Positions 1 through 64,000 of a stretch of DNA of 64,000 nt are shown one piece after another. This stretch comes from Candidatus Lustribacter sp. (GTDB lineage Bacteria; Vulcanimicrobiota; Vulcanimicrobiia; Vulcanimicrobiales; Vulcanimicrobiaceae): NCBI GenBank assembly GCA_965277805.1, contig OZ255842.1, forward strand, positions 4,160,001 to 4,224,000, written 5' to 3'. A model generated the notes under the pieces. The model was given only the letters and a program-made list of their open reading frames with translations, made no database searches and was not told the origin of the DNA. Positions within the stretch are counted from its first letter, which is position 1. Each line of letters begins with the position of its first letter. The translations under genes were made by a program, and so were the position numbers.

Positions 1-413
1 GGCGGTGGATGGCCGGCGCTGGCAAACCGAAGCAATCTGCGCGAGCGATCGAAGAGCGCGACTATGGCGGTGGCCGTCTTGTCCGCATCCGAATCGATCA
101 GCATCCGATTCGCGCGCCGGAGGGCGTGCGCCGGATCGTCGCCCGCTTGCGCCGCGCGCTTGATACAGTCGCGCAACATGCACGCGGTATCGTGCTGAAG
201 ATTCCCGTGACCGCTGACGTCGCCGAGGGAGAATGCGATCATGTCTTCCGAGACGTTGAACGTCTCGCACCAGTCGCCCGAAAGCTCGCACGAGCCCTGT
301 GGGATCAGGCGCATGCTTACATCACAACAACCGAACCTCGTAATGCCATGACCGTCTTCGGAAGCGGCCGTATCCAGGCGTTCGATTGACGCCCGCGTTC
401 GTATCTCGTGCAA
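1..413 (-). CDS. PP2C/SpoIIE (RsbU-like) Ser/Thr phosphatase domain protein, partial (3' end runs off window; start TTG 413 or ATG 314)
   Basis: Manual minus-strand translation, not in ORF track: MRLIPQGSCELSGDWCETFNVSEDMIAFSLGDVSGHG...ALRRANRML...TATAIVALFDRSRRLLRFASAGHPP. The GDW, GDVSGHG and SAGHPP motifs are SpoIIE-family hallmarks. Confidence 0.85.
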   Translation of the reverse strand, partial: MHEIRTRASIERLDTAASEDGHGITRFGCCDVSMRLIPQGSCELSGDWCETFNVSEDMIAFSLGDVSGHGNLQHDTACMLRDCIKRAAQAGDDPAHALRRANRMLIDSDADKTATAIVALFDRSRRLLRFASAGHPP

Positions 414-2653
414 GGTGAGGCCCGGACCGTAAAATTGAGGTTGTGTAACCCTACCTTAAGACGGCCACGGCGCCCGGTCAGTACGCTTTTGACGCTTCGT
501 GTTCGAAGACGATCGTCGCCAGCGGCGGCAACGTGATCGTGATCGAATGCAATCGGCCGTGCGCGCCGATCGGCTCGGCCTCTTGCGCGGAGTTGCAAAT
601 CCCGCTTCCGCCATACGCCGGCATATCGCTGTTGAGGCGTTCGCTGTATGTCCCCGGCGTGGGGACGCCCAGCCGGAAGCCGTGCCGGACAACTGGCGTA
701 AAATTCGTGATGACCACGGCGAAGGCGTCTTCCGCGCGGCTCCTGCGCACGAAAGCGACGACCGACTCATCTCGCTGGGAGGTAATCCAGTCGAGCCCCT
801 GCGGGTCGGTATCGAATTCGTGCAACGCCGGCAACTCGCGGTAGAGCGTATTGCAGGCGCGCACGTAGTCCGCAATTCCGCGATGCCCGGCATCGTCGAG
901 CAAATGCCAGTCCAAACTCCGGTCGTGGTTCCACTCACGGAGCTGCCCGAACTCGCCGCCCATGAAGAGCAGCTTCTTACCGGGATGGCCGTACATATAT
1001 CCGAAGAGCGCGCGCAAGTTCGCGCGCCGTTGCCACTCGTCCCCGGGCATCTTCTCGAGCAGAGACCGCTTGCCGTAGACCACTTCGTCGTGCGAGAGCG
1101 GCAAGACGAAATGTTCGTTGAACGCGTAGGTGAAAGCGAAGGTGAGCTGATCTTGATGGTAGCGCCGATTGATCGGGTCTTCGCGCATGTATTCGAGCGT
1201 GTCGTGCATCCAACCCATATTCCACTTGTACGTAAAACCGAGCCCGCCCTCGGAAATGGGTCGCGACACGTTCGGCCAGGCGGTGGATTCTTCGGCGATC
1301 GTGATGCCGCCGGGAACTTGTGAGCTGACCAGCGAGTTGACGCTCTGCAGCAGCGCGATCGCATCGAGATTTTCGCGTCCGCCGTATTTATTCGGTATCC
1401 ACTCGCCGGGCTTCCGGCTGTAATCGAGGTAGAGCATCGAGGCGACGGCGTCGACGCGCAGCCCGTCGATGTGATAGCGATCGAACCAGAACAGGGCATT
1501 TGCGAGCAGAAAATCGGCGACTTCGTGGCGCCCGAAATTAAAAACCAGCGTATTCCAATCCGGTTGGAACCCTTGCCGGGAATCGGCATGCTCGTAGAGC
1601 GCCGTGCCGTCGAATCGGCCGAGACCGTGCGCGTCGGTCGGAAAATGGCCGGGCACCCAGTCGACGATCACACCAATCCCCGCCCGGTGCACGCGGTCGA
1701 CAAAGCGCGCGAAGTCTTGCGGCGAACCGAAGCGGCTCGTCGGAGCGAACATGCCGATCGGCTGGTAGCCCCACGAACCATCGAAGGGATGTTCGGCAAT
1801 CGGCATCAGTTCGATGTGCGTGAAGCCCATTGCGGTAACGTAGGGGATGAGCCGGTCGCCGATCTCATCGTAGGTGAGATAACGATTCGCATCACCGCGA
1901 CGCCACGAACCCAAGTGCACCTCGTAGATCGTGATCGGTGCATCGTAACGGCCCGCGGCCGCGCGCCGTTCCATCCACGCGGCGTCTTCCCACGCGATAT
2001 CTCCCGCCACCGCGACGATCGACGCGGTTCCCGGTGAGGACTCACATGCAAAGGCGAACGGGTCCGCCTTCAGCGGTAGGAGCGTGCCGGCCGATCCGAC
2101 GATTTCGTATTTGTAGCGGCTGCCCATCGAAACCGCGGGCAAGAAGATCTCCCAGATGCCGCCGGTTCGCCGGCGCATCGGATGACGGCGGCCGTCCCAA
2201 TCGTTGAAGTCGCCGACGACCGATACGCGCACGGCCGACGGCGCCCACACCGTAAACGCAAAGCCGGAAACGCCATCCATCGTCCGTTCGTGCACGCCGA
2301 GCATGTCGTACAACCGGCGGTGCGTGCCCTCACCGAAGAGGTACAGGTCGACGTCGCCGGCGATCAAGCCGAACCGGTAAGGGTCCTCGATTTCCAGCGT
2401 GAGCGTGCCGACTTGCAGCCGGAGCCGGTACGCGAACGGCTGCATGCGGCCGGGCATCGATCCGGCAAAGAAACCGGCCGCATGAATGCGGCGCAGCGAT
2501 GCCACGACGGAGCCGTCCGCGGCGTCGACCACCGCGACGCTAGCGGCCTGCGGCAGCATTGCGCGCACCGAAACGGTGCCGCCGGCGATGTGCATGCCGA
2601 GGACCGCAAACGGGTCGCCGTGGCGCGCGTTGACGATCGCCGCAACGTCTTCC

Positions 2654-5943
<3,290 letters not shown>

Positions 5944-5947
<4 letters not shown>

Positions 5948-8900
5948 GATACGCGCCCATCCACGCGCACGATCAGCGCCGGAGAAACGTACGGATCGAG
6001 CCAGACCGACACGACGGGACCACGCCACGAGAAACGTTCTCCGGTGAGCAGGTTCTCACACGCGATCGGCTCGCCGGGCACTATGCCGAGGTCGGCCAGC
6101 GGCAGATGTATGCGTACGTCGCGGCCTCGAAACGGGCTGAGATTCACAGCGATCAAAAGCGTATTGGCGCCGGCGGTCTTGCGATAGAAGAGAACGTCGT
6201 CGTCCTCGGCGTGACAGAAGCTAACGTTTCGCCAATCGCCCAGCGCCGGGTTCGCACGGCGAATGCGGTTCACCGCGCGAATATGTTCGTTGATGTTGCC
6301 GGGAGCATTCCAATCGCGCTGCTTGAGCTCGTATTTTTCCGAGTCGGCGTACTCCTCGCGCTCCGGCAGGGCGCCGTTCTCGCAAAGTTCGAAGCCGCTA
6401 TAGATGCCGTAGAGGCTGCCGAGGGTCGCAGCGAGATAGAGCCGGATGAGAAACGCGGGCCGGCCGCCGGTTTGCAAGAACGGCGGCAAGATGTCGGGCG
6501 TATTCGTAAAGAAGTTCGGCCGGTAAAAGTCGGCCGGCGGCGGCGCTGCGAGTTCGGTGAGGAATTCGGTCAGTTCGCGCTTGGTGTTGCGCCAGGTGAA
6601 GTACGTGTAGGATTGCGTAAAGCCGGCCTTCGCAAGTTCATACATCACTTTGGGCCGCGTGAACGCCTCGGCGAGAAACAACACGTCCGGATGACGGCTG
6701 CGGACTTCGCCGATCATCCACTCCCAAAACGCGAACGGCTTGGTGTGCGGGTTGTCGACGCGAAAGATGCGCACGCCGTGACCGATCCAGAACTCGACCA
6801 CGTCACGCAGCTCGTTCCATAACGCGGGCGCGTGCGGACCGTACCAGTTGAAGTTGACGATGTCCTGATATTTCTTGGGTGGGTTCTCCGCGTATTTGAT
6901 CGTGCCGTCGGACCGGAAGGCGAACCATTCCGGGTGCTCGCGCACGTAGGGATGGTCGGGCGAACATTGCAGCGCGTAATCGAGAGCGACTTCGAGCCCC
7001 CGCGCGTTGGCGGCCGCGACGAAATGGTCGAAGTCCGCGAAGGTTCCAAGGCTCGGGTCGATCGCACGGTGCCCGCCGCTAGCGTTCCCGATGGCCCACG
7101 GGCTGCCGGGATCGCCGGGCGCGGCCTCGAGGCTGTTGTTGCGGCCCTTACGGAACGAGACGCCGATCGGATGGACCGGCGGAAGATAGACGACGTCGAA
7201 TCCGAGCTCGGCAATGCGCGGCAGCTGCAGCTCCGCATCCGCGAAGGTTCCCGGCCGGCCCGGCTGCGAGGACTGCGAACGCGGAAACATTTCGTACCAT
7301 GCGCCCGTTTCGGCCGCGGGCCGGTCGACGGTAAGCGGCAGCGCCGGCTCGTAGCGCGTTGCGTAGCTCCGGTCGGGCGCGAGCTCCATGAGGCGCGCCG
7401 TCGTCCCGCTAAGCAAGACCGCAAGCTTTTCGCCGTCGGACGCTGCGCGATCGAAGGCAGCTACAATGCCCGCAAGGCGTGGGCCCACGGCGTCATCACC
7501 CCGCTCCGCCGCAGCGGCGACCAACGCGCGGCCTTCATTCAGCTCGAGCGCGACCGGCTGTCCGGCAGCATGTTTGAGTTCCGTCCCGTGCGCCCACGTT
7601 TCGAAGTCGTCGGGCCATGCCTCGATCGTGTACTCGTACGTTCCGACGGCGTCGGGCACGAAGTCGCCGCTCCAGCGGTCGTTGCCGAGGGGGTGCATCG
7701 GCGTTTCGTTCCAGGCCGGGGCACCGGTGCGCCGGTAGAGCAGCCCGGCCACAATGGCGTCGTGACCTTCGCGGAAGATATCCACCCCGACGACGAAGCG
7801 CCGGCCCGCGACGCGCTTCACCGCATGCCGGCCGGCGTCGATTTGCGGCGCGATGCCTTCGATAACGCACGGCCGGGCCGCCGCGGCGGGTTCGGCGCCG
7901 GCCGCGCCGGCAGCACGCGCCGGCACGGTGCGCGGAGCCGCCGGAGCAAAGACGCGGATCGTGAGCGGCGGCAACGTGATGTCGCGCGCGGTTGTGCCGT
8001 ATTCGCCCGGCGTCGCTTCCGGCAGCCGCACGCCGTGCACGGCCCGCGAGGCCACATCCGCGTCGATCGTTACGGAAATCGCCGGGCTCGAATTGATCAG
8101 CGCCAACGCTTCGGTGAGCCCGTCTTCCGTTTGCCGCACGAGCGCAAACGCCGTACCGTCGCGATAGAGCGCCCGCGCCGGGCCTTCCTCGTTGAGCGCG
8201 GGAATAGATGCCTTCATCGCATTGACGCCGGCGATGAACGGTGAGAGATCGAAGCGCGGCTGCTCCCAATGCTCCGGGCGCGTGTAGACGACGTGCAATT
8301 GCTCGGCGAAGCCGTACTCGAAGCCCATCGGCATCATCACGCCGCTCGAGAACACCGCCGCGAAAAGATAGCGGAAACGGTATTCGGCTTCGATCGCGGC
8401 ATCGGAGACATCGTTCGCTTCGGCGGCCAGACGCGGCGTATCGTGGCTTTCGGGAAACGCGATCGACGGCGCGATGCTGCGGAACTGCTCGTACTGCTCG
8501 AGGAGCCACGGCGACCGGAAATCCCACCACTTCGCACTATTGAACAAGTAATCGAATCCCGCCGAGCGCAACGCCAGCACGCTCTCGAGCGGCGCCCCGA
8601 GATTTTCGGCAGCGAAGAGCACGTCCGGCATCTCCCGGCGCGCGCCGGCAATCAATGCGGCCCACACGTCGGCCGGAACTTTGTAGGCGGCATCGCAGCG
8701 GAAGCCGCGCACCCCGAGCTCGATGTACTGCTTGATGACGCCCGCGAAGAAAGCGATCATCGCGTCGCGCGCGGGACGGTCGGTGAAATCGAGTTCGGCC
8801 AGGTCCGTCCACACGGTGACGTTCGCGGGATCGGCCGGGTCGGACGCCGAGGGCGACTCGATCTCCCCGGATGCGTCGCGGCGGTACCACTCCGGGTGCG

Positions 8901-9219
8901 CGGTGACGAGATCGGCGTCGCGAGCGGTGTGGTTGATGACCAAATCCATCATCACGCCCACGCGTGCCTGAGCCGCCCGGTCGACGAAGCGCTTGACGAG
9001 CGCCCGATCCGAGGCGCGCGATTTGCCGCGAAAGAGCGGATTCAAGCGCTCGTAGCTCTTCACCGCGTAGAGGCTGCCCGAATAGCCCGTTTCGTGAAAC
9101 GGGTTGACGTAGATCCAGTTGAACTCCATCGCGGCGATGCGCGGCACATGCTCGATCCAGCGGTCGATGGAGCCGGCGAGCGTGGGAAACAGATTGTAAA
9201 TTCGGGGACCTTGCTTCAT
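5944..9219 (-). CDS. glgE: Maltose-1-phosphate maltosyltransferase GlgE with an extra N-terminal GH13 alpha-amylase domain (1091 aa)
   Basis: C-terminal half: [44 protein letters not shown]-terminal half: FRCDAAY, AENLG, ESHDTPR. Confidence 0.93.
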
Positions 9220-9231
9220 CGGTGTCGCTTG

Positions 9232-11415
9232 TTACCCGTTCACGTGGCGCATCATGTCATGGCCGCGGCCGGCCTTCGCGAAGCTTGCGGCGATCGCGTG
9301 CAGACGGCCGTCGACGGCGAGCTCCTCGAGCGTCTCGGAGATGCGCCGGCGCCAGTTCGGATACTCCGTGCTCGTTAGGGGCACGTTGACGGGGTCGCTC
9401 TCTGCGGTGACGTCGTCGATTTGCGCGATGGCGAGCACGGCCTTCGTCCGGGCGAGAAAAGCATGGACCGCGACCAGGATGGCGCCGTAGTTCCGCTCGT
9501 CGCTCAGTGCGAGGAGGTGCTCGCTGCGCAATGCCGCGATGAGAGCAGCCCGCGCGCGCTCGCGCGTCTGACGTTGCTCGGTCACGTCGGCCTCGCGCAA
9601 CAACCCGAGGCGGCAGCGGAGATCGATGTCCGTCTCGTCCATCCAGGCCCGCAGCGTCGGCAGATCGTGGCTCCCGACCACGGCAACGGCTCGCTCCGGA
9701 TAACGTTCCGGCGGAATGAACGCGCCGTCGTCCGGGTCGGTCTCGAAAAAGAGCACGCGGTACGAGAGAATGTTCGCCGCATCCATGCGTTCCCGAAATC
9801 CGGCCGGCACGGTGCCGAGATCTTCACCGATCACGAGGCAATTGTGGCGGTTGCTCTCCAGCGCCAGAATGCCGACGAGATCGTCCAACGGGTAGGCGAC
9901 GTAGGCGCCGTCAGCCGCGTCGTGGCCGTGCGGGATCAGGTAAACATGCTGCAAGGCCATCACGTGATCGATGCGGATCGCGCCGGCATGGCGCATGTTG
10001 GCGCGAACGAGCTCAATGAAGCTGCGATAACCTTCGGCGCGCAGGGCGCGGGGATGAAACGGCGGCAGTCCCCAGTTTTGGCCGGGCGGGTTGTAGATAT
10101 CCGGCGGCGCGCCGACGGACGCCGTCTGCACGACCGCGTCAGCGTTGGCCCAAACTTCGGCGCCGTTCGGGTCGGCTCCGACCGCGAGATCGCGATAGAG
10201 GCCGATCCGCATCCCTGCCGCTTCGGCGGCGCCGGCGGCCGCGGCCAGCTGCTCGTCACAGATCCATTGCAACCATGCGAGAAAGCGAAGCTCGTCGCGA
10301 TTCTCGCTTGCGAAACGGGCGACGGCGTCCGAACCCGGATCACGATATTGCGCGGGCCAGGTGCGCCACTCGCTGCCGCGCGGGGCGCCGCCGGCAAAAT
10401 GGCTGCGCAGCGCTTGAAAGAGCAGCGCTCGCTCGAGCGGCGCACCGCCGTCGCGGATGAATCGTTCGAATGCTTCGCAGCGTTCACCCGATTGCTCGAC
10501 GCACGCGAAGACGAGGCGCAGCACGCGTAACTTCGCATCCGCCACCGCGGCGTAACGAACGTGGCTCGCTGCGCGGTTCGTTTCGAGCTCGGCCTGAAAT
10601 TCAGGCGATGCGACGAGTGCTTGCGCCTCCGCGCAGCCGGCGAACTCCGGTATGGCAGCGGCATCGATGTTCAGGACGTTGAGCAAAAGGCGGCTCGCCG
10701 GCGAATACGGGCTGACGTGTTCCGGGTCATCGATAAACAGCGCGTGCAGCGGGTTCAAGCCCACGACGTCGGCACCGAGCGCCGCGGTCAGCTCGACGAG
10801 TTCGCGCAAGTCGCCGTAGTCACCGATGCCCCAATTTCGCCGCGACCGCAACAGGTAGAGCTGCACGGCCAAACCCCAGGCCTTCTTTTCAACCAGCGCG
10901 TCCGGCAACACGCATTGCTCCGGCGTCACGATCAGCGCCGTCTCCGCCTCCGTTCCTTCGATGCGGAGGTGATGGTAACCGTGCGGCAGCGCGGCCGCCG
11001 GCACCAGCGCGCGCCGTTCCAGGCGGCGTTCATCGATCGATCTCGCCTCAAGCCGGCGCAGTTGCGCGAACGGCACGCTGCCGGAGCGCTCCGAACCATC
11101 TTCGAGCACGATTCGCCAGCACACGTCGCCGGTTTCCGCCGGCAGCGCGATCGGGATCGTGATATCGTTCTTCGCGCTCGTAACGACCGCGGGCGGAAGC
11201 GGTCGCAGCCACTCTTCGCGCTGCAATTGCTCGAGCGCGGTTCCGGCCGCGGCTTCGTCTTCGGCGGGTGCTCCGAACGCCGCCAGCAACGCACGCTTCG
11301 CGGCGTCGGAGGCCGTCCGCTCGTCACCGCGCGCGTCGGTGAACGACGCCTCGATGCCGAACGCCGCCGCGAGCGCGTCGAGTGCGCTCAAAGAGGTTTC
11401 TCGATCGACCAGCAT
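9232..11415 (-). CDS. malQ: 4-alpha-glucanotransferase (amylomaltase, GH77); alternative GTG start 11424
   Basis: WGIGDYGDL, SPYSPASR, YRDLAVG, RIDHVMAL, GEDLG, SHDLPT, PNWRR. Confidence 0.95.
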   Translation of the reverse strand: MLVDRETSLSALDALAAAFGIEASFTDARGDERTASDAAKRALLAAFGAPAEDEAAAGTALEQLQREEWLRPLPPAVVTSAKNDITIPIALPAETGDVCWRIVLEDGSERSGSVPFAQLRRLEARSIDERRLERRALVPAAALPHGYHHLRIEGTEAETALIVTPEQCVLPDALVEKKAWGLAVQLYLLRSRRNWGIGDYGDLRELVELTAALGADVVGLNPLHALFIDDPEHVSPYSPASRLLLNVLNIDAAAIPEFAGCAEAQALVASPEFQAELETNRAASHVRYAAVADAKLRVLRLVFACVEQSGERCEAFERFIRDGGAPLERALLFQALRSHFAGGAPRGSEWRTWPAQYRDPGSDAVARFASENRDELRFLAWLQWICDEQLAAAAGAAEAAGMRIGLYRDLAVGADPNGAEVWANADAVVQTASVGAPPDIYNPPGQNWGLPPFHPRALRAEGYRSFIELVRANMRHAGAIRIDHVMALQHVYLIPHGHDAADGAYVAYPLDDLVGILALESNRHNCLVIGEDLGTVPAGFRERMDAANILSYRVLFFETDPDDGAFIPPERYPERAVAVVGSHDLPTLRAWMDETDIDLRCRLGLLREADVTEQRQTRERARAALIAALRSEHLLALSDERNYGAILVAVHAFLARTKAVLAIAQIDDVTAESDPVNVPLTSTEYPNWRRRISETLEELAVDGRLHAIAASFAKAGRGHDMMRHVNG

Positions 11416-13193
11416 ACGCTCCACGGGGCAAGTACGCCGTTCTCGAGAGCACCTTCGCGCCAGAACTCCATCCCCGCGGCGCTCGGCGCGCCCGCGACCG
11501 GATCAGCACTCAGATTTGCAAGGAGTTCGATCAGCACGCCGTTTTGCGACGTCCAACGCACCGACACGGCGCCCGGGCCGAGCACCGCGTATTCGCCGCC
11601 GTGCTGAATTTGCGGAAGCAGCGGAACGATCACCGCGCGACGGACCTCGAGAATGCGACGGTACCACGCCAGCCATTCGGCGTGCGGTTCTCGCTCGCGC
11701 GCGTTCCAATCGAGTTTCGCCGACGCAAACGTCGCCTCGGCTTCGGGATCGGGAATCGTCTCGCGCACGGCGGGGTCGGCGAACGCGGGGAAACGCGCGA
11801 ACTCTTCACGCCGCCCGCGGCTGACCGCCGCGGCCAACTCGCCGCTGAAGTCGCAGAAAAACGGAAAGGGTTGCTCTGCCGCCCATTCCTCGCCCATGAA
11901 CAGCATCGGAATTTGCGGCAGCAACAGCACGATTGCCGCGATGGCGCGCACGGCTTCTTTGGGCGCGATCGACGTGATGCGTTCGCCGAACGCCCGATTC
12001 CCGACTTGGTCGTGATTTTGGATGAACGCAACGAACGCATCCGGCGGCAGCTCCGCACTCGCTTCGCCGCGCGGCGCCGAGCGATACGGCATCAATTCGC
12101 CCTGAAAGGCGAAGCCTTCGGCCAGTGCGCGGCCGAGCCGTTCGGTGTTGCCGCAATAGTCGACGTAGTATCCGGTGTCCTCGTGCGTCGCAGCCGCATG
12201 CAGCACGTGGTGCACGTCGTCGTTCCACTGCGCCGTGAAGTAACGCGGGTTACCGTCGTTTCCGCGTGCTAAGCGCCGCGCTTCATTTTCCTCGTTCTCG
12301 AGAACCAAATGGATCGGGCGGCCGGTGACGGTCCTGCGAACGCGCTCGGCGAGGGCATCGAGCAGATGGACGGAGCCATCGTCGATGATCTCGTGGACCG
12401 CGTCGAGCCGTAACCCGTCGAGATGGTACTCCTCGAGCCAATAACACGCGTTCTCCATGACGAATTCGCGAACCACTTCGCTGCCGGGACCATCGTAATT
12501 GACGGCGTCGCCCCACGGCGTCTTGTGCCGGTCGGTGAAGAACGCGCGCGCATAGGTCGACAGATAATTGCCCTCGGGGCCGAAGTGGTTGTACACCGCG
12601 TCGAGCAGCACCATGATGCCCTGCGCGTGCGCCGCTTCGACGAAACGCTTGAAATCTTCGGGGCGGCCGTACTGCGAATCCGGCGCGAACGGCAGCACGC
12701 CGTCGTAGCCCCAGTTGAAGCGGCCCGGGAAATCCGCCACCGGCATGATCTCGACCGCGGTAACGCCGAGTTCGTGCAGATGAGGTAAGCGGGCTGCCGC
12801 GCCGGCGAACGTACCCTCGGGAGAAAACGCACCGACGTGCAGTTCGTAGAGAACCGCTTCGTGCCACGGACGGCCGGCCCAAGCATCGTCGCGCCAATCA
12901 TATGCGCGGGGATCGATGACCTCACTTGGCCCGTGCACGTCGTCGGGCTGAAAGCGAGAAGCCGGATCGGGTACCGCAATCCCATTCGGCAACACAAAGG
13001 TATATCGTGATCCCGGCCGCGCCGCAGCCGTGACCAGTTCGTGCCAACCATTATCTCCGGCGACGAGCGGCATTTGCGCGGGTGCGCCGTCGAGCGCGAT
13101 CAGCACCTGCGGTGCATCGGGGGCCCAGATACGAAAACGCACCCCGGCCGGCCCCGGCTCGGCGCCGAACGGCATCGAGCGAGTGCGAATCAT
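11388..13193 (-). CDS. treZ: Malto-oligosyltrehalose trehalohydrolase
   Basis: MPFGAE...PDPASRFQP, WGYDGV, YNHFGPEGNY, RLDAVH, QNHDQVGNR; ATG 13193 overlaps the glgX stop. Confidence 0.95.
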   Translation of the reverse strand: MIRTRSMPFGAEPGPAGVRFRIWAPDAPQVLIALDGAPAQMPLVAGDNGWHELVTAAARPGSRYTFVLPNGIAVPDPASRFQPDDVHGPSEVIDPRAYDWRDDAWAGRPWHEAVLYELHVGAFSPEGTFAGAAARLPHLHELGVTAVEIMPVADFPGRFNWGYDGVLPFAPDSQYGRPEDFKRFVEAAHAQGIMVLLDAVYNHFGPEGNYLSTYARAFFTDRHKTPWGDAVNYDGPGSEVVREFVMENACYWLEEYHLDGLRLDAVHEIIDDGSVHLLDALAERVRRTVTGRPIHLVLENEENEARRLARGNDGNPRYFTAQWNDDVHHVLHAAATHEDTGYYVDYCGNTERLGRALAEGFAFQGELMPYRSAPRGEASAELPPDAFVAFIQNHDQVGNRAFGERITSIAPKEAVRAIAAIVLLLPQIPMLFMGEEWAAEQPFPFFCDFSGELAAAVSRGRREEFARFPAFADPAVRETIPDPEAEATFASAKLDWNAREREPHAEWLAWYRRILEVRRAVIVPLLPQIQHGGEYAVLGPGAVSVRWTSQNGVLIELLANLSADPVAGAPSAAGMEFWREGALENGVLAPWSVCWSIEKPL

Positions 13194-15322
13194 GCCTCGG
13201 CCGTTATCAGCGCGAAAACGGCGACCGACCGCGCTGCGATCGTGTACGCATGATCGCTTTCCACGCGCACCTCTTGAGATTCGAGGGGTGCGTTCGTATC
13301 GGCGAGCCGCAGCCATGTGTCTCCGCCGGTCGTCACCGGCAGAATGAACGGCACGTCTTCGTGATAGGAGTTGAAGAGCAGCAACAGCGTGGCGTCTTGA
13401 CCGAGCCGGTGAATCCCGGTCGGCTGCGCGCGACCGTCGATCCGCATGCCGAACGTACGCGCGCCGTTCCACGCGTCGGGCGCGATCTCGGTGCCCGCCG
13501 GGTTGATCCACGTCACGTCCTTGACGTTCAGCGCTTCGTCATACGCGCCGGTCAAGAAGCGCGTGCGATGCAGGATGGGATATTGATCGCGGAGCCGGGT
13601 CAAGAGGGTCACGAAGGCCACGAGATCCTCGTGGACGTCGCGCAAGCTCCAGTCGACCCACGTGACCTCGTTGTCCTGGCAGTACGCGTTGTTATTGCCG
13701 TTCTGCGTGCGCCGGAATTCATCGCCGGCCAGCATCATCGGCGTCCCCTGGGATAACAGGAGCGTCGCCAGCATGTTGCGCACTTGGCGCGCGCGCAACG
13801 CCTCGATGTCCGGGTCGTCGGTCGGCCCCTCGACACCGCAATTCCACGAGCGGTTGTCGGAACTTCCGTCGCGATTGTCTTCCCCGTTTGCTTCGTTGTG
13901 TTTTTCGTTGTACGTGACGAGATCGTTCATGGTGAATCCGTCGTGCGCCGTGACGAAATTGACGCTCGACCACGGCCGGCGCCCATGATGATTGAAGATC
14001 TCTCCCGATGCGGTAATCGGCGACGTGATCGCCGTGGCCGGCGCTTCACCGCGCCAGTAGTCGCGCACGTTGTCGCGGAACCCGTCGTTCCACTCAGCCC
14101 ATCCCGGTGGAAAGCCGCCGACCTGATACCCGCCGGGTCCGATGTCCCACGGCTCCGCGATCAGCTTTACGTCGTTGAGCACCGGATCCTGAGCGCACGC
14201 GCGCAAGAACCCGCTGTCCGTATCGAATCCCCCCGGTTCACGCGCGAGAATCGTGCCGAGGTCGAAGCGAAAGCCGTCGACGCGCATCTCATTGACCCAA
14301 TAGCGCAGGCTATCGGTCACCATCTGAATCACGCGCCGGTTGGAGAGGTTGACGGTGTTTCCGGTGCCCGTGTCGTTGATGTAATAGCGCTTGTCTTCTT
14401 GCAAGCGGTAGTACGAGGCGTTGTCGATGCCTTTGAACGACAGCGTCGCCCCGCGTTCGTTGCCCTCGGCCGTGTGGTTGTAGACGACGTCGAGAATAAC
14501 TTCCAGTCCCGCCGCATGGAAGCGGGCGACCATTTCCTTGAATTCCTGCAGCACGCGAAACCGGTCGGCAGCGTAACGCGGATCCGGCGCGAAAAAACCG
14601 ATGCTGTTGTAGCCCCAATAATTCGTCAGGCCTTTTTCCAGCAGCTGACTGTCGTTCACGAAGGTGTGAACCGGGAGCAGTTCTACCGCAGTGACGCCGA
14701 GAGACTTGATGTAGGCGATAACTTCGGGGCTGCCGAGGCCTTCGTAGGTGCCGCGCAACGATTCCGCGACCCCGGGATGCCGTTTGGTATATCCGCGGAC
14801 GTGCATTTCGTAAATGATCGTGCGATCCCACGCCACGCGCGGCCGATCGCGTTGCCCGTGCCAATCGAAGCCCGGATCGACGACGACGCATTTGGGAACG
14901 TACGGCGCGCTGTCACGGGTATCGAAGCTCAGGTCCTCATCGGGATCGCCGACGGTATAGCCGAAGCAGGCGTCATTCCATTGCAATTCGCCGATGTGCG
15001 CCCGTGCGTACGGATCGAGCAGCAGCTTGTTTTTGTTGAACCGGTGTCCCGCGCTGGGATCGTAGGGACCATCGACGCGATAGCCATAAATCGTTCCGGG
15101 CCCGATGCCGGGGACGAAGCCGTGCCAAATTTCATTCGTGTATTCGGGCAACCGGATGCGTTCGCGCTCGATCTGACCGGAATCATCGAAGAGGCAAATT
15201 TCGACGCCGGTCGCGTTCGCCGAGAACAGCGCGAAATTTACGCCCTCGCCGGTCCATGTCGCGCCGATTGGATGAGGCAAACCCTCGCTTATTGCTAAAG
15301 GCGCGCTCGCAATGGTAGTCAC
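13190..15322 (-). CDS. glgX: Glycogen debranching enzyme
   Basis: NYWGYNSIGFF, DVVYNHTAEG, DGFRFDL, AEPWD, AHDGFT, GNNNAYCQDN; GTG start 15322. Confidence 0.96.
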   Translation of the reverse strand: MTTIASAPLAISEGLPHPIGATWTGEGVNFALFSANATGVEICLFDDSGQIERERIRLPEYTNEIWHGFVPGIGPGTIYGYRVDGPYDPSAGHRFNKNKLLLDPYARAHIGELQWNDACFGYTVGDPDEDLSFDTRDSAPYVPKCVVVDPGFDWHGQRDRPRVAWDRTIIYEMHVRGYTKRHPGVAESLRGTYEGLGSPEVIAYIKSLGVTAVELLPVHTFVNDSQLLEKGLTNYWGYNSIGFFAPDPRYAADRFRVLQEFKEMVARFHAAGLEVILDVVYNHTAEGNERGATLSFKGIDNASYYRLQEDKRYYINDTGTGNTVNLSNRRVIQMVTDSLRYWVNEMRVDGFRFDLGTILAREPGGFDTDSGFLRACAQDPVLNDVKLIAEPWDIGPGGYQVGGFPPGWAEWNDGFRDNVRDYWRGEAPATAITSPITASGEIFNHHGRRPWSSVNFVTAHDGFTMNDLVTYNEKHNEANGEDNRDGSSDNRSWNCGVEGPTDDPDIEALRARQVRNMLATLLLSQGTPMMLAGDEFRRTQNGNNNAYCQDNEVTWVDWSLRDVHEDLVAFVTLLTRLRDQYPILHRTRFLTGAYDEALNVKDVTWINPAGTEIAPDAWNGARTFGMRIDGRAQPTGIHRLGQDATLLLLFNSYHEDVPFILPVTTGGDTWLRLADTNAPLESQEVRVESDHAYTIAARSVAVFALITAEA

Positions 15323-15331
15323 CCCACGTTC

Positions 15332-15357
15332 TTTCCGACGATGTGAGCGACCCAAAC
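15332..15357 (-). promoter_or_regulatory. Putative SigB/SigF-type promoter of the glgX operon
   Basis: GTTT-N16-CGGAAA-N9-GTG on the minus strand. Confidence 0.55.
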
Positions 15358-15450
15358 CCGTTCGAGCGTGCGGCTCGCACGGTGCGATAGCGCGCTAACC
15401 ATCGCACGTGAACGCGCCGAATTGGGCTTCTGAACGGGTACACGTTGAGG

Positions 15451-15585
15451 ATGAACACCGAAAGTAAGCCGTCTCCTCCGCCCGAACCCGCAAAGCCGAA
15501 GCCGGAGATTCCCGGCGGCCCGGCCGCCACTCCCCCGACCCCGGAAGGGCGCGAAGCCGTTCTCGAGGAGGGGGAAGAGGCGTAG
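15451..15585 (+). CDS. Small Pro/Glu-rich hypothetical protein (44 aa)
   Basis: MNTESKPSPPPEPAKPKPEIPGGPAATPPTPEGREAVLEEGEEA*; fills the intergenic gap; GGGTAC lies 9 nt before the ATG. Confidence 0.55.
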   Translation: MNTESKPSPPPEPAKPKPEIPGGPAATPPTPEGREAVLEEGEEA

Positions 15586-15591
15586 CGTGCG

Positions 15592-16554
15592 TTAGCGCCT
15601 TCCGCTGCCGTTACCGTTGGAGCGCGTTTTGCGTTTCGTCGCCGTCGCTGACGACGGCGGCGCCGCCGGAGCTTCGCCGGAGATTTGTTCCGCCGTCACG
15701 CGGCTGGTCGGGTTCATTTCACCTTCCGGTACCGGACCTTCGGCGCTAGCGCACGAGGGCTTCGGATCCGGCAACTCGGGCTCGTCGCCGCCCGCATGCG
15801 GCTGGCTGATTTCAAAGGCCCAGAGTCCTTGCGAATTGACGAGGTCGAAACCGGGCGTCGCTTCGCTATCATCACCGGACTCATTGAAGTAGGCGTGCGT
15901 GAAGCGCTCGTCGGGTGGAACGTTTGAAGACGGGAAGTTATTCGCGATCGACGCCAAGGCCGACTCGAACATCTTTTGGTGCGCGACTTCGCGCGTCATG
16001 AGAAACGTTAGCGCGTCCGCAGCGCCCGGATCGGGGCACAGCTTGATCAGCCGGTCGTAGACGACTTTTGCGCGCGCTTCGGCAGCGATGTCGGAACGCA
16101 GGTCGGCGAGCGGATGTCCGATGCTGTCGATGTACGCCGCAGTCCACGGCGCCCCCATCGAATCGGTAAGACGGAGGCCGGCACCACCGGTCAAGACCGG
16201 GACCTGCGAGTTCCACGCGATTTCTTCGTATTTTTCTTGTTTGCCCTCAAGCAAATCTCCGAGGTACGATCCCTCGACCTCATCGATGAGCGCTCCGGCG
16301 CCTTTGGCTCCCTTGAGAAACCCGGAGATGAGCTGCCCGATCATCTCGAGATGGGAGAGTTCCTCGGTGGCAATGTCGAGCAACATATCCCGGCGCGCGA
16401 CGTCGCTTTCACCCCAGCCTTGCGTGAAGTAGCGCATCGCCGCTCCGAGCTCGCCGTTGGGACCGCCGAACTGTTCGAGGCAAAGCTTCGCGAATGCGAC
16501 ATTCGGAGCGTCCACGTGGACGGTGTATTGCAGTTTCTTATTGTGGACGAACAT
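15592..16554 (-). CDS. Manganese catalase family protein with low-complexity basic C-terminal tail
   Basis: MFVHNKKLQYTV, EQFGGPNGEL, DIATEELSHLEM, DIAAEARA, REVAHQKMF; GAGG upstream of ATG 16554. Confidence 0.93.
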   Translation of the reverse strand: MFVHNKKLQYTVHVDAPNVAFAKLCLEQFGGPNGELGAAMRYFTQGWGESDVARRDMLLDIATEELSHLEMIGQLISGFLKGAKGAGALIDEVEGSYLGDLLEGKQEKYEEIAWNSQVPVLTGGAGLRLTDSMGAPWTAAYIDSIGHPLADLRSDIAAEARAKVVYDRLIKLCPDPGAADALTFLMTREVAHQKMFESALASIANNFPSSNVPPDERFTHAYFNESGDDSEATPGFDLVNSQGLWAFEISQPHAGGDEPELPDPKPSCASAEGPVPEGEMNPTSRVTAEQISGEAPAAPPSSATATKRKTRSNGNGSGRR

Positions 16555-16602
16555 ATTGTTTCTAGAGATCTTCCTCACGGGAGTAGAGTGCGGGTATGCG
16601 CT

Positions 16603-16628
16603 TTGCCCGGAGCGTCAACGCACAAAAC
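16603..16628 (-). promoter_or_regulatory. Putative SigB/SigF-type promoter of Mn-catalase
   Basis: GTTT-N16-GGGCAA. Confidence 0.65.
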
Positions 16629-16644
16629 AAATTCGATGAAACAC

Positions 16645-16677
16645 AAAAAAAGGCGGACGCCGTAGCCTCCGCCTTTT
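16645..16677 (-). terminator. Rho-independent terminator after the hemerythrin gene
   Basis: Minus strand AAAAGGCGGA-loop-TCCGCC followed by T7, just after the stop at 16682. Confidence 0.85.
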
Positions 16678-16681
16678 CATC

Positions 16682-17269
16682 TCATCGCCGCGCCGTCGAT
16701 TTTCGTTTGACGGGCGCCGGCGTCGTGCGCTTCTTTCGATGGGCGCCGGATCCGGCTAATGCTCGCTCCTTGAAGCGCAGCATTTCGGCGCCGAGCGCTT
16801 GCAATTTGTCGCCGAGCACTTTGCGCGCCTCATCGAAGATCTCCGATTCCTCTTCCTTGACGTGGTGCTCGACCAGCTCTTTGAGAACGGTGACCTTCGC
16901 CTCCATCGTTTCGTCGCGCCCCTGAATGCGTTTGATCTTTGCAATTAGTTCCTTGACGCAAGCATGCTCTTCATGAGCCTCTAGGACGCTATCCTTTTCT
17001 TTTTGCTTCCCCGCCTTACGGAGGGCCGGATAGAAGAACTTCTCTTCCATGTTGGCATGCACGGTGAGCGCCACGCACACCTTGGCGATGGCAGCCCTTT
17101 TGGCAGCCGCTGAAGCAGAGTCATCGAGTGCCGCCTTGAAGAGCGCCGCCGCTTCTTCATGATCGCTATGAATGAGCTCGAGGGCATCCGGTGCTTGCGC
17201 CCCACCGTCGCCGTTCGCACTTCGCACTTGACGAACCAGATCGCTGACAAGATTCACGAGCAACCTCAT
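16682..17269 (-). CDS. Hemerythrin (HHE) domain protein with basic C-terminal tail
   Basis: DALELIHSDH, LTVHANMEEKFFYP, EAHEEH, LVEHHVKEEE. Confidence 0.9.
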   Translation of the reverse strand: MRLLVNLVSDLVRQVRSANGDGGAQAPDALELIHSDHEEAAALFKAALDDSASAAAKRAAIAKVCVALTVHANMEEKFFYPALRKAGKQKEKDSVLEAHEEHACVKELIAKIKRIQGRDETMEAKVTVLKELVEHHVKEEESEIFDEARKVLGDKLQALGAEMLRFKERALAGSGAHRKKRTTPAPVKRKSTARR

Positions 17270-17278
17270 TTAAAATAG

Positions 17279-17315
17279 TTGCCCGGCAGGTACCCGACGC
17301 TAAATCGGCCTAAAC
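17279..17315 (-). promoter_or_regulatory. Tandem putative SigB/SigF-type promoters of the hemerythrin gene
   Basis: GTTT-N16-GGGTAC plus an overlapping ATTT-N17-GGGCAA-N9-ATG. Confidence 0.65.
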
Positions 17316-17510
17316 GCCTTCGCTTATTTGTGGCAAAGAACGCGATCTGCGCACCCGTTGCGGATACGGCGTGCGTTCCGTACGCGCGATGTCGATTACG
17401 GCGCTGAGGCATCGTGCACGGTCGCGGTCGCACGCGCACCGTTCGCACCCGGTCGTCCGGCCGTGCGCTTCGAAGCTGTGCCCACACGGGCAGATCATGA
17501 GAAAGTCCAT
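17310..17510 (-). CDS. Small Cys/His-rich hypothetical protein (66 aa), possible metal binder
   Basis: CPCGH...H...CERCAC...C; co-oriented with neighbours. Confidence 0.5.
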   Translation of the reverse strand: MDFLMICPCGHSFEAHGRTTGCERCACDRDRARCLSAVIDIARTERTPYPQRVRRSRSLPQISEGV

Positions 17511-17566
17511 AGATCAACGGTAATCGTCCCTGCGATGCGTCGCAGTACGATACCGTGCACACGCGA

Positions 17567-17755
17567 CTACATCTTCAAGAGTTCGATATAATCGATATCT
17601 TCGGGTTTGTCGATCGACGTTTGCGAGCTGCCTGCGTCGACTTGATAGCCGGAATCCGCCGGTCGTAAGAATCCCTGGAAGATCGCTCCAGATTCAAGAT
17701 ACACGGCGACGCATTTGCCGACGAACGGCGAGATCTCGTCCGGTTTCATCGCCAT
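17567..17755 (-). CDS. Small hypothetical protein (62 aa), possible Sm/LSm-like or SH3-like beta-barrel
   Basis: TAATG stop/start overlap with the DUF4142 gene; VGKCVAVYLESGAIFQGFL resembles the Sm1 pattern. Confidence 0.6.
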   Translation of the reverse strand: MAMKPDEISPFVGKCVAVYLESGAIFQGFLRPADSGYQVDAGSSQTSIDKPEDIDYIELLKM

Positions 17756-18273
17756 TACATGCCGCCATGACGGGAGCCGTCGATCATCGCCAGATGGCTT
17801 TGGATCGTCGGCAAGGTGTTGCGCGCGAAGGCAACCAGGCGCCGGTCACTGCCGGTCGCTATTTCCTTTTGGAACAGCGCGATCGTCATTTCGTGAGCAG
17901 TCGCCTGACCCTTGAGATACGACGAGGCAAACGCAGCGCCGGCGAGCGACCGCTGTCTCGCCATCATGGCTTGATCGGCGGGCGCGGGCGTGGCCGGAAG
18001 CATGATGCCTTCGGCGAGCGCGATCGCTTCCAATTTTGCGTTGGCAAGCGAATGATCGGTGACCATGCGCTGCGCGATCGCGTGGACGTTCGCGTTCGTC
18101 GACTTTCGGAGTGCGAGTTTGCCGTCCGCCACTTCGGCCATTCCGCCTTGCGCGGCTTTCATTGCGAAGGTCGTGTCCGCCATCGACGGGGCCGCGACGG
18201 CCGGCGCGTACACTGCTACACCGAAGCACACGGCGGCGGCCGTGATCGTGCCGAGAAGTACTTTATTATTCAT
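17755..18273 (-). CDS. DUF4142 family secreted ferritin-like protein
   Basis: Signal peptide; FAMKAAQGGMAEV, AQRMVTDHSLAN, TLPTIQSHL. Confidence 0.88.
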   Translation of the reverse strand: MNNKVLLGTITAAAVCFGVAVYAPAVAAPSMADTTFAMKAAQGGMAEVADGKLALRKSTNANVHAIAQRMVTDHSLANAKLEAIALAEGIMLPATPAPADQAMMARQRSLAGAAFASSYLKGQATAHEMTIALFQKEIATGSDRRLVAFARNTLPTIQSHLAMIDGSRHGGM

Positions 18274-19009
18274 GCTGCCCGTGTTCCGCGGGAACTTCGT
18301 CGATAAACTTCGCTCCCGCGTGTGCGACGAGTTCGCGCAACGTTTTCGTCTCGAGCGCGTGCGCAAAGTCGAGCGGCCGATCGAACGTCGCGGCCGATTC
18401 CGCGAGGTCTGATTCCGGCGAACCTCCGCTGCGCAAGGCAATCGCGGGCACTCCCGCCGCGTGCGCCGCCTCGATATCATAGCGCGTATCGCCGAGCATT
18501 ACGGCGTTGACGAGCCGCGACCGCGCGGCAAGCAGTGCCGCGTGGACGATATCCGGAGCCGGCTTGGATTGCTCGGCGTCATTAGCCGTCGCTCGCGCAT
18601 CGATCAGATCGGCGACTTCGGCGATTTTAAGCAGCGCATCGACCTGATCGTTACTCGCGGAGGTCGCGATGACGCACCGTACGCTTTGGCGCTTCAGTGC
18701 AAGCAGCAAATCGCGCGCGCCGTCCGTCGGACGAATCGACGCGAGATAGCGCTCCTTGAAAATCTCGCCCTCGCGGCGCGCCGCGGTTTTGCCGGGCTCG
18801 CGCGTCGCCGCGAGAGCGGGGGAGAGCCGGGGAAGCAACTGATCGGCGCCCATCCCGATCAGGGACCGTACGCTGGCGAACGATCGGGCCACGCCGATTT
18901 CGGCAAGCGCCTCGACCCAGGCGTGCGCGTGCGCGTCGTTACTGTCGACCAGCGTCCCATCGACGTCGAGCAGAATAGTATCTATGACAGGGCGGTAGAC
19001 GCGCAGCAT
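18266..19009 (-). CDS. HAD-superfamily hydrolase/phosphatase
   Basis: LLDVDGTLVDSN, IATSA, KPAPD, GDTRYD. Confidence 0.92.
   Translation of the reverse strand: MLRVYRPVIDTILLDVDGTLVDSNDAHAHAWVEALAEIGVARSFASVRSLIGMGADQLLPRLSPALAATREPGKTAARREGEIFKERYLASIRPTDGARDLLLALKRQSVRCVIATSASNDQVDALLKIAEVADLIDARATANDAEQSKPAPDIVHAALLAARSRLVNAVMLGDTRYDIEAAHAAGVPAIALRSGGSPESDLAESAATFDRPLDFAHALETKTLRELVAHAGAKFIDEVPAEHGQHE
18283..18308 (-). promoter_or_regulatory. Putative SigB/SigF-type promoter of the DUF4142 gene, inside the HAD 3' end
   Basis: GTTT-N16-CGGAAC-N9-ATG. Confidence 0.55.
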
Positions 19010-19021
19010 CGCGTGCCGCGT

Positions 19022-19048
19022 TTGCCCCGGAATATGAGCCCGCGAAAC
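19022..19048 (-). promoter_or_regulatory. Putative SigB/SigF-type promoter of the HAD gene
   Basis: GTTT-N17-GGGCAA-N12-ATG. Confidence 0.6.
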
Positions 19049-19073
19049 ATATTCGGCCGAAAGCAGATTTGAG

Positions 19074-19113
19074 TTAGCAAAATATTGACGACAGTGCTAG
19101 GCACCGTTAAAAT
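19074..19113 (+). promoter_or_regulatory. Sigma70/SigA promoter overlapped by a degenerate CIRCE-like element, upstream of hsp20
   Basis: TTGACG(19085)-N17-TAAAAT(19108); TTAGCAAAA-N9-CAGTGCTAG (19074-19100) versus CIRCE TTAGCACTC-N9-GAGTGCTAA. Confidence 0.6.
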
Positions 19114-19328
19114 ATTGCCGTGAGCCGGCCCTATGGCCGCTCCGGAGGCAAGAATGACGACGCCATTCGCTGTGGATGCGCCGCATCTGCAGCCAACATA
19201 CGTCGCCCGTGCCCGCGCGGCGCGCGACGTCTCGATCAACGATTATTCGTGGGCCGCGAGCCCGCATATTTACCACAATTACGTCTTTTCGCAGACTTCA
19301 CCATGCCGGGAAGGAGCATCGATTTCCA

Positions 19329-19742
19329 ATGTCTGCAGAACTCTCGAACGACAACCGCAATACGAATAATTTCGCGTCCAACGGCGCAGCGGTAGCGTAT
19401 AGCCCGTTACGTGAAATGCTCGGCTACGATCCGTTTCGCCGATTTTTTTCAAATGTCGACCCGCAAATCGACGTCATCCGGACGGACGCCGGCTTCGAGG
19501 TGGAAATCCCGGTCCCCGGGTTCAAGAACGAGCAGATCGAGCTCGTCGTCAAAGAAAACGTGCTCACCTTAACTGCAAAGAGCGACCGGCGCGCGTTCAC
19601 GCGCTCGCTCAAATTGCCCGATGACGTCGACGCCCAGAATATCGAAGCGAGCGTTGACAACGGACTGCTCACGCTCGTGCTCAAGCGGCACCCCGACGCG
19701 CAGCCGCGGCGCATCGAGATTAAGGCCCGCGGCCAATCGTAA
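19329..19742 (+). CDS. Small heat-shock protein Hsp20/alpha-crystallin
   Basis: AAGGAG upstream of ATG; EIPVPGF, FTRSLKLP, ASVDNGLLTL, RRIEI (IXI motif). Confidence 0.93.
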   Translation: MSAELSNDNRNTNNFASNGAAVAYSPLREMLGYDPFRRFFSNVDPQIDVIRTDAGFEVEIPVPGFKNEQIELVVKENVLTLTAKSDRRAFTRSLKLPDDVDAQNIEASVDNGLLTLVLKRHPDAQPRRIEIKARGQS

Positions 19743-20775
19743 ATCGCACGCGAGAAATTTTCGCGTCAGCCGCGCCGTAGTACACATCGATTGCATCCGG
19801 GGCGACCTCGTCGATACCGGTCGGAAAGACGACGTCGTTGACCGTTCCAAACCGTTCCGCTAGGGTTTCGGGGACGAGTACCGGCACGGGCGAGCGGTAC
19901 ACGATGCGATGCGGGATGTGGATGTCGTTGATGAGGATGCCGGCGCTGTACAGAAGCGAAGGGCCGGCCGGGCCGTCGACGGCATCCACGCCGTGAAACA
20001 CCGAGAGCCATCCGAGCCTCGTGCGAATCGGCGGGGTGCCGGCCCCGTTTTTGAGCCGGCCCCATTCCGTGCCGGGCTCCAACACGCGGACGCTTTCAGC
20101 CGGCCGGCACAACATCGTCAAGTCGCGTTTCACCGCCTCGACCGGGATGTAGGCGAGGCAGGCCGCTTCGCGCTCTTCCGGCGGCAGCGACAAGATGACC
20201 GGGATCGGCGTCTGTCCGTTGATCGTTTCAGGCCGCATCGGCCGGTGAAAGAATGCGAATGATGGAACGCCGGCAGGTGAACGTACCGGATCCGGAAAGA
20301 AGGCCGCGTCTTTGTTGTCGACGTCGTTGAGCGCGTCGCCCGGAAACCGCACTAGGCCGAGCCTCGTCCAGTCATACGCATCGGCCGAAATCGCGAGCGC
20401 GATGCGTGCGCCGCGTGGGCCGAATGCGGTATAGGCCATGACGTAATGGCCGATGTCGGGCACAAAGGTCACGCGCGCGTCTTCGCAACCGTGACCGGCG
20501 GGCACCGAACGTTGCTCGTACTCCGCTTCGGGTTCGAGCACGATTCCGAGGCGCTCGATTCTTCCGCCGCCATCCATCCGAGCCAACCCGATACGTGAGA
20601 CGTTGCCTTTGGCAACCATGCGCGGAAAAAGCAGCAGATTGCCCGAGCGGTCGCGCGCCGTTCCCGGATTGAGCACGCCCTCGAGTTCGAGCGGAGAGCC
20701 GTCCGGCGACATCACGACCCCGAGACGCTCACTCGACAGCGCTAACGTTCCCGCCAAGACTTCGGGAGAGAGCAC
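19720..20775 (-). CDS. GH130-like glycosidase/phosphorylase (five-bladed propeller)
   Basis: GVLNPG, CEDARV, NKDAAFFP, HRP, VVFPTG, YYGAAD. Confidence 0.85.
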   Translation of the reverse strand: MLSPEVLAGTLALSSERLGVVMSPDGSPLELEGVLNPGTARDRSGNLLLFPRMVAKGNVSRIGLARMDGGGRIERLGIVLEPEAEYEQRSVPAGHGCEDARVTFVPDIGHYVMAYTAFGPRGARIALAISADAYDWTRLGLVRFPGDALNDVDNKDAAFFPDPVRSPAGVPSFAFFHRPMRPETINGQTPIPVILSLPPEEREAACLAYIPVEAVKRDLTMLCRPAESVRVLEPGTEWGRLKNGAGTPPIRTRLGWLSVFHGVDAVDGPAGPSLLYSAGILINDIHIPHRIVYRSPVPVLVPETLAERFGTVNDVVFPTGIDEVAPDAIDVYYGAADAKISRVRFTIGRGP

Positions 20776-20778
20776 CTA

Positions 20779-23025
20779 TCAGTGCTCGCCGGCCGCGGCC
20801 ATGGGTCCGACAACCAGCGAGCCGTCCGAAGGCTCCGCGCAGTGGATCGCGACCGTCTGACCGCCACGCAGCGCAAACGTCGCATGACCGTCCGCCGACA
20901 GCTTGCCATGGACCGGAACCGACACGCTGCCGGCCTCCACGGTAACCGTTATGGAGCGCGCTATGCCGGCAACGTCCGCTGGTCCGACCCGAAGCTCGCA
21001 GCTTCCCCGGGGGTCGCCGCCGACGCGCCAGCTGCCGCCGTCACGTGCCGGCACAAAGTCGAACATGGGGTAATTGCAAAATGCAATCATGCCCGTGCCC
21101 TCGAGAGCCTGGTAGTGTCTCGACGTCATGACGAACGGCAAGCCGGCACCGTAGATCTCCTGACCGACCTGTCCCGACTGTTCGCGGCCGTCTTGTAGAT
21201 CTTCGAGCGGCACGTTCAGCCCGCGCACGATGCGCCCGTTGCGCGGCTTTTCTGCGATGACATCGACCGGCAGGCTGTCGGGATAGTAATACCAGCAACG
21301 GTCGAGAGCGTACTTCTGGTACTCCGAGAGCAAGTATCTCAGCGCCGGCCGCAGATCGTCACCGCCGAGCGAGAGGTACTCGTGAAACTTTGCATGCGCT
21401 TCCAGTTCCTCGTAGGGCGCGATGTAGGGCGCGTCGCGTAACGGGAACAGGCCGAAGAACGTGCGGTAGTGACGCGCGTGTTCGTATTCGCACTGCCATA
21501 GCCACATGTTATCGAAGAGGTTGGCGAGACACGATTCGCTGAGCTCGAGATAGCGCGACTTCTTGGTCAGCTTCCACAAACGCAGCGCGGCTTCGGCAGC
21601 GAACCCGGTCGTATTCAACTGGTAGGCCAGATTGAAGGCTAACCCGTGGAGGCGCGAGACCGCGACTTCGGCTTCCCGGAGATATTCGGCATCGCCGAAC
21701 ATCTCGTGCGCATGGATCATCACGAGCCCGTAAAGACCGGCCACATCGGTCTCGCCGCCTTCGCCGGGCCGCGCTTCAGCTCGGATGACATCGATCGTTT
21801 TCAGATTGAAAAAGACGGGCCATCGGTAATCGAATCGATGAGCGACACGTATCAGGTAGGGCAGGCTCTTCTTGAAGGCGTCTTTCGCGCCCGCATCGCC
21901 GTCGAGCGCGATTCGAAACAGGTTGAACAACGCATGGTGTAAGTACCAGCTGTCCATCGCTTCGTGGTTCATGTTGTCTTCGGGCTGCGCGCCTTCGAAC
22001 GGCTCGCCGGGGAGCCAGCGAACGATCGAACCGATCTCCTCGTCATAGAAGGCCGTCGCGTTTTCGCGCAGTGTCTTCGACAACGCACTTACTTCGTTGC
22101 GCCACCCGTCGTATTCGCCGGCATTTACCGCAAGGGTAAACTGCACCATGCTCTCCGGCGGCTTCGTTTCATCGCCGGCATAGGGCATGAGGTGACGGCG
22201 GCCCTGACGCACGTACGAACACAGCGGCGAGAACGACAGATCGCGTAACGCATCGCCGGCGCGCTGAGCCCAGTTGTGATATTGTGGTTCCGGCTTGTCG
22301 AGGAGCGCGTAGGTTGCGGCGAGCTGGTCGAGATAGAGCCCCGCGAGCGCTTCCGAGTGCGGCACGTCCGCAGTCAACGAAACGAAGGCATCGGAAACCA
22401 CGATGTCGCGGGCTTTCGGTAAAATGCAGCCGTCGCCGGAGGGCGGCGCATATCCCAATTCCGGGCCCGTACCGCCGACCGTGCCGGCCGGCGTACGCTT
22501 CGTTTCGGCCAGGTACTCGCTGAGTGCGCTAAAATTCTGATAGTAGAAAACGGAGAAGGGTGCGGGTTGGCGGGCGCTTGCGAACAGGATTCCGCTGCGC
22601 AGTCCACGCTGGCTCGTATGTATCGTAACATCGCTTGCGGCGGCGAACAGGTCGCGGGGCCATTCCGTGATCTGCATGTCTTGGGCCGGCATCAACGACG
22701 TCGTGCAGCGTACCGTGGCCGGCTCGTGCATTTCGATCTTCGCGCGGACGGGGCCGAGCGGCGTCGTAAATTCGCATCCGGCCGTTCCGTCTGCGTTCGA
22801 CGATGTCAGAACGTTGGAGATTTCGCTCGCGCCCGGACCGAGTCGAAGGTATGCGACTTCGGAACCCTTGAGGGACAGCGCTAACCAAACGTTGGAACGT
22901 CCCCGGGCCGCGCGGACGCTCACATTTCCGGCAGCGGCGATCGTACCCAAATCGACGGCCACTTCGAGGTCGCCCCGCAAACCGAGCGCCGACGCTGACA
23001 CTGGTGGCGAGGCGGTGGCGCTCAT
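20779..23025 (-). CDS. Hypothetical 748-aa protein; core suggests a six-hairpin (alpha/alpha)6 glycosidase-like fold
   Basis: Long ORF with normal composition ending 3 nt before the GH130 start; helical repeats such as GDAEYLREAEVAV and KSRYLELSESCL; fold is inference. Confidence 0.75.
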   Translation of the reverse strand: MSATASPPVSASALGLRGDLEVAVDLGTIAAAGNVSVRAARGRSNVWLALSLKGSEVAYLRLGPGASEISNVLTSSNADGTAGCEFTTPLGPVRAKIEMHEPATVRCTTSLMPAQDMQITEWPRDLFAAASDVTIHTSQRGLRSGILFASARQPAPFSVFYYQNFSALSEYLAETKRTPAGTVGGTGPELGYAPPSGDGCILPKARDIVVSDAFVSLTADVPHSEALAGLYLDQLAATYALLDKPEPQYHNWAQRAGDALRDLSFSPLCSYVRQGRRHLMPYAGDETKPPESMVQFTLAVNAGEYDGWRNEVSALSKTLRENATAFYDEEIGSIVRWLPGEPFEGAQPEDNMNHEAMDSWYLHHALFNLFRIALDGDAGAKDAFKKSLPYLIRVAHRFDYRWPVFFNLKTIDVIRAEARPGEGGETDVAGLYGLVMIHAHEMFGDAEYLREAEVAVSRLHGLAFNLAYQLNTTGFAAEAALRLWKLTKKSRYLELSESCLANLFDNMWLWQCEYEHARHYRTFFGLFPLRDAPYIAPYEELEAHAKFHEYLSLGGDDLRPALRYLLSEYQKYALDRCWYYYPDSLPVDVIAEKPRNGRIVRGLNVPLEDLQDGREQSGQVGQEIYGAGLPFVMTSRHYQALEGTGMIAFCNYPMFDFVPARDGGSWRVGGDPRGSCELRVGPADVAGIARSITVTVEAGSVSVPVHGKLSADGHATFALRGGQTVAIHCAEPSDGSLVVGPMAAAGEH

Positions 23026-23034
23026 GATCGAATA

Positions 23035-23105
23035 TTCACCACGAACGTGCGCGCATAAACACGTTCGCAGTTTGAATTCGTTTCACGCGGCAGCAGCGGG
23101 GGCAC
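23035..23105. promoter_or_regulatory. Back-to-back divergent SigB/SigF-type promoters
   Basis: Minus: GTTT(23060-57)-N16-GGTGAA-N9-ATG(23025). Plus: GTTT(23080-83)-N16-GGGCAC-N9-GTG(23115). Confidence 0.65.
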
Positions 23106-23114
23106 GACGACCGC

Positions 23115-24329
23115 GTGTTGCAAGCCGCATCGCATCGCCGGGATGGCAACTTCGCGCGCATGACGCTGCCGAGATTGGCGGGGGTCGGTGCCGCATTCGC
23201 CGTGAGCATCGGATACATGGATCCCGGCAACTGGGCAACCGACCTGAACGCGGCATCCTATCGTTTCACTCTGCTGTGGGCCGTCGTCGCCGCCGGCGTC
23301 GCTGCCTGCATCTTGCAGGTTCTCGTCTTGCGGTTTGTCGGCGCAAGCGGACTCGGCCTGAGCGAGGCAGTCAAACGAACGTTTGCGAAAGCGAACGGTC
23401 CGCTATCGCTCACATATATCGGTGCGATCGTGGCCACGGAGGTCGCGGAGTTTGTCGGCCTCGTCGTCGGGCTGCAAATGGTTTTCCGGCTCGATTTACG
23501 CCCGGCGATTGCGATAGGACTCGCGATATTCTTGTTACTGCTTTTGGCCGGCGGCTTCACGTTCAGGCGATTCGAGCGCATCGCGATCGTGACGACCTCG
23601 CTCCTTGCCCTCATCTATGCGGTGGAGATCGGCGTCCTCCACCCACCGGTTTTGCCGATCCTGCGTGGTGCTCTGCTGCCGGCGGTCCCGGACGGCGGCG
23701 CTTGGATTGCAGTGGTCGGCATCCTCGGCGCCACGATCATGCCCCACAACCTTTTCTTACACGCCGGCCTCTTCAAGGATCACCTCAGAGCAAAAGCGGA
23801 TCGTGATGCGGCTGCAAGCGTTAGGCGGGCTGCTTGCGCGACCGTTTGCACCTTGCTCGTAGCAACGCTCGTGAACGCGGCGATCCTTATCGTCGGCGCG
23901 GCGACGCACGGTACGACGATCGAACAAGCATTTCTTACGCTTCGGCCGCTTGCCGGGCCGACCGCTTCGCTCGTCTTCGGCATCGCTCTGATCGGCGTGT
24001 CGGTGGCGGCGACCGCCGGCGGTGCGTGCGCGGGCGACATCATCTGTGCCGACGCGCCGATAAAGCTCTCGCAGCTTCAGCGCCGACTGATCGCCCTTTC
24101 GCCGGCGGTCGTGCTGCTCGTCGCCGGCTGTTCGCCGATGGCGCTGCTCGTCTGGTCGCAGGTTGCGCTGGCCGCCGCGCTGCCGGCCGTCGTGATCCCG
24201 CTCTTCATCCTCGTCGCACGTCAACGCAACATGAGAAATCCGTTCGATCGGGCGCTCATCGGGCTCTCGGCACTCGTTCTCATCGCGTCGTGCACCTGCG
24301 ATGTGATCTTGTTGTCGACCTCGTCATAG
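23115..24329 (+). CDS. mntH: NRAMP family Mn2+/Fe2+ transporter
   Basis: YMDPGNWA and MPHNLFLH metal-site motifs; many hydrophobic helices. Confidence 0.9.
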   Translation: MLQAASHRRDGNFARMTLPRLAGVGAAFAVSIGYMDPGNWATDLNAASYRFTLLWAVVAAGVAACILQVLVLRFVGASGLGLSEAVKRTFAKANGPLSLTYIGAIVATEVAEFVGLVVGLQMVFRLDLRPAIAIGLAIFLLLLLAGGFTFRRFERIAIVTTSLLALIYAVEIGVLHPPVLPILRGALLPAVPDGGAWIAVVGILGATIMPHNLFLHAGLFKDHLRAKADRDAAASVRRAACATVCTLLVATLVNAAILIVGAATHGTTIEQAFLTLRPLAGPTASLVFGIALIGVSVAATAGGACAGDIICADAPIKLSQLQRRLIALSPAVVLLVAGCSPMALLVWSQVALAAALPAVVIPLFILVARQRNMRNPFDRALIGLSALVLIASCTCDVILLSTSS

Positions 24330-24368
24330 CAGACGGACCGGCATCTGCGATGCCGGTCCGCTGCTTTT
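24328..24368 (+). terminator. Rho-independent terminator after mntH
   Basis: GCAGACGGACCGGCATC-TGC-GATGCCGGTCCGCTGC-TTTT. Confidence 0.8.
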
Positions 24369-24398
24369 GCGAGAGTCGTCTCTATCCGGGGCTAGGCA

Positions 24399-24905
24399 TT
24401 ACTGGAAGCTGCTGGCGTAGAACGTGCCGTCTTCCCAATAACCGTGGGCGATAACGTCGCGGCCCGTTGCGACGTGACCCGTGTCCTGACGATTGAGGGC
24501 GCGGCTGTCATCGACGATCAGCGTGTTGTTGCCGTGTTGCAGCGTGACGAGATGTCCGCTCACGTTGGTAATTTGACCTGAGACCCGTTCGTTATAACGC
24601 GTCGGATGGGCGGGGCCACTGCCGCTCATTGCCACGCCGCCGTTGCCGTTCATCGCCGCGCCGGGGGCCGGTTGCGTGGTGGTCGTCGTGGTCGTGGTTT
24701 CGGTCACGCAGTTACCGTTTGCTTGGAATGCGCCATTGACCCAGGCACCGCAGTACGGGTTGTGCGGCCCGACGATGTCGCCGTTTTGCGTCGTCGTTTG
24801 CGTGGTTTGCGTGGTTTGCGTACTTTGCGCACCGACCGGACCCGAAACGAGACTCGCTACGAACATCGCGCCCGCGCCGACGGCTACTGCGAAAGATTTT
24901 CGCAT
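24399..24905 (-). CDS. Secreted Thr/Gln-rich hypothetical protein with C-terminal OB-fold-like region
   Basis: AGGAG SD; signal peptide MRKSFAVAVGAGA...VGA-Q; QTT repeats; one Cys pair. Confidence 0.75.
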   Translation of the reverse strand: MRKSFAVAVGAGAMFVASLVSGPVGAQSTQTTQTTQTTTQNGDIVGPHNPYCGAWVNGAFQANGNCVTETTTTTTTTQPAPGAAMNGNGGVAMSGSGPAHPTRYNERVSGQITNVSGHLVTLQHGNNTLIVDDSRALNRQDTGHVATGRDVIAHGYWEDGTFYASSFQ

Positions 24906-25015
24906 GATTTCATCTCTCCTCATAAGCAATCGCGTCTGAAAACGCTACGCGGCAATATTCCCGTTCTTGCCCGATTCACTCGCAAGAAGAGGCTCGCCAG
25001 CATTGACGCTTGCTT

Positions 25016-26134
25016 TTAGAGTTGGGTCGACCAGTCGCGCTCTTGGAGTTCGCGTTTGATGCGCGCCATGAATTTGCCGGCCGTCGAGCCGTCGAACGCG
25101 CGGTGATCCCATGACATGCACAGATACATGCGGCGCCGGATCGCGATGCCGCCGTTGTACGGAACGACGCGCTCTTCAACGGCGTCGGTAGAGAGCGTCG
25201 CGACGTTCGGCGTGTTGATGATCGGTGCAGTCATCAACGTGCCGTACGATCCGTTGTTGGTAATCGTGAAGGTCGAGCCGGAATAGTCCGACGCAACCAG
25301 CTTCGATGCGCGCGCACCGGCCGCGCGTGAAATGATGGCGCGCGAAAGACCGGTCACAGTGAGGCCGTCGGCATCGCGAATCACCGGCACGACTAAGCCG
25401 GCTTCGTCGAGATCGACCGCAACGCCGAGGTGCACCGACTCGTTGTGCACGAGCCCCGATCCGTCGATGCGGGCGTTCACGGCGGGAAAGGCGCGCAGCG
25501 CGATGACCACTGCCCGCGCGATGAACGGCAAGTACGTGAGCCCGGCGGAGGAGCGCACCGCATTCACGCTCTCCATGTCCGCTTCGATCACGGAGAACAC
25601 GTCGGCCACCGCGCGCTTCGATGCGAGCACGTTCGCCGCGATCTGCGCGCGCAGCGATGAGAACGGCACGCCGCGTCCGGGTGTTGCGGGGGCAATCGCA
25701 GCGGCCGGTACAGCCACCGCTGGAGCAGTCGCGGGCGAAGGAGCGGATTCAACGAGCTTCAGCACATCGCTGCGCGTGATACGGCCGCCTTCGCCGGTAC
25801 CGCGCACAGAGTTCAGGTCGAGCTGATGCTCGCGCGCGAGCCGGCGCACGACCGGTGAACGCAAGTGTGCGCGTGAGCCGGTGTTACTTGCGGCGACGGC
25901 GCCGTCGCCGATGCGTGCGAGTTCGGTGCCGACCGGCACGGTGGTGCCGTCGGGTACGAGAATCTCGCGCAGCACCCCGGCGTAGAGCGACGGGATCTCG
26001 GTGTTGACTTTGTCGGTTGCCACTTCGAAGAGCGGCTCGTCGACGGCCACGTTATCGCCGACCGCCTTGAGCCAGCGCACGACGGTGCCTTCGGAGACGC
26101 TCTCGCCGAGCTGCGGCATCGCGACCGCGGTCAT
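25016..26134 (-). CDS. Dihydrolipoamide acyltransferase (E2) of a 2-oxoacid dehydrogenase complex
   Basis: Lipoyl motif EVATDKVNTE, E3-binding SPVVRRLARE...GTGEGGRITRSD, catalytic DHRAFDG. Confidence 0.93.
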   Translation of the reverse strand: MTAVAMPQLGESVSEGTVVRWLKAVGDNVAVDEPLFEVATDKVNTEIPSLYAGVLREILVPDGTTVPVGTELARIGDGAVAASNTGSRAHLRSPVVRRLAREHQLDLNSVRGTGEGGRITRSDVLKLVESAPSPATAPAVAVPAAAIAPATPGRGVPFSSLRAQIAANVLASKRAVADVFSVIEADMESVNAVRSSAGLTYLPFIARAVVIALRAFPAVNARIDGSGLVHNESVHLGVAVDLDEAGLVVPVIRDADGLTVTGLSRAIISRAAGARASKLVASDYSGSTFTITNNGSYGTLMTAPIINTPNVATLSTDAVEERVVPYNGGIAIRRRMYLCMSWDHRAFDGSTAGKFMARIKRELQERDWSTQL

Positions 26135-27024
26135 TTGGCCATCGGGATCTCGAGGTTCTCTCCGGCGGCGTTGGCCAGCACGTAGTAGAGAATCGAGAAG
26201 TCGTGGTGCGAGAGGCCTTGGCCGCGCGCGGCGGTGAGCCACGCGTTGGTCGTCGACGTCGTCGGCAGCGGCACGCCGAGTTTTTCGGCCAGCTGCAGCG
26301 CGAGGTCGAGATCCTTCTGCATCATCGTGCAGTCGAACCAGGCTTTTTGCGGCTGTTCTTTGATCAGCGGGCCGCGATACTGCAGCATCGGCGACGCGGT
26401 CGCACCGCTCAGCATGATGTCGAGGGCGACGTCGCGCGGAATGCCGCTCTTCACCGCCAGCAGCAAACCTTCGCTCAAGGCGAGGATCTGCGTTGAGAGC
26501 TGCAGGTTCAGCGCGATCTTCATCGTCTTCGCTTGGCCCACGTCGCCGACGTGAAACACTTTCGGACCGATCGCTTCGAGGACCGGACGAATGCGTTCGA
26601 GCGCGGCTTTGTCGCCGCCGACCATGATCAGCAATTTGCCCTGCTGAACCGAGACCTGACTGCCGAGTACGGGCGCGTCGAGCAGCTCGCCCCCGGCCGC
26701 CCGGGTCTTCTCCGCGAGCGCCTGCACGTGGGCGGTGCCGACGGTGCTCATCTCGACGAGCGTCTTGCCGTTGATGGCGCCGAGCACGCCGTCACTGCCC
26801 TCGCACACCGCAGTCAACGCTTGATCGTTCGTTACCATGGTGAGCAAGACGCCACACGCTTGCGCGACCGCGCGCGGCGAATCGGCCCACTTCATGCCCT
26901 TCGCGATCAGCGGTTCGGCCTTGCTCTTCGTGCGGTTCCAGCCGACGACGTCGATCTTCGCCAACAGCAGCCGGTCGACGAACCCGCTGCCCATCTCACC
27001 GAGACCAACCATTCCAACGGTCAT
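26131..27024 (-). CDS. NAD(P)-dependent beta-hydroxyacid dehydrogenase (MmsB/GarR family)
   Basis: GMVGLGEMG, DAPVLG, MKIALN, MQKDL. Confidence 0.92.
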   Translation of the reverse strand: MTVGMVGLGEMGSGFVDRLLLAKIDVVGWNRTKSKAEPLIAKGMKWADSPRAVAQACGVLLTMVTNDQALTAVCEGSDGVLGAINGKTLVEMSTVGTAHVQALAEKTRAAGGELLDAPVLGSQVSVQQGKLLIMVGGDKAALERIRPVLEAIGPKVFHVGDVGQAKTMKIALNLQLSTQILALSEGLLLAVKSGIPRDVALDIMLSGATASPMLQYRGPLIKEQPQKAWFDCTMMQKDLDLALQLAEKLGVPLPTTSTTNAWLTAARGQGLSHHDFSILYYVLANAAGENLEIPMAK

Positions 27025-27031
27025 GCGTTTC

Positions 27032-28006
27032 CTATCCGAGCGTTTTACGTACGGTGTCGACGATGCGATCGACCGACGGACGCGCGCCGTCCTCGAGCGC
27101 TTCGGCCGCCGGCAGCGGCGCGTGGGGCGTGGTGATGCGCACGATCGGCGCGTCGAGATCCCAGAATGCTTCCTCGGCTACGATCGAGACGATTTCCGCG
27201 CCCCAGCCGCATAAGCGCGGGTTCTCTTCGACCGTATAAAGCCGGCCGGTCGCGATCGTCTCGCGCAGGATCGTCTGCGTATCGAGCGGCACGAGCGAAC
27301 GCACGTCGACGACGGTGGCGTTGATGCCCTCGCTCGCGAGCCGTTCGGCCGCGGCCATCGCGCGCGGCACCATCGCCGCGAGCGCGAGGATCGTGCAGTC
27401 CTTGCCCGAGCGCAGCACCTTCGCCGTGCCGAGCGTATCGACGAGTTCGCCGTCGGGCACCTCGCCCTTGACCGGATAGAGTTCTTTCGCTTCGAAGAAC
27501 ATCACCGGATCGGGATCGCGGATCGCGGCCGCAAGCAAGCCTTTCACATCGGCGGCTGACGACGGGGCGACGACCTTGAGTCCCGGCACCGCCATCGCCC
27601 AGTTTTCCACTGCCTGCGAATGCTGCGCGCCGAACCGCAAGCCGCCGCCGTTGGCGGTGCGTACGACCAGCGGCAGCGTGAACTGTCCGCCGCTCATGTA
27701 GCGCGCCTTCGCCATTTGGTTGGCCGGAATGTCCCAGCACACGGCGAGGAAGTCCGAAAACATGATCTCGGCGATCGGCCGCAAGCCCGTCATCGCCGCG
27801 CCCATGCACGTGCCGAGAATCGCCATCTCGGAGATCGGCGTGTCGCGCACGCGCGTGGGGCCGAAGCGCTCGAGCAAACCGACGGTCGCCTTGAACACGC
27901 CGCCCGCACCGCCGATGTCCTCACCGAGGAAGACGACGTTCTCGTCGCGTTCCATCTCTTGCGCGATCGCGGCCGCAACCGCGTCGCGATACGTTAGTTC
28001 CGCCAT
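27032..28006 (-). CDS. ThDP-dependent dehydrogenase E1 beta subunit (AcoB/PdhB-like)
   Basis: GEDIG, DTPISE, GAQHSQ, VDVRSLVPLD. Confidence 0.94.
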   Translation of the reverse strand: MAELTYRDAVAAAIAQEMERDENVVFLGEDIGGAGGVFKATVGLLERFGPTRVRDTPISEMAILGTCMGAAMTGLRPIAEIMFSDFLAVCWDIPANQMAKARYMSGGQFTLPLVVRTANGGGLRFGAQHSQAVENWAMAVPGLKVVAPSSAADVKGLLAAAIRDPDPVMFFEAKELYPVKGEVPDGELVDTLGTAKVLRSGKDCTILALAAMVPRAMAAAERLASEGINATVVDVRSLVPLDTQTILRETIATGRLYTVEENPRLCGWGAEIVSIVAEEAFWDLDAPIVRITTPHAPLPAAEALEDGARPSVDRIVDTVRKTLG

Positions 28007-28998
28007 GTCGACGTCCCGTCGGCCCAGGTGTCTTTCTCGATCTCATCGAGGCTCGGCAGCGGGCCGCTTTTCGCTTCTTCGGTGGCGCGATCGATTTCAG
28101 CCATCGCGGCCGCCTCGATATCCGCCAGCGTCTTCTCGGGAATGCCGTCGGCGAGCAAACGTGCGCGGTACATCGGCAGCGGATCGCGCTTGAGCCATTC
28201 CTGCACTTCGGCCTCGGGCCGGTACTGCGCGGGATCGGCGCGCGAGTGGCCGCCGTGACGGTACGTCAACGCCTCGATCAGCGAGGGACCGTCGCCGCGC
28301 CGGGCGCGCTCGTAGGCGCTCTCTGCGACGAGATAGCATGCGTCCGCGTCGTTGCCGTCGACCACGATCGGTTCGAGCCCGTACGCGCTCGCGCGATCGG
28401 CCGCCGGCCGTTTCACCGACGTCACCGAATCGATCGCGGTATACTCCATGTACATGTTGTTCTCGCACACGAACACGACCGGCAGCTTCCAGACCGCGGC
28501 GAGGTTGAGCGCTTCGTGAAAGGCACCGATGTTGGTCGTGCCGTCGCCGAAGAAGCACACCGACACTTGTTGCGATTTCTTGTATTGCGAGGTCCAGCCA
28601 GCACCGAGCGCGATGCACATCTGCGCGCCGATGATCGCGTACGATCCCATCGCGTACTTATCGGCCTCGCCCAGGTGCATCGAGCCGCCCTTGCCGGCGA
28701 GCACGCCGTTGGCGCGGCCCAGCAATTCCGCCATGCAGCCGGCCATGCTGACGCCGCGCGCGATCGTATGATCGTGGCCGCGATAGGTGCAGAACGTCCA
28801 GTCATCGCGCCGCATCGCCGTGGCAAAGCCGGCGGCGACCGCTTCCTGACCGAGCGCGAGATGGCTCGTGCCCTTGACGAGATTTTGCAGAAACAGATCG
28901 TATGCGCGCTTTTCGAACACGCGCAAGCGGTACTGCAGCTCATACATCGCAATGCGCGTCTCGCGCGCGATCGCCGGTTTCGCAAGCGTGTCGGTCAT
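27994..28998 (-). CDS. ThDP-dependent dehydrogenase E1 alpha subunit (AcoA/PdhA-like)
   Basis: GQEA, YRGH, GKGGSMH, GDG...ENN ThDP motif, GHSRADP; ATG 28998 overlaps the M24 stop. Confidence 0.94.
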   Translation of the reverse strand: MTDTLAKPAIARETRIAMYELQYRLRVFEKRAYDLFLQNLVKGTSHLALGQEAVAAGFATAMRRDDWTFCTYRGHDHTIARGVSMAGCMAELLGRANGVLAGKGGSMHLGEADKYAMGSYAIIGAQMCIALGAGWTSQYKKSQQVSVCFFGDGTTNIGAFHEALNLAAVWKLPVVFVCENNMYMEYTAIDSVTSVKRPAADRASAYGLEPIVVDGNDADACYLVAESAYERARRGDGPSLIEALTYRHGGHSRADPAQYRPEAEVQEWLKRDPLPMYRARLLADGIPEKTLADIEAAAMAEIDRATEEAKSGPLPSLDEIEKDTWADGTSTWRN

Positions 28999-30272
28999 CT
29001 GGGCTGGCCTCCGTAGTCGTAGGCGTTCGCGATGAAGAGGTCTTGGGCGGGGAAGCGGGTGATGATCTTCGGACCGGCCGAGGTGACCACGATCTCTTCC
29101 TCGATGCGCGCGGCGGAGAAGCCGTCCTTCGCCGGGCAGTAGGTTTCCAGCGCGAACACCATGCCTTCTTTGATCTCCATCGGGTGATCGATCGAATTCA
29201 GACGCGAGATGACCGGCCGCTCGTGCAGATGCAAGCCGAGGCCGTGTCCGAACTGCAAACCGAACGCCTCCATCTCGCTTGAAAAACCGAACTCTTCGGC
29301 CTTCGGCCACACGCGCGCGACGTCGTTGGTCATCACGCCGGGCCGGATCACGTCGATCGAGCGGTCGATCCACTCGCGGCACTGCTTGTAGGCGTCCTTC
29401 TGCGCCGGCGTCGCGAAGCCGACGCTGAACGTGCGGTAATAGCACGTGCGGTAGCCGTTGAACGCCGACATGATGTCGAAGAAGGCTTGATCGCCGGGCC
29501 GGATGATGCGATCGCTGAAGTTGTGCGGATGCGGATTGCAGCGCTCGCCGGACACCGCGTTGATCGATTCGACGTCGTCCGAACCAAGCTCGTATAAACG
29601 CTTGGTGGCGAGCGCCACGATCTCTTTTTCTTTCACGCCGGGCTTGAGCGCCTCGACGATATCCTGATACGTCCCGTCGACCATCGCGGCGGAGGTCGAG
29701 AGCAGCATGATCTCGTCGTACGACTTGATCTCGCGCGCGTCGAGCATCACTTGCTGCCCGTCGGCGACCGTGACGCCGAGTTTCTGCAGTTCGAACATCA
29801 ATGGCGGCTCGACATAGTCCAGGCCGAGCGGCATCTTCTCGACGCCGGCCTCAACCAGGAGCGAGAAGATTTGCTCGGCGGCTTGCGTGAAGAGCCCGGC
29901 TTCCGGCGCGATCGCACCACGCAGGCCCGTCAGCCCGGCGTAGATGTCCTTATCGTCGATCCAGGGACAAAATTGCCGGTGGTGCTTGGCGGCCGAACCG
30001 AAATCCCAGACCATCGGTCCAGACGTGCGGGTGATCAGGGCGTAGCGGGTCATCTTGTCGCGCGACCACTCGCCGATTGCGGTCGAGGTCACGTAGCGGA
30101 TGTTATTGACGTCGAAGAGCAGCAGCGCCCCGAGCGGTGAGCCGTCGAGCGCGGCGCGCGCCCGGGCCAGCCGGTATCGGCGGAGGCGGTCGAAATTGAC
30201 GCGCTCCTCGGTATCGACGGCCATCTGGCCGGGCGACGGGATGGGACGGCTGGGGTCCAGGCCCTCAATCAT
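28995..30272 (-). CDS. M24 (Xaa-Pro peptidase/creatinase fold) protein with atypical metal site
   Basis: Creatinase-N NNIRY; GHGLGLHLHE, ALET, RIEE; YRTCYYRT where M24 peptidases have Y-x-S-D-x-T-R-T. Confidence 0.88.
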   Translation of the reverse strand: MIEGLDPSRPIPSPGQMAVDTEERVNFDRLRRYRLARARAALDGSPLGALLLFDVNNIRYVTSTAIGEWSRDKMTRYALITRTSGPMVWDFGSAAKHHRQFCPWIDDKDIYAGLTGLRGAIAPEAGLFTQAAEQIFSLLVEAGVEKMPLGLDYVEPPLMFELQKLGVTVADGQQVMLDAREIKSYDEIMLLSTSAAMVDGTYQDIVEALKPGVKEKEIVALATKRLYELGSDDVESINAVSGERCNPHPHNFSDRIIRPGDQAFFDIMSAFNGYRTCYYRTFSVGFATPAQKDAYKQCREWIDRSIDVIRPGVMTNDVARVWPKAEEFGFSSEMEAFGLQFGHGLGLHLHERPVISRLNSIDHPMEIKEGMVFALETYCPAKDGFSAARIEEEIVVTSAGPKIITRFPAQDLFIANAYDYGGQPR

Positions 30273-30288
30273 GCGTCGGGAGCTTCTT

Positions 30289-30306
30289 TCTGCAATCGAT
30301 TACAGA
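30289..30306. promoter_or_regulatory. LacI-family operator O2, overlapping the lacI stop codon, upstream of the M24 gene
   Basis: TCTGCAATCGATTACAGA near-palindrome with central CG. Confidence 0.8.
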
Positions 30307-31319
30307 TCGGCTGAAGTATTGGACGGCGGTGCGCTCGACCCCCGCACGACGAGGTGGCCGCTGAAGCGCAGGGTGGTCGGCGGACGTTCGGCTTCGGCCG
30401 GCTCGGCGAGCCGTTCCGTCACCAGTTCGACCGCCAGCAGCGCCATCTCGCGCAACGGCAACGCGTAGCACGTGAGCGGCGGATTTTGCGCCGCGTACCA
30501 ATCGGGATCTTCGAACGCGGCCAGCGACACGTCGGCGGGCACCGCAGCGCCGAGATCTTTGAGCGCGCGCAACACGCCGACCGTGAGCGGTCCGGCGCTC
30601 GAGAAAATTGCCGTCGGTTTATTTTCGTGCGCGAGCAGGTCGCGCGTCGCGCGATAACCGTGATCGGGCGTGTACGGTCCGCGCTCGACGCGCGCGGAGA
30701 GGCCGGCGCCGCGCATCGCTTCACGGTAACCGGCGATACGATAGCGTGTCGTCGAGAGCGATTCCGGACCGGCAATCATCGCGATTCGCCGGTGTTTTAG
30801 CCCAATAAGGTGCGAAGCCAGCGCCGCCGCGCCCTCGCGATCGTCGCTCACGATCGCGTCGTACAAACCTTCTTCGGTATGTCGCAGCAGCTCGACGATC
30901 GGAATGCGTTTGGGCGCCGAGGGCAAGCCGCGCGCGCCCGTCGGCGTCGACGGGACGTAGACGATCGCATCGACGCGAAACTCGGTCAGCGTGTTCAAAT
31001 ACGAGCGATCGCTCTCGGCCTCGTTGTTCGTGATACACAACAGCAGGCGATAACCGCGCGCTTCGAACGCGCCCTGCAGCACGCTCGCCGTCTCGGCGTA
31101 GAAGTCGTTGCGGATGTCCGGCACGATCAGGCCGACCGTCATGGTCTGTTTCGAACGCAGTGCTCGTGCGAGGGCATTGGGCCGATACCCGAGCCGCCGC
31201 GCCTCGGCCACGACACGCGCTCGCGTCGCATCGTCCACGTAACGCGCCCCGCTCAAGGCGCGCGAGATCGTTGCCGGCGAGAGGCCGGTGCTGACCGCCA
31301 CGTCGCGCAGGGTCGCCAT
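30300..31319 (-). CDS. LacI family transcriptional regulator
   Basis: MATLRDVAVSTGLSPATISRAL, LGYRPNALARAL, VPADVSLAAF. Confidence 0.95.
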   Translation of the reverse strand: MATLRDVAVSTGLSPATISRALSGARYVDDATRARVVAEARRLGYRPNALARALRSKQTMTVGLIVPDIRNDFYAETASVLQGAFEARGYRLLLCITNNEAESDRSYLNTLTEFRVDAIVYVPSTPTGARGLPSAPKRIPIVELLRHTEEGLYDAIVSDDREGAAALASHLIGLKHRRIAMIAGPESLSTTRYRIAGYREAMRGAGLSARVERGPYTPDHGYRATRDLLAHENKPTAIFSSAGPLTVGVLRALKDLGAAVPADVSLAAFEDPDWYAAQNPPLTCYALPLREMALLAVELVTERLAEPAEAERPPTTLRFSGHLVVRGSSAPPSNTSADL

Positions 31320-31330
31320 GCCGCATAGGT

Positions 31331-31348
31331 TCTGAAATCGATTGCAGA
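31331..31348. promoter_or_regulatory. LacI-family operator O1 (autoregulatory)
   Basis: TCTGAAATCGATTGCAGA; reverse complement matches O2 at 17/18. Confidence 0.8.
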
Positions 31349-31494
31349 AGTCCCGTCGCACTTCGAAAACATCACGGCGCGGCACGGTTCTCGCGACCTG
31401 TTGTTCGCAATCACGGGCTCGACCGACACGCGCGGCCAAGTTCATGAGCCGGATAGCGAGCAACTGTATCAATACGGGCCGCATTTAGAAGTCA

Positions 31495-32373
31495 GTGAAG
31501 AATCGCGGCGCTCTGGTCGCCATCGGCGCCCTGGCGCTTGCGTGGGGCTACAACTGGGTCGTCATCAAGATCGCCACGGGCGGCGCTTCCCCGTTCGCGC
31601 TCGTTGCGTTGCGCATGGTGCTTGGGGCGGCCGCGCTGTTCGTCGTATCCGCACTGGCCCGCAAGTCGCTGAAGTCGCCGCCACCGGGCCCGACCGCGCT
31701 GATCGGCTTTTTCCAGGTTACGCTGATGACGACGCTCCAGACGCTCGCGCTCTCCACCGGCGGCGCCGGCAAGACCACGCTGCTCGTCTATACGTTTCCG
31801 TTTTGGATCGCGCTCCTCTCGACTCGCTGGCTCGATGAGAAGCTGACGCGCACGGGCTGGATCGCGGTCGGAGTCGCCGCGGTGGGCCTCGGCTTCGTGC
31901 TCTACCCGCTCGACCTCGGCCACGACCTACTGAGCAAAGGCTTTGCCCTCGCTTCCGCGTTGTCGTGGGCCATCGGCGCCGTAATCACCAAACGCTTCCG
32001 CGCGAAGACGAAGGTCGAGCTCCTGCCGTTCACCGCGTGGCAGCTTGCGTACGGCGCGATCCCGATCGTGCTTATCGCGCTGCTCGTACCGGGCAGCTAC
32101 GTGCACTTCACGCTGCAGTTTTCGCTCGCGCTCGCCTACATCGTGGTCCTCGGAACCGCGCTCGCGTTCTGGCTCTGGTTCTACATCATCGAGCGCCTGT
32201 CGGCCACCGACACCGGCATCGCCTCACTGCTCACCCCGGTCGTCAGCGTGCTCCTCGCCTGGCTCCAACTGCACGAGAACCCCGGCATCCCCGAGTTGAT
32301 CGGCATGACGCTGATCGTCGCCGCGCTGTTGATCAACACCACCGGTGTCACCCCGCCTTCGCGACGAGGCTAG
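31495..32373 (+). CDS. EamA/DMT family transporter
   Basis: WGYNWVVIK, two EamA repeats, about 10 hydrophobic helices. Confidence 0.9.
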   Translation: MKNRGALVAIGALALAWGYNWVVIKIATGGASPFALVALRMVLGAAALFVVSALARKSLKSPPPGPTALIGFFQVTLMTTLQTLALSTGGAGKTTLLVYTFPFWIALLSTRWLDEKLTRTGWIAVGVAAVGLGFVLYPLDLGHDLLSKGFALASALSWAIGAVITKRFRAKTKVELLPFTAWQLAYGAIPIVLIALLVPGSYVHFTLQFSLALAYIVVLGTALAFWLWFYIIERLSATDTGIASLLTPVVSVLLAWLQLHENPGIPELIGMTLIVAALLINTTGVTPPSRRG

Positions 32374-33320
32374 AACGTTTGCCCTTCGCGGACCAGTTCG
32401 TGTACGCTGAGGCCTTCAATAGCGGCGAGGCCCATCGAGATGCGGGCTTCGTCGGTGGCGGCGCCGATGTGCGGTGACGAGAGCATGTTCGGCAGGTTGA
32501 TGAGCTTGTCGTTTATCGCCGGCTCGATTGCGAACACATCGAAGCATGCGGCGGCGAGTTTGTTCGTCGAGAGGCGCTCGAAGAGCACGTCCTCGTCGAC
32601 GATGCCGCCGCGGCACGTGTTGACCAGCACGCAGTCGGGACGCAGCCGCGCGAGCACTTTTTCGTCGTACAGACCGATCGTTGCGGCGGTTTTGGGGACG
32701 TGCAGCGTGAGCACTTCCGAGCGCTCGAGCAGCTCGTCGAACGATACCGGCTTCACGCCGTGTTCGCGGTAGAACTCGGGGTAGTCGGCGATGTCGTGTA
32801 CGAGGATCTCGCAGTTGAACGGCTTGAGGAGCCGCACGACTTCCTTGCCGACGTTGCCGCAGCCGTGGATCCCGACAGTGCGGCCGGTGAGGCCCTTGCC
32901 CAAACGCATCTGCGGACGCTCGCCGTTACGCATCGCGATGTTGAGCGGCATCACCCAGCGCAGTCCCGCAATGATATACGAAATCGTGAGTTCCGCGACT
33001 GCGAGTTTATTCGTGCCCGGCGTGTAGCCGAACAGGATCCCGTGCTTGCGCAGCGCGTCGAAGTCGAGCGTGTCGCAGCCGATGCCCATCTTGCCGATCA
33101 CCTTGAGATTGGGCAATGCCGAGAGCACGCGCTCGGTGACCGGCTCCATGCCGACGATCGCGCCGTCGCGATCGCGCAAGAGCTCGATGACTTCGTCTTC
33201 GGTCGGCTTCGATACGCTATCGCGGAATGTCGAGTCCGGATACTGCGCGAGCAGCTCGGCTCGCAGGAACGCATGCCGGGCGAAGAGGCCGTTGGTGACG
33301 CCGATCTTGGTAACGCGCAT
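32370..33320 (-). CDS. D-isomer-specific 2-hydroxyacid/phosphoglycerate dehydrogenase-like protein
   Basis: AGGAG SD; GIHGCGNVG, VNTCRG, DVFAIEP, SPHIGA. Confidence 0.92.
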   Translation of the reverse strand: MRVTKIGVTNGLFARHAFLRAELLAQYPDSTFRDSVSKPTEDEVIELLRDRDGAIVGMEPVTERVLSALPNLKVIGKMGIGCDTLDFDALRKHGILFGYTPGTNKLAVAELTISYIIAGLRWVMPLNIAMRNGERPQMRLGKGLTGRTVGIHGCGNVGKEVVRLLKPFNCEILVHDIADYPEFYREHGVKPVSFDELLERSEVLTLHVPKTAATIGLYDEKVLARLRPDCVLVNTCRGGIVDEDVLFERLSTNKLAAACFDVFAIEPAINDKLINLPNMLSSPHIGAATDEARISMGLAAIEGLSVHELVREGQTF

Positions 33321-33352
33321 GCCGTCTCCTAGCTCCGCCCGCAACGATCGTC

Positions 33353-33775
33353 TTAGCTGGTGACGCCCGTAACCTTCAGCTTGGCGGTGGCGAAATCGAT
33401 CTTCGTTTGCGCACGCTTCCAGGCGGCGAGATCACTGCCGGCGTCGCGCTGCTCTTGCTGCGCGTGTGCGAGTTCGTCGCGGGTCGTGCCGACGTCGACT
33501 TCGTTCGCCGCGTAGGCGGCGTCGGTCAACACCGTAATTTTGTCGGGCAGTGCTTGCAGAAAGCCCTCGCCGCACGCCAACTCCATGCGCATGATGCCCG
33601 AGCCGTCGCGCACGTTCGCGCGCAGCACGCCGGGTTTGAGTGCCGTGAGAAACGGGGCGTGCGCGGGCAGAATGCCGACTTCGCCTTCGGTGCCGGTCAC
33701 GATGACCAACTCCGCGTCGCCCTCGAAAACGGTGGCGCGCGGGGTGATCAGCGTGAACGCAACGGCGTTTGCCAT
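33353..33775 (-). CDS. atpC: ATP synthase epsilon
   Basis: GEVGILPAHAP; operon position. Confidence 0.95.
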   Translation of the reverse strand: MANAVAFTLITPRATVFEGDAELVIVTGTEGEVGILPAHAPFLTALKPGVLRANVRDGSGIMRMELACGEGFLQALPDKITVLTDAAYAANEVDVGTTRDELAHAQQEQRDAGSDLAAWKRAQTKIDFATAKLKVTGVTS

Positions 33776-37652
<3,877 letters not shown>

Positions 37653-37663
37653 GGTCTCTTTCT

Positions 37664-38200
37664 CTAGTTCGTACTGAGCATGCGGGCGAGGTCGTCTAGC
37701 CGTCCCGCGATCGTTCCGTCGATGCGCTTATCGCCCATCGTTATGCGAACGCCGCCGATCAAGTCGGGATCGACGTTTTGGGTCACGTCAAAAGGCGTTT
37801 TGAACGCCGCGGTGAGTTTGGCCACCAGCGCGTCGAGATCGGCCTTCGAGAGCGGCCGGGCACTGGTCACGTTGAGCGTTTGGGCGCCGCGCGCTTGGCG
37901 TTCGAGGATGTCGTACTGCGCGACGATCTCGGGCGCGAGGCCTTCGCGGCGCTTGCGGATCAGCAGCAAGATCGCGTGCAGCGCGACGTCGTTCAGCTGG
38001 TCGAACGCTTGCGCGATCACCGCGCTCTTCTCGTTGCGGTCGACGACCGGCGAGCGGAAGAAGCGGTTCACGTCGGCATCGGCGTCGAGCGCCGCCACGA
38101 ACGTGTGCAGATCGTGACCGACGCGGTCGACCGCACCGGCTTCGGTGGCCAGTTGGAAGATCGCCGTCGCGTAGCGGCGGGCTAAGGTTTCGTTCGGCAT
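37664..38200 (-). CDS. atpH: ATP synthase delta
   Basis: ARRYATA, DPDLIGG, IDGT. Confidence 0.95.
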
Positions 38201-38691
38201 CAGGCGCCCGTTCCGATCGTCAAATCGTCGACGGTCTTCGCGACCAGCTTCGTATCCTCGGCCGGGGTGAGTTCTTCGGCCGCGAGCGCGCGCGCACGAT
38301 TGAGGGCCTGCTCGATGAACTCGATGCGCAGCTTGTCGCGGCCGGCGATGCGTCCGCGATCGAGCTCGCCGCGCGCGTTATGCACGAGCCGCAGCCCTTC
38401 GCGCCGCGCGTCGGCGACGATCGTCTCGTGTTCGTGGCGGGCGTCGGTTTCGGCGCGGGTTAGGATCGCTTGAGCGTCGCGGTCGGCCGCCTCGACCTCA
38501 CCGCGGGCTTCAGCCACGTCCAAGCGCAGGTCTTCTCGCCGCTGTTCCGTGTTGACGAGGTCGGAGTTGCGCGAGATCTCGCCCGCGCGAACGGCCGGCA
38601 AGACGAACTTGCGGAACAGCCAGATCGAGACGATGAGGAACGCGAAGCCTCCGATGATCTCGCTGTACTGCGCGATCGTTTCGTAACTCAT
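38200..38691 (-). CDS. atpF: ATP synthase peripheral stalk subunit b
   Basis: One N-terminal TM helix plus coiled coil; ATG 38691 overlaps the upstream stop. Confidence 0.85.
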   Translation of the reverse strand: MSYETIAQYSEIIGGFAFLIVSIWLFRKFVLPAVRAGEISRNSDLVNTEQRREDLRLDVAEARGEVEAADRDAQAILTRAETDARHEHETIVADARREGLRLVHNARGELDRGRIAGRDKLRIEFIEQALNRARALAAEELTPAEDTKLVAKTVDDLTIGTGA

Positions 38692-39125
38692 CGGCTCACC
38701 ACTTCCGGACCGACGGCGCGTTCGAGCATCTCGCGCGCCAGCGCTTCGACCACGGCCGCGCCGCTGATCCGCGCTTGGGCGAGCTCGAGTGCCGCCGTGG
38801 CTTGCGCCTCGGCGATGATCGCGCCGGCCTGCTCTTGATGCTCGGCGACGATCGTCGCGGCCTCGGCTTGTGCTTCGGCGCGTGCTGCCGCCACCATCGC
38901 GTCGGCTTTGCGGCGCGCAGCGGCACGCCGCTCGTCCGCCTGGACGCACAGCGACTTCAAGTCGTACTCGAACTGCGCGATGTCCGCACCGACCTTGTCG
39001 ATGTACGCACGCCGCGCCGCGATCGCCGAGCCCACGGGCTTGAGGAAGATCACGTTGAGGATGACCAGGAAGATGATGAAGTTGACGAGCTGGACGACCA
39101 GCGTTCCGTCAAGCGAGAGCAGCAT
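38688..39125 (-). CDS. ATP synthase peripheral stalk subunit b' (second b paralogue)
   Basis: LDGTLVVQLVNFIIFLVILNVIFLKP plus coiled coil. Confidence 0.88.
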   Translation of the reverse strand: MLLSLDGTLVVQLVNFIIFLVILNVIFLKPVGSAIAARRAYIDKVGADIAQFEYDLKSLCVQADERRAAARRKADAMVAAARAEAQAEAATIVAEHQEQAGAIIAEAQATAALELAQARISGAAVVEALAREMLERAVGPEVVSR

Positions 39126-39139
39126 TTACTGGTGGCGTC

Positions 39140-39418
39140 TCATTTCAGCATCGAAGCAACGAGACTCGGCACGTTGGCAACGACGAAGAACAGATAGAAC
39201 CCGAGCACCAGCGCGATGATCGGGAACGCTTCCAGAATGCCGACGCCGAGGAAGAAGAACGTGAAGATGTTGCCACGGGCTTCCGGCTGACGTGCGATCG
39301 ACTCGACGGCTTTCGAGGCAACGATACCGTCACCGATCGCGGAACCGACGGCGACACCGAAAACGATCAGTGAAAAGCCGAGGATCAGGACGGCAACGAT
39401 GAGGGTCTGAGCGGTCAC
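39140..39418 (-). CDS. atpE: ATP synthase c subunit
   Basis: ARQPE loop; conserved E63 in LEAFP. Confidence 0.96.
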   Translation of the reverse strand: MTAQTLIVAVLILGFSLIVFGVAVGSAIGDGIVASKAVESIARQPEARGNIFTFFFLGVGILEAFPIIALVLGFYLFFVVANVPSLVASMLK

Positions 39419-39446
39419 AAGAATACCTTTCTAAGGTCCGACGAGA

Positions 39447-40253
39447 CTAATTGTTCAGAACGGCGGAGTGCGCGTCGGTGGCCGTGAGCTCGCGCTCATG
39501 GGGGCCCGGCGCGTGGTGCTCTTCCTCGTGGCCCTGCGTGGCCAAGGAGAGATACACGATGGTGAGGAGCGTGAAGACGAACGCTTGGATCGTCCCGATG
39601 AAAAAGTTGAAGAACTCGACGCCGAACGGCACGACCGTCGCGACGAGGGAGAGGTTGATCGGCCCGATCGTGACGTCGGCCGCGATGATCGTGGCGACGA
39701 CGAAGAGCAGCAGGTCACCGGCCAGGATGTTGAAGGCGAGGCGCATCGCGAGCACGACCGGCCGCGCGATCTCCTCGATCAGGTTGATCGGGAAGAGCGG
39801 CCAGAACGGCTGGAAGAGGTGCCCGTAGGCCTTGATGCCGGCGCCGCGGATCGCGACGAACTGGATGCCGAAAAACACGAAGAGCGCGAGCGCGGCGGTC
39901 GTGTTCAGGTCGGCCGTCGGCGATCCGCCGAAGGGCAGGTTCATCTGTTTGAACGGCAGGAGCCCGAACTGGTTGAGCGTCCAGATGAAGATGAAGATCG
40001 CGACGAACACCGGCACGAATCGCTCGCCCGCGCGTCCCAGCGTGCCGACAGCAAGATCGGCTAGGTAATTGATGATCCCTTCGAACGTCGCTTGCGTCTT
40101 GTTGACGCGGTTCGTCCGGTACGACGTACCGAGGTAATAGAAGAACGCCAGCGACAGGATCATCACGACCCAGGTCGTGAGGATCGTGTCTGCGTGGACC
40201 GCTCCTACGACCGGCCAGGTCCAGAGCGGATGTTCTCCGATCTTCTCGTGCAC
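39447..40253 (-). CDS. atpB: ATP synthase a subunit
   Basis: PTADLN, LAMRLAFNI, IQAFVFTLL. Confidence 0.96.
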   Translation of the reverse strand: MHEKIGEHPLWTWPVVGAVHADTILTTWVVMILSLAFFYYLGTSYRTNRVNKTQATFEGIINYLADLAVGTLGRAGERFVPVFVAIFIFIWTLNQFGLLPFKQMNLPFGGSPTADLNTTAALALFVFFGIQFVAIRGAGIKAYGHLFQPFWPLFPINLIEEIARPVVLAMRLAFNILAGDLLLFVVATIIAADVTIGPINLSLVATVVPFGVEFFNFFIGTIQAFVFTLLTIVYLSLATQGHEEEHHAPGPHERELTATDAHSAVLNN

Positions 40254-40256
40254 GAA

Positions 40257-40670
40257 CTACTCCGTTGAATACTCTTGACGTAACGCTAGCCCGTACACGA
40301 CGAGCGGCGTAAAAAATCCGGCGAGCGCGACGCCCATCGACCACCATGGTCCGGTCACCGCGGAGAACACCGGAACGATACCAATTCCCAGAATCCGGAC
40401 CACGTTTACCAGCCCGTACACACCACGCGAGCGTCTTCCGGCGAGGAGACGCTCGTTGTTGCGCATGATCAGCCACATGTTACCCAGTCCGCACGCCGCC
40501 CCGAGCAGCAGGTCGAAACCCAGCACCGGGAGCCGCGAGACCGCCAAAATGACGGCAACAGGGACAAGGAACAGGAGCGACCGGAACCCCACCGACCGCC
40601 GCCGCGCGATATACGCGTCAACTGCGGCCGAGGCTTCGGCGCCCTGCGTATTGTCGCCGATTTCGGCCAT
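40257..40670 (-). CDS. atpI: ATP synthase protein I-like membrane protein
   Basis: Four TM helices; directly upstream of atpB. Confidence 0.7.
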   Translation of the reverse strand: MAEIGDNTQGAEASAAVDAYIARRRSVGFRSLLFLVPVAVILAVSRLPVLGFDLLLGAACGLGNMWLIMRNNERLLAGRRSRGVYGLVNVVRILGIGIVPVFSAVTGPWWSMGVALAGFFTPLVVYGLALRQEYSTE

Positions 40671-40749
40671 CCCCTCTCGGACTTTTGACGGAGACGGTTT
40701 CATCCTTTGTTGACCACCGGACGGAAATCATTTCCGCTGGCCGGTCTCG

Positions 40750-41913
40750 CTATGCGGCGACCAGAAACTCAGCCGGTTTCGGACCCGTCCGGAGTTTCCA
40801 CAGCAACCAAGCGACGATGCGTTCCGCGGCGTGGCCGTCGCCGTAGGGATTCGAGGCTCGCGCCATCGCCGTGTACACGCCGTCCGTATCCTCGAGGAGC
40901 CGGCGGCTCCAGGCGACGATCTCGGCGGGCTCGGCCCCAACCAGGCGCAGGGTCCCGGCCTCGAGGCCCTCGGGGCGCTCGGTCTCCCGGCGCATTACCA
41001 AAACCGGCTTGCCGAGGGTCGGCGCCTCCTCTTGGAGCCCGCCCGAGTCGGTCAGCACGAAGCGCGACCGCGTCACGGCCGCAACGGTCGAGGCGTAGTC
41101 GAGCGGCTCGGTCAGCCGGATCCCGTCGACGCCGGTCAGGAGCGGCCGGATGACCGGACCCACCTGAGGCGAGGGATGGAGCGGCCAGAGGATCTGCGGC
41201 CGCTGCGGGAAGGCCGCGATCGCCTTGATGGCCTGCGCGATGCCCGGCATCGCGGCATGGTTCTCGCGCCGGTGCGCGGTGACGAAGATCAGCGGACGCT
41301 CGGGGTCGAGCCCGGCCAGTGCCTCGGGCACCGGACGCCGTTCGAGCCGGCGGGTCGCATCGAGGAACGCGTCAATCACGGTGTTGCCGGTGACGATCAC
41401 CTCGTGGTCGTCGAGCCGCTCGGCCAGCAGGTTCGCTTTGGACCCGGCCGTGGGCGCGAAGTCGTAGCTCGCGATCACGCCGGTGAGCCGGCGGTTGAGC
41501 TCCTCGGGAAACGGCTCGTTGATCGTGGCGGTCCGCAGGCCGGCCTCGACGTGACCGACCGGAATCTTCGCATAGAAACAGGCCAGCGCCGTTGCAGTCG
41601 ACGTGGTCGTGTCGCCGTGCACGAGCACGACGTCGGGCTGATGCTGCGCCAGCACCGGCTCCATGCCGATCAGCACGCGCGTGGTGATGTCGGTCAGGGT
41701 CTGCGTTTTCGTCATGATGTTGAGATCGACGTCGGGCACGATCTCGAAGAGCCGCATGACGTCGTCGACCATCTCGCGATGTTGCGCGGTCACGCACACG
41801 ATCGTTTGGATCGCCGGCGCCGCCGCTTTCAGCGCCGCAACGACCGGCGCCATCTTGATCGTGTCGGGCCGCGTGCCCATGACGACCATAATCTTGAGCG
41901 GATTGACTGCCAC
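40750..41913 (-). CDS. wecB: UDP-N-acetylglucosamine 2-epimerase (non-hydrolysing)
   Basis: GTRP, HGDT, HVEAGLR, HRREN, DSGGLQEE, NPYGDG. Confidence 0.96.
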   Translation of the reverse strand: MAVNPLKIMVVMGTRPDTIKMAPVVAALKAAAPAIQTIVCVTAQHREMVDDVMRLFEIVPDVDLNIMTKTQTLTDITTRVLIGMEPVLAQHQPDVVLVHGDTTTSTATALACFYAKIPVGHVEAGLRTATINEPFPEELNRRLTGVIASYDFAPTAGSKANLLAERLDDHEVIVTGNTVIDAFLDATRRLERRPVPEALAGLDPERPLIFVTAHRRENHAAMPGIAQAIKAIAAFPQRPQILWPLHPSPQVGPVIRPLLTGVDGIRLTEPLDYASTVAAVTRSRFVLTDSGGLQEEAPTLGKPVLVMRRETERPEGLEAGTLRLVGAEPAEIVAWSRRLLEDTDGVYTAMARASNPYGDGHAAERIVAWLLWKLRTGPKPAEFLVAA

Positions 41914-42959
41914 TACGGGGGTGTACCCGCCATCACGGAAATTCCCGCCTGTGCGAGGCGCAACGACGCAACGCCGCCCGAGAGCAGGAACGCTACGATG
42001 CCGAGCGCCGCACAGAGCACGTAGATCAGCAGCACCGCTTGCCGCACGTTGAGCCCGAAGCGGAATACCAGCTGATGGTGGAAGTGGCCGCGATCACCTT
42101 CGGTGATCTTCTTCCCCATCGACGTGCGGCGTACGATCGTGACGGCCGTATCGAGAATCGGCAGCGCCAGCGCCACGAGCGGAATGAGCAGCGAGATCGT
42201 GAACGCGGTTTTCGAGGTGCCGATGATTGAGACGGTTGCGAACACGTAGCCGATGAAGAGCGCGCCCGAATCGCCGAGAATGATCGTGGCCGGATTGTAG
42301 TTGAAGGGCAGGAAGCCGAGCGCGCCGCCGACCAGCGCCGCCAGCACCAGCGCGAGTTCGGGATGACCGTGACCGACCGCGATGATCGCGAGCGACGCAC
42401 CGGAGATCGCGGTGAGTCCCGAGAGCAAGCCGTCGAGCCCGTCGATGAAGTTGATGGCGTTCATCATGCCGACGTACCAGATCAGCGAGAGCGCATAGTT
42501 CCACGGCACCGCGAAGTGGATGTAGTTGCCGCGCGCGAACGGATTCTCAATGTCCTTGATGACGAATCCGTAGAGCAGCGAGATGCCGGCGACGATGATC
42601 TGCGCGACGAACTTGTTGCGCGGACGCATCCCCATGATGTCGTCCCAGATGCCGACCATCAAGATCAGCGTGCCGCCGAAGAGCATGCCGATGACGTCGT
42701 GGATCTTGTCGAAGTCGCGCAACTGATTGCGCGCGATCAAATAGCCGAGCACCGAAAAGAGCGCGAACGCAAAGCCGAGGAAGACCGCGATGCCGCCGAT
42801 GCGCGGCTTCGGCTGCTCGTGCATGCGGCGCTCGCCGATCTCGTCGACCATGCCGACGTGGGTCGCGAGCTTGCGCACGAGCGGGGTCGCGAAGGCGGCG
42901 GTCAAGGCCGCGAGCCCGACGACGACTCCCAGAATCGGCAGCAGGGTCAACGGAGTCAT
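41913..42959 (-). CDS. MraY/WecA/TagO-family undecaprenyl-phosphate GlcNAc-1-P transferase
   Basis: PRIGG, GIWDD, NAINFIDGLDGL, LGDSG, HFHH. Confidence 0.94.
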   Translation of the reverse strand: MTPLTLLPILGVVVGLAALTAAFATPLVRKLATHVGMVDEIGERRMHEQPKPRIGGIAVFLGFAFALFSVLGYLIARNQLRDFDKIHDVIGMLFGGTLILMVGIWDDIMGMRPRNKFVAQIIVAGISLLYGFVIKDIENPFARGNYIHFAVPWNYALSLIWYVGMMNAINFIDGLDGLLSGLTAISGASLAIIAVGHGHPELALVLAALVGGALGFLPFNYNPATIILGDSGALFIGYVFATVSIIGTSKTAFTISLLIPLVALALPILDTAVTIVRRTSMGKKITEGDRGHFHHQLVFRFGLNVRQAVLLIYVLCAALGIVAFLLSGGVASLRLAQAGISVMAGTPP

Positions 42960-43396
42960 GCCGGCGTCACCACCGGCGCCGGCACGTGTTTGACCGTCAC
43001 GCCGGCTTCGGCCAGCAAGTCTGTCGCGATCGCATCCGGATAAGCGACTTCGTACACGATCTCCACTACGCCCGCGCTGATGAGGAGTTTCGAGCAGTTC
43101 ACGCAGGGCTCGTGCGTGCAATAGGCCGTCGCGCCGGCCAGCCCGACCCCGTGTAGTGCGCCTTGAACGATTGCATTAGCTTCAGCATGCACGGCACGCT
43201 GGCAATGGTCGTGGACCACCAGACATCCGGCCTCGAGACAATGCGCAACGCCCCGCGGCGCCCCGTTATAGCCGGTGGTGAGGATCCGGTGCTCCCGCGT
43301 GAGCACGCAGCCGACGCTGGCCCGCGGGCACGTCGCCCGGGTCGCGACCGTTCGCGCAATTTGAAGAAAGTAGTCATCCCACGCCGGCCGCGCCAT
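42956..43396 (-). CDS. dCMP deaminase / ComEB-like zinc deaminase
   Basis: RPAWDDYF, TGYNG, HAE, PCVNC. Confidence 0.93.
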   Translation of the reverse strand: MARPAWDDYFLQIARTVATRATCPRASVGCVLTREHRILTTGYNGAPRGVAHCLEAGCLVVHDHCQRAVHAEANAIVQGALHGVGLAGATAYCTHEPCVNCSKLLISAGVVEIVYEVAYPDAIATDLLAEAGVTVKHVPAPVVTPA

Positions 43397-43513
43397 CCAA
43401 TCTATCTTCGGCATTCCGGCGGCCGAGCCCATCTCGCCTACCTGAGGGGTGCGCAATAGGGCGTTCGGCACTTGCTCCGGGGCGGCAGGCGCGGCAAACT
43501 CTTGCCAACGCAC

Positions 43514-43771
43514 GTGTTACTCGCATACTTGATCGGCTTGATCGCAATCTGTACCGGCCTTCTGCTCGTGGCGACGGCGGTCACGATCAAAAACTATTGG
43601 CTCCTCCGGGAACTCTTGGAGGGTGCGCCTGCGGGGCGCCACGAGTCTGCCGCGCTCCCTGAGCCGAAATTCGAATACTACGATTCCGCCGCTGCCGATC
43701 CGCGCGATCCGGATGACATCGAGTGGACGGGCCGGGTCGAACCGTACACGCCGGCCGGGCGGGAGCACTAG
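43514..43771 (+). CDS. Small single-TM hypothetical protein
   Basis: N-terminal hydrophobic helix then acidic tail; fills the gap. Confidence 0.55.
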   Translation: MLLAYLIGLIAICTGLLLVATAVTIKNYWLLRELLEGAPAGRHESAALPEPKFEYYDSAAADPRDPDDIEWTGRVEPYTPAGREH

Positions 43772-43809
43772 CGTAGGCCCTTCCGGGGACCGAACGAACT
43801 CGTCGCCCG

Positions 43810-44745
43810 ATGAGACGTGGGCGCGCTGCGGCGCTGTTGCTCGGCGGCGCTGCGCTAGGGGCGTTCCCGCTGCCCGGTGGAACGCAGGAGGCCGCCCCGC
43901 TGCGGATCGGGACGTTCGCGGTCGAGAACGGCCTGCAGCCGTTCTATGCGCGCGATAACGGATTTTTCACCGGCGCCGGCATCAACGCCGACGTGCAGCT
44001 CTTACCGGGCAGTGCCGCGATCGCGGCCGGGATCGTCTCGAACTCGATCGACGTCGGCTACGGTGCGATCGACGTGCTGGCCACGCTGCATTCGAAATCG
44101 ATTCCGGTCGCCGTGATCGCCCCGGGCGGCGAGTATCTTGCGCCGGTCACCTCGCGCGTCGCCGCGATCATGGTGCCGGCGAATTCCACCGTCAGAACGG
44201 CCAAGGATCTGAACGGCAAGGTCGTCGCTGCCAACTCGCTGCACAGCCTTGCCGATGCCGTGCCGAAGTTGTGGGTCGACCAGAACGGCGGCGATTCGTC
44301 CTCGCTCAAGTTCGTCGAAATGCCGTTCGCCGCGATGCCGGCTGCCTTCGACGCCGGCCGCGTCGACGCGGCGCTGATTTCGGAACCGTTCATGGGCGCC
44401 GCTGCGAAAAGCGGGCGCGTGCTCGTGTACGGCTACGACTGCATCGCCAAGCACTTCTTACTCGGCGCCTGGTTCGCGACACCGCAATGGGCGAAAGATC
44501 ACCCCGATGTGATCGCCCGTTTCCGGACCGGCATGCGCCAAGCCGCGACGTGGTCCAACGCGAACCCCGTCAAGACCGGCGAGCTGCTCGCGAAATATAC
44601 GAAGATCGATCCCGCCTACATCGCTACGATGACGCGCGCACGATTCGGCGAGCAACTGACGCCGGCACTGATGCAGCCGCTGATCGACGTCGCCGCGAAG
44701 TTCGGCCCGTTCCCCGCCTTCCCGGCACGGGAACTGATCTTCTAG
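43810..44745 (+). CDS. SsuA/TauA/NMT1-like ABC substrate-binding protein
   Basis: Signal peptide; GFFTGAGI, DLNGKVVA, GRVDAA, SEPF. Confidence 0.88.
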   Translation: MRRGRAAALLLGGAALGAFPLPGGTQEAAPLRIGTFAVENGLQPFYARDNGFFTGAGINADVQLLPGSAAIAAGIVSNSIDVGYGAIDVLATLHSKSIPVAVIAPGGEYLAPVTSRVAAIMVPANSTVRTAKDLNGKVVAANSLHSLADAVPKLWVDQNGGDSSSLKFVEMPFAAMPAAFDAGRVDAALISEPFMGAAAKSGRVLVYGYDCIAKHFLLGAWFATPQWAKDHPDVIARFRTGMRQAATWSNANPVKTGELLAKYTKIDPAYIATMTRARFGEQLTPALMQPLIDVAAKFGPFPAFPARELIF

Positions 44746-44746
44746 G

Positions 44747-47485
44747 CTAGGCCGCGTCCGCGCTCCGCGGGGCCGTCAGCAGCCCGCGCAGTTCTTCGAT
44801 CGGTACCGACTTCGAATACAGGAACCCCTGCGCAAGCTCGCAGCCGTGGTCGATCAGCCACGCGGCTTGCTCGACCGTTTCGACGCCCTCGGCCAGCGTG
44901 GTCAACCGGAAGCGGGACGCCATCGCAAGCAGCGTATCGGTGAGCGCAACGTCGGCTTGTTCGTGCGGCAGACCGGTGATGAACGAACGGTCGAGCTTGA
45001 TGATATCGATCGGCAGGCGCTTCAGATACGACAGCGATGAGTAACCCGTGCCGAAGTCGTCGATTGCGATTTTCAGACCGAGGCGGCGAAGGGCTCCGAG
45101 CGCAATGATCGCTCGCTCCGCGTTGAGCATCGCGGTTCCCTCGGTCACTTCGATCCCGAAACGCTCCGCCGCACCCGGGTATTGCGCGATATCTGAGCGC
45201 ACGTTGGAGACGAAGGCCTCCTCTTCGAGACCCGGGGCCGATATGTTGATGTAGCAGCGGAATTTCGGCGGGACCGTTGCCAGGCTCATGATGTCGTGCA
45301 GCGCGCGAGCGAACACCCAGCGTCCGATCTCGATGCTCAAACCGTGCCGCTCGGAAAACGGGATGAATGCATCCGGAGCCAAGCGGCCGCGCGTCGGGTG
45401 ATTCCAGCGGATGAGGGCCTCCGCGCCGTAGATGAGGCCCGTTGCGAGCGACACCGTCGGCTGGTATTCCAAATCGAATTGGTTGCGCGCCAACGCATCC
45501 CGAATCTCGGTGCTGAGATGACGCTGCTGATCGACGATGGTTTCCATCGAACGCGAAAAGAACGTCACGTTCTTGCCGCCCGCGGCTTTCGCCGAGGCCA
45601 GCGCGATGTTGACGCGCTGCATCAATTCTTGTTCAGTACGACCGTCCTCGGGGAACGATGCGGCACCGATGGATGCGCTGATCGACAGACGCCGCGCTTC
45701 TTCGGTGAGACCGGTGGGAAACGACGTCGCGAAGAGGTCGAAGTACTCGCCGAGGCGGGTTTGCATGATCTGACCGGTTTGCCGATTTGCGAGCAGCAAA
45801 CCGAATTCGTCAGCCCCGAGACGGGCCGCGATGTCGTCGTCGGCAACATGTTCGATCTCGCTCGCCACTTCGACCAGCAGTTCGTCGGCGACCAAGCTCC
45901 CGGATTCTTCGTTGACCGCCCGGAAATCGTCGAGGTTGACCGCAGCGACCGCAAACGGATTGCCCAGGTTGATCGCCTTACGGATCGCGACCCGGAATTG
46001 CGATCGCGTGTGCAGGCCGGTGAGCGCGTCGTGCTCGATTTGAAATTTGATCCGCTCGATCTGCACTTCTTGCAGCAGCCGGCCGGCGACGAATGCCGCG
46101 AGGACGTCGACGTAGGTAAAGTCGTCCTCGCTATACGGATCGTCGATGTACTCGTGCATCGAACCGAAGACGATAAAGTAGCGCTTCGCGCCGACGATCA
46201 GCGACGAGCCGATCACGCGTGTCCAACCCAGACCTTCCCACGCCATTCCCGCCACCGGCACTTGCGAGAAATCGGTCCAGGCCACCGACCGGTCGCTACC
46301 GTCGAAGTGCCGCTCGATCGTGTTTTGCAACGGCATGACCGCACCGGGATGAAATATCGCTTCGGCCGCGCGACTGTCTTCAGGCAGCAGCGCGCTCGCA
46401 TACGTCGAGTCCACGACGATCGAGTCGCCGGCCTGGTGGCTGATGTAGCCGAACGTCGAACTGCCCGGGCGAAGCGCGGCGGTTGCGGTGTCGAGCAGCG
46501 CCTGATAGCGCTGCCGATCGTCCCCGATGCCGTGCGCCGCAACGTACCAGAGCCCGTTGAGACGCGCCGCATTCCGCTCCAAAATGCGGCGCGATTCCGC
46601 GATCGATTCGGTCATAGCCATGATCCCGCCGCGCGTGCGTGAGAGCGTACGCAGCGCTCCGACGAGCACGAAGGTCGACGTCATCAAATACAGCGCGCGA
46701 TCGACAAACCAGGTGCCACTATGCTCCGCTGAATGCAGCGGGCTCAAGACGAGCCCCAACGTCATGGAGAGCATCGCCAACGTGAACGCGACATCGATGA
46801 GGGTGCGGTTCGGCAGACGGAACAGCGATCCAAAAGCGAGCAAGGCGACCAAGATATTCAGTGCCGGCGGCGGCGCCGGCCGATCGCCGAGGACGCTCGC
46901 GGCAGTAATGCAGAGCATTACGGCCGCGACGTTCGCGATGATGACGATCGTGACGAAACGTCCGCTCGGCCGGACGAGCCCGACTTCGCGGCGGCGCAAG
47001 ACGACATACACGAGCGCAGAACTCGCGAAGTAGAAGTGCCCGAGCGATGTCAGCCAGGGCAGCGAATTCGGGCCCCGCGCGATCGCATCGGCTCCGTGCG
47101 CGCCCGGGAGCCCGAGCGTGACGATCAGCCCGAAGATCGCCGAGCCCGCGAACGTCAGCGCGAGATAGAACATCGGCCGGCTTACCGTCGGCACGCGAAA
47201 CATGTTCAGCAACACGAGCGCGGTCACCGCATCGATGAATGCCGGTACGAAAAGCACCAAGACGTCGTAGACGGGCGGGATCGGAAAGAGCGCGTTCGAC
47301 AACAGCCCGCCCGCGAAGGTCAACGCGACGAGGGCCGCGATCGTGATCGTCGCCTCGGAAAGTTGCCGCCCGGTCACCGGGATGAGCTTTTCCGCGACGG
47401 CGTCGGCGCCGTTGAGAAACCGGTTCACACAAACTCCGGAAACGCTGCGAGGTGTTCCGGGAATGGCGAAGTCATCGCGGATCAT
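44747..47485 (-). CDS. Membrane sensor (MASE4-like) + GAF-like + GGDEF + EAL c-di-GMP signalling protein (start may be near 47428)
   Basis: 7-8 TM helices; HDALTGL, RLGADEF; YQP, EALIRW, DDFGTGYSSLSYL, EGVE, QGF. Confidence 0.9.
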   Translation of the reverse strand: MIRDDFAIPGTPRSVSGVCVNRFLNGADAVAEKLIPVTGRQLSEATITIAALVALTFAGGLLSNALFPIPPVYDVLVLFVPAFIDAVTALVLLNMFRVPTVSRPMFYLALTFAGSAIFGLIVTLGLPGAHGADAIARGPNSLPWLTSLGHFYFASSALVYVVLRRREVGLVRPSGRFVTIVIIANVAAVMLCITAASVLGDRPAPPPALNILVALLAFGSLFRLPNRTLIDVAFTLAMLSMTLGLVLSPLHSAEHSGTWFVDRALYLMTSTFVLVGALRTLSRTRGGIMAMTESIAESRRILERNAARLNGLWYVAAHGIGDDRQRYQALLDTATAALRPGSSTFGYISHQAGDSIVVDSTYASALLPEDSRAAEAIFHPGAVMPLQNTIERHFDGSDRSVAWTDFSQVPVAGMAWEGLGWTRVIGSSLIVGAKRYFIVFGSMHEYIDDPYSEDDFTYVDVLAAFVAGRLLQEVQIERIKFQIEHDALTGLHTRSQFRVAIRKAINLGNPFAVAAVNLDDFRAVNEESGSLVADELLVEVASEIEHVADDDIAARLGADEFGLLLANRQTGQIMQTRLGEYFDLFATSFPTGLTEEARRLSISASIGAASFPEDGRTEQELMQRVNIALASAKAAGGKNVTFFSRSMETIVDQQRHLSTEIRDALARNQFDLEYQPTVSLATGLIYGAEALIRWNHPTRGRLAPDAFIPFSERHGLSIEIGRWVFARALHDIMSLATVPPKFRCYINISAPGLEEEAFVSNVRSDIAQYPGAAERFGIEVTEGTAMLNAERAIIALGALRRLGLKIAIDDFGTGYSSLSYLKRLPIDIIKLDRSFITGLPHEQADVALTDTLLAMASRFRLTTLAEGVETVEQAAWLIDHGCELAQGFLYSKSVPIEELRGLLTAPRSADAA

Positions 47486-47633
47486 GGCCCGGGCTACCGA
47501 AACCTACCATTTGGTTCCGGCCGCCGATAGGCGTTACCGTACGCAGCAAAGCGAGCACTAAGAAGAGGGGGCGCTTAGCTGAACCGCCGCCCGAGCGCAG
47601 GTAGGAGCGCCCACGGACAGTATACGGGCACCC

Positions 47634-48581
47634 ATGAAACCGCCCTCCCGATCAGCCTTTATCGCCGCGCTTTCAGCGCTCGGCACCGCCGGCGCGCTGC
47701 CGGCGTTCGGACAAACGCAAGCGCCGCTACCAGTGCGCGTGGGAGCCACCGCGAACGACACCTATGCAGAAGCGTACTACGCGCAGGACATGAGCTTTTT
47801 CACCAAGGGCGGGCTCAGCGTCGAACTCACGACCTTCACCAACGGCGCGGCGGTGTCGCAGGCCGTCGCCTCGGGCGCGCTCGACGTCGGCATCTCGAAT
47901 CCGGTCCAGCTCGGAAACGCGATCAGCCACAACATCCCGTTCGTCTTCCTCGCCGGCGCCGGTGCCTACAACACGTCGCTGCCGACGACGGTGTTATGCG
48001 TTGCGAAAGACGGCCCGATTCACACTGCCAAGGATTTCGCCGGTCAAACGATCGCGGTCTCGGCGCTCAAAGATCTCACCGATCTCGCGCAGCAGCAGTA
48101 TCTCGAAAAGAACGGCGTCGATCCGAGTTCGGTGAAAACGATCGAGCTGCCGTTCGCGGAAATGGGACCGGCGCTTGCGCGCGGCACCGTAGCCGGCGCC
48201 GTCATCTCGGAGCCCTCACTCAGCGCATCGGTGCTCTCCGGTCAAACGCGCGTCTTCACCAAAGTCTTCGACGCGATCGCGCCGCACTTTCTGATCAGCG
48301 TGTGGTTCACCACGCGCGACTGGTACGCCAAGAACACCGTGGCCGCGAAACGCTATGCGGCCGTGATGTACCAAACGGCGAACTGGGCCAATGCCAACCG
48401 CGATCAATCGGCTGCGATCTTGGAGAAGTATTCGAAGATCAGCGACACGACGACGAAGCAAATGGCGCGTTCGAGTTACGCGACGACGCTCAATCCGCAA
48501 TTGATCGATCCGGTCTTCGCGCTCGCTTACAAAGCGAAGATCACCGATCGTCTTCTGACTGCGGCATCGGTGAGCGCTTAG
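47634..48581 (+). CDS. SsuA/TauA/NMT1-like ABC substrate-binding protein (Tat-like signal)
   Basis: SRSAFI leader; paralogous to 43810 (AKDF/L, ELPFA, ISEP, WF, KY-KI). Confidence 0.88.
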   Translation: MKPPSRSAFIAALSALGTAGALPAFGQTQAPLPVRVGATANDTYAEAYYAQDMSFFTKGGLSVELTTFTNGAAVSQAVASGALDVGISNPVQLGNAISHNIPFVFLAGAGAYNTSLPTTVLCVAKDGPIHTAKDFAGQTIAVSALKDLTDLAQQQYLEKNGVDPSSVKTIELPFAEMGPALARGTVAGAVISEPSLSASVLSGQTRVFTKVFDAIAPHFLISVWFTTRDWYAKNTVAAKRYAAVMYQTANWANANRDQSAAILEKYSKISDTTTKQMARSSYATTLNPQLIDPVFALAYKAKITDRLLTAASVSA

Positions 48582-49293
48582 CGCGACCGGTGTGGCTGAT
48601 CGCGATGAACAGCCCGATCGCAGCGAACCAGATGATCGCCGATGCCATCGTGCCGCGCGTTCCGGCGAGCGCGATCGGCACGGGTGCGAGCGCTAGCGCG
48701 AGCGCCCACGATTCGGAGCGGAAGGCATTGCGCCACGACGGCGTCACCGCCGCGCCCGGCGCGAATTTCGCCGGCATCAACCGCGGCAAAAACGGCGGCA
48801 CGGCTTTGCAATAGGCCACGTATTGGGCACCGTACTGCTTGAGCAGCTGCTGCTGTTCTTCGCCCGCCAGAATGATGCCGAAAATGATGTTGCCCAGCAC
48901 GATGATCGCGAAGCCGAACGGCGGCGCGTATAAGCCGATGCCGATCGCGAGCAAATCGTTACCGAGATAGAGCGGATTGCGGGTGAAGCTGAACGGGCCC
49001 GCAACGATCAGCCGGTCGCGCTGCACGTCGGCGGCAAAGACCACGTCACCGCGTAAGTACGCGCTGCCGAAATAGCGCGCGAGCCAGCCGAGCAACGCAA
49101 TCTGAATTCCGGCCCAAAACAAACTGTAGACGCCCCACGCGCCCCAGTGCAGGCCCCACGCGACGGCCGCCGGCGCATCGGGCGGGGCACCGAACTGCAG
49201 GTAGCCCAAAAAGAAGCCGCAAGCGTAAATCGCGCCGATCAGCGAGCCTCTGTTACGATACCACCAAGGCGAGGGGGCCGCGTTTACAGACAA
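48578..49293 (-). CDS. Isoprenylcysteine carboxyl methyltransferase/PEMT-family membrane protein
   Basis: LIVAGPFSFTRNPLYLG, EEQQQL, YCKAVPPFLP; start approximate. Confidence 0.82.
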
Positions 49294-49343
49294 TTGACGA
49301 CTTTCTCCAGGGCGTGTGCGATGCGCGCGCAACGTGGTCCTGA

Positions 49344-49646
49344 GTGAACCCAATCGAATCCGGCGACGCGCAAACGGGTGACGCGCGACGGGCCGCCTTC
49401 CAGGCGGGCTGGGACGCGCGCTTGCTGCCGCTCTTGACGCCGCAGTGGCAGTCGTCCAGCGTGATCGCAATGGCGGCCGGTGAAAAGCCGGCCAAAGTGC
49501 TCGAACGGCTCAAAGATATGCTCGACCGCAACTTGGTCGAGCGGCGCGTGGTGAAAGCCGTGCCCTCGAAGCCGACGAAATCGGGCAAACGTCCGCGCAT
49601 CCATACGGCGCGGTTCGAAGCGCACTTCCGCCTTCCTCAACCCTAA
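49344..49646 (+). CDS. Small hypothetical protein, possible winged-helix
   Basis: SSSVIAMAAGEKPAKVLERLKDMLDRNLVERR resembles an HTH-wing pattern. Confidence 0.5.
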   Translation: MNPIESGDAQTGDARRAAFQAGWDARLLPLLTPQWQSSSVIAMAAGEKPAKVLERLKDMLDRNLVERRVVKAVPSKPTKSGKRPRIHTARFEAHFRLPQP

Positions 49647-50314
49647 AGGGTTTCGTGCGGTCGCGCGTTCACCGGTAAGGACGTCGCCGAGCCGAACATC
49701 CGGTCACCCGCATCACCGAGTCCCGGCATGATGTAGCCGTGATCGTTGAGCCGCTCGTCGATCGATGCGGTGACGATGCGCACGTCGGGATGCGCCTTCG
49801 TGATCGTGGCGATGCCTTCAGGCGCGGCGATCAGGCACACGAAGGTAATCGCTTTCGCGCCGCGCGATTCGAGCAGCTTCATCGCAGCCGAGCCCGAGTT
49901 GCCGGTGGCGAGCATCGGATCGAGAACGAACACGTCGCGCTCCGCGAGGTCGCGCGGCATGTTCGCGTAGTACGGCACCGGCTCCAGCGATGCCGGATCG
50001 CGGTAGAAGCCGAGGTGCGCGATCTCGGCGTCGTCGATGCAATTGAGGAAGCCAGGTAAGAGGCCGAGGCCCGCGCGCAGGATCGGTGAGACGACCGGAC
50101 GCCGCGCGATGCGGTAGGCCGGTGCCGGCTCGAGCGGCGTCTGGACGGTGCCGGCGACCGTCCGCAGCGAGCGGGTCGCCTCGTAGGCGAGGAACAGCCC
50201 GATCTCTTCGACCATGCGCCGGAAAATGGGAACCGGGGCGTCACGGTCGCGGAGCCGCGCCAGACGGTCGGCTACGGCGGGATGATCGACGACGAGCACT
50301 TCGTTGCGGGCCAT
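49643..50314 (-). CDS. upp: Uracil phosphoribosyltransferase
   Basis: PILRAG, DPMLATG, YIMPGLGDAGDR. Confidence 0.97.
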   Translation of the reverse strand: MARNEVLVVDHPAVADRLARLRDRDAPVPIFRRMVEEIGLFLAYEATRSLRTVAGTVQTPLEPAPAYRIARRPVVSPILRAGLGLLPGFLNCIDDAEIAHLGFYRDPASLEPVPYYANMPRDLAERDVFVLDPMLATGNSGSAAMKLLESRGAKAITFVCLIAAPEGIATITKAHPDVRIVTASIDERLNDHGYIMPGLGDAGDRMFGSATSLPVNARPHETL

Positions 50315-50323
50315 GCCCGCTCG

Positions 50324-50917
50324 TTACGCCAGATCGTGCGATTCACCGCCCCCTTCGTCGCGGATTTTGGCGGTCAGCACGTGGTCGCGCCACGCGCCGT
50401 CGATGTAGAGGTAGTCGCGCGCGTAACCCTCGACCGTGAACCCGAGCGAACGCAAGAGCCGTCCGCTGCGCTCGTTGCCGGGCTGGTAGTTCGCCTCGAC
50501 CCGGTGCAGACCGATGTTGCGGAACGACCACGTCACGATCGCGCCGACCGCCTCGCTGCCGTAACCGCGGCCCTGGTGCGCGACGTCGACCGAATAGCCC
50601 AGCACGCCGGCTTGAAAGACGCCGTGCACGATGTTGGTGAGGTTCACGCTCGCGATGATTTGACGCGATCCGCGCAGCAGCGCGACGAACCGGTGTGCGC
50701 GCCCGTGATACGCATCGTCCTGCACGGCAGCCGCATACGTCGACCAGTAGCTGCGCGTGAAGAAGTCCGACGAGCGCGCGGGCTCCCAGCGCGCGAGGTG
50801 CTTCTCGTTGCGCTGATGGTATGCGAGTAGCGAGTCGATGTGCTCGGGACCGATCGATTCGATCGTCAACCGCGCCGTCGAGATCGAAACGGACGAGAGA
50901 CCCGCTAACTCGCGCAC
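50324..50917 (-). CDS. RimJ/RimL-family GNAT N-acetyltransferase
   Basis: LGY, QGRGYG, LHRVEA, NERS, GFTVEG, WRDH. Confidence 0.9.
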   Translation of the reverse strand: MRELAGLSSVSISTARLTIESIGPEHIDSLLAYHQRNEKHLARWEPARSSDFFTRSYWSTYAAAVQDDAYHGRAHRFVALLRGSRQIIASVNLTNIVHGVFQAGVLGYSVDVAHQGRGYGSEAVGAIVTWSFRNIGLHRVEANYQPGNERSGRLLRSLGFTVEGYARDYLYIDGAWRDHVLTAKIRDEGGGESHDLA

Positions 50918-50921
50918 CGCT

Positions 50922-52172
50922 TTACGGCACGGCGAACTGAAGGGTTAGTTCTTCAACGCGCCCGCGCAACTCGGTGATACGCCGGCGTGCTTCGATGTCG
51001 TGCAGCGCTTCGCCGATGATCTTTCCGACCTCGCGCGCGTGATTCTCGCCGAACCCGCGCGACGTGATCGCCGGCGATCCGATGCGAATGCCGCTCGTGA
51101 CCATCGGTTTTTGCGTGTCGAATGGGATCGCGTTCTTGTTGACGGTGACCGAAATCTCGTCGAGATACGATTCCACGGCCTTGCCGGTCAGGTTTTTCGG
51201 GCTGAGATCGACCAGCAGCAAGTGCGTGTCGGTCCCGCCGCCGACCAGCCGGGCCCCGGCTCGCTGCAATTCTTCGCCCATCGCCTTCGCGTTGATCAGC
51301 ACTTGCTGCTGATACCCCTTAAACTCCGGTTGCAACGCCTCTTGGAAACCCACCGCTTTGGCCGCGATCGTGTGCATCAGCGGCCCGCCCTGAATGCCGG
51401 GGAAGACGCTCTTGTCGAGCGCGGCGGCGTGCGCTTCGTCGCTGAGCACAAAACCGCCGCGCGGACCGCGCAGCGTCTTATGGGTCGTCGAGGTGACGAA
51501 CTCCGCCAGCGGCACGGGCGAGGGATGCAATCCGACCGCGACGAGCCCAGCGATGTGCGCCATGTCGACCATCAGCACGGCGCCGACCTCGTCCGCGATC
51601 TCGCGGAACGGTTCGTAATCCAGCGTGCGCGGATACGCGCTCGCGCCGGCGATGATCATCTTCGGCTTGTGCTCGCGCGCCAGCGAACGCATCTCATCGT
51701 AATCGATCAGCTCGGTGTCGCGCCGCACGCCGTAGGCGACCGCATTGTAGAGTTTGCCGCTGAAGCTGACCTTGGTGCCGTGCGTGAGGTGGCCGCCGTG
51801 CGCCAGCGACATCCCGAGCACCGTGTCGCCCGGATTGAGGACCGCCATGAACACGGCCATGTTGGCCTGCGCGCCGGCGTGCGGCTGGACGTTGGCATGC
51901 TTCGCGCCGAAGAGCTTCTTCACGCGGTCGATCGCCAGTGTCTCGGCGACGTCGACGAACTCGCAACCGCCGTAGTAGCGGCGGCCCGGATAGCCTTCGG
52001 CATATTTATTGGTGAGTACCGAGCCCATCGCTTCGCGCACCGCGGCGCTGGCGTAATTTTCGGAAGCGATCAGTTCGAGATTCTCGTGCTGACGGCGATC
52101 CTCGTTTTCGATAGCCATGAAGATCTCGTGATCGACATGGGCCAGCGTCGTCTGCGGTGTGAGAACGTCCAT
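50922..52172 (-). CDS. glyA: Serine hydroxymethyltransferase
   Basis: [35 protein letters not shown]. Confidence 0.98.
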
Positions 52173-52176
52173 ACGG

Positions 52177-52389
52177 TTATTGGTTTCCTCGATCCAACGG
52201 GTCGTTTCGGCGCACCATCGTGGTCGCCGAGTAGTCCGGCTTCGCCGGGGGCAGCGGTTTCGACTTGCCGAAGCGGAGGATTTGCACCACAATGAGCAAT
52301 CCGAACGTCGCAAGCAGACCGATCCAGAACCACGGCCCTGTCCAGCGCGGCTGGGTGTGGTCGAACAAAAACTCGGCCAGCGCAATCAC
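52177..52389 (-). CDS. Small membrane hypothetical protein
   Basis: One TM helix; ends 4 nt before the glyA start. Confidence 0.55.
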
Positions 52390-52448
52390 GACGGCGGTTA
52401 GTGGAATGATCGAGGCGAGCGTTTGACGGTCGATGTGGGGCTCCCGGA

Positions 52449-53177
52449 GTGAAAATCGCGGTGACGAGTTCGTCGTTTGCGGCGTTGCTCCGACGGGGTT
52501 CGTTGACCCACCTGGAGTGGATGGAACTCTGCGCGTCGCGGCTCGACGCGGACGGGGTTGTCTTCGCGCAGGCGGACTTCCCGCGCACCGACGGCGAGTA
52601 CGCCGCCCAGGTCAAGAAGGTCGCGGTCGACCTCGGCATCGTGCCGCTTGCGCTCGAAGTGCCCGGCTTGCTCGACCCCGACGTCCCCGACGAGGACCGG
52701 CCCGCGGCCGTTGCGCTGGCGACCGGGACCGGCGCAGCCTTGATCCGGGTGACGGCCGGTCCGCCCGGCGTTCTGCCGCCCGAAACGTTTGCGCGGATGG
52801 TCGCAGCGACCAAGGCGTTCGTGTCGGCCGCGAAAGCCGCCAACGTCACGCTGACGGTGGCCCCGGCAGCCGGCAGCCTGTTACCGGGTCTGGCCGAGGT
52901 GCAGAACTTTAGCAAGTACGTCGACAGCGCTTGGCTGCGTTACGATCTGCCGGCAACGAGTCCCGATCGCGCGCAGCTCGGCGCGCGCGATCGCGTACTG
53001 ATCGAGAGCTTCCGCTTGGATGAGGATCCGCAGCTGCTTGCTCCGCCGTCACGCCGCGGCTGGCTCGTGCTCGAGGGAGATGGCGGCGCCGATCCCTTCG
53101 GCCGCGTTATCGGCGTGCTCGGCGCGCTTCGAAGTTTAGGACAACGACCACAGATGCCGTCTGTCGTACCCGGTTAA
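52449..53177 (+). CDS. Xylose-isomerase-like TIM-barrel protein, divergent
   Basis: MKIAVTSSSF...LDADGV...ALIRV pattern of the AP-endonuclease-2/IolE superfamily. Confidence 0.6.
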   Translation: MKIAVTSSSFAALLRRGSLTHLEWMELCASRLDADGVVFAQADFPRTDGEYAAQVKKVAVDLGIVPLALEVPGLLDPDVPDEDRPAAVALATGTGAALIRVTAGPPGVLPPETFARMVAATKAFVSAAKAANVTLTVAPAAGSLLPGLAEVQNFSKYVDSAWLRYDLPATSPDRAQLGARDRVLIESFRLDEDPQLLAPPSRRGWLVLEGDGGADPFGRVIGVLGALRSLGQRPQMPSVVPG

Positions 53178-53327
53178 GACCTGCGTTCAGCAGGTGGGTG
53201 CGGCCCGGGCGCTCAGGAAACGTCACTAAGAGGACGTCCACACCGATCGTATCCGGAGCTGATGCTCCCTTGGTATTAACGTTGGTCCAACACCAGAGTA
53301 CCTGCGCGAACATCCGCAGTCATTGTC
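53140..53327 (-). ncRNA. ssrS: 6S RNA (188 nt)
   Basis: 17-bp terminal stem GACAATGACTGCGGATG / CATCTGTGGTCGTTGTC; blocks resembling Firmicute 6S-1 RNA: GTTGGACC, GGGAGC, GCACCCACCTGCTGAA-CGCAGGT, ACGGCA; extended -10 TG-A-GACAAT 8 nt upstream. Confidence 0.85.
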
Positions 53328-53425
53328 GCCACCGCATTGTCTCACCAGCGTCAAGGGGCTTGACAGAATTACGAATATCGCTTCGTTGACACTTGCCTGC
53401 CCTCTCAACGTTACTCGTACGTGAG

Positions 53426-54862
53426 TCAGCGCACGACGCGCAACGCGTCGCCGTAGATCGCGAGCGCGCGCGCACGCGCCGCCGCGTGGTCGACGATGGG
53501 CTCCGGATAATCGATGCCGATCCGGCAGCCCGCTTCGGCGGCGATCAGGGGCGGCATCGACCACGGCTCGTGCACGTAGCGTGTCGGAACGCGCGCGAGA
53601 ACCGGCAGTTGCGCGCGCACGAACGCCCCGTCGGGATCGAACGTCTTCCCCTGCAGCGTCGGATTGAAGACGCGGAAGTACGGCGCGGCATCGGTCCCGG
53701 TCGACGCCGACCACTGCCAGCCGCCGTTGTTCGCGGCGAGATCGGCGTCGGCCAGGTGTTGCTCGAAGAAGCGCTCGCCGCGGCGGTAATCGATCAACAG
53801 ATGCTTGGTAAGGAACGATGCCACGATCATGCGCAAACGATTGTGCATCCATCCCGTCGCCGTGAGTTGCACCATCGCGGCGTCGACGATCGGATAGCCC
53901 GTCGTGCCGGTCGTCCAGGCTGCCCACGCGCGCTCGTCGTCGCGATACGCGATCGTCTTGGCAGCTTCGAGGAACGGTTCGGTCGCGACGCGCGGCGCAT
54001 GCACCAGCAATTGGTGGTAAAAGTCGCGCCAGGCAAGCTCGCCGAGCCACGCGCCGGCTCCGTCGGCCTCACGCGCGGCCGCGACGCACGCGCGAATTCC
54101 GATCGTGCCCGCGCGCAGGTGCGGCGAGAGCCGCGAGGTGCCGTCGCGCGCCGGGAAATTGCGCGCATCGGTGTAGTCCCGGATCGGCCCGTCCACGAAT
54201 GCGCGCAGCAACGCCGTCGCCTCCGTACTTCCGCCGCGCGGATACCGCAAGGACGACGCGTGGCCGTAGTCCTCCGGTCGCGGCACGTCCGCCGTCGTGC
54301 CGATCGCGCTAGCCGGCGCGAGACGTTTGCGCGCCAGCCGCAGCGACGGCAGCGGCGGATACGCCTGCGCGTTTACGAGGACGTTCCAGCGGCGCCTATA
54401 CGGCGTATAAACGCGATAGAATCCGCCCCCTTCGGTGAGCACCTCGCGAGGCGCAGCGTAGGTAAGATCGTCGAACGCGGACACGCACAGGTTCGCCGCT
54501 TCGAGTTCGCGCGTGACGGCGGCGTCGCGAGCGCACATCGCCGGGTCGGTATCGGCATTGTAGAACACGGCTTGCGCGGGCAAACGTGCGGCGAGACGCC
54601 CGAGTTCCGCGCCGAACGCGCCTTCGAGCACGGCGAGATCGGAGCCTAGATCCCGGAGTTGTGCGCGCAACGTGGCCAGCGACTCGAAGAAAAACTGCAC
54701 GATCGGAGCACCTAAGCGGTCGCTGCGCAGCAGCGCCGGGTCGAGCACGAACGCGCACGTCACGCGCTCGCACTGCCGTGCCGCTGCGGCCAGCGCGGTG
54801 TGATCGTCGAGCCGCAGGTCGCGGCGCATCCAGACGATGCCGTGCTCGAAACGTGGGCTCAC
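53426..54862 (-). CDS. phrB: Deoxyribodipyrimidine photolyase (class I CPD)
   Basis: RRDLRLDD, TSRLSPHL, WRDFY, GWMHNRLRM, NNGGWQW, FRVFNP. Confidence 0.95.
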   Translation of the reverse strand: MSPRFEHGIVWMRRDLRLDDHTALAAAARQCERVTCAFVLDPALLRSDRLGAPIVQFFFESLATLRAQLRDLGSDLAVLEGAFGAELGRLAARLPAQAVFYNADTDPAMCARDAAVTRELEAANLCVSAFDDLTYAAPREVLTEGGGFYRVYTPYRRRWNVLVNAQAYPPLPSLRLARKRLAPASAIGTTADVPRPEDYGHASSLRYPRGGSTEATALLRAFVDGPIRDYTDARNFPARDGTSRLSPHLRAGTIGIRACVAAAREADGAGAWLGELAWRDFYHQLLVHAPRVATEPFLEAAKTIAYRDDERAWAAWTTGTTGYPIVDAAMVQLTATGWMHNRLRMIVASFLTKHLLIDYRRGERFFEQHLADADLAANNGGWQWSASTGTDAAPYFRVFNPTLQGKTFDPDGAFVRAQLPVLARVPTRYVHEPWSMPPLIAAEAGCRIGIDYPEPIVDHAAARARALAIYGDALRVVR

Positions 54863-54913
54863 ACGGGTGGCGTTCGGCGGGAGCGCTGCGCTGCCCGCCG
54901 GAATCTTCCGCGA

Positions 54914-55921
54914 GTGCCGTCGCTCGAACTCTCCGCCGAACCACTCGAGTTACCGCTCGTGCACACGTTCACGATCGCGCGCTCCTCGGAGAGCGTCGCG
55001 CGCACGGTCCTCATCCGCGTGCGCTGGGGCGAGATCGACGCGCTCGGCGAGAGCTCACCGAATCCGCGCTACGACGAAAGCGTTGAAAGCGTCATGGCCG
55101 GCTTGCATGCGCGCGCGCTCGGCAACGATCCCTACGCGCTCGACGCGCTGCTGACCGGATTGCCGCCCGCGCAACGCTGCGGGCTCGACGTCGCGCTGCA
55201 CGATTGCATCGCAAAAGACGTCGACCGTCCGCTCTGGCGTTTGCTCGGCATCGATCCCGCCCGCACGCCGCTGACCTCGTTCACCGTCGGCATCGCACCG
55301 CTCGATGAGATGCTGACGAACGTGCGCGAGATCGGCACGCATCCGGTGCTCAAGGTCAAGCTTGGCGCCGGTGCGGAAATAGACACCATGGCAGCCATCC
55401 GGTCGATCTACGGCGGTACGATCCGGATCGATGCAAACGAAGCCTGGACACCGGAATCATCGGTGGCCATCCTCAACGAGCTCGAACGCTTCGACATCGA
55501 GTTCTGCGAACAGCCGATCCCGGCCGGCACGCCGGAGCGGTTACGCTGGATCCGGGAGCGCACGTCGATCCCGATCGTCACCGATGAAGATTCGAAAGAT
55601 GCAAACGACCTCTTCGCGCTGGCCGGCTGCGTCGACGGCATCAATGTCAAGCTGGTGAAGTGCGGCGGGATTCGCGGGGCGCTCGCGATGATCCACACCG
55701 CGCGCGCACTCGGTTTGAAAGTGATGCTCGGCTGCATGGTCGAGAGCGCGATCCTCTCGACGGCCGCGGCGCACCTCTCGCCGCTCGTCGATTGGGCCGA
55801 TCTCGACGGGCCGTTCCTCGTCGCTCGCGATCCATTTGACGGCATGCGTTACGCCAACGGCAAGATCGTGCTGCCCGACGGTCCGGGACTCGGCGTTGTC
55901 GAGAAAGCGGTGGCGGCATGA
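54914..55921 (+). CDS. Dipeptide (L-Ala-D/L-Glu) epimerase / DgcA-like enolase-superfamily racemase
   Basis: FTIAR, KVKLG, IDANE, EQP, DED, VKLVKCGG, GCM, DLDG. Confidence 0.92.
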   Translation: MPSLELSAEPLELPLVHTFTIARSSESVARTVLIRVRWGEIDALGESSPNPRYDESVESVMAGLHARALGNDPYALDALLTGLPPAQRCGLDVALHDCIAKDVDRPLWRLLGIDPARTPLTSFTVGIAPLDEMLTNVREIGTHPVLKVKLGAGAEIDTMAAIRSIYGGTIRIDANEAWTPESSVAILNELERFDIEFCEQPIPAGTPERLRWIRERTSIPIVTDEDSKDANDLFALAGCVDGINVKLVKCGGIRGALAMIHTARALGLKVMLGCMVESAILSTAAAHLSPLVDWADLDGPFLVARDPFDGMRYANGKIVLPDGPGLGVVEKAVAA

Positions 55922-56988
55922 CGCGGCGCTACGTCGTTTTCGCGCCCGGCGCGTTCGGCGGCCGCGCGGCGAAGACGGCGCACGGCGTGATCGGCTACTC
56001 GCGCGACACGGTCGTGGCGGTCGTCGACCCGGAGCATGCGGGCAAACGCGTGCGCGAGGTCGTTCCCTACTTGAACTCCGATGCGCCGATCGTCGCGACC
56101 GTGCGCGAGAGCTTGCGCTTTGAACCGACGGCGCTGCTGATCGGGATCGCACCGCCGGGCGGCGCGTTGCCGCCGGCGTATCGCGCCGAAATCAAAATCG
56201 CGATCGAGTCGCGGCTGGAAATCGTGAACGGCCTGCACGCGTTCCTCAACGAGGATCCCGAGATGCGCGCGCTGGCCGACAAGCACGACTCGCGGATCTG
56301 GGACTTGCGCCTGCCGCCCGCCGCACCGCTCTTTTCCGGCGCGGCGTACGACGTGACGAGCCGCATCGTGCTGACGGTCGGCAGCGATTGCGCGGTCGGC
56401 AAGATGACTGCGGCGCTCGAGCTCACGCGCGCGGCGCAAGCGGCCGGAACCGCGTCCGAATTCATCCCGACGGGACAAACCGGCATCGCGATCGCGGGCT
56501 GGGGCACGTCGGTCGATCGCGTCATTGCAGATTTTGCCAGCGGCGCATCGGAACAGCTCGTGCTCGAAGGGGATCGGCGCATCAGCGCGCGCGACGGCAT
56601 TCTTTTCGTAGAAGGTCAGGGCGGCATCGCGCATCCCGGCTACGCGCCGGTCACGCTGGCGCTGCTCTACGGCTGCGCGCCCGACGCGCTCGTGCTCGTG
56701 CATCTCGTGACGCGCACGAAGGTCGACGGTTACGACATCCCGTTGCCGGGCTATCGCGCGCTGATTCGCACCTACGAAGGCTTGTGCGCGAACGTCAAGC
56801 CGGCGCGCGTGGCCGGCATCGCGCTGAACACGCACGGACTCGACGATGCCGCCGCGCGCGCGGCGATCGCCGAAGCGCGCGAGCAAACGGGCCTGCCCTG
56901 CGACGATCTCGTGCGCTTCGGACCCGACGCTTTCTACGCCGCCATCGCTCCGCAGATCGGAAAGACGCCGGTTCGCACGGATGGGTGA
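55918..56988 (+). CDS. DUF1611 protein (DgcN-like D-glutamate N-acetyltransferase family)
   Basis: KTAHGV, NGLH, GSDCAVGKMT, TGQTG, DFASG, VEGQG, HPGY. Confidence 0.9.
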   Translation: MTRRYVVFAPGAFGGRAAKTAHGVIGYSRDTVVAVVDPEHAGKRVREVVPYLNSDAPIVATVRESLRFEPTALLIGIAPPGGALPPAYRAEIKIAIESRLEIVNGLHAFLNEDPEMRALADKHDSRIWDLRLPPAAPLFSGAAYDVTSRIVLTVGSDCAVGKMTAALELTRAAQAAGTASEFIPTGQTGIAIAGWGTSVDRVIADFASGASEQLVLEGDRRISARDGILFVEGQGGIAHPGYAPVTLALLYGCAPDALVLVHLVTRTKVDGYDIPLPGYRALIRTYEGLCANVKPARVAGIALNTHGLDDAAARAAIAEAREQTGLPCDDLVRFGPDAFYAAIAPQIGKTPVRTDG

Positions 56989-58618
56989 ATGCGGCCGCCG
57001 CGTCGCCGCCGCCTGGGTGCTTGCAGGCCTCATCGCGCTAACCGGTTGCACGCGTGTTACGAGCACGTCCGCCGGCGGCGGCCTGCACCCGTGGACGCAG
57101 CCCGATAACTTGCGCTTGGCGAGCACGGACGAACCGGATTCGCTGAACAAGCTCTTCGCCAACAGCGATGCGAGCGATCAGGTCGCGAACCTGATCTCCG
57201 CGCCGATCTTCCGTTACGACGATGCGGGCAACTACGTGCCCGAGATGGCGCTGACCGTGCCGACGCTGCAGAACGGCGGGATCAGCCGCGACGGAAAGAC
57301 GATCGTGCTGCACTTGCGCAAAGGGATGCAGTGGGAGGACGGCGCGCCGCTCGACGCGCGCGACCTGCGCTTCACTTGGCAAGCCGTGATGAACCCGCAC
57401 AACAACACGCGCCTGCGTTCGGGCTGGGACGACATCACCGCGATCGATCTGCCCGACGACGACACCGCGATCGTGCACTTGCGCGAACCGTACGCGGCGA
57501 TACTCGGCATCTTCGCCCTCGGCGGCGCCGGCTATCCGCCGCTGCCCGCGCATGTGCTCGCAAAGCTGCCCGATCTCAACAAAGCGCCGTTCAACGCACA
57601 GCCGCTCTCGAGCGGGCCCTACGTGCTGCGGCGCTGGAATCACGGCTCCTCGCTCGAGTTCGACGCCAACCCGCGCTACTGGCGCGGTAAACCGGCGATC
57701 GCGCACATCACCTATCGCATCATTCCCAACGCCGACACGCTGTTCAACGCCCTGATCACGCACGAGGTCGACATCGACGTCGACAGCATTACCGAAACGC
57801 AGATCGCGCGGCTCGGCATGCTGACCGGATACGCAACGCAGAAGCGTCTGACGGCCAACTACCGCCACATCACGTTCAACACGCGCAAGCCCACGCTCAG
57901 CGACGTGCGCGTCCGCAAGGCGATCGCCGAGGCCGTCGACTGGGATCGTCTCAACGCGACGGTCTTCCACGGCTATAACGAACGCGCGACGACCGACATC
58001 ATGCCGACGTCGTGGGCGGCGCCGAAGATCCCGGCGTATCCGTACGATCTCGCGGGGGCAAAGCGCTTGCTCGACGCCGCCGGCTGGGTTCCCGGCGCGG
58101 GCGGCATCCGGCGGCGCAACGGCGTGCCGCTCTCCATCGACATCTCGACGACGCCGTCCAAGCCGGCCAACGTGCAGGCCGAGGTCGTGATGCAGCAAGA
58201 GCTGCACGCGGCCGGCATCGACCTGCGCGTGCGCAACTACCCGACGAGCTTGCTGTTCGCGCAAGATGGGCCGCTCTACGGCGGCACCTACGATCTCTCG
58301 CTCACGATCGATACCAACGCGCCCGATCCCGACAACGAAGGCGAATGGAGCGGCGCGTTCATCCCGCCGCACGGCGCCAACACGACCTTCCTCAACGATC
58401 CCATCATCACCGCGACGAGCCACGCCGCCGCGCAAACGTTCGATCAGACGACGCGCAAGGAACTCTACGCGCGCGAGGAAGCGCGCATTCACGAACTCGT
58501 GCCGGCGGTCTTCCTGTACTGGCAGATCGCCTACGCCGCGTACAACAGCGACCTCAAGCACTATCGCGCCGCGCAGTACCTCTCGAGCAACTGGAACGCC
58601 TGGGAGTGGTCGTTCTAG
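56981..58618 (+). CDS. Peptide/nickel ABC substrate-binding lipoprotein (family 5)
   Basis: Lipobox LTGC; WEDGAP, GPY, NPRYW, VRKAIA, LLDAAGW. Confidence 0.92.
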   Translation: MGECGRRVAAAWVLAGLIALTGCTRVTSTSAGGGLHPWTQPDNLRLASTDEPDSLNKLFANSDASDQVANLISAPIFRYDDAGNYVPEMALTVPTLQNGGISRDGKTIVLHLRKGMQWEDGAPLDARDLRFTWQAVMNPHNNTRLRSGWDDITAIDLPDDDTAIVHLREPYAAILGIFALGGAGYPPLPAHVLAKLPDLNKAPFNAQPLSSGPYVLRRWNHGSSLEFDANPRYWRGKPAIAHITYRIIPNADTLFNALITHEVDIDVDSITETQIARLGMLTGYATQKRLTANYRHITFNTRKPTLSDVRVRKAIAEAVDWDRLNATVFHGYNERATTDIMPTSWAAPKIPAYPYDLAGAKRLLDAAGWVPGAGGIRRRNGVPLSIDISTTPSKPANVQAEVVMQQELHAAGIDLRVRNYPTSLLFAQDGPLYGGTYDLSLTIDTNAPDPDNEGEWSGAFIPPHGANTTFLNDPIITATSHAAAQTFDQTTRKELYAREEARIHELVPAVFLYWQIAYAAYNSDLKHYRAAQYLSSNWNAWEWSF

Positions 58619-58637
58619 TGCTGAGCGCCCTCGAAGC

Positions 58638-59519
58638 ATGCTGAACATCGTCGAAGCGACGGGGCTGCGTACGGAACTGCGCGTGCTGCGGTCGGCAACG
58701 GCGATCGTGTCGTGGAATACGGCCTCACCGGTCGATACGCTCGAACTCACCGTCGATACCGGAACCGGCTTGCGTTCGCGGCCGCTGCCCTACGTCGTGT
58801 TCGAAGCCGGCCGCCGCGCCTCGCTCGACGGCTTCGATAACGTCGCCAAGATCGTCACCGACATCGTGAGCGCGCCCGGCGAAATCGTCGCGGTGCACGT
58901 GCAGTCGCATCGGCCGCTCATCCGGGTGGCCGCTTCGACGCGGCCGCCGGAGGCCGCGCGCGATGCGCCGCCGGCCGAAGCCGCGCGGCGCGAATTGGAC
59001 GTGCCCGAACTCTCGCAGTACGTCGATGCGTTCCCAAACGAGCGCGGCTGGTGCACGGCCGCATCCGTCGCGATGCTCGCCGGAACGTTCGGCGTGAGCG
59101 CGAGCGTCGACGCGGTTGCCGCCGCGATCTACGACCGCGCCTACAAAGGCACGGGGAATTGGGCGTTCGCGGTCGCGTACGCCGGCGCGGCCGGGCTCGC
59201 CGGCGCCGCAACGTACCTGCGCGATCTCGTGAACGTGGAGCGTTTCATTGCGGCGGGCTTGCCGCTTGCGCTGAGCGTGTCGTGGAGCGCCGGTTCACTG
59301 CCCGGCGCGCCGCTCGAACGTTCCGACGGCCACGTGCTCGTGGTGCGCGGGTTCGACGCCGGCGGTGACGTGATCGTCAACGACCCGGCCCAACCGGCCG
59401 TTCGGCACGTGTACGAACGCGCGGCATTCGCGCGCGCGTGGCTCGATCACGGCGGCGTCGCGCTGCTCGTCGCGCCGCCCGAGCGCATCGACGATCTGCT
59501 GCGCTGCGCGAACGCATGA
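58638..59519 (+). CDS. C39-like cysteine peptidase
   Basis: WCTAASVAM (Cys), GNWAFA, DGHVLVVRGF (His), VNDPA (Asp). Confidence 0.82.
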   Translation: MLNIVEATGLRTELRVLRSATAIVSWNTASPVDTLELTVDTGTGLRSRPLPYVVFEAGRRASLDGFDNVAKIVTDIVSAPGEIVAVHVQSHRPLIRVAASTRPPEAARDAPPAEAARRELDVPELSQYVDAFPNERGWCTAASVAMLAGTFGVSASVDAVAAAIYDRAYKGTGNWAFAVAYAGAAGLAGAATYLRDLVNVERFIAAGLPLALSVSWSAGSLPGAPLERSDGHVLVVRGFDAGGDVIVNDPAQPAVRHVYERAAFARAWLDHGGVALLVAPPERIDDLLRCANA

Positions 59520-60034
59520 CGATGCAGCCCGAAGCGCGCATCGTTGCGCTGCGCGAGGTCGACGACGCGCCGCTGCACGTCGTTTTGGTCGAACCCGAGA
59601 TCCCGCCCAACACCGGCAACATCGCGCGCATGTGCGCCGCGACCGGCTGCGCGCTGCACCTCATCGAGCCGTTGGGGTTCGCGATCGACGACCGCGCGCT
59701 CAAGCGCGCCGGGCTCGACTACTGGCATGCCGTACGGCTCGTGGTGCATCCCTCGCTCGAGGCGTTTCTCGCCGCCTTCCCGGCGGCGCGCTGCTGGTGG
59801 ATCGAGACGACCGGCGCCGTACCCTACGCGCGCGCGCCGTTCGGGCGCGGCGATGCGCTGGTGTTCGGCAAGGAAACGGGCGCGTTGCCGCAACCACTGC
59901 TCGACGCGCATCGCGCCCGCACGTTACGCATCCCGATGCGCGGCACGGCGGTGCGCAGCATCAATCTCTCGACCGCCGCCGGCATCGTCACCTATGCGGC
60001 CCTGGCGGCGCTCGACTTTCCCGGTTTAGCCTGA
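59516..60034 (+). CDS. trmL: tRNA (cytidine/uridine-34-2'-O)-methyltransferase
   Basis: PEIPPNTGNI, RAGLDYW, FGKET, RSINLS. Confidence 0.94.
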   Translation: MTMQPEARIVALREVDDAPLHVVLVEPEIPPNTGNIARMCAATGCALHLIEPLGFAIDDRALKRAGLDYWHAVRLVVHPSLEAFLAAFPAARCWWIETTGAVPYARAPFGRGDALVFGKETGALPQPLLDAHRARTLRIPMRGTAVRSINLSTAAGIVTYAALAALDFPGLA

Positions 60035-60835
60035 GGCGCCGGCATAACGTGGAGCGAGCGTGGGTTTGTTCCCAGCCATAAATACCGCCCGCTGGGCCTC
60101 GCCGATCTTCTCGAACATGGAAGGATCGTCCAGACCTGGGATGCAGACGACTTCGTCGCGAGCGAGCGCGGCAAGCGAACCCGACACCAAGTCGTCGGCC
60201 GACATCATGGGCGGAAGCGTTGTCGCGTCAATCCCTTGCACGGTCAGAAACTCGGTCGATACCAGGCCCGGCAGGCAGACCTGGACCTTCACACCGGTAC
60301 CGGCCAGTTCGTGAGCAAGCGTTTGGGTAAACGTGACGAGGTATGATTTTGTCCCGGCGTAAGTCGCGCGTATCGGAAGTTTTCCGGGAACGGGCGGCAG
60401 CGTTCCGCTCATCGCGAGGAGCGATGCAACGTTGATGACGGCACCGGATCCGCGGCTGACCATTCCGGGGAGTGCCGCACGCAGCAGCCGGGTAGGAGTT
60501 ACGACCATGAGGCGGATCAACTCGTCGGCTTGCTCCGGTTCGAGCTGAACGAACGGCTTGTAGCCGCCGAATCCGGCATTGTTGACGAGCAAAGAAATCG
60601 GCTCGTCGCTTTGCAAGAGCCGTGCTTCAACCTTCGCGACATCTTGTGAACGCGTGAGATCAGCGGTAAGTACCTCCACGCGCACGCTCGAACGCAGCCG
60701 CTCAGCCAGCGCTTCCAGCCGGTCGCGCCGTCGCGCGACGGCGACCAGATCGAAGCCAGCGAGCGCTAGTTGCTCTGCGAACGCGAGGCCGATGCCCGAT
60801 GAAGCGCCCGTAACCAGAGCGCGCTGTCGAGACAC
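60026..60835 (-). CDS. Short-chain dehydrogenase/reductase
   Basis: TGASSGIG, NNAG, YAGTK. Confidence 0.92.
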   Translation of the reverse strand: MSRQRALVTGASSGIGLAFAEQLALAGFDLVAVARRRDRLEALAERLRSSVRVEVLTADLTRSQDVAKVEARLLQSDEPISLLVNNAGFGGYKPFVQLEPEQADELIRLMVVTPTRLLRAALPGMVSRGSGAVINVASLLAMSGTLPPVPGKLPIRATYAGTKSYLVTFTQTLAHELAGTGVKVQVCLPGLVSTEFLTVQGIDATTLPPMMSADDLVSGSLAALARDEVVCIPGLDDPSMFEKIGEAQRAVFMAGNKPTLAPRYAGASG

Positions 60836-60976
60836 TGCCAAGCGGTTCTCCCGTGGACGTAGGTTAAAGGTAACTTGAAAATTCGCTGCGCGGTCACGGC
60901 CTTCCGCTCGATTTCGGGCGCGCGCGCTCAACGCCCATCATCCGATAAATCGATTATACGCATTCCGGAAATGTGA

Positions 60977-61855
60977 TTACGAGGGCGATGGCAGGGCCGA
61001 AATCGCATCTTGCACGGCGCCGCGAATCGCATCAGCCTGGATCGGCGCGATATGGTTTACGACCGTCGGTTGCAGGCTCAACGCGTGCTTTAGGCAGTCG
61101 TAGGTTTGCAGCGATATGTGGGCCGTGGTTTGCGCGTTGGTGGCGCCGGTGGCAACGCGCGTGGTGTCGAGCGTGCCCCAGATCAGCGTTTGGGTGCCGG
61201 TCGTCGTGCATAGCGCCACGCTGTTGTTGTTGGGGTCGACCGCGGCCGAACCGCTCGCCGTGACGACGCGGAAGCCGCGCTGCTGCAACGTGTCGATCAG
61301 CGCCTGATGCGCGATCGCGCGATCGCCGTCGGCTGCGGATCCCGTGACGGTCAGCACTGCAAAGCCGCTCGCCGGCGCCGGCGTGATCAAGTCGAGGCCC
61401 GCGGCCGCGGTGCCAGGCGTGGGCGTGGCCGCAGTTTGCATCAGCTCGTCGCGCACTTGCACGCCTTGACCCGAGATGTCGTCGACGTTACGGAATTGGA
61501 ACATGCGCGACCAGACGACGGTGCCGCTGTGCGTGCTCACGAGATTCTCGATCGCCGAGAAGCCCGCGCCGACCGGCACGATCGAACCGCTGAAGTAGAG
61601 GTCGGCTCCGGCCGCGCGCGCGGCAGCGCGATACTCCGCCGGCTTCGCCGTGTTGGCGCCGAAGTCGACGCGCACGCCCCCGAGCGCCGTCACCTCGGCA
61701 GCGATCTTGGCGCTGACCCGGCTGCCGAGGTCGCCAGGCGCCGAACCGCTCACCGCAAAGGGAAAGACGACCAGCACCGGCGGTGCTGCGGAGAGCGGGA
61801 GCGCGGCGAGCGGGACCACGAGGACGGCGAGTGCGACCAGCAGACGGCGAAGCAT
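60977..61855 (-). CDS. Secreted hypothetical protein with two tandem alpha/beta (TolB-N/CsgG-like) modules
   Basis: Signal peptide; internal duplication pattern (VVFPF...GADLYFSGSI and AVLTV...GTQTLIWGTL). Confidence 0.7.
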   Translation of the reverse strand: MLRRLLVALAVLVVPLAALPLSAAPPVLVVFPFAVSGSAPGDLGSRVSAKIAAEVTALGGVRVDFGANTAKPAEYRAAARAAGADLYFSGSIVPVGAGFSAIENLVSTHSGTVVWSRMFQFRNVDDISGQGVQVRDELMQTAATPTPGTAAAGLDLITPAPASGFAVLTVTGSAADGDRAIAHQALIDTLQQRGFRVVTASGSAAVDPNNNSVALCTTTGTQTLIWGTLDTTRVATGATNAQTTAHISLQTYDCLKHALSLQPTVVNHIAPIQADAIRGAVQDAISALPSPS

Positions 61856-61901
61856 CCGCGCACCATTAGCGAGAGACCACGCCGCTCATGCCGAAGCATG
61901 C

Positions 61902-62606
61902 GTGATGACGACGCAAGCACGCGCGATCGACGCGATCCAACGACGGGTCATCGCTTGCGAGCGCTGTCCCGAACTGGTGACCTATCGCGCAGACGTCGCA
62001 CGCGAGAAGCGCCGCGCCTACCGCGATCACGACTACTGGGGCAAACCCGTCCCCGCGTTCGGCGATCCGCTGGCGCACGTACTGCTGGTTGGTCTCGCGC
62101 CCGGCGCGCACGGCAGCAACCGGACGGGCCGCATGTTCACGGGCGATGCGTCCGGCGAGTGGCTGTACCGCGCGCTGCACCGCGCCGGCTTCGCCAGCCA
62201 AGCACGCCAAGTCGACCGCAACGACGGCATGGTGTTGACTGACGCGTTGATCACCGCCGCCGTGCGCTGCGCGCCGCCGGGCAATAAACCCACCACCGAA
62301 GAGCGCGCTGCCTGCATGCCGTTCCTCGCAGAAGAGCTGGCCGCGCTGCGTAATCTGCGCGTGATCGTCACGCTCGGCAAAATCGCCGACGACACCGTGC
62401 ACCGCATCGTAAAAGCTACCGGCACCTATCGCTCGCCGCGCGCGATCTTCAAGCACGGAGCGGAGACGCAGATCACGCTGCCGGGTTCGCCCGACGCAAC
62501 GATCCTCGCGTCGTATCATCCGAGCCAGCAGAACACGAGCACGAAAGTGCTCACCGAACCGATGCTCGACGCGATCTTCACCCGCGCCCGCGAACTCGCC
62601 GGATGA
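61902..62606 (+). CDS. Family-5 uracil-DNA glycosylase (UdgB-like, Fe-S)
   Basis: CERCPEL, GLAPGAHGSNRTGRMFTGD, RCAPP, YHPSQQN. Confidence 0.92.
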   Translation: MMTTQARAIDAIQRRVIACERCPELVTYRADVAREKRRAYRDHDYWGKPVPAFGDPLAHVLLVGLAPGAHGSNRTGRMFTGDASGEWLYRALHRAGFASQARQVDRNDGMVLTDALITAAVRCAPPGNKPTTEERAACMPFLAEELAALRNLRVIVTLGKIADDTVHRIVKATGTYRSPRAIFKHGAETQITLPGSPDATILASYHPSQQNTSTKVLTEPMLDAIFTRARELAG

Positions 62607-62630
62607 GCGCCGTCATTGGCCCCATGGGGC

Positions 62631-64000
62631 TTAGCGGATCAAGGTGCCGTCGGGGTCGACGCTGACGCCGTAATCGCTTGCGGCTGCTTCGGGGGTGATG
62701 TAGCCGCGTTTGAGATCGAGCGCGATCGCATCGAGCGAGCGCCCGCGCGGATCGCCGTAGCCGCCGCCGCCGCCGGTTTCGATGATCACGCTGTCGCCGG
62801 CTTGCAGCGGGTAGCCCTCGACCTTCGAGGCGACTTCTTCGCGGCCGTCTTTGCGGCGCACGATGGCGCGCCCGGGTTTGGCCGTGCCGCCGCCGAGCAC
62901 GCCCCACGGCGGACAGCGCAGGCGCTCGTAGTTCGTGTTGAGCGTGCAATCGGCCAGCACGCGATAGCGTTTGCGAAAGCCCATGCCGCCGCGATAGGTG
63001 CCCGCACCGCCGGAATCTTCGCGCAGCGAAAACTCTTCGAGCAGATACGGATACATCGATTCTTGCAATTCGACCGGGATGATGCGCGTGTCGCCGTGCG
63101 CCATCGTGCGAAACGGACCGGCTCCGTCGTGCGTCGCGCACGCGCCCCAGCCGCCGTGGCCCGAGTCGTAGCATTGAAACGGCGAGCCGTCGGGATTCTT
63201 GCCGATGAAGCGCAAGGATGAGAACGTGCCGAAGTGCGCGCCGGTGACGCGCGCAGGCAGCGCGTGCTCGAGCGCCTTGATGAACGTGTCGATGATCGTC
63301 GGGAACGGGAACGAGTAGTTGCTCATCGGCGCGGTCTGCTTCGCGCTGATCAGCTTACCGTCGGGCAAGATCAGCTTAATCGGGCGGAACATCCCTTCGT
63401 TCGCCGGTTCATCGACGGCGATGAGATACTTGAACGCAACACGCGCAACGGTTCGGCCGCCGCCGTAGCGGCCGGAGTTGATCGAGCCCGGCACCTCGTC
63501 GGCCATCTCGGAAAAGTCGACGGTGAGGTCGTCGCCGGCGACGATCACCTTCACCTTGATCGGGATGTTTTCCAAACCCGCGCCGTCGTCGTCGAGGAAC
63601 GATTCGGCCGCATACGTGCCGTCGGGAATCGCGCGAATCTTCTCGCGCGCGGCGGCTTCGGTTTGATCGAGGATCGTCGCGACCGCGCTCAGGTACGTCG
63701 GCACGCCGTATTTATCGGCGACGCGTCCGGTGAGATCGCAGCCGAGCAGACAGCCCGCAAGCTGCGCGCCGATGTCGCCCATCACCTCGAGCGGAAACCG
63801 CGTATTGCTCTCGATGATGCGGTACATCTCTTCGACCGGTTCGCCGTTCGACCACAGCTTGACGGTGCGCAGCTGCAGGCCTTCCATGAAGATGTCGCGC
63901 GCTTTCATCGAGAGCGAGCCGACGGTCATGCCGCCGATGTCGAACCAGTGCGCGTTGATCGCGAAGAAGCCGATCAGCTCTTGGCGCTGCGGCCCGGCGT
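62631..64000 (-). CDS. Hydantoinase B / 5-oxoprolinase subunit, partial (5' end beyond window)
   Basis: HWFDIGG, EGL, DSGGAGTYRGG, TGGGGGYGDP. Confidence 0.92.
   Translation of the reverse strand, partial: AGPQRQELIGFFAINAHWFDIGGMTVGSLSMKARDIFMEGLQLRTVKLWSNGEPVEEMYRIIESNTRFPLEVMGDIGAQLAGCLLGCDLTGRVADKYGVPTYLSAVATILDQTEAAAREKIRAIPDGTYAAESFLDDDGAGLENIPIKVKVIVAGDDLTVDFSEMADEVPGSINSGRYGGGRTVARVAFKYLIAVDEPANEGMFRPIKLILPDGKLISAKQTAPMSNYSFPFPTIIDTFIKALEHALPARVTGAHFGTFSSLRFIGKNPDGSPFQCYDSGHGGWGACATHDGAGPFRTMAHGDTRIIPVELQESMYPYLLEEFSLREDSGGAGTYRGGMGFRKRYRVLADCTLNTNYERLRCPPWGVLGGGTAKPGRAIVRRKDGREEVASKVEGYPLQAGDSVIIETGGGGGYGDPRGRSLDAIALDLKRGYITPEAAASDYGVSVDPDGTLIR

Follow-up and report, generated by a model that had tools for sequence, protein, structure and literature searches.

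The 64-kb window, that is, the whole stretch of 64,000 nucleotides that was analysed, carries a stress-gene island comprising glgX, the first gene of a glycogen/trehalose row, a 44-aa proline-rich ORF with no Pfam family match, a Mn-catalase gene (Pfam Mn_catalase, 1.3e-65, the profile beginning at residue 2), a hemerythrin gene (Pfam Hemerythrin, 1.2e-12), a HAD hydrolase operon with a DUF4142 gene and a 62-aa ORF, hsp20 (Pfam HSP20), a 748-aa gene followed by a GH130 gene, and mntH (Pfam Nramp, 1.2e-61). The original prediction placed nine SigB/SigF-like promoter motifs before these genes, and reading of the sequence, with computed coordinates, confirmed that each was present as written (Table 1). 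By eye, GGAG, GAGG and AGGA were absent 5–17 nt before the starts of the genes behind the nine sites; GAGGAAG was observed 15 nt upstream of the Mn-catalase ATG, and GAGG directly abuts the ATG of the 44-aa ORF. The motif does not govern the whole island as had been supposed, hsp20 being preceded by a promoter of sigma-A type.

Table 1. Motif sites and associated genes, in coordinates of the 64-kb window
Feature	Motif	Position	Strand	Gene and remarks
glgX site	GTTT-N16-CGGAAA-N9-GTG	15320-15357	-	GTG start 15322; gene 13190-15322
44-aa ORF site	GGGTAC-N9-ATG	15436-15453	+	ORF 15451-15585
Mn-catalase site	GTTT-N16-GGGCAA	16603-16628	-	~45 nt upstream of ATG; gene 15592-16557
Hemerythrin P1	GTTT-N16-GGGTAC	17290-17315	-	Full-consensus SigB/F-type; 20 nt before ATG 17269
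Hemerythrin P2	GGGCAA-N9-ATG	17267-17284	-	Span includes start codon
DUF4142 site	GTTT-N16-CGGAAC-N9-ATG	18271-18308	-	ATG 18273; inside the 3′ end of the HAD coding sequence
HAD site	GTTT-N17-GGGCAA, 12 nt, ATG	19007-19048	-	HAD hydrolase gene
HAD operon				HAD 18266-19009; DUF4142 17755-18273; 62-aa ORF 17567-17755
hsp20 promoter	TTGACG-N17-TAAAAT	19085-19113	+	Sigma-A-type; ORF to 19742
GH130 gene		19720-20775		
748-aa gene site	GTTT-N16-GGTGAA-N9-ATG	23023-23060	-	ATG 23025; gene 20779-23025
Inverted repeat at 748-aa gene	CGAACGTG / CACGTTCG	23042-23049 / 23060-23067		Overlaps the 748-aa gene site
mntH site	GTTT-N16-GGGCAC-N9-GTG	23080-23117	+	Candidate leaderless promoter; GTG 23115; gene 23115-24329
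UDP-GlcNAc 2-epimerase site	GGGTAC-N9-GTG	41911-41928	-	Outside the island; gene 40750-41913

On the scale of the genome, the positions of 5-mers were scanned without bias across the 4667 ORF calls of a crude ORF caller, and GGGTA beginning 15 nt before the start was the second strongest signal, behind only the Shine-Dalgarno sequence. GGGTAN-N9-start occurred at 40 genes where 2.7 would be expected (P 1.6e-32), and GGGTA at the same offset was found 57 times against 8.8 expected when all candidate starts were considered. A count free of gene calls agreed with this geometry, since GGGTA-N9-C[AG]TG was present 75 times, whereas the two flanking spacers gave 32 and 20 and in-phase spacers 24-43. 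The 57 sites are followed by ATG (40) or GTG (17) and never by TTG, with C at –1 in 36 of them and a Shine-Dalgarno tetramer in five; judged from the sequence, the signal bears the hallmarks of leaderless transcription, a reading that is supported. Upstream, GNNT was found at N15, N16 and N17 in 17.5, 22.8 and 10.5% of these sites (background about 5%), amounting to 51% when summed against about 16% in the background, and non-coding DNA held 7, 9 and 5 copies of GTTT-Nn-GGGTA at N15-17, with a mean of 2.4 over 15 other spacers, a total of 21 against 7.2 expected, as SigB/F-type promoters would give. The site of the 44-aa ORF has exactly this enriched geometry, with no GNNT at N15-17, and the UDP-GlcNAc 2-epimerase site belongs to the same genome-wide class. 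Instead of the island-wide regulon that had been proposed, the GGGTA sites point to a genome-wide one, and the proposed geometry stood firmly for GGGTAN-N9-start but not for the other hexamers or the position of GTTT.

In fact, GTTT as a fixed element found no backing. At –35 it preceded 11 genes, other offsets giving about 13, when the longest starts were scanned genome-wide, and 46 candidate starts in all, within the range of 41-85 at other offsets; GTTT-N16-GGGNAN, counted over both strands of the whole genome, occurred 71 times, with 60-85 for other spacers. At –15, GGGCA (6 vs 5.5 expected) and GGTGA (7 vs 5.5) showed no excess in the genome-wide scan and CGGAA was mildly raised (17 vs 7.3). 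As GTTT at –35, GGGCA and GGTGA lack positional enrichment, three of the four cases with exactly 31 nt between GTTT and the start rest on hexamers without genome-wide support, and the fixed element is the –10 GGGTA, accompanied by a degenerate –35 (GNNT). The full geometry at mntH (GGGCAC) is one of five in the genome, with those at Dps, COX3 and two others, in which GGGNAN at –15 accompanies GTTT at –35 (5 of the 46 cases; with GTTT at –34 or –36 instead, 0/70 and 1/60; 0.27 expected), but for the CGGAAA, CGGAAC and GGTGAA sites the exact 31-nt rule has no such backing across the genome. For the same reason that GGGCA is not enriched at –15, hemerythrin P2 is doubtful as a separate promoter.

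The spacing at glgX, DUF4142 and the 748-aa gene may consequently be a coincidence allowed by free start-codon choice, these genes being served by other promoters or by read-through, an explanation that we regard as a real possibility though short of probable. Besides the unremarkable counts of GTTT at –35, hexamers of the form NGGNAN or GGNNAN without GGG numbered only two among the 46 sites, both in the island, against about 1.6 expected with GGG included; the start of glgX is ambiguous, the longest ORF beginning at a TTG at 15355; and the DUF4142 ATG overlaps the HAD stop codon (18266-18268; ATGAATAA). Co-transcription and coupled translation with HAD are simpler than the promoter of its own attributed to DUF4142, which is probably no more than the second member of that operon. 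Against coincidence, CGAA-N3-GTTT is shared with the good island sites, including at glgX with its weak hexamer, and in five of six orthologues of the 748-aa gene a –10-like element is spaced from the start as a leaderless promoter would be (GGGAAA-N9-start in two, GGGTAN-N10-ATG in two and TAGTAT-N6-ATG in one). Read as GAATAT-N6-ATG, the bases of the 748-aa gene site are also sigma-A-like. The glgX and 748-aa gene sites are graded as weaker candidate promoters, and the hemerythrin P1, Mn-catalase, HAD and mntH sites, which combine GTTT with GGGNAN, as good ones, together with the GGGTAC-N9-ATG site of the 44-aa ORF. At mntH, an alternative ATG start lies 45 nt further downstream (23160).

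The island sites are also concentrated: four of the 71 genomic non-coding GTTT-N15-17-GGGNAN sites, the Mn-catalase site among these 71, fall within its eight neighbouring transcription units, where 0.12 would be expected (Poisson P about 8e-6, post hoc). On another reading, the island is a separate small regulon that merely resembles a SigB/F one, in which (C)GAA-N3-GTTT, twice lying within inverted repeats, serves a local transcription factor as its operator (one responding to manganese or peroxide, for instance) or is the –35 of the second SigBFG-like sigma factor. GAA-N3-GTTT occupies six of the seven island GTTT sites, five times as CGAA, although its 400 copies in the genome predict only about 0.58 per 8 kb (P about 3e-5, post hoc); extended to N16-GGGNA it occurs three times in the genome, always in the island, and one of the two N17 copies lies there as well. 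Moreover, inverted repeats overlap the promoters of the 748-aa gene (CGAACGTG-N10-CACGTTCG) and of HAD (CCGAATATG...CATATTCCGG, within the spacer), and the genes have a manganese and oxidative-stress theme in common. This regulon of its own is nonetheless unlikely: the pattern was noticed after looking, no regulator emerged as a candidate, the position of the element is precisely that predicted for a SigB/F –35, with GGGNAN at the correct distance, and the same gene set is described as SigF-dependent in M. smegmatis (PMC4694148). The operator and the SigB/F promoter are, moreover, not mutually exclusive.

A candidate sigma factor for these promoters is encoded near the island, about 12 kb outside the window. 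This 273-aa group-3 protein scored 286.5-286.8 bits against TIGR02980 (SigB/F/G; cut-off 234.35), which places it in that subfamily as the one member in the genome above the curated cut-off; a second, weaker SigBFG-like sigma reached 141.6 bits, and there were no others beyond it. It remained below the cut-offs of Sigma_B TIGR02941 (227.6 bits vs 315), sporulation SigF (185/321 bits) and SigF PRK07122 (257/372 bits), and from the last of these it is not a SigF equivalog. Its neighbours are an RsbW-like protein of 143 aa (105.7 bits against RsbW PRK04069, under the cut-off of 145) and an RsbV-type anti-sigma antagonist of 114 aa (TIGR00377, 107.2 bits; cut-off 53.45), in the order rsbV-rsbW-sigma, so that the kinase and the STAS antagonist lie adjacent as in a partner-switching module. 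The SigB/SigF-type sigma and the RsbV/RsbW pair that the original prediction called for were therefore found in one operon. This five-gene operon (DUF948-like/YtxH-like/rsbV/rsbW/sigma) is preceded by GTGT-N16-GGGTAC, which stands about 1570 nt ahead of the sigma gene, with a leader led by GGAGG; at least 11 of 62 loci in relatives retain GTGT/GCGT and GGGTAY, the spacer varying between them. Such an own-type promoter ahead of its operon suggests that the sigma is autoregulated.

The genome also contains the sigma-A-type leaderless class of Actinobacteria and Deinococcus, TANNNT-N6-start, at 79 genes against 23.9 expected. It raises the alternative that housekeeping sigma-A itself reads GGGTA at –15, as an extended –10 rich in G, with no alternative sigma involved, in which case the GGGTA class would be merely the strongest subset of ordinary leaderless promoters. 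The two classes are alike in having the –11 A placed 11 nt ahead of the start codon's first base; the TANNNT class too prefers G at –14 and –13 (43 and 32 of 79), NNGTA without GG is enriched at the same offset (65 vs 24.1; 19 vs 5.6), and the GGGTA class has a weak –35. T at –7, required in TANNNT, was computed at 34% in the GGGTA class and 39% in the other TA(–12/–11) excess, so that the –10 alone cannot separate two sigmas. The –35 regions, however, differ: GNNT at N15-17 occurs in 51% of the GGGTA class against 18% of the TANNNT class (8.9, 6.3 and 2.5%), T at –32 in 25/57 against 12/79 (P 3.6e-4), and a TTGC-type –35 is enriched in the TANNNT class only. The excess of GTTT-N15-17-GGGTA in non-coding DNA and the conserved GGGTA-type promoter ahead of the sigma operon likewise speak against sigma-A, as does gene content. 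Among the 57 GGGTA genes, Pfam families included Dps/ferritin, Fe/Mn SOD, DJ-1/PfpI, BON, topoisomerase IB, ATP-dependent ligase, UDG, a UvrA-like protein, alpha-amylase, aldo-keto reductase and SDR, besides many small unknowns, whereas 60 of 72 TANNNT-class genes gave mainly Rieske oxygenases, glyoxalases, amidohydrolases, NusA, NifU and TetR. Two SpoIIE/PP2C-domain proteins were met by chance among the TANNNT-class genes. We consider an origin of the GGGTA class in sigma-A quite improbable. In line with the stress regulon that had been proposed, classic general-stress families are among the genes behind GGGTA, 'stress' being a qualitative grouping.

In relatives, the GGGTA-N9 signal is weaker than in this genome. 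Summed over five genomes of five genera, it was counted 201 times, against 106 for N8, 124 for N10 and 148 for the in-phase N6, one of the five not rising above the in-phase control, and 15 other genomes of the family gave 147 against 160 with a reversed-pattern control, that is, no excess.

Taken together, the island probably belongs to a regulon that spans the genome and is governed by an alternative sigma of the SigB/SigF type, with many leaderless promoters. The 273-aa sigma, encoded with its RsbW and RsbV partners in one operon, would read promoters of the form GNNT (often GTTT or GTGT)-N15-17-GGGTA(N). For a large share of these promoters, position –11 would be taken by the A of GGGTA and +1 by the first base (A or G) of the start codon, from which transcription is predicted to begin at the start codon or within a base or two; with promoters so close to start codons, the mRNAs would probably have no leader and be translated without a Shine-Dalgarno sequence. 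The regulon would presumably be induced by stress. The earlier interpretation thus survives in its sigma, promoter type and GGGTA geometry, but not in its restriction to the island, the GTTT rule and several hexamers. Eremiobacterota are a barely cultured soil phylum, and, in keeping with the claim of novelty for this lineage, no publication on sigma factors or leaderless mRNAs in Eremiobacterota was found.

The Bacillus sigma-B regulon includes YtxH-like, Dps, catalase and DJ-1/PfpI-type genes, and Bacillus mRNAs are led by Shine-Dalgarno sequences. The present system resembles that of Bacillus subtilis in such targets, in the gene order rsbV-rsbW-sigma and in the own-type promoter upstream of the operon, but many of its targets appear leaderless. 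The B. subtilis consensus is GTTTAA-N12-14-GGG(A/T)A(A/T), as quoted in PMC8346170, in which the SigB homologues of Streptomyces coelicolor are given a degenerate GNNT –35 and a –10 in which GGG never varies and position 5 is A, with GGGCAA, GGGCAC and GGGAAA among the examples. Its Table 2 lists experimentally proven GGGCAA –10s behind GTTTnn-N14 and TSSs 8-10 nt past the hexamer. The GNNT –35 and GGGCAA/GGGCAC-type –10s recur here, although nine cross-recognising paralogues are described there, compared with one clear and one weak SigBFG-like sigma in this genome.

There is a close likeness to mycobacterial SigF. As described for M. smegmatis and M. tuberculosis, that sigma is likewise of the SigB/F/G group 3, with partner-switching neighbours (RsbW/UsfX, RsfA/RsfB), and its consensus is given as GTTT-N14-19-GGGTA, with GGGCA and GGGAA variants, about 24% of M. 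smegmatis mRNAs being reported as leaderless (PMC4694148; PMC6448022). Table 1 of PMC4694148 shows Dps, trehalose synthase and neighbouring genes for hemerythrin and Mn-catalase under the control of SigF in M. smegmatis, the hemerythrin genes from GTTT-N15-GGGTA; GGGCA variants are used as well, and some promoters lie 8-10 nt from the annotated start codon. The hemerythrin/Mn-catalase/Dps/trehalose set is similar here, and the stress-gene cluster of Eremiobacterota closely mirrors the targets listed there, a known kind of system in another phylum; it differs from mycobacterial SigF in its looser –35 (GNNT) and in the rigid spacing from –10 to start codon, which dominates at 40-57 genes.

The spacing between promoter-like motifs and start codons was assessed across the genome (a single contig of 5.53 Mb, 64% G+C) on 4667 ORFs from a simple codon-bias caller, which ignored ORFs below 60 aa and lost the DUF4142 gene to its overlap rule. 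When every 5-mer was scored at every offset, GGGTA at offset 15 ranked second, behind the Shine-Dalgarno (SD) sequence AGGAG; it precedes 40 genes where 2.7 would be expected (P = 1.6e-32), and 57 where 8.8 would be expected when all candidate starts were considered. This offset is the hexamer-N9-start geometry of the original prediction. A count free of gene calls gave 75 occurrences of GGGTA-N9-C[AG]TG, against 32 and 20 at flanking spacers and 24–43 at in-phase spacers. The prediction had also treated GTTT as a fixed element at –35, and this was not borne out: GTTT lay exactly there in 11 of the 4667 ORFs versus about 13 at other offsets, and at 46 sites versus 41–85 with all candidate starts, nor was GTTT-N16-GGGNAN enriched in the whole genome (71 versus 60–85 at other spacers). 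What is fixed relative to the start codon is GGGTA. Among the 46 sites with GTTT at –35, GGGNAN was found at –15 in five, including mntH, Dps and COX3 (0.27 expected); with GTTT one base nearer or farther, it was found in 0 of 70 and 1 of 60. Moreover, non-coding GTTT-Nn-GGGTA occurred 7, 9 and 5 times at N15, N16 and N17, with a mean of 2.4 over 15 other spacers. Other pentamers at offset 15 were GGGAA (16 observed, 4.5 expected), GGGCA (6 and 5.5), CGGAA (17 and 7.3) and GGTGA (7 and 5.5); the last two correspond to the three weak hexamers that had been over-read at glgX, DUF4142 and the 748-aa gene.

The 57 genes with GGGTA at offset 15 (GGGTA class) started with ATG in 40 cases, GTG in 17 and TTG in none, presented C at –1 in 36, and contained an SD tetramer in only five, versus 948 of the 4667 ORFs overall. 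With +1 assigned to the initial base of the start codon, the A of GGGTA falls at –11, where the flipped-out –10 adenine universally lies. The proposed start codons were in agreement with Pfam matches beginning within a few residues of the N-termini, such as TPP_enzyme_N (residue 4 to profile position 2), FAD_binding_3 (5 to 2) and DJ-1 (8 to 1). Reading this class as promoters that abut the start codon, with mRNAs that would be largely leaderless or short-leader, appears right in kind. A search for sequencing runs that contain the stretch turned up four from a single study, none of them recorded as RNA.

A classical, sigma-A-type leaderless class, with TANNNT placed 6 nt before the start and a TTGC-type –35, comprised 79 genes against 23.9 expected, and TA at –12/–11 from the start exceeded background by about 180 genes in all. 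One observation argues against two distinct sigmas for the GGGTA and TANNNT classes: T at –7 was similarly frequent in them (about 34% versus 39%) and G at –13 was favoured by both, so that the –10 region alone fails to separate them. Upstream, the classes differed: GNNT at N15, N16 and N17 was found in 17.5, 22.8 and 10.5% of the GGGTA class and in 8.9, 6.3 and 2.5% of the TANNNT class (background about 5% each). TTGC within –42 to –27 occurred in 15 of the 79 TANNNT genes (3.9 expected) and fell outside the ten most enriched 4-mers of the GGGTA class, while T at –32 was present in 25 of 57 GGGTA and 12 of 79 TANNNT genes (P = 3.6e-4).

Pfam assignments for all 57 GGGTA-class genes included Dps/ferritin (with GTTT-N16), Fe/Mn superoxide dismutase, DJ-1/PfpI and BON proteins; topoisomerase IB, ATP-dependent DNA ligase, UDG and a UvrA-like ATPase; an alpha-amylase-family enzyme, aldo-keto reductase, SDR, cytochrome oxidase subunit III and cytochrome c; and numerous DUFs and small proteins without a family, together with ordinary enzymes such as GlpX, lumazine synthase and a TPP enzyme. 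Among the TANNNT class, the first 60 by genome order of the 72 ATG/GTG genes were mostly catabolic (notably aromatic catabolism) or housekeeping; they encoded six Rieske oxygenases and three glyoxalases, together with amidohydrolases, hydantoinases, NusA, NifU, FAD synthetase, TetR, PhoU, cytochrome bd and MsrB. This contrast is qualitative and fits a general-stress regulon. The proposal of a SigB/F-type sigma acting on largely leaderless or short-leader stress genes was right in kind, but its island-wide scope was wrong, since the regulon would be genome-wide.

The anticipated sigma with RsbV/RsbW-type neighbours was found about 12 kb before the window. This 273-aa protein scored 286.8 bits on TIGR02980, the SigB/F/G subfamily model (cut-off 234.35), and fell below the equivalog cut-offs of the mycobacterial SigF, Bacillus SigB and sporulation SigF models; by these profile scores it is a SigB/F/G subfamily member and no equivalog of any named sigma. 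Its gene is immediately preceded by those of an RsbW-like kinase and a STAS antagonist (TIGR00377, 107 bits; cut-off 53.45), with a YtxH-like gene and one for a 140-aa membrane protein ahead of them. Downstream of the promoter-like sequence before this operon (see the table), which suggests autoregulation, comes a roughly 30-nt leader carrying GGAGG-N4-GTG. Among the 62 of 80 relatives' loci with the full 3 kb upstream, GNNT-N15-17-GGGTA lay 1000–2100 nt upstream of the sigma gene in 22, and at least 11 presented a homologous layout: GTGT or GCGT, a sequence-divergent spacer, GGGTAY and a leader ending in CGGAGG. Judged by this layout, the site has the footprint of a conserved promoter. The remaining sigmas found in the genome are RpoD, WhiG/FliA, a FliA-like protein and a sporulation-type SigH; a second SigBFG-like sigma (233 aa) is weak, with 141.6 bits. 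The 215-aa SigH-type protein, although from a non-Firmicute, scored 358.6 bits against the SigH model of Firmicutes sporulation and exceeded the curated cut-offs of three SigH models (208, 212 and 294.8 bits), and GTTT-N17-GGGTAA, followed by 11 nt and ATG, lies upstream of its gene.

Features discussed in the text (genome or window coordinates)
Feature	Coordinates	Strand	Remarks
Window	G000:C1:4160001-4224000		
Stress sigma gene	genome 4147538-4148359	-	273 aa
Putative sigma-operon promoter	genome 4149950-4149925	-	GTGT-N16-GGGTAC, before five-gene operon with sigma gene last
Sporulation-type SigH gene	genome 2495019-2495666 (locus L006:1132-1779)	-	215 aa
Island	window 13190-24329		stress genes
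glgX start alternatives	window 15322; 15355		GTG; TTG of longer ORF
44-aa ORF	window 15451-15585	+	between glgX and Mn-catalase
(C)GAA-N3 upstream of GTTT	window 15357-15365		
(C)GAA-N3 upstream of GTTT	window 16628-16636		
(C)GAA-N3 upstream of GTTT	window 17315-17323		
(C)GAA-N3 upstream of GTTT	window 19048-19056		
(C)GAA-N3 upstream of GTTT	window 23060-23068		
(C)GAA-N3 upstream of GTTT	window 23071-23079		
Inverted repeat	window 19020-19052		CCGAATATG...CATATTCCGG; overlaps HAD promoter
Promoter region of hsp20	window 19070-19120	+	sigma-A-type TTGACG-N17-TAAAAT, flanked by direct repeat of AAAATATTG
Inverted repeat	window 23042-23067		CGAACGTG-N10-CACGTTCG; overlaps promoter in 748-aa/mntH divergent region

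According to Pfam, the island encodes glgX (CBM48 and alpha-amylase), Mn-catalase, a hemerythrin-domain protein, a HAD hydrolase, DUF4142 and a 62-aa ORF, Hsp20, the 748-aa protein (no family assigned) followed by a GH130 enzyme, and an Nramp/MntH transporter. It looks like accessory DNA: at 5.5 Mb the genome exceeds all 80 family relatives sampled (1.6–4.7 Mb), and the island genes are rare in the family, the 748-aa gene occurring in 4 of 80 genomes and mntH in 3 of 45. All nine motif sites claimed for the island were present as written, and no GGAG, GAGG or AGGA tetramer lay 5–17 nt upstream of any of their starts. Good sites precede hemerythrin (P1, GTTT-N16-GGGTAC), Mn-catalase (GTTT-N16-GGGCAA), HAD (GTTT-N17-GGGCAA), mntH (GTTT-N16-GGGCAC-N9-GTG) and the 44-aa ORF, whose GGGTAC-N9-ATG is perfect; this proline-/glutamate-rich ORF, which has no Pfam family, possibly encodes a small stress protein that escaped annotation. 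The weaker sites are those of glgX (CGGAAA, a weak hexamer with an ambiguous start), DUF4142 (CGGAAC, inside HAD, the ATG overlapping the HAD stop, for which co-transcription with HAD is the simpler reading) and the 748-aa gene (GGTGAA, a hexamer without genome-wide backing). Five of six orthologues of the latter have a –10-like element at leaderless distance: GGGAAA-N9-GTG (L147), GGGAAA-N9-ATG (L155), GGGTAT-N10-ATG (L148), GGGTAA-N10-ATG (L150) and TAGTAT-N6-ATG (L156); the sixth (L149) was leadered, with GTTT-N16-CGGTAT and an SD. A metagenome scan for this protein recovered three loci, two of them with usable upstream DNA. The three mntH orthologues were 41–49% identical and their upstream regions not alignable; in the island, mntH may start at GTG (window 23115) or ATG (23160). 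As to clustering, 4 of the 71 non-coding GTTT-N15-17-GGGNAN sites fell in the island's eight transcription units (0.12 expected). The direct repeat of AAAATATTG at hsp20 may be a heat-shock operator.

An additional element was noted post hoc upstream of the island GTTT sites, six of seven being preceded by GAA-N3 and five of these being CGAA-N3-GTTT. GAA-N3-GTTT occurs 400 times genome-wide, hence about 0.58 expected per 8 kb, and all three genomic occurrences of GAA-N3-GTTT-N16-GGGNA are in the island. A role as a general –35 extension was dismissed, since GAA-N3-GTTT shows no enrichment genome-wide relative to other GAA-GTTT spacings (400 versus 333–530) and does not occur at the GTTT-N16-GGGTA sites outside the island. 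A Cheo-box or LexA reading was also discarded, as the half-site spacing, by eye, misfits the box consensus. Since SigB/F-type sites elsewhere lack the extension, the island may be under a further regulator or another sigma. As an extended –35 unique to the island, CGAA-N3-GTTT would mark a separate sub-regulon; its reader could be the second SigBFG-like sigma or an activator coupling manganese uptake, Mn-catalase, hemerythrin and glycogen/trehalose turnover. Both inverted repeats listed in the table are putative operator sites.

The conservation of the GGGTA spacing was evaluated in other members of the family. With a reversed-pattern control, 15 other family genomes revealed no excess (147 versus 160); in the genome under study this control ran at about twice the flanking-spacer baseline (19 versus about 8.5) and was judged poor, so the count was repeated with spacer controls in five relatives from five genera.

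Counts of GGGTA-Nx-C[AG]TG in five relatives' genomes (N8 and N10, flanking spacers; N6, in phase)
Genome	N9	N8	N10	N6
G043	41	20	25	23
G024	28	13	14	31
G009	52	27	32	37
G014	39	23	31	36
G054	41	23	22	21
Sum	201	106	124	148

The N9 excess in relatives is real, yet smaller than in the genome under study. In G024 the N9 count was not above the in-phase control, which was inflated by a repeated element. The 15-mer GGGTACGGAGGCGTG (–10-like, SD-like and start) is present at least 13 times in this genome, which suggests a multicopy mobile element bearing this promoter type.

Taken in full, the proposal that the general-stress sigma of the Baltobacteraceae begins transcripts precisely at the start codons of about 40–60 genes, with an island sub-regulon added through the extended –35 CGAA-N3-GTTT, is regarded as doubtful. 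Under it, the stress response would come largely from leaderless mRNAs, whose translation could persist under conditions that impair SD-led initiation. Peat, tundra and volcanic soils are rich in Eremiobacterota, of which a single representative has been cultured; for this nearly uncultured phylum, promoter and translation-start rules could be defined from sequence alone. Sequence statistics yield a usable promoter model for the alternative sigma and a second one for sigma-A leaderless genes, and the rule of (A/G)TG 10 nt after GGGTA pins down start codons and points to small ORFs missing from the annotation. The use lies in annotation and in building expression tools; the mechanism itself is not new. 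The view that this promoter type was undescribed for the lineage stands, as literature on promoters or translation start in Eremiobacterota was not found: nothing relevant on their sigma factors emerged, judged by titles and abstract openings, nor, among the matches listed, on leaderless mRNAs in Eremiobacterota, Vulcanimicrobium or WPS-2.

Among known systems, the mycobacterial SigF regulon comes closest. For M. smegmatis, PMC4694148 (Table 1) lists as SigF-dependent MSMEG_6211 (GGTT-N15-GGGTA, 9 nt before the start codon), the adjacent hemerythrin MSMEG_6212 and Mn-catalase MSMEG_6213, KatA, the Dps-like MSMEG_6467 (GTTC-N16-GGGCA), the trehalose synthase MSMEG_6515 (GTGT-N16-GGGTA, 10 nt) and MSMEG_6305 (GTTT-N16-GGGCA, 8 nt). 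PMC6448022 reports 24% leaderless transcripts and, at 56 starts induced by hypoxia, a –10 motif of GGGTA. For Streptomyces SigB homologues, Table 2 of PMC8346170 gives GGGCAA and GGGCAC as proven –10s behind GTTTnn-N14, its TSS column placing the start 8–10 nt after the hexamer. Hemerythrin with Mn-catalase, Dps, trehalose genes and promoters abutting start codons are common to mycobacterial SigF and Eremiobacterota. The SigF-type stress programme of mycobacteria thus appears to recur in an unrelated phylum, and given this match, the mechanism proposed here would be a known one in a new phylum.

Follow-up and report, generated by a model that had tools for sequence, protein, structure and literature searches.

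The window, by which we mean the whole stretch of 64,000 nucleotides that was analysed, carries a repressor-controlled operon in which an unusual, peptidase-like M24 enzyme is combined with its own pyruvate-dehydrogenase-like complex. On the minus strand, and in the order of transcription, lie the genes of a LacI-family repressor (30300-31319, 339 aa from the ATG at 31319, Pfam LacI HTH and Peripla_BP_3/1), an M24 (pita-bread fold) enzyme of 425 aa (28995-30272, PF00557, 129.6 bits), a ThDP-dependent E1 alpha (27994-28998, PF00676, 241 bits), an E1 beta (27032-28006, Transket_pyr and Transketolase_C), a HIBADH/GarR-like dehydrogenase (26131-27024, PF03446 and PF14833) and an E2 dihydrolipoyl acyltransferase (25016-26134), the latter with lipoyl, E3-binding and catalytic domains (PF00364, PF02817 and PF00198). 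An EamA/DMT transporter gene (31495-32373, plus strand, PF00892) diverges from lacI, and a D-isomer-specific 2-hydroxyacid dehydrogenase (32370-33344, minus strand, PF02826 and PF00389) lies just beyond the end of the region that had been singled out. Open reading frames together with Pfam and NCBIfam matches place all of these genes where the original prediction had put them.

Translation of the five enzyme genes is coupled. As read from the sequence, the M24 and E1 alpha genes share an ATGA start/stop overlap, as do the HIBADH-like and E2 genes, there is an overlap of 13 nt between E1 alpha and E1 beta, and 27 nt separate lacI from M24. The two outer genes, which had been proposed as neighbours of the operon, are indeed present here but adjoin it in its closest relatives only. 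The EamA gene does so at the window locus and at L009, L010, L011, L012 and L014 (L011 in one of two listings), and the D-2-hydroxyacid dehydrogenase gene at just four related loci (L009, L010, L012 and L014). The latter gene borders the ATP synthase operon, and its membership of the pathway is uncertain.

Regulation and conservation of the locus

The repressor is accompanied by two palindromic candidate operators of the LacI type, one ahead of its own gene and one ahead of the M24 gene. The first (O1, 31330-31349, no strand assigned) is the 20-bp palindrome TTCTGAAATCGATTGCAGAA, which lies between the divergent lacI and eamA genes, 11 nt ahead of the start of lacI. The second copy (O2, 30288-30307, no strand assigned) differs from O1 by 2-3 mismatches and extends across the stop codon of lacI, 16 nt ahead of the start of M24. 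The 5.5-Mb genome contains three copies of the 14-bp core of the palindrome where 0.06 would be expected; two of them fall in the operon and the third is intragenic. Moreover, the O2 core is also found just upstream of M24 in Eremiobacterota, in Acidimicrobiia and in one verrucomicrobial locus, and a variant of it precedes M24 in one alphaproteobacterial locus. Loci of other phyla with this core ahead of M24 are numerous, and in two phyla it recurs together with the M24-E1 pairing. The best NCBIfam matches of the repressor itself (RbsR, PurR and others) are all far under their cut-offs.

Bacteria from many phyla, in soil as well as in the sea, carry the same set of genes, the linkage being found in Eremiobacterota, Actinomycetota, Alphaproteobacteria, Burkholderiales, Verrucomicrobiota, Binatota and Chloroflexota. 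We retrieved 66 loci using peptide patterns of the window M24 protein, so that they represent close relatives and not an unbiased sample, and linkage was counted in the 62 in which 1500 nt or more of sequence follow M24. Directly after M24 stands E1 alpha in 38 of the 62 and the HIBADH-like gene in 17, that is, one or the other in 55; anywhere in the locus, the corresponding figures are 42 for E1 alpha and 47 for the HIBADH-like gene. Because it recurs to this extent in related loci of several phyla, the arrangement goes beyond chance, and the conserved linkage that had been anticipated is borne out. The neighbouring transporters are of various types (Liv, Opp, CUT2, MFS and EamA). Since they differ from locus to locus, the core may serve different upstream routes and not a single substrate.

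An M24 enzyme with a cysteine in its metal site

The original prediction held that a cysteine replaces the second metal-binding aspartate of the M24 protein, and alignment with the Pyrococcus prolidase 1pv9 agrees: Cys277 (GYRTCYYRT), 11 residues past the first aspartate, aligns to the second one. The remaining four ligand positions are kept (D266, H343, E376 and E392), and H250 and H350 align with two conserved prolidase histidines. The protein therefore shares with prolidases of the PepQ type (for example 1pv9) a pita-bread catalytic domain, an N-domain of the creatinase type, four metal ligands out of five and the two histidines that contact the substrate, and differs from them in its conserved cysteine and in its location inside a dehydrogenase operon. 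Far from being peculiar to the window protein, Cys277 is conserved in 180 of 181 relatives and, among 24 representatives that are more distant, in 23. It is the signature of a large and uncharacterised group of M24 proteins, the 'C-Y-Y-R' clade. Among the relatives, C245 is also invariant, C379 nearly so, and many arginines are invariant.

The top Foldseek matches are structures of the DMSP lyase DddP (4s01, 4s00, 4rzy and 4b28, TM 0.79-0.81), and the match covers the full length of the fold, including the N-terminal domain. DddP also provides the best NCBIfam model (NF043017), at 101 bits against a cut-off of 600, while the PepQ model gives 75.5 bits against 630. Both DddP and the window protein appear as M24 enzymes recruited to non-peptidase, small-molecule chemistry. 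However, their identity is only about 20%, and the window protein has Cys as second Asp ligand and keeps the peptidase-type histidines that DddP has lost, with His350 at the position of Asp377 in DddP. In addition, we know of no dddP gene linked to E1 genes. Public annotations label the protein as an Xaa-Pro peptidase. Since the Asp-to-Cys replacement is conserved, the PepQ score is low and the nearest fold is that of DddP, it is not an ordinary one, in keeping with what had been proposed.

The dehydrogenase complex and its companion enzyme

With regard to the complex, the E1 beta subunit scores 352 bits with the PDH E1 beta subfamily model NF006667, above the cut-off of 321, whereas E1 alpha and E2 remain under every PDH equivalog cut-off of NCBIfam (322.9 against 393.85 for E1 alpha with TIGR03182). 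The best solved relative of E1 alpha is human PDH E1 alpha (179 bits), branched-chain E1 giving 161 and 119 bits. The E2 carries the DHRAFDG catalytic motif (DHRxxDG) and the lipoyl lysine. As the original prediction had noted, the operon is devoid of E3; a true lipoamide dehydrogenase, above the TIGR01350 cut-off, is encoded elsewhere, at genome position 5.28 Mb. The complex thus resembles an alpha2-beta2 pyruvate dehydrogenase complex in its E1 beta score, in the nearest relative of its E1 alpha, in the domains of its E2 and in borrowing a standard Lpd, and differs from it in the scores of E1 alpha and E2, the lack of E3 in the operon, the LacI control and the phylogenetic position of E1 alpha. 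Indeed, the M24-linked E1 alpha proteins form one 32-row clade (SH-aLRT 93), separate from both of the E1 alpha paralogs encoded elsewhere in the genome and from another E1 type that occurs in Eremiobacterota. The earlier claim that this is not a housekeeping PDH is supported: elsewhere, the genome has three more sets of E1 genes and, apart from them, an E2-Lpd pair. Haloferax volcanii reportedly has operons of E1 alpha, E1 beta and a free lipoyl domain with no assigned function, said to have been described by van Ooyen and Soppa in 2007. They resemble four relatives in which the E1 pair is accompanied by a lipoyl domain only (L036, L037, L047 and L049) and differ from the window locus, which has a full E2.

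The companion dehydrogenase had been described as a beta-hydroxyacid dehydrogenase of the MmsB/GarR type. Its place in the HIBADH family stands, but it is probably a semialdehyde reductase of NADPH type and not an oxidising MmsB, judging from its motif and its solved relatives. The motif, GxGxMG...NRTxxK, is one that we take to be NADP-type and to favour reduction. Its NRT-type dinucleotide-fold part is shared with the best solved relatives, the NADPH-dependent glyoxylate/succinic-semialdehyde reductases 3pef, 3pdu and 3doj, and with the sulfolactaldehyde reductase YihU (6sm7; 181-160 bits for the four), although the window protein itself reaches no NCBIfam equivalog cut-off. In other lineages, a succinate-semialdehyde-dehydrogenase-like (GabD-like) ALDH occupies the same operon slot. 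An E2 appears in 16 gene orders, namely those of the window and of 15 among the 66 fetched loci, and in 15 of these 16 either the ALDH or the HIBADH-like gene stands between E1 beta and E2; on Phaeobacter plasmids, a lipoyl protein, an ALDH, an E2 core and LpdA follow one another. The NADP-type motif and the presence of an ALDH in the same slot therefore suggest an aldehyde intermediate. The full E2, which has an E3-binding domain, is no less compatible with a plain 2-oxoacid dehydrogenase that releases CO2 and no aldehyde.

A proposed route and its alternatives

Our literature search found no description of this system. The pathway is an uncharacterised catabolic route built from known enzyme systems, and the two operator copies, the cross-phylum M24-E1 linkage, the dedicated E1 alpha clade, the location of E3 elsewhere and the hint of an aldehyde are new here. 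On balance, we lean towards a LacI-repressed catabolic operon for a small, probably anionic, compound. The imported compound would be cleaved by M24 at an amide/amidine-type C-N bond or at another carbon-heteroatom bond, using a metal site in which the thiolate of Cys277 stands in for the second aspartate and the peptidase-type H250 and H350 are retained. The product would bear a 2-oxo or alpha-hydroxyketone group and be cleaved by the dedicated ThDP E1 alpha/beta; the lipoyl arm of E2 would then hand the acyl half to CoA and be re-oxidised by the Lpd encoded elsewhere. A semialdehyde-level fragment would be reduced by the NADPH-type HIBADH-like enzyme or, in other lineages, oxidised instead by the ALDH found in the same slot. 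EamA may export the reduced product or import the substrate. An undescribed small-molecule pathway with a non-peptidase M24 and acyl-CoA as its end had been predicted, and the conserved cysteine and linkage support that reading overall. A point against the proposed route is that DddP, the nearest match in fold, belongs to the lyases, not to the hydrolases.

According to a first alternative, M24 would be a DddP-like beta-elimination lyase converting a 3-substituted 2-hydroxy acid to a 2-oxo acid that passes straight to E1/E2. The candidate reaction is 3-sulfolactate to pyruvate and sulfite, with the HIBADH-like and ALDH enzymes interconverting dihydroxypropanesulfonate, sulfolactaldehyde and sulfolactate. 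DddP does top both the fold and the NCBIfam relatives of M24, the HIBADH-like protein weakly matches sulfolactaldehyde reductase models and structures (126.9 bits, 6sm7), and the ALDH of other lineages is GabD-like. Ldh_2 genes of six Eremiobacterota loci have the L-sulfolactate dehydrogenase model as their best match (223 bits against a cut-off of 500), and an SsuA-like binding protein adjoins M24 in 10 loci. The D-2-hydroxyacid dehydrogenase of the window belongs to the Pfam families given for SlcC (PF00389/PF02826) in the supplement of PMC12421959. However, all these matches are to broad families and far under the cut-offs. A TauE gene is present in the Iodidimonas locus, the only one whose annotation extends to that distance, and among the 66 loci no group of TauE genes recurs in five or more. 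His350 of M24, as in peptidases, sits where DddP has its catalytic Asp377, and no sulfite-handling gene was found within the window. Furthermore, it is hard to see why carriers, which already possess pyruvate-oxidising enzymes, would need a PDH dedicated to plain pyruvate. We regard this alternative as unlikely.

Degradation of pantothenate and pantoate appears more doubtful still. This classical, gene-orphan pathway needs exactly the enzyme classes of the operon: a pantothenase, a pantoate 4-dehydrogenase, an aldopantoate dehydrogenase, a 2-hydroxyacid dehydrogenase and an oxoacid complex. M24, the HIBADH-like enzyme and the ALDH would fill the first three roles, the 2-hydroxyacid dehydrogenase would yield 2-oxoisovalerate, and E1/E2 would form isobutyryl-CoA. 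An amide with a free carboxylate would suit a prolidase-like pocket, and the many invariant arginines are in line with this. Nevertheless, the NADP-type motif of the HIBADH-like enzyme presumably favours reduction, E1 is nearer to PDH than to branched-chain E1, the window has no ALDH, and a beta-alanine transaminase was not found in any locus examined. The sugar-type transporters, diol-type SDRs and ThuA of the marine versions would also be left unexplained. In its favour, the pantothenase protein was still without identification in 2023, according to PMC10393543.

We give very little credence to acetoin or 2,3-butanediol-type utilisation with the M24 gene as an unrelated passenger. The operon resembles the acetoin dehydrogenase system (AcoA/AcoB/AcoC/AcoL) in its heterotetramer-type ThDP E1 alpha/beta with a lipoyl carrier, in belonging to an inducible catabolic cluster that is separate from the housekeeping complexes, and in the aldehyde-handling enzyme nearby, as expected if E1 cleaves an acyloin. 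Butanediol-dehydrogenase-like SDRs accompany some relatives, and those of the marine and Acidimicrobiia versions have acetoin reductase as their best match (256 bits, cut-off 304). The window, in contrast, has no SDR, and its E2 has a classical 2-oxoacid_dh catalytic domain and matches the AcoC model NF011457 in the lipoyl part only (83 bits, cut-off 307). M24, obligatorily coupled here, is the most constant member, followed directly by E1 alpha or the dehydrogenase in the great majority of loci, and the end of its reading frame overlaps the start of E1 alpha. The LacI-type regulator and the ABC, MFS and EamA importers are further differences, and ABC importers of sugar, peptide or amino-acid type are ill-suited to a small neutral volatile.

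Finally, an ordinary Xaa-Pro peptidase lying beside a spare pyruvate dehydrogenase with no joint pathway, as the public annotation of M24 and the E1 beta score would have it, is scarcely credible and largely refuted by the conserved linkage, which is kept across phyla with a common regulator and operator core. The conserved Asp-to-Cys replacement in the metal site, M24 scores far under the peptidase equivalog cut-offs and the 13 other M24 matches in the genome count against it as well.

Layout of the operon and its dehydrogenase complex

The window lies in a 5.53-Mb single-contig genome, and its closest relatives are Eremiobacterota (Vulcanimicrobiota), in the form of Candidatus Lustribacter-like metagenome-assembled genomes. 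The operon is read on the minus strand from lacI (30300-31319), through the genes of a 425-aa M24 protein (28995-30272), E1 alpha (27994-28998), E1 beta (27032-28006) and a HIBADH-family dehydrogenase (26131-27024), to that of an E2 with lipoyl, E3-binding and catalytic domains (25016-26134). All were called as ORFs and assigned by Pfam (PF00557 for M24) and NCBIfam models. The close coupling claimed in the original prediction is confirmed at the junctions as read from the sequence, with ATGA start/stop overlaps between M24 and E1 alpha and between the dehydrogenase and E2, a 13-nt overlap between E1 alpha and E1 beta, and 27 nt separating lacI from M24. Two Pfam-assigned neighbours had also been included in the prediction, namely EamA (31495-32373, plus strand, divergent from lacI) and a D-2-hydroxyacid dehydrogenase (32370-33344, minus strand) that abuts the ATP synthase operon. 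Both do adjoin the operon, but as partners they accompany it only in its nearest relatives. The ATP synthase beta subunit (33776-35281, minus strand) carries a Ser/Thr/Ala-rich stretch at about residues 45-75 of its N-terminal domain, which may represent an insertion relative to the usual protein. On the 3' side of E2 are a 176-aa ORF that belongs to no recognised family and an Nramp gene; the latter is adjoined by a 748-aa ORF (20779-23025, minus strand) that has no Pfam or NCBIfam match and lies directly 3' of a GH130-like gene (19720-20775).

Among the subunits of the complex, E1 beta passes the NF006667 model of the PDH E1 beta subfamily (352 versus a cut-off of 321), and E1 alpha and E2 pass no curated NCBIfam cut-off: E1 alpha scores 322.9 against 393.85 on the PDH model, and E2 reaches 281.5 against 722 on the best PDH E2 model. 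Among solved structures, E1 alpha is closest to human PDH E1 alpha (179 bits), ahead of the branched-chain E1 of Thermus (161) and Pseudomonas (119). The catalytic domain of E2 is a classical PF00198 domain with the DHRAFDG motif. It is therefore not the AcoC-type E2 of the acetoin dehydrogenase system, whose model NF011457 is matched at 83.1 bits against a cut-off of 307 and over residues 37-163 only, that is, the lipoyl domain and linker. As had been predicted, no E3 was found in the operon; a true Lpd stands beside a SucB-like E2 at 5.28 Mb of the same genome. Further sets comprise E1 alpha, E1 beta and E2 at 5.49 Mb, a fused oxoglutarate-type enzyme at 4.08 Mb, and an E1 alpha/E1 beta pair that lacks a neighbouring E2, at 1.80 Mb (G000:C1:1803450-1806067 in the window's own genome; 4450-7067 of the fetched stretch L079). 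Because the genome holds these other E1/E2 sets and an E2-Lpd pair, the window complex is an extra one that can borrow its E3. The claim that it is not a housekeeping pyruvate dehydrogenase is supported, and LacI-type control, which is predicted here, further sets it apart from such an enzyme. The 1.80-Mb pair lies in a sugar-nucleotide cluster with HldE-like, GalE-like and two PseC/WecE-like aminotransferase genes, and its role may be to attach a two-carbon branch to a sugar, not a catabolic one.

The altered metal site of the M24 enzyme

Pfam recognises the M24 domain (PF00557, 129.6 bits versus a cut-off of 23), and an AlphaFold2 model built from 39 sequences reached a pLDDT of 83.1 and a pTM of 0.84. 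In Foldseek searches of the PDB, structures of the DMSP lyase DddP took ranks 1-4 (TM 0.79-0.81, E about 1e-26, about 20% identity), followed by prolidases (TMt about 0.8), the ectoine hydrolase DoeA and creatinase. Among NCBIfam models the top hit is again DddP (NF043017), which aligns over its full length and yields 101.1 bits against a cut-off of 600. The peptidase equivalogs are all missed, with 75.5/630 for PepQ, 31.1/465 for PepP and 56.9/171 for MetAP. The enzyme shares the pita-bread fold of prolidase and other M24 peptidases, but its set of five ligands (D, D, H, E, E) is incomplete: Cys277 aligns with the second metal-binding Asp of prolidase 1pv9, whereas D266, H343, E376 and E392 are kept. 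The original prediction had placed a Cys at this position and had called the M24 enzyme atypical, and both points are upheld; the refuting case that it named, a normal Xaa-Pro peptidase, finds no support in these features.

This cysteine is not a peculiarity of the window. Among 181 family members, of which the window and the loci supplied 61 and other relatives 120, 180 have it. A search of the whole library returned 570 representative clusters at E <=1e-30, and the pattern C-Y/V/L-Y-R is kept at the site in 23 of 24 full-length representatives (33-54% identity), of which none reached a named NCBIfam family. Such retention indicates that Cys277 marks a large uncharacterised M24 clade. Two further cysteines belong to the window's orthogroup, where C245 (GERCNPHPH) is invariant and C379 (ETYCPA) nearly so. 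A three-cysteine Fe-S cluster is weakened as an explanation, because sister clades have not retained C245 and C379. Since these two extra conserved cysteines are probably near the site, and one of them falls in the loop that AlphaFold2 cannot place (residues 244-249, the sole internal stretch with pLDDT <50), a cofactor or cluster new to the M24 fold is conceivable.

The type of chemistry was considered from the residues around the metal. H250 and H350 align with both conserved prolidase histidines, and DddP has other residues there; DddP residue 377 aligns with H350, and the region of its Asp307 is two residues shorter in the window protein and contains Cys277. In DddP, Asp377 is catalytic and Asp307 is a ligand (entry 4s01 is titled 'mutant D377N'). 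The two-domain fold is therefore shared with DddP but these features are absent, and with the peptidase-type histidines retained we infer that hydrolase chemistry is somewhat more likely than lyase chemistry of the DddP type. Public annotations that we saw all call the enzyme 'Xaa-Pro peptidase' or a close variant, a name at odds with the altered metal site and the gene context. Because defining features of the acetoin, PDH, prolidase and DddP families were sought and not found, the operon as judged from its sequences would be a ThDP/lipoyl catabolic complex with a non-peptidase M24 enzyme, outside all four families.

Candidate operators, linkage and distribution

The LacI protein combines HTH_LacI with a periplasmic-binding-protein-like effector domain (Pfam). 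A 20-bp palindrome, TTCTGAAATCGATTGCAGAA (O1, 31330-31349), stands 11 nt 5' of the lacI start; a second copy with 2-3 mismatches (O2, 30288-30307) overlaps the lacI stop codon, 16 nt 5' of the M24 start. These are candidate operators of the LacI type, palindromic with a central CG and close to the promoters predicted to be regulated, and the 20-mer had no match in 100 shuffles of the window. Across the genome its 14-bp core, TGNAATCGATTNCA, has three copies, where 0.06 would be expected. Neither the third copy nor either of two sites with one mismatch has the extended palindrome arms, and all of them are intragenic, so these three were rejected as chance occurrences and the putative regulon in this genome would be the operon itself.

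The same core is found just upstream of M24 in many loci, from Eremiobacterota, Acidimicrobiia (in pairs) and one verrucomicrobial locus, and one alphaproteobacterial locus has the variant TGCAAACGTTTGCA there. Extending the regulon search to two Acidimicrobiia genomes brought up two additions, neither of which pointed to a substrate. In an Acidimicrobiales genome another tandem site lies ahead of a transporter operon of the Opp type (SBP_bac_5), and a second cluster encodes an M24 paralog of 55% identity. In that second cluster (L084, G002:C1:2410001-2428000 of an Acidimicrobiia genome), five operator-like sites accompany genes for a LacI, two zinc alcohol dehydrogenases, a CUT2 importer, a VOC protein, a class III aminotransferase, an SDR and an alpha/beta hydrolase; C379 of the paralog is replaced by Trp and the cluster has no E1.

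Linkage was assessed in 66 loci from a pattern-based scan with one genome per species, a biased sample of close relatives of the query, and adjacency was counted in the 62 with at least 1500 nt 3' of M24. The predicted linkage is conserved, since the gene directly after M24 is E1 alpha or HIBADH-like in 55 of these 62: E1 alpha in 38 (36 of them at >=55% identity) and the HIBADH-like gene in 17. Anywhere in the 62 loci, E1 alpha occurs in 42, the HIBADH-like gene in 47, a long E2 in 16 and LacI in 21; three (L067, L071, L072) have neither E1 alpha nor a HIBADH-like gene. Apparent M24-E1 and M24-dehydrogenase fusions among metagenome calls (P0164, P0173, P0186) cover only parts of the domains, and are probably read-through artefacts that confirm adjacency. 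Clustering of all ORFs and scanning of representatives revealed recurrent neighbours: an SSADH-like ALDH in 20 loci (555-578 bits on TIGR01780, cut-off 646), SDRs nearest to acetoin reductase in 17, an SsuA-like binding protein in 10, Ldh_2 genes in 6, and ABC importers of the Liv, Opp and CUT2 types. An apparent conserved 578-aa gene of no known family proved to be an artefact read antisense to the ALDH.

Among the carriers are peat Eremiobacterota, Streptomyces (with two amidohydrolases), Acidimicrobiia and plasmids of marine Phaeobacter. A full version resides on plasmids of Phaeobacter, Tritonibacter, Marinovum and others, among them pGal_E78 of the culturable and harmless Phaeobacter gallaeciensis DSM 26640. 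One of its arms holds ThuA, the HIBADH-like gene, a CUT2 importer and an SDR, and the other an SBP-like protein, an SDR, M24, E1 alpha, E1 beta, a lipoyl protein, an ALDH, an E2 core and LpdA. Protein identity of the M24-E1 core is 55-95% in the fetched loci, with one outlier at 42%. A quick maximum-likelihood tree was built from 40 E1 alpha sequences and read for its topology only; in it, the M24-adjacent sequences form one 32-row clade (SH-aLRT 93), parted by long branches from the own-genome paralogs, from loci L039 and L073, and from a second E1 type found upstream of M24 in some Eremiobacterota. Within it the verrucomicrobial sequence nests in Acidimicrobiia, and Binatia and Chloroflexota stand beside Eremiobacterota; this cross-phylum nesting points to probable horizontal spread. 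A Paenarthrobacter ureafaciens plasmid (L076, NZ_CP101190.1, 42 kb) carries another 55% identical M24 paralog with a fused E1 alpha/beta gene, an amidase, RidA, VOC, cupin and flavin reductase genes and a Liv-type importer, apparently another catabolic setting for this M24 clade.

Intermediate, substrate and significance

The HIBADH-like protein belongs to its family by Pfam (NAD_binding_2, 139 bits; NAD_binding_11, 78 bits) and has the lysine of GQAKTMKIALN at the catalytic position of the family. Every equivalog is below its cut-off: tartronate semialdehyde reductase (188/341), HIBADH (139/292), threonate dehydrogenase (144/350) and sulfolactaldehyde reductase (127/348). Its best solved relatives are 3pef, 3pdu and 3doj, which are NADPH-dependent succinic-semialdehyde/glyoxylate reductases from Geobacter and Arabidopsis. 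An NR(T/S) motif, which would mark NADP preference, follows the glycine-rich loop in 47 of 50 cluster-linked sequences, and an acidic residue is present in the other 3. In one close relative (L009:13251-14139) the gene is split into two tblastn pieces in different frames, which suggests a frameshift or an assembly error. The slot between E1 beta and E2 is occupied by the HIBADH-like gene, the ALDH or both in 15 of the 16 gene orders showing E2 (the window and 15 of the 66 fetched loci). This arrangement suggests that a semialdehyde-level compound would be an intermediate, either reduced or oxidised.

Several readings of the pathway were weighed. A semialdehyde fits an acyloin-type cleavage by E1 that releases an aldehyde; alternatively, the complex may be a plain 2-oxoacid dehydrogenase, preceded by steps from a hydroxyacid through a semialdehyde to a diacid. 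Acetoin or a sugar-like acyloin was considered as substrate; for acetoin itself, the E2 is of another type. The steps of a gene-orphan pantothenate/pantoate route would map onto the enzyme classes of the operon. The pantothenase protein still lacked identification in 2023 (PMC10393543); against this reading, the window has no ALDH, no transaminase is linked, and E1 is PDH-like. Another reading makes the M24 enzyme a lyase like DddP, with sulfolactate or a similar 3-substituted 2-hydroxy acid as its substrate, for which the weak hints (broad-family matches to sulfolactaldehyde reductase and a GabD-like ALDH, ComC-family and SlcC-family dehydrogenases, the SsuA-like binding protein and one TauE gene) all fail to pass a cut-off and the M24 active site is peptidase-like. 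SlcC itself is not HIBADH-like but a PF00389/PF02826 protein (PMC12421959). Given the variety of importers and additional enzymes (the Streptomyces amidohydrolases; the aminotransferase, zinc alcohol dehydrogenases and VOC protein of one Acidimicrobiia paralog cluster), the M24-E1 core may be a common lower pathway into which different upper routes feed.

Our broadest proposal is a tentative one, which we consider rather unlikely: the Cys-for-Asp ('C-Y-Y-R') clade would make up a new class of enzymes whose metal centre is ligated by a thiolate, cleaving a carbon-heteroatom bond of an abundant natural compound and passing an unstable oxo product straight on to a ThDP/lipoyl complex dedicated to it. 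M24 and E1, joined in part of the lineages by LacI and its operator, would then constitute a horizontally mobile, globally distributed and undescribed pathway. If so, it might fill the long-standing orphan of pantothenase and pantoate breakdown, or be a new C3 sulfonate route. The broad spread and conservation of the M24-E1 core imply that its substrate is a common natural compound, the turnover of which current metabolic maps lack. No published description of the cluster was found in the openly accessible full-text literature, and term look-ups in a SAR11 transporter paper (PMC11485210) brought up nothing on it. The new elements are the operator motif with its recurrence in other phyla, the wide extent of the Cys clade, the additional orthogroup cysteines, the NADP-type reductase reading and the culturable plasmid-borne versions. 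With culturable carriers and a defined operator motif in hand, screening the repressor and the binding proteins for ligands would address the substrate question directly.

Two other regions of the window deserve mention. At 478-15355 there is a full alpha-glucan set (GlgB, a TreS-maltokinase fusion, GlgE, MalQ and a GlgX-like enzyme), corresponding to the GlgE route from trehalose to glycogen, and at 43810-48581 a 912-aa GGDEF-EAL protein is encoded between two NMT1/SsuA-like binding-protein genes.
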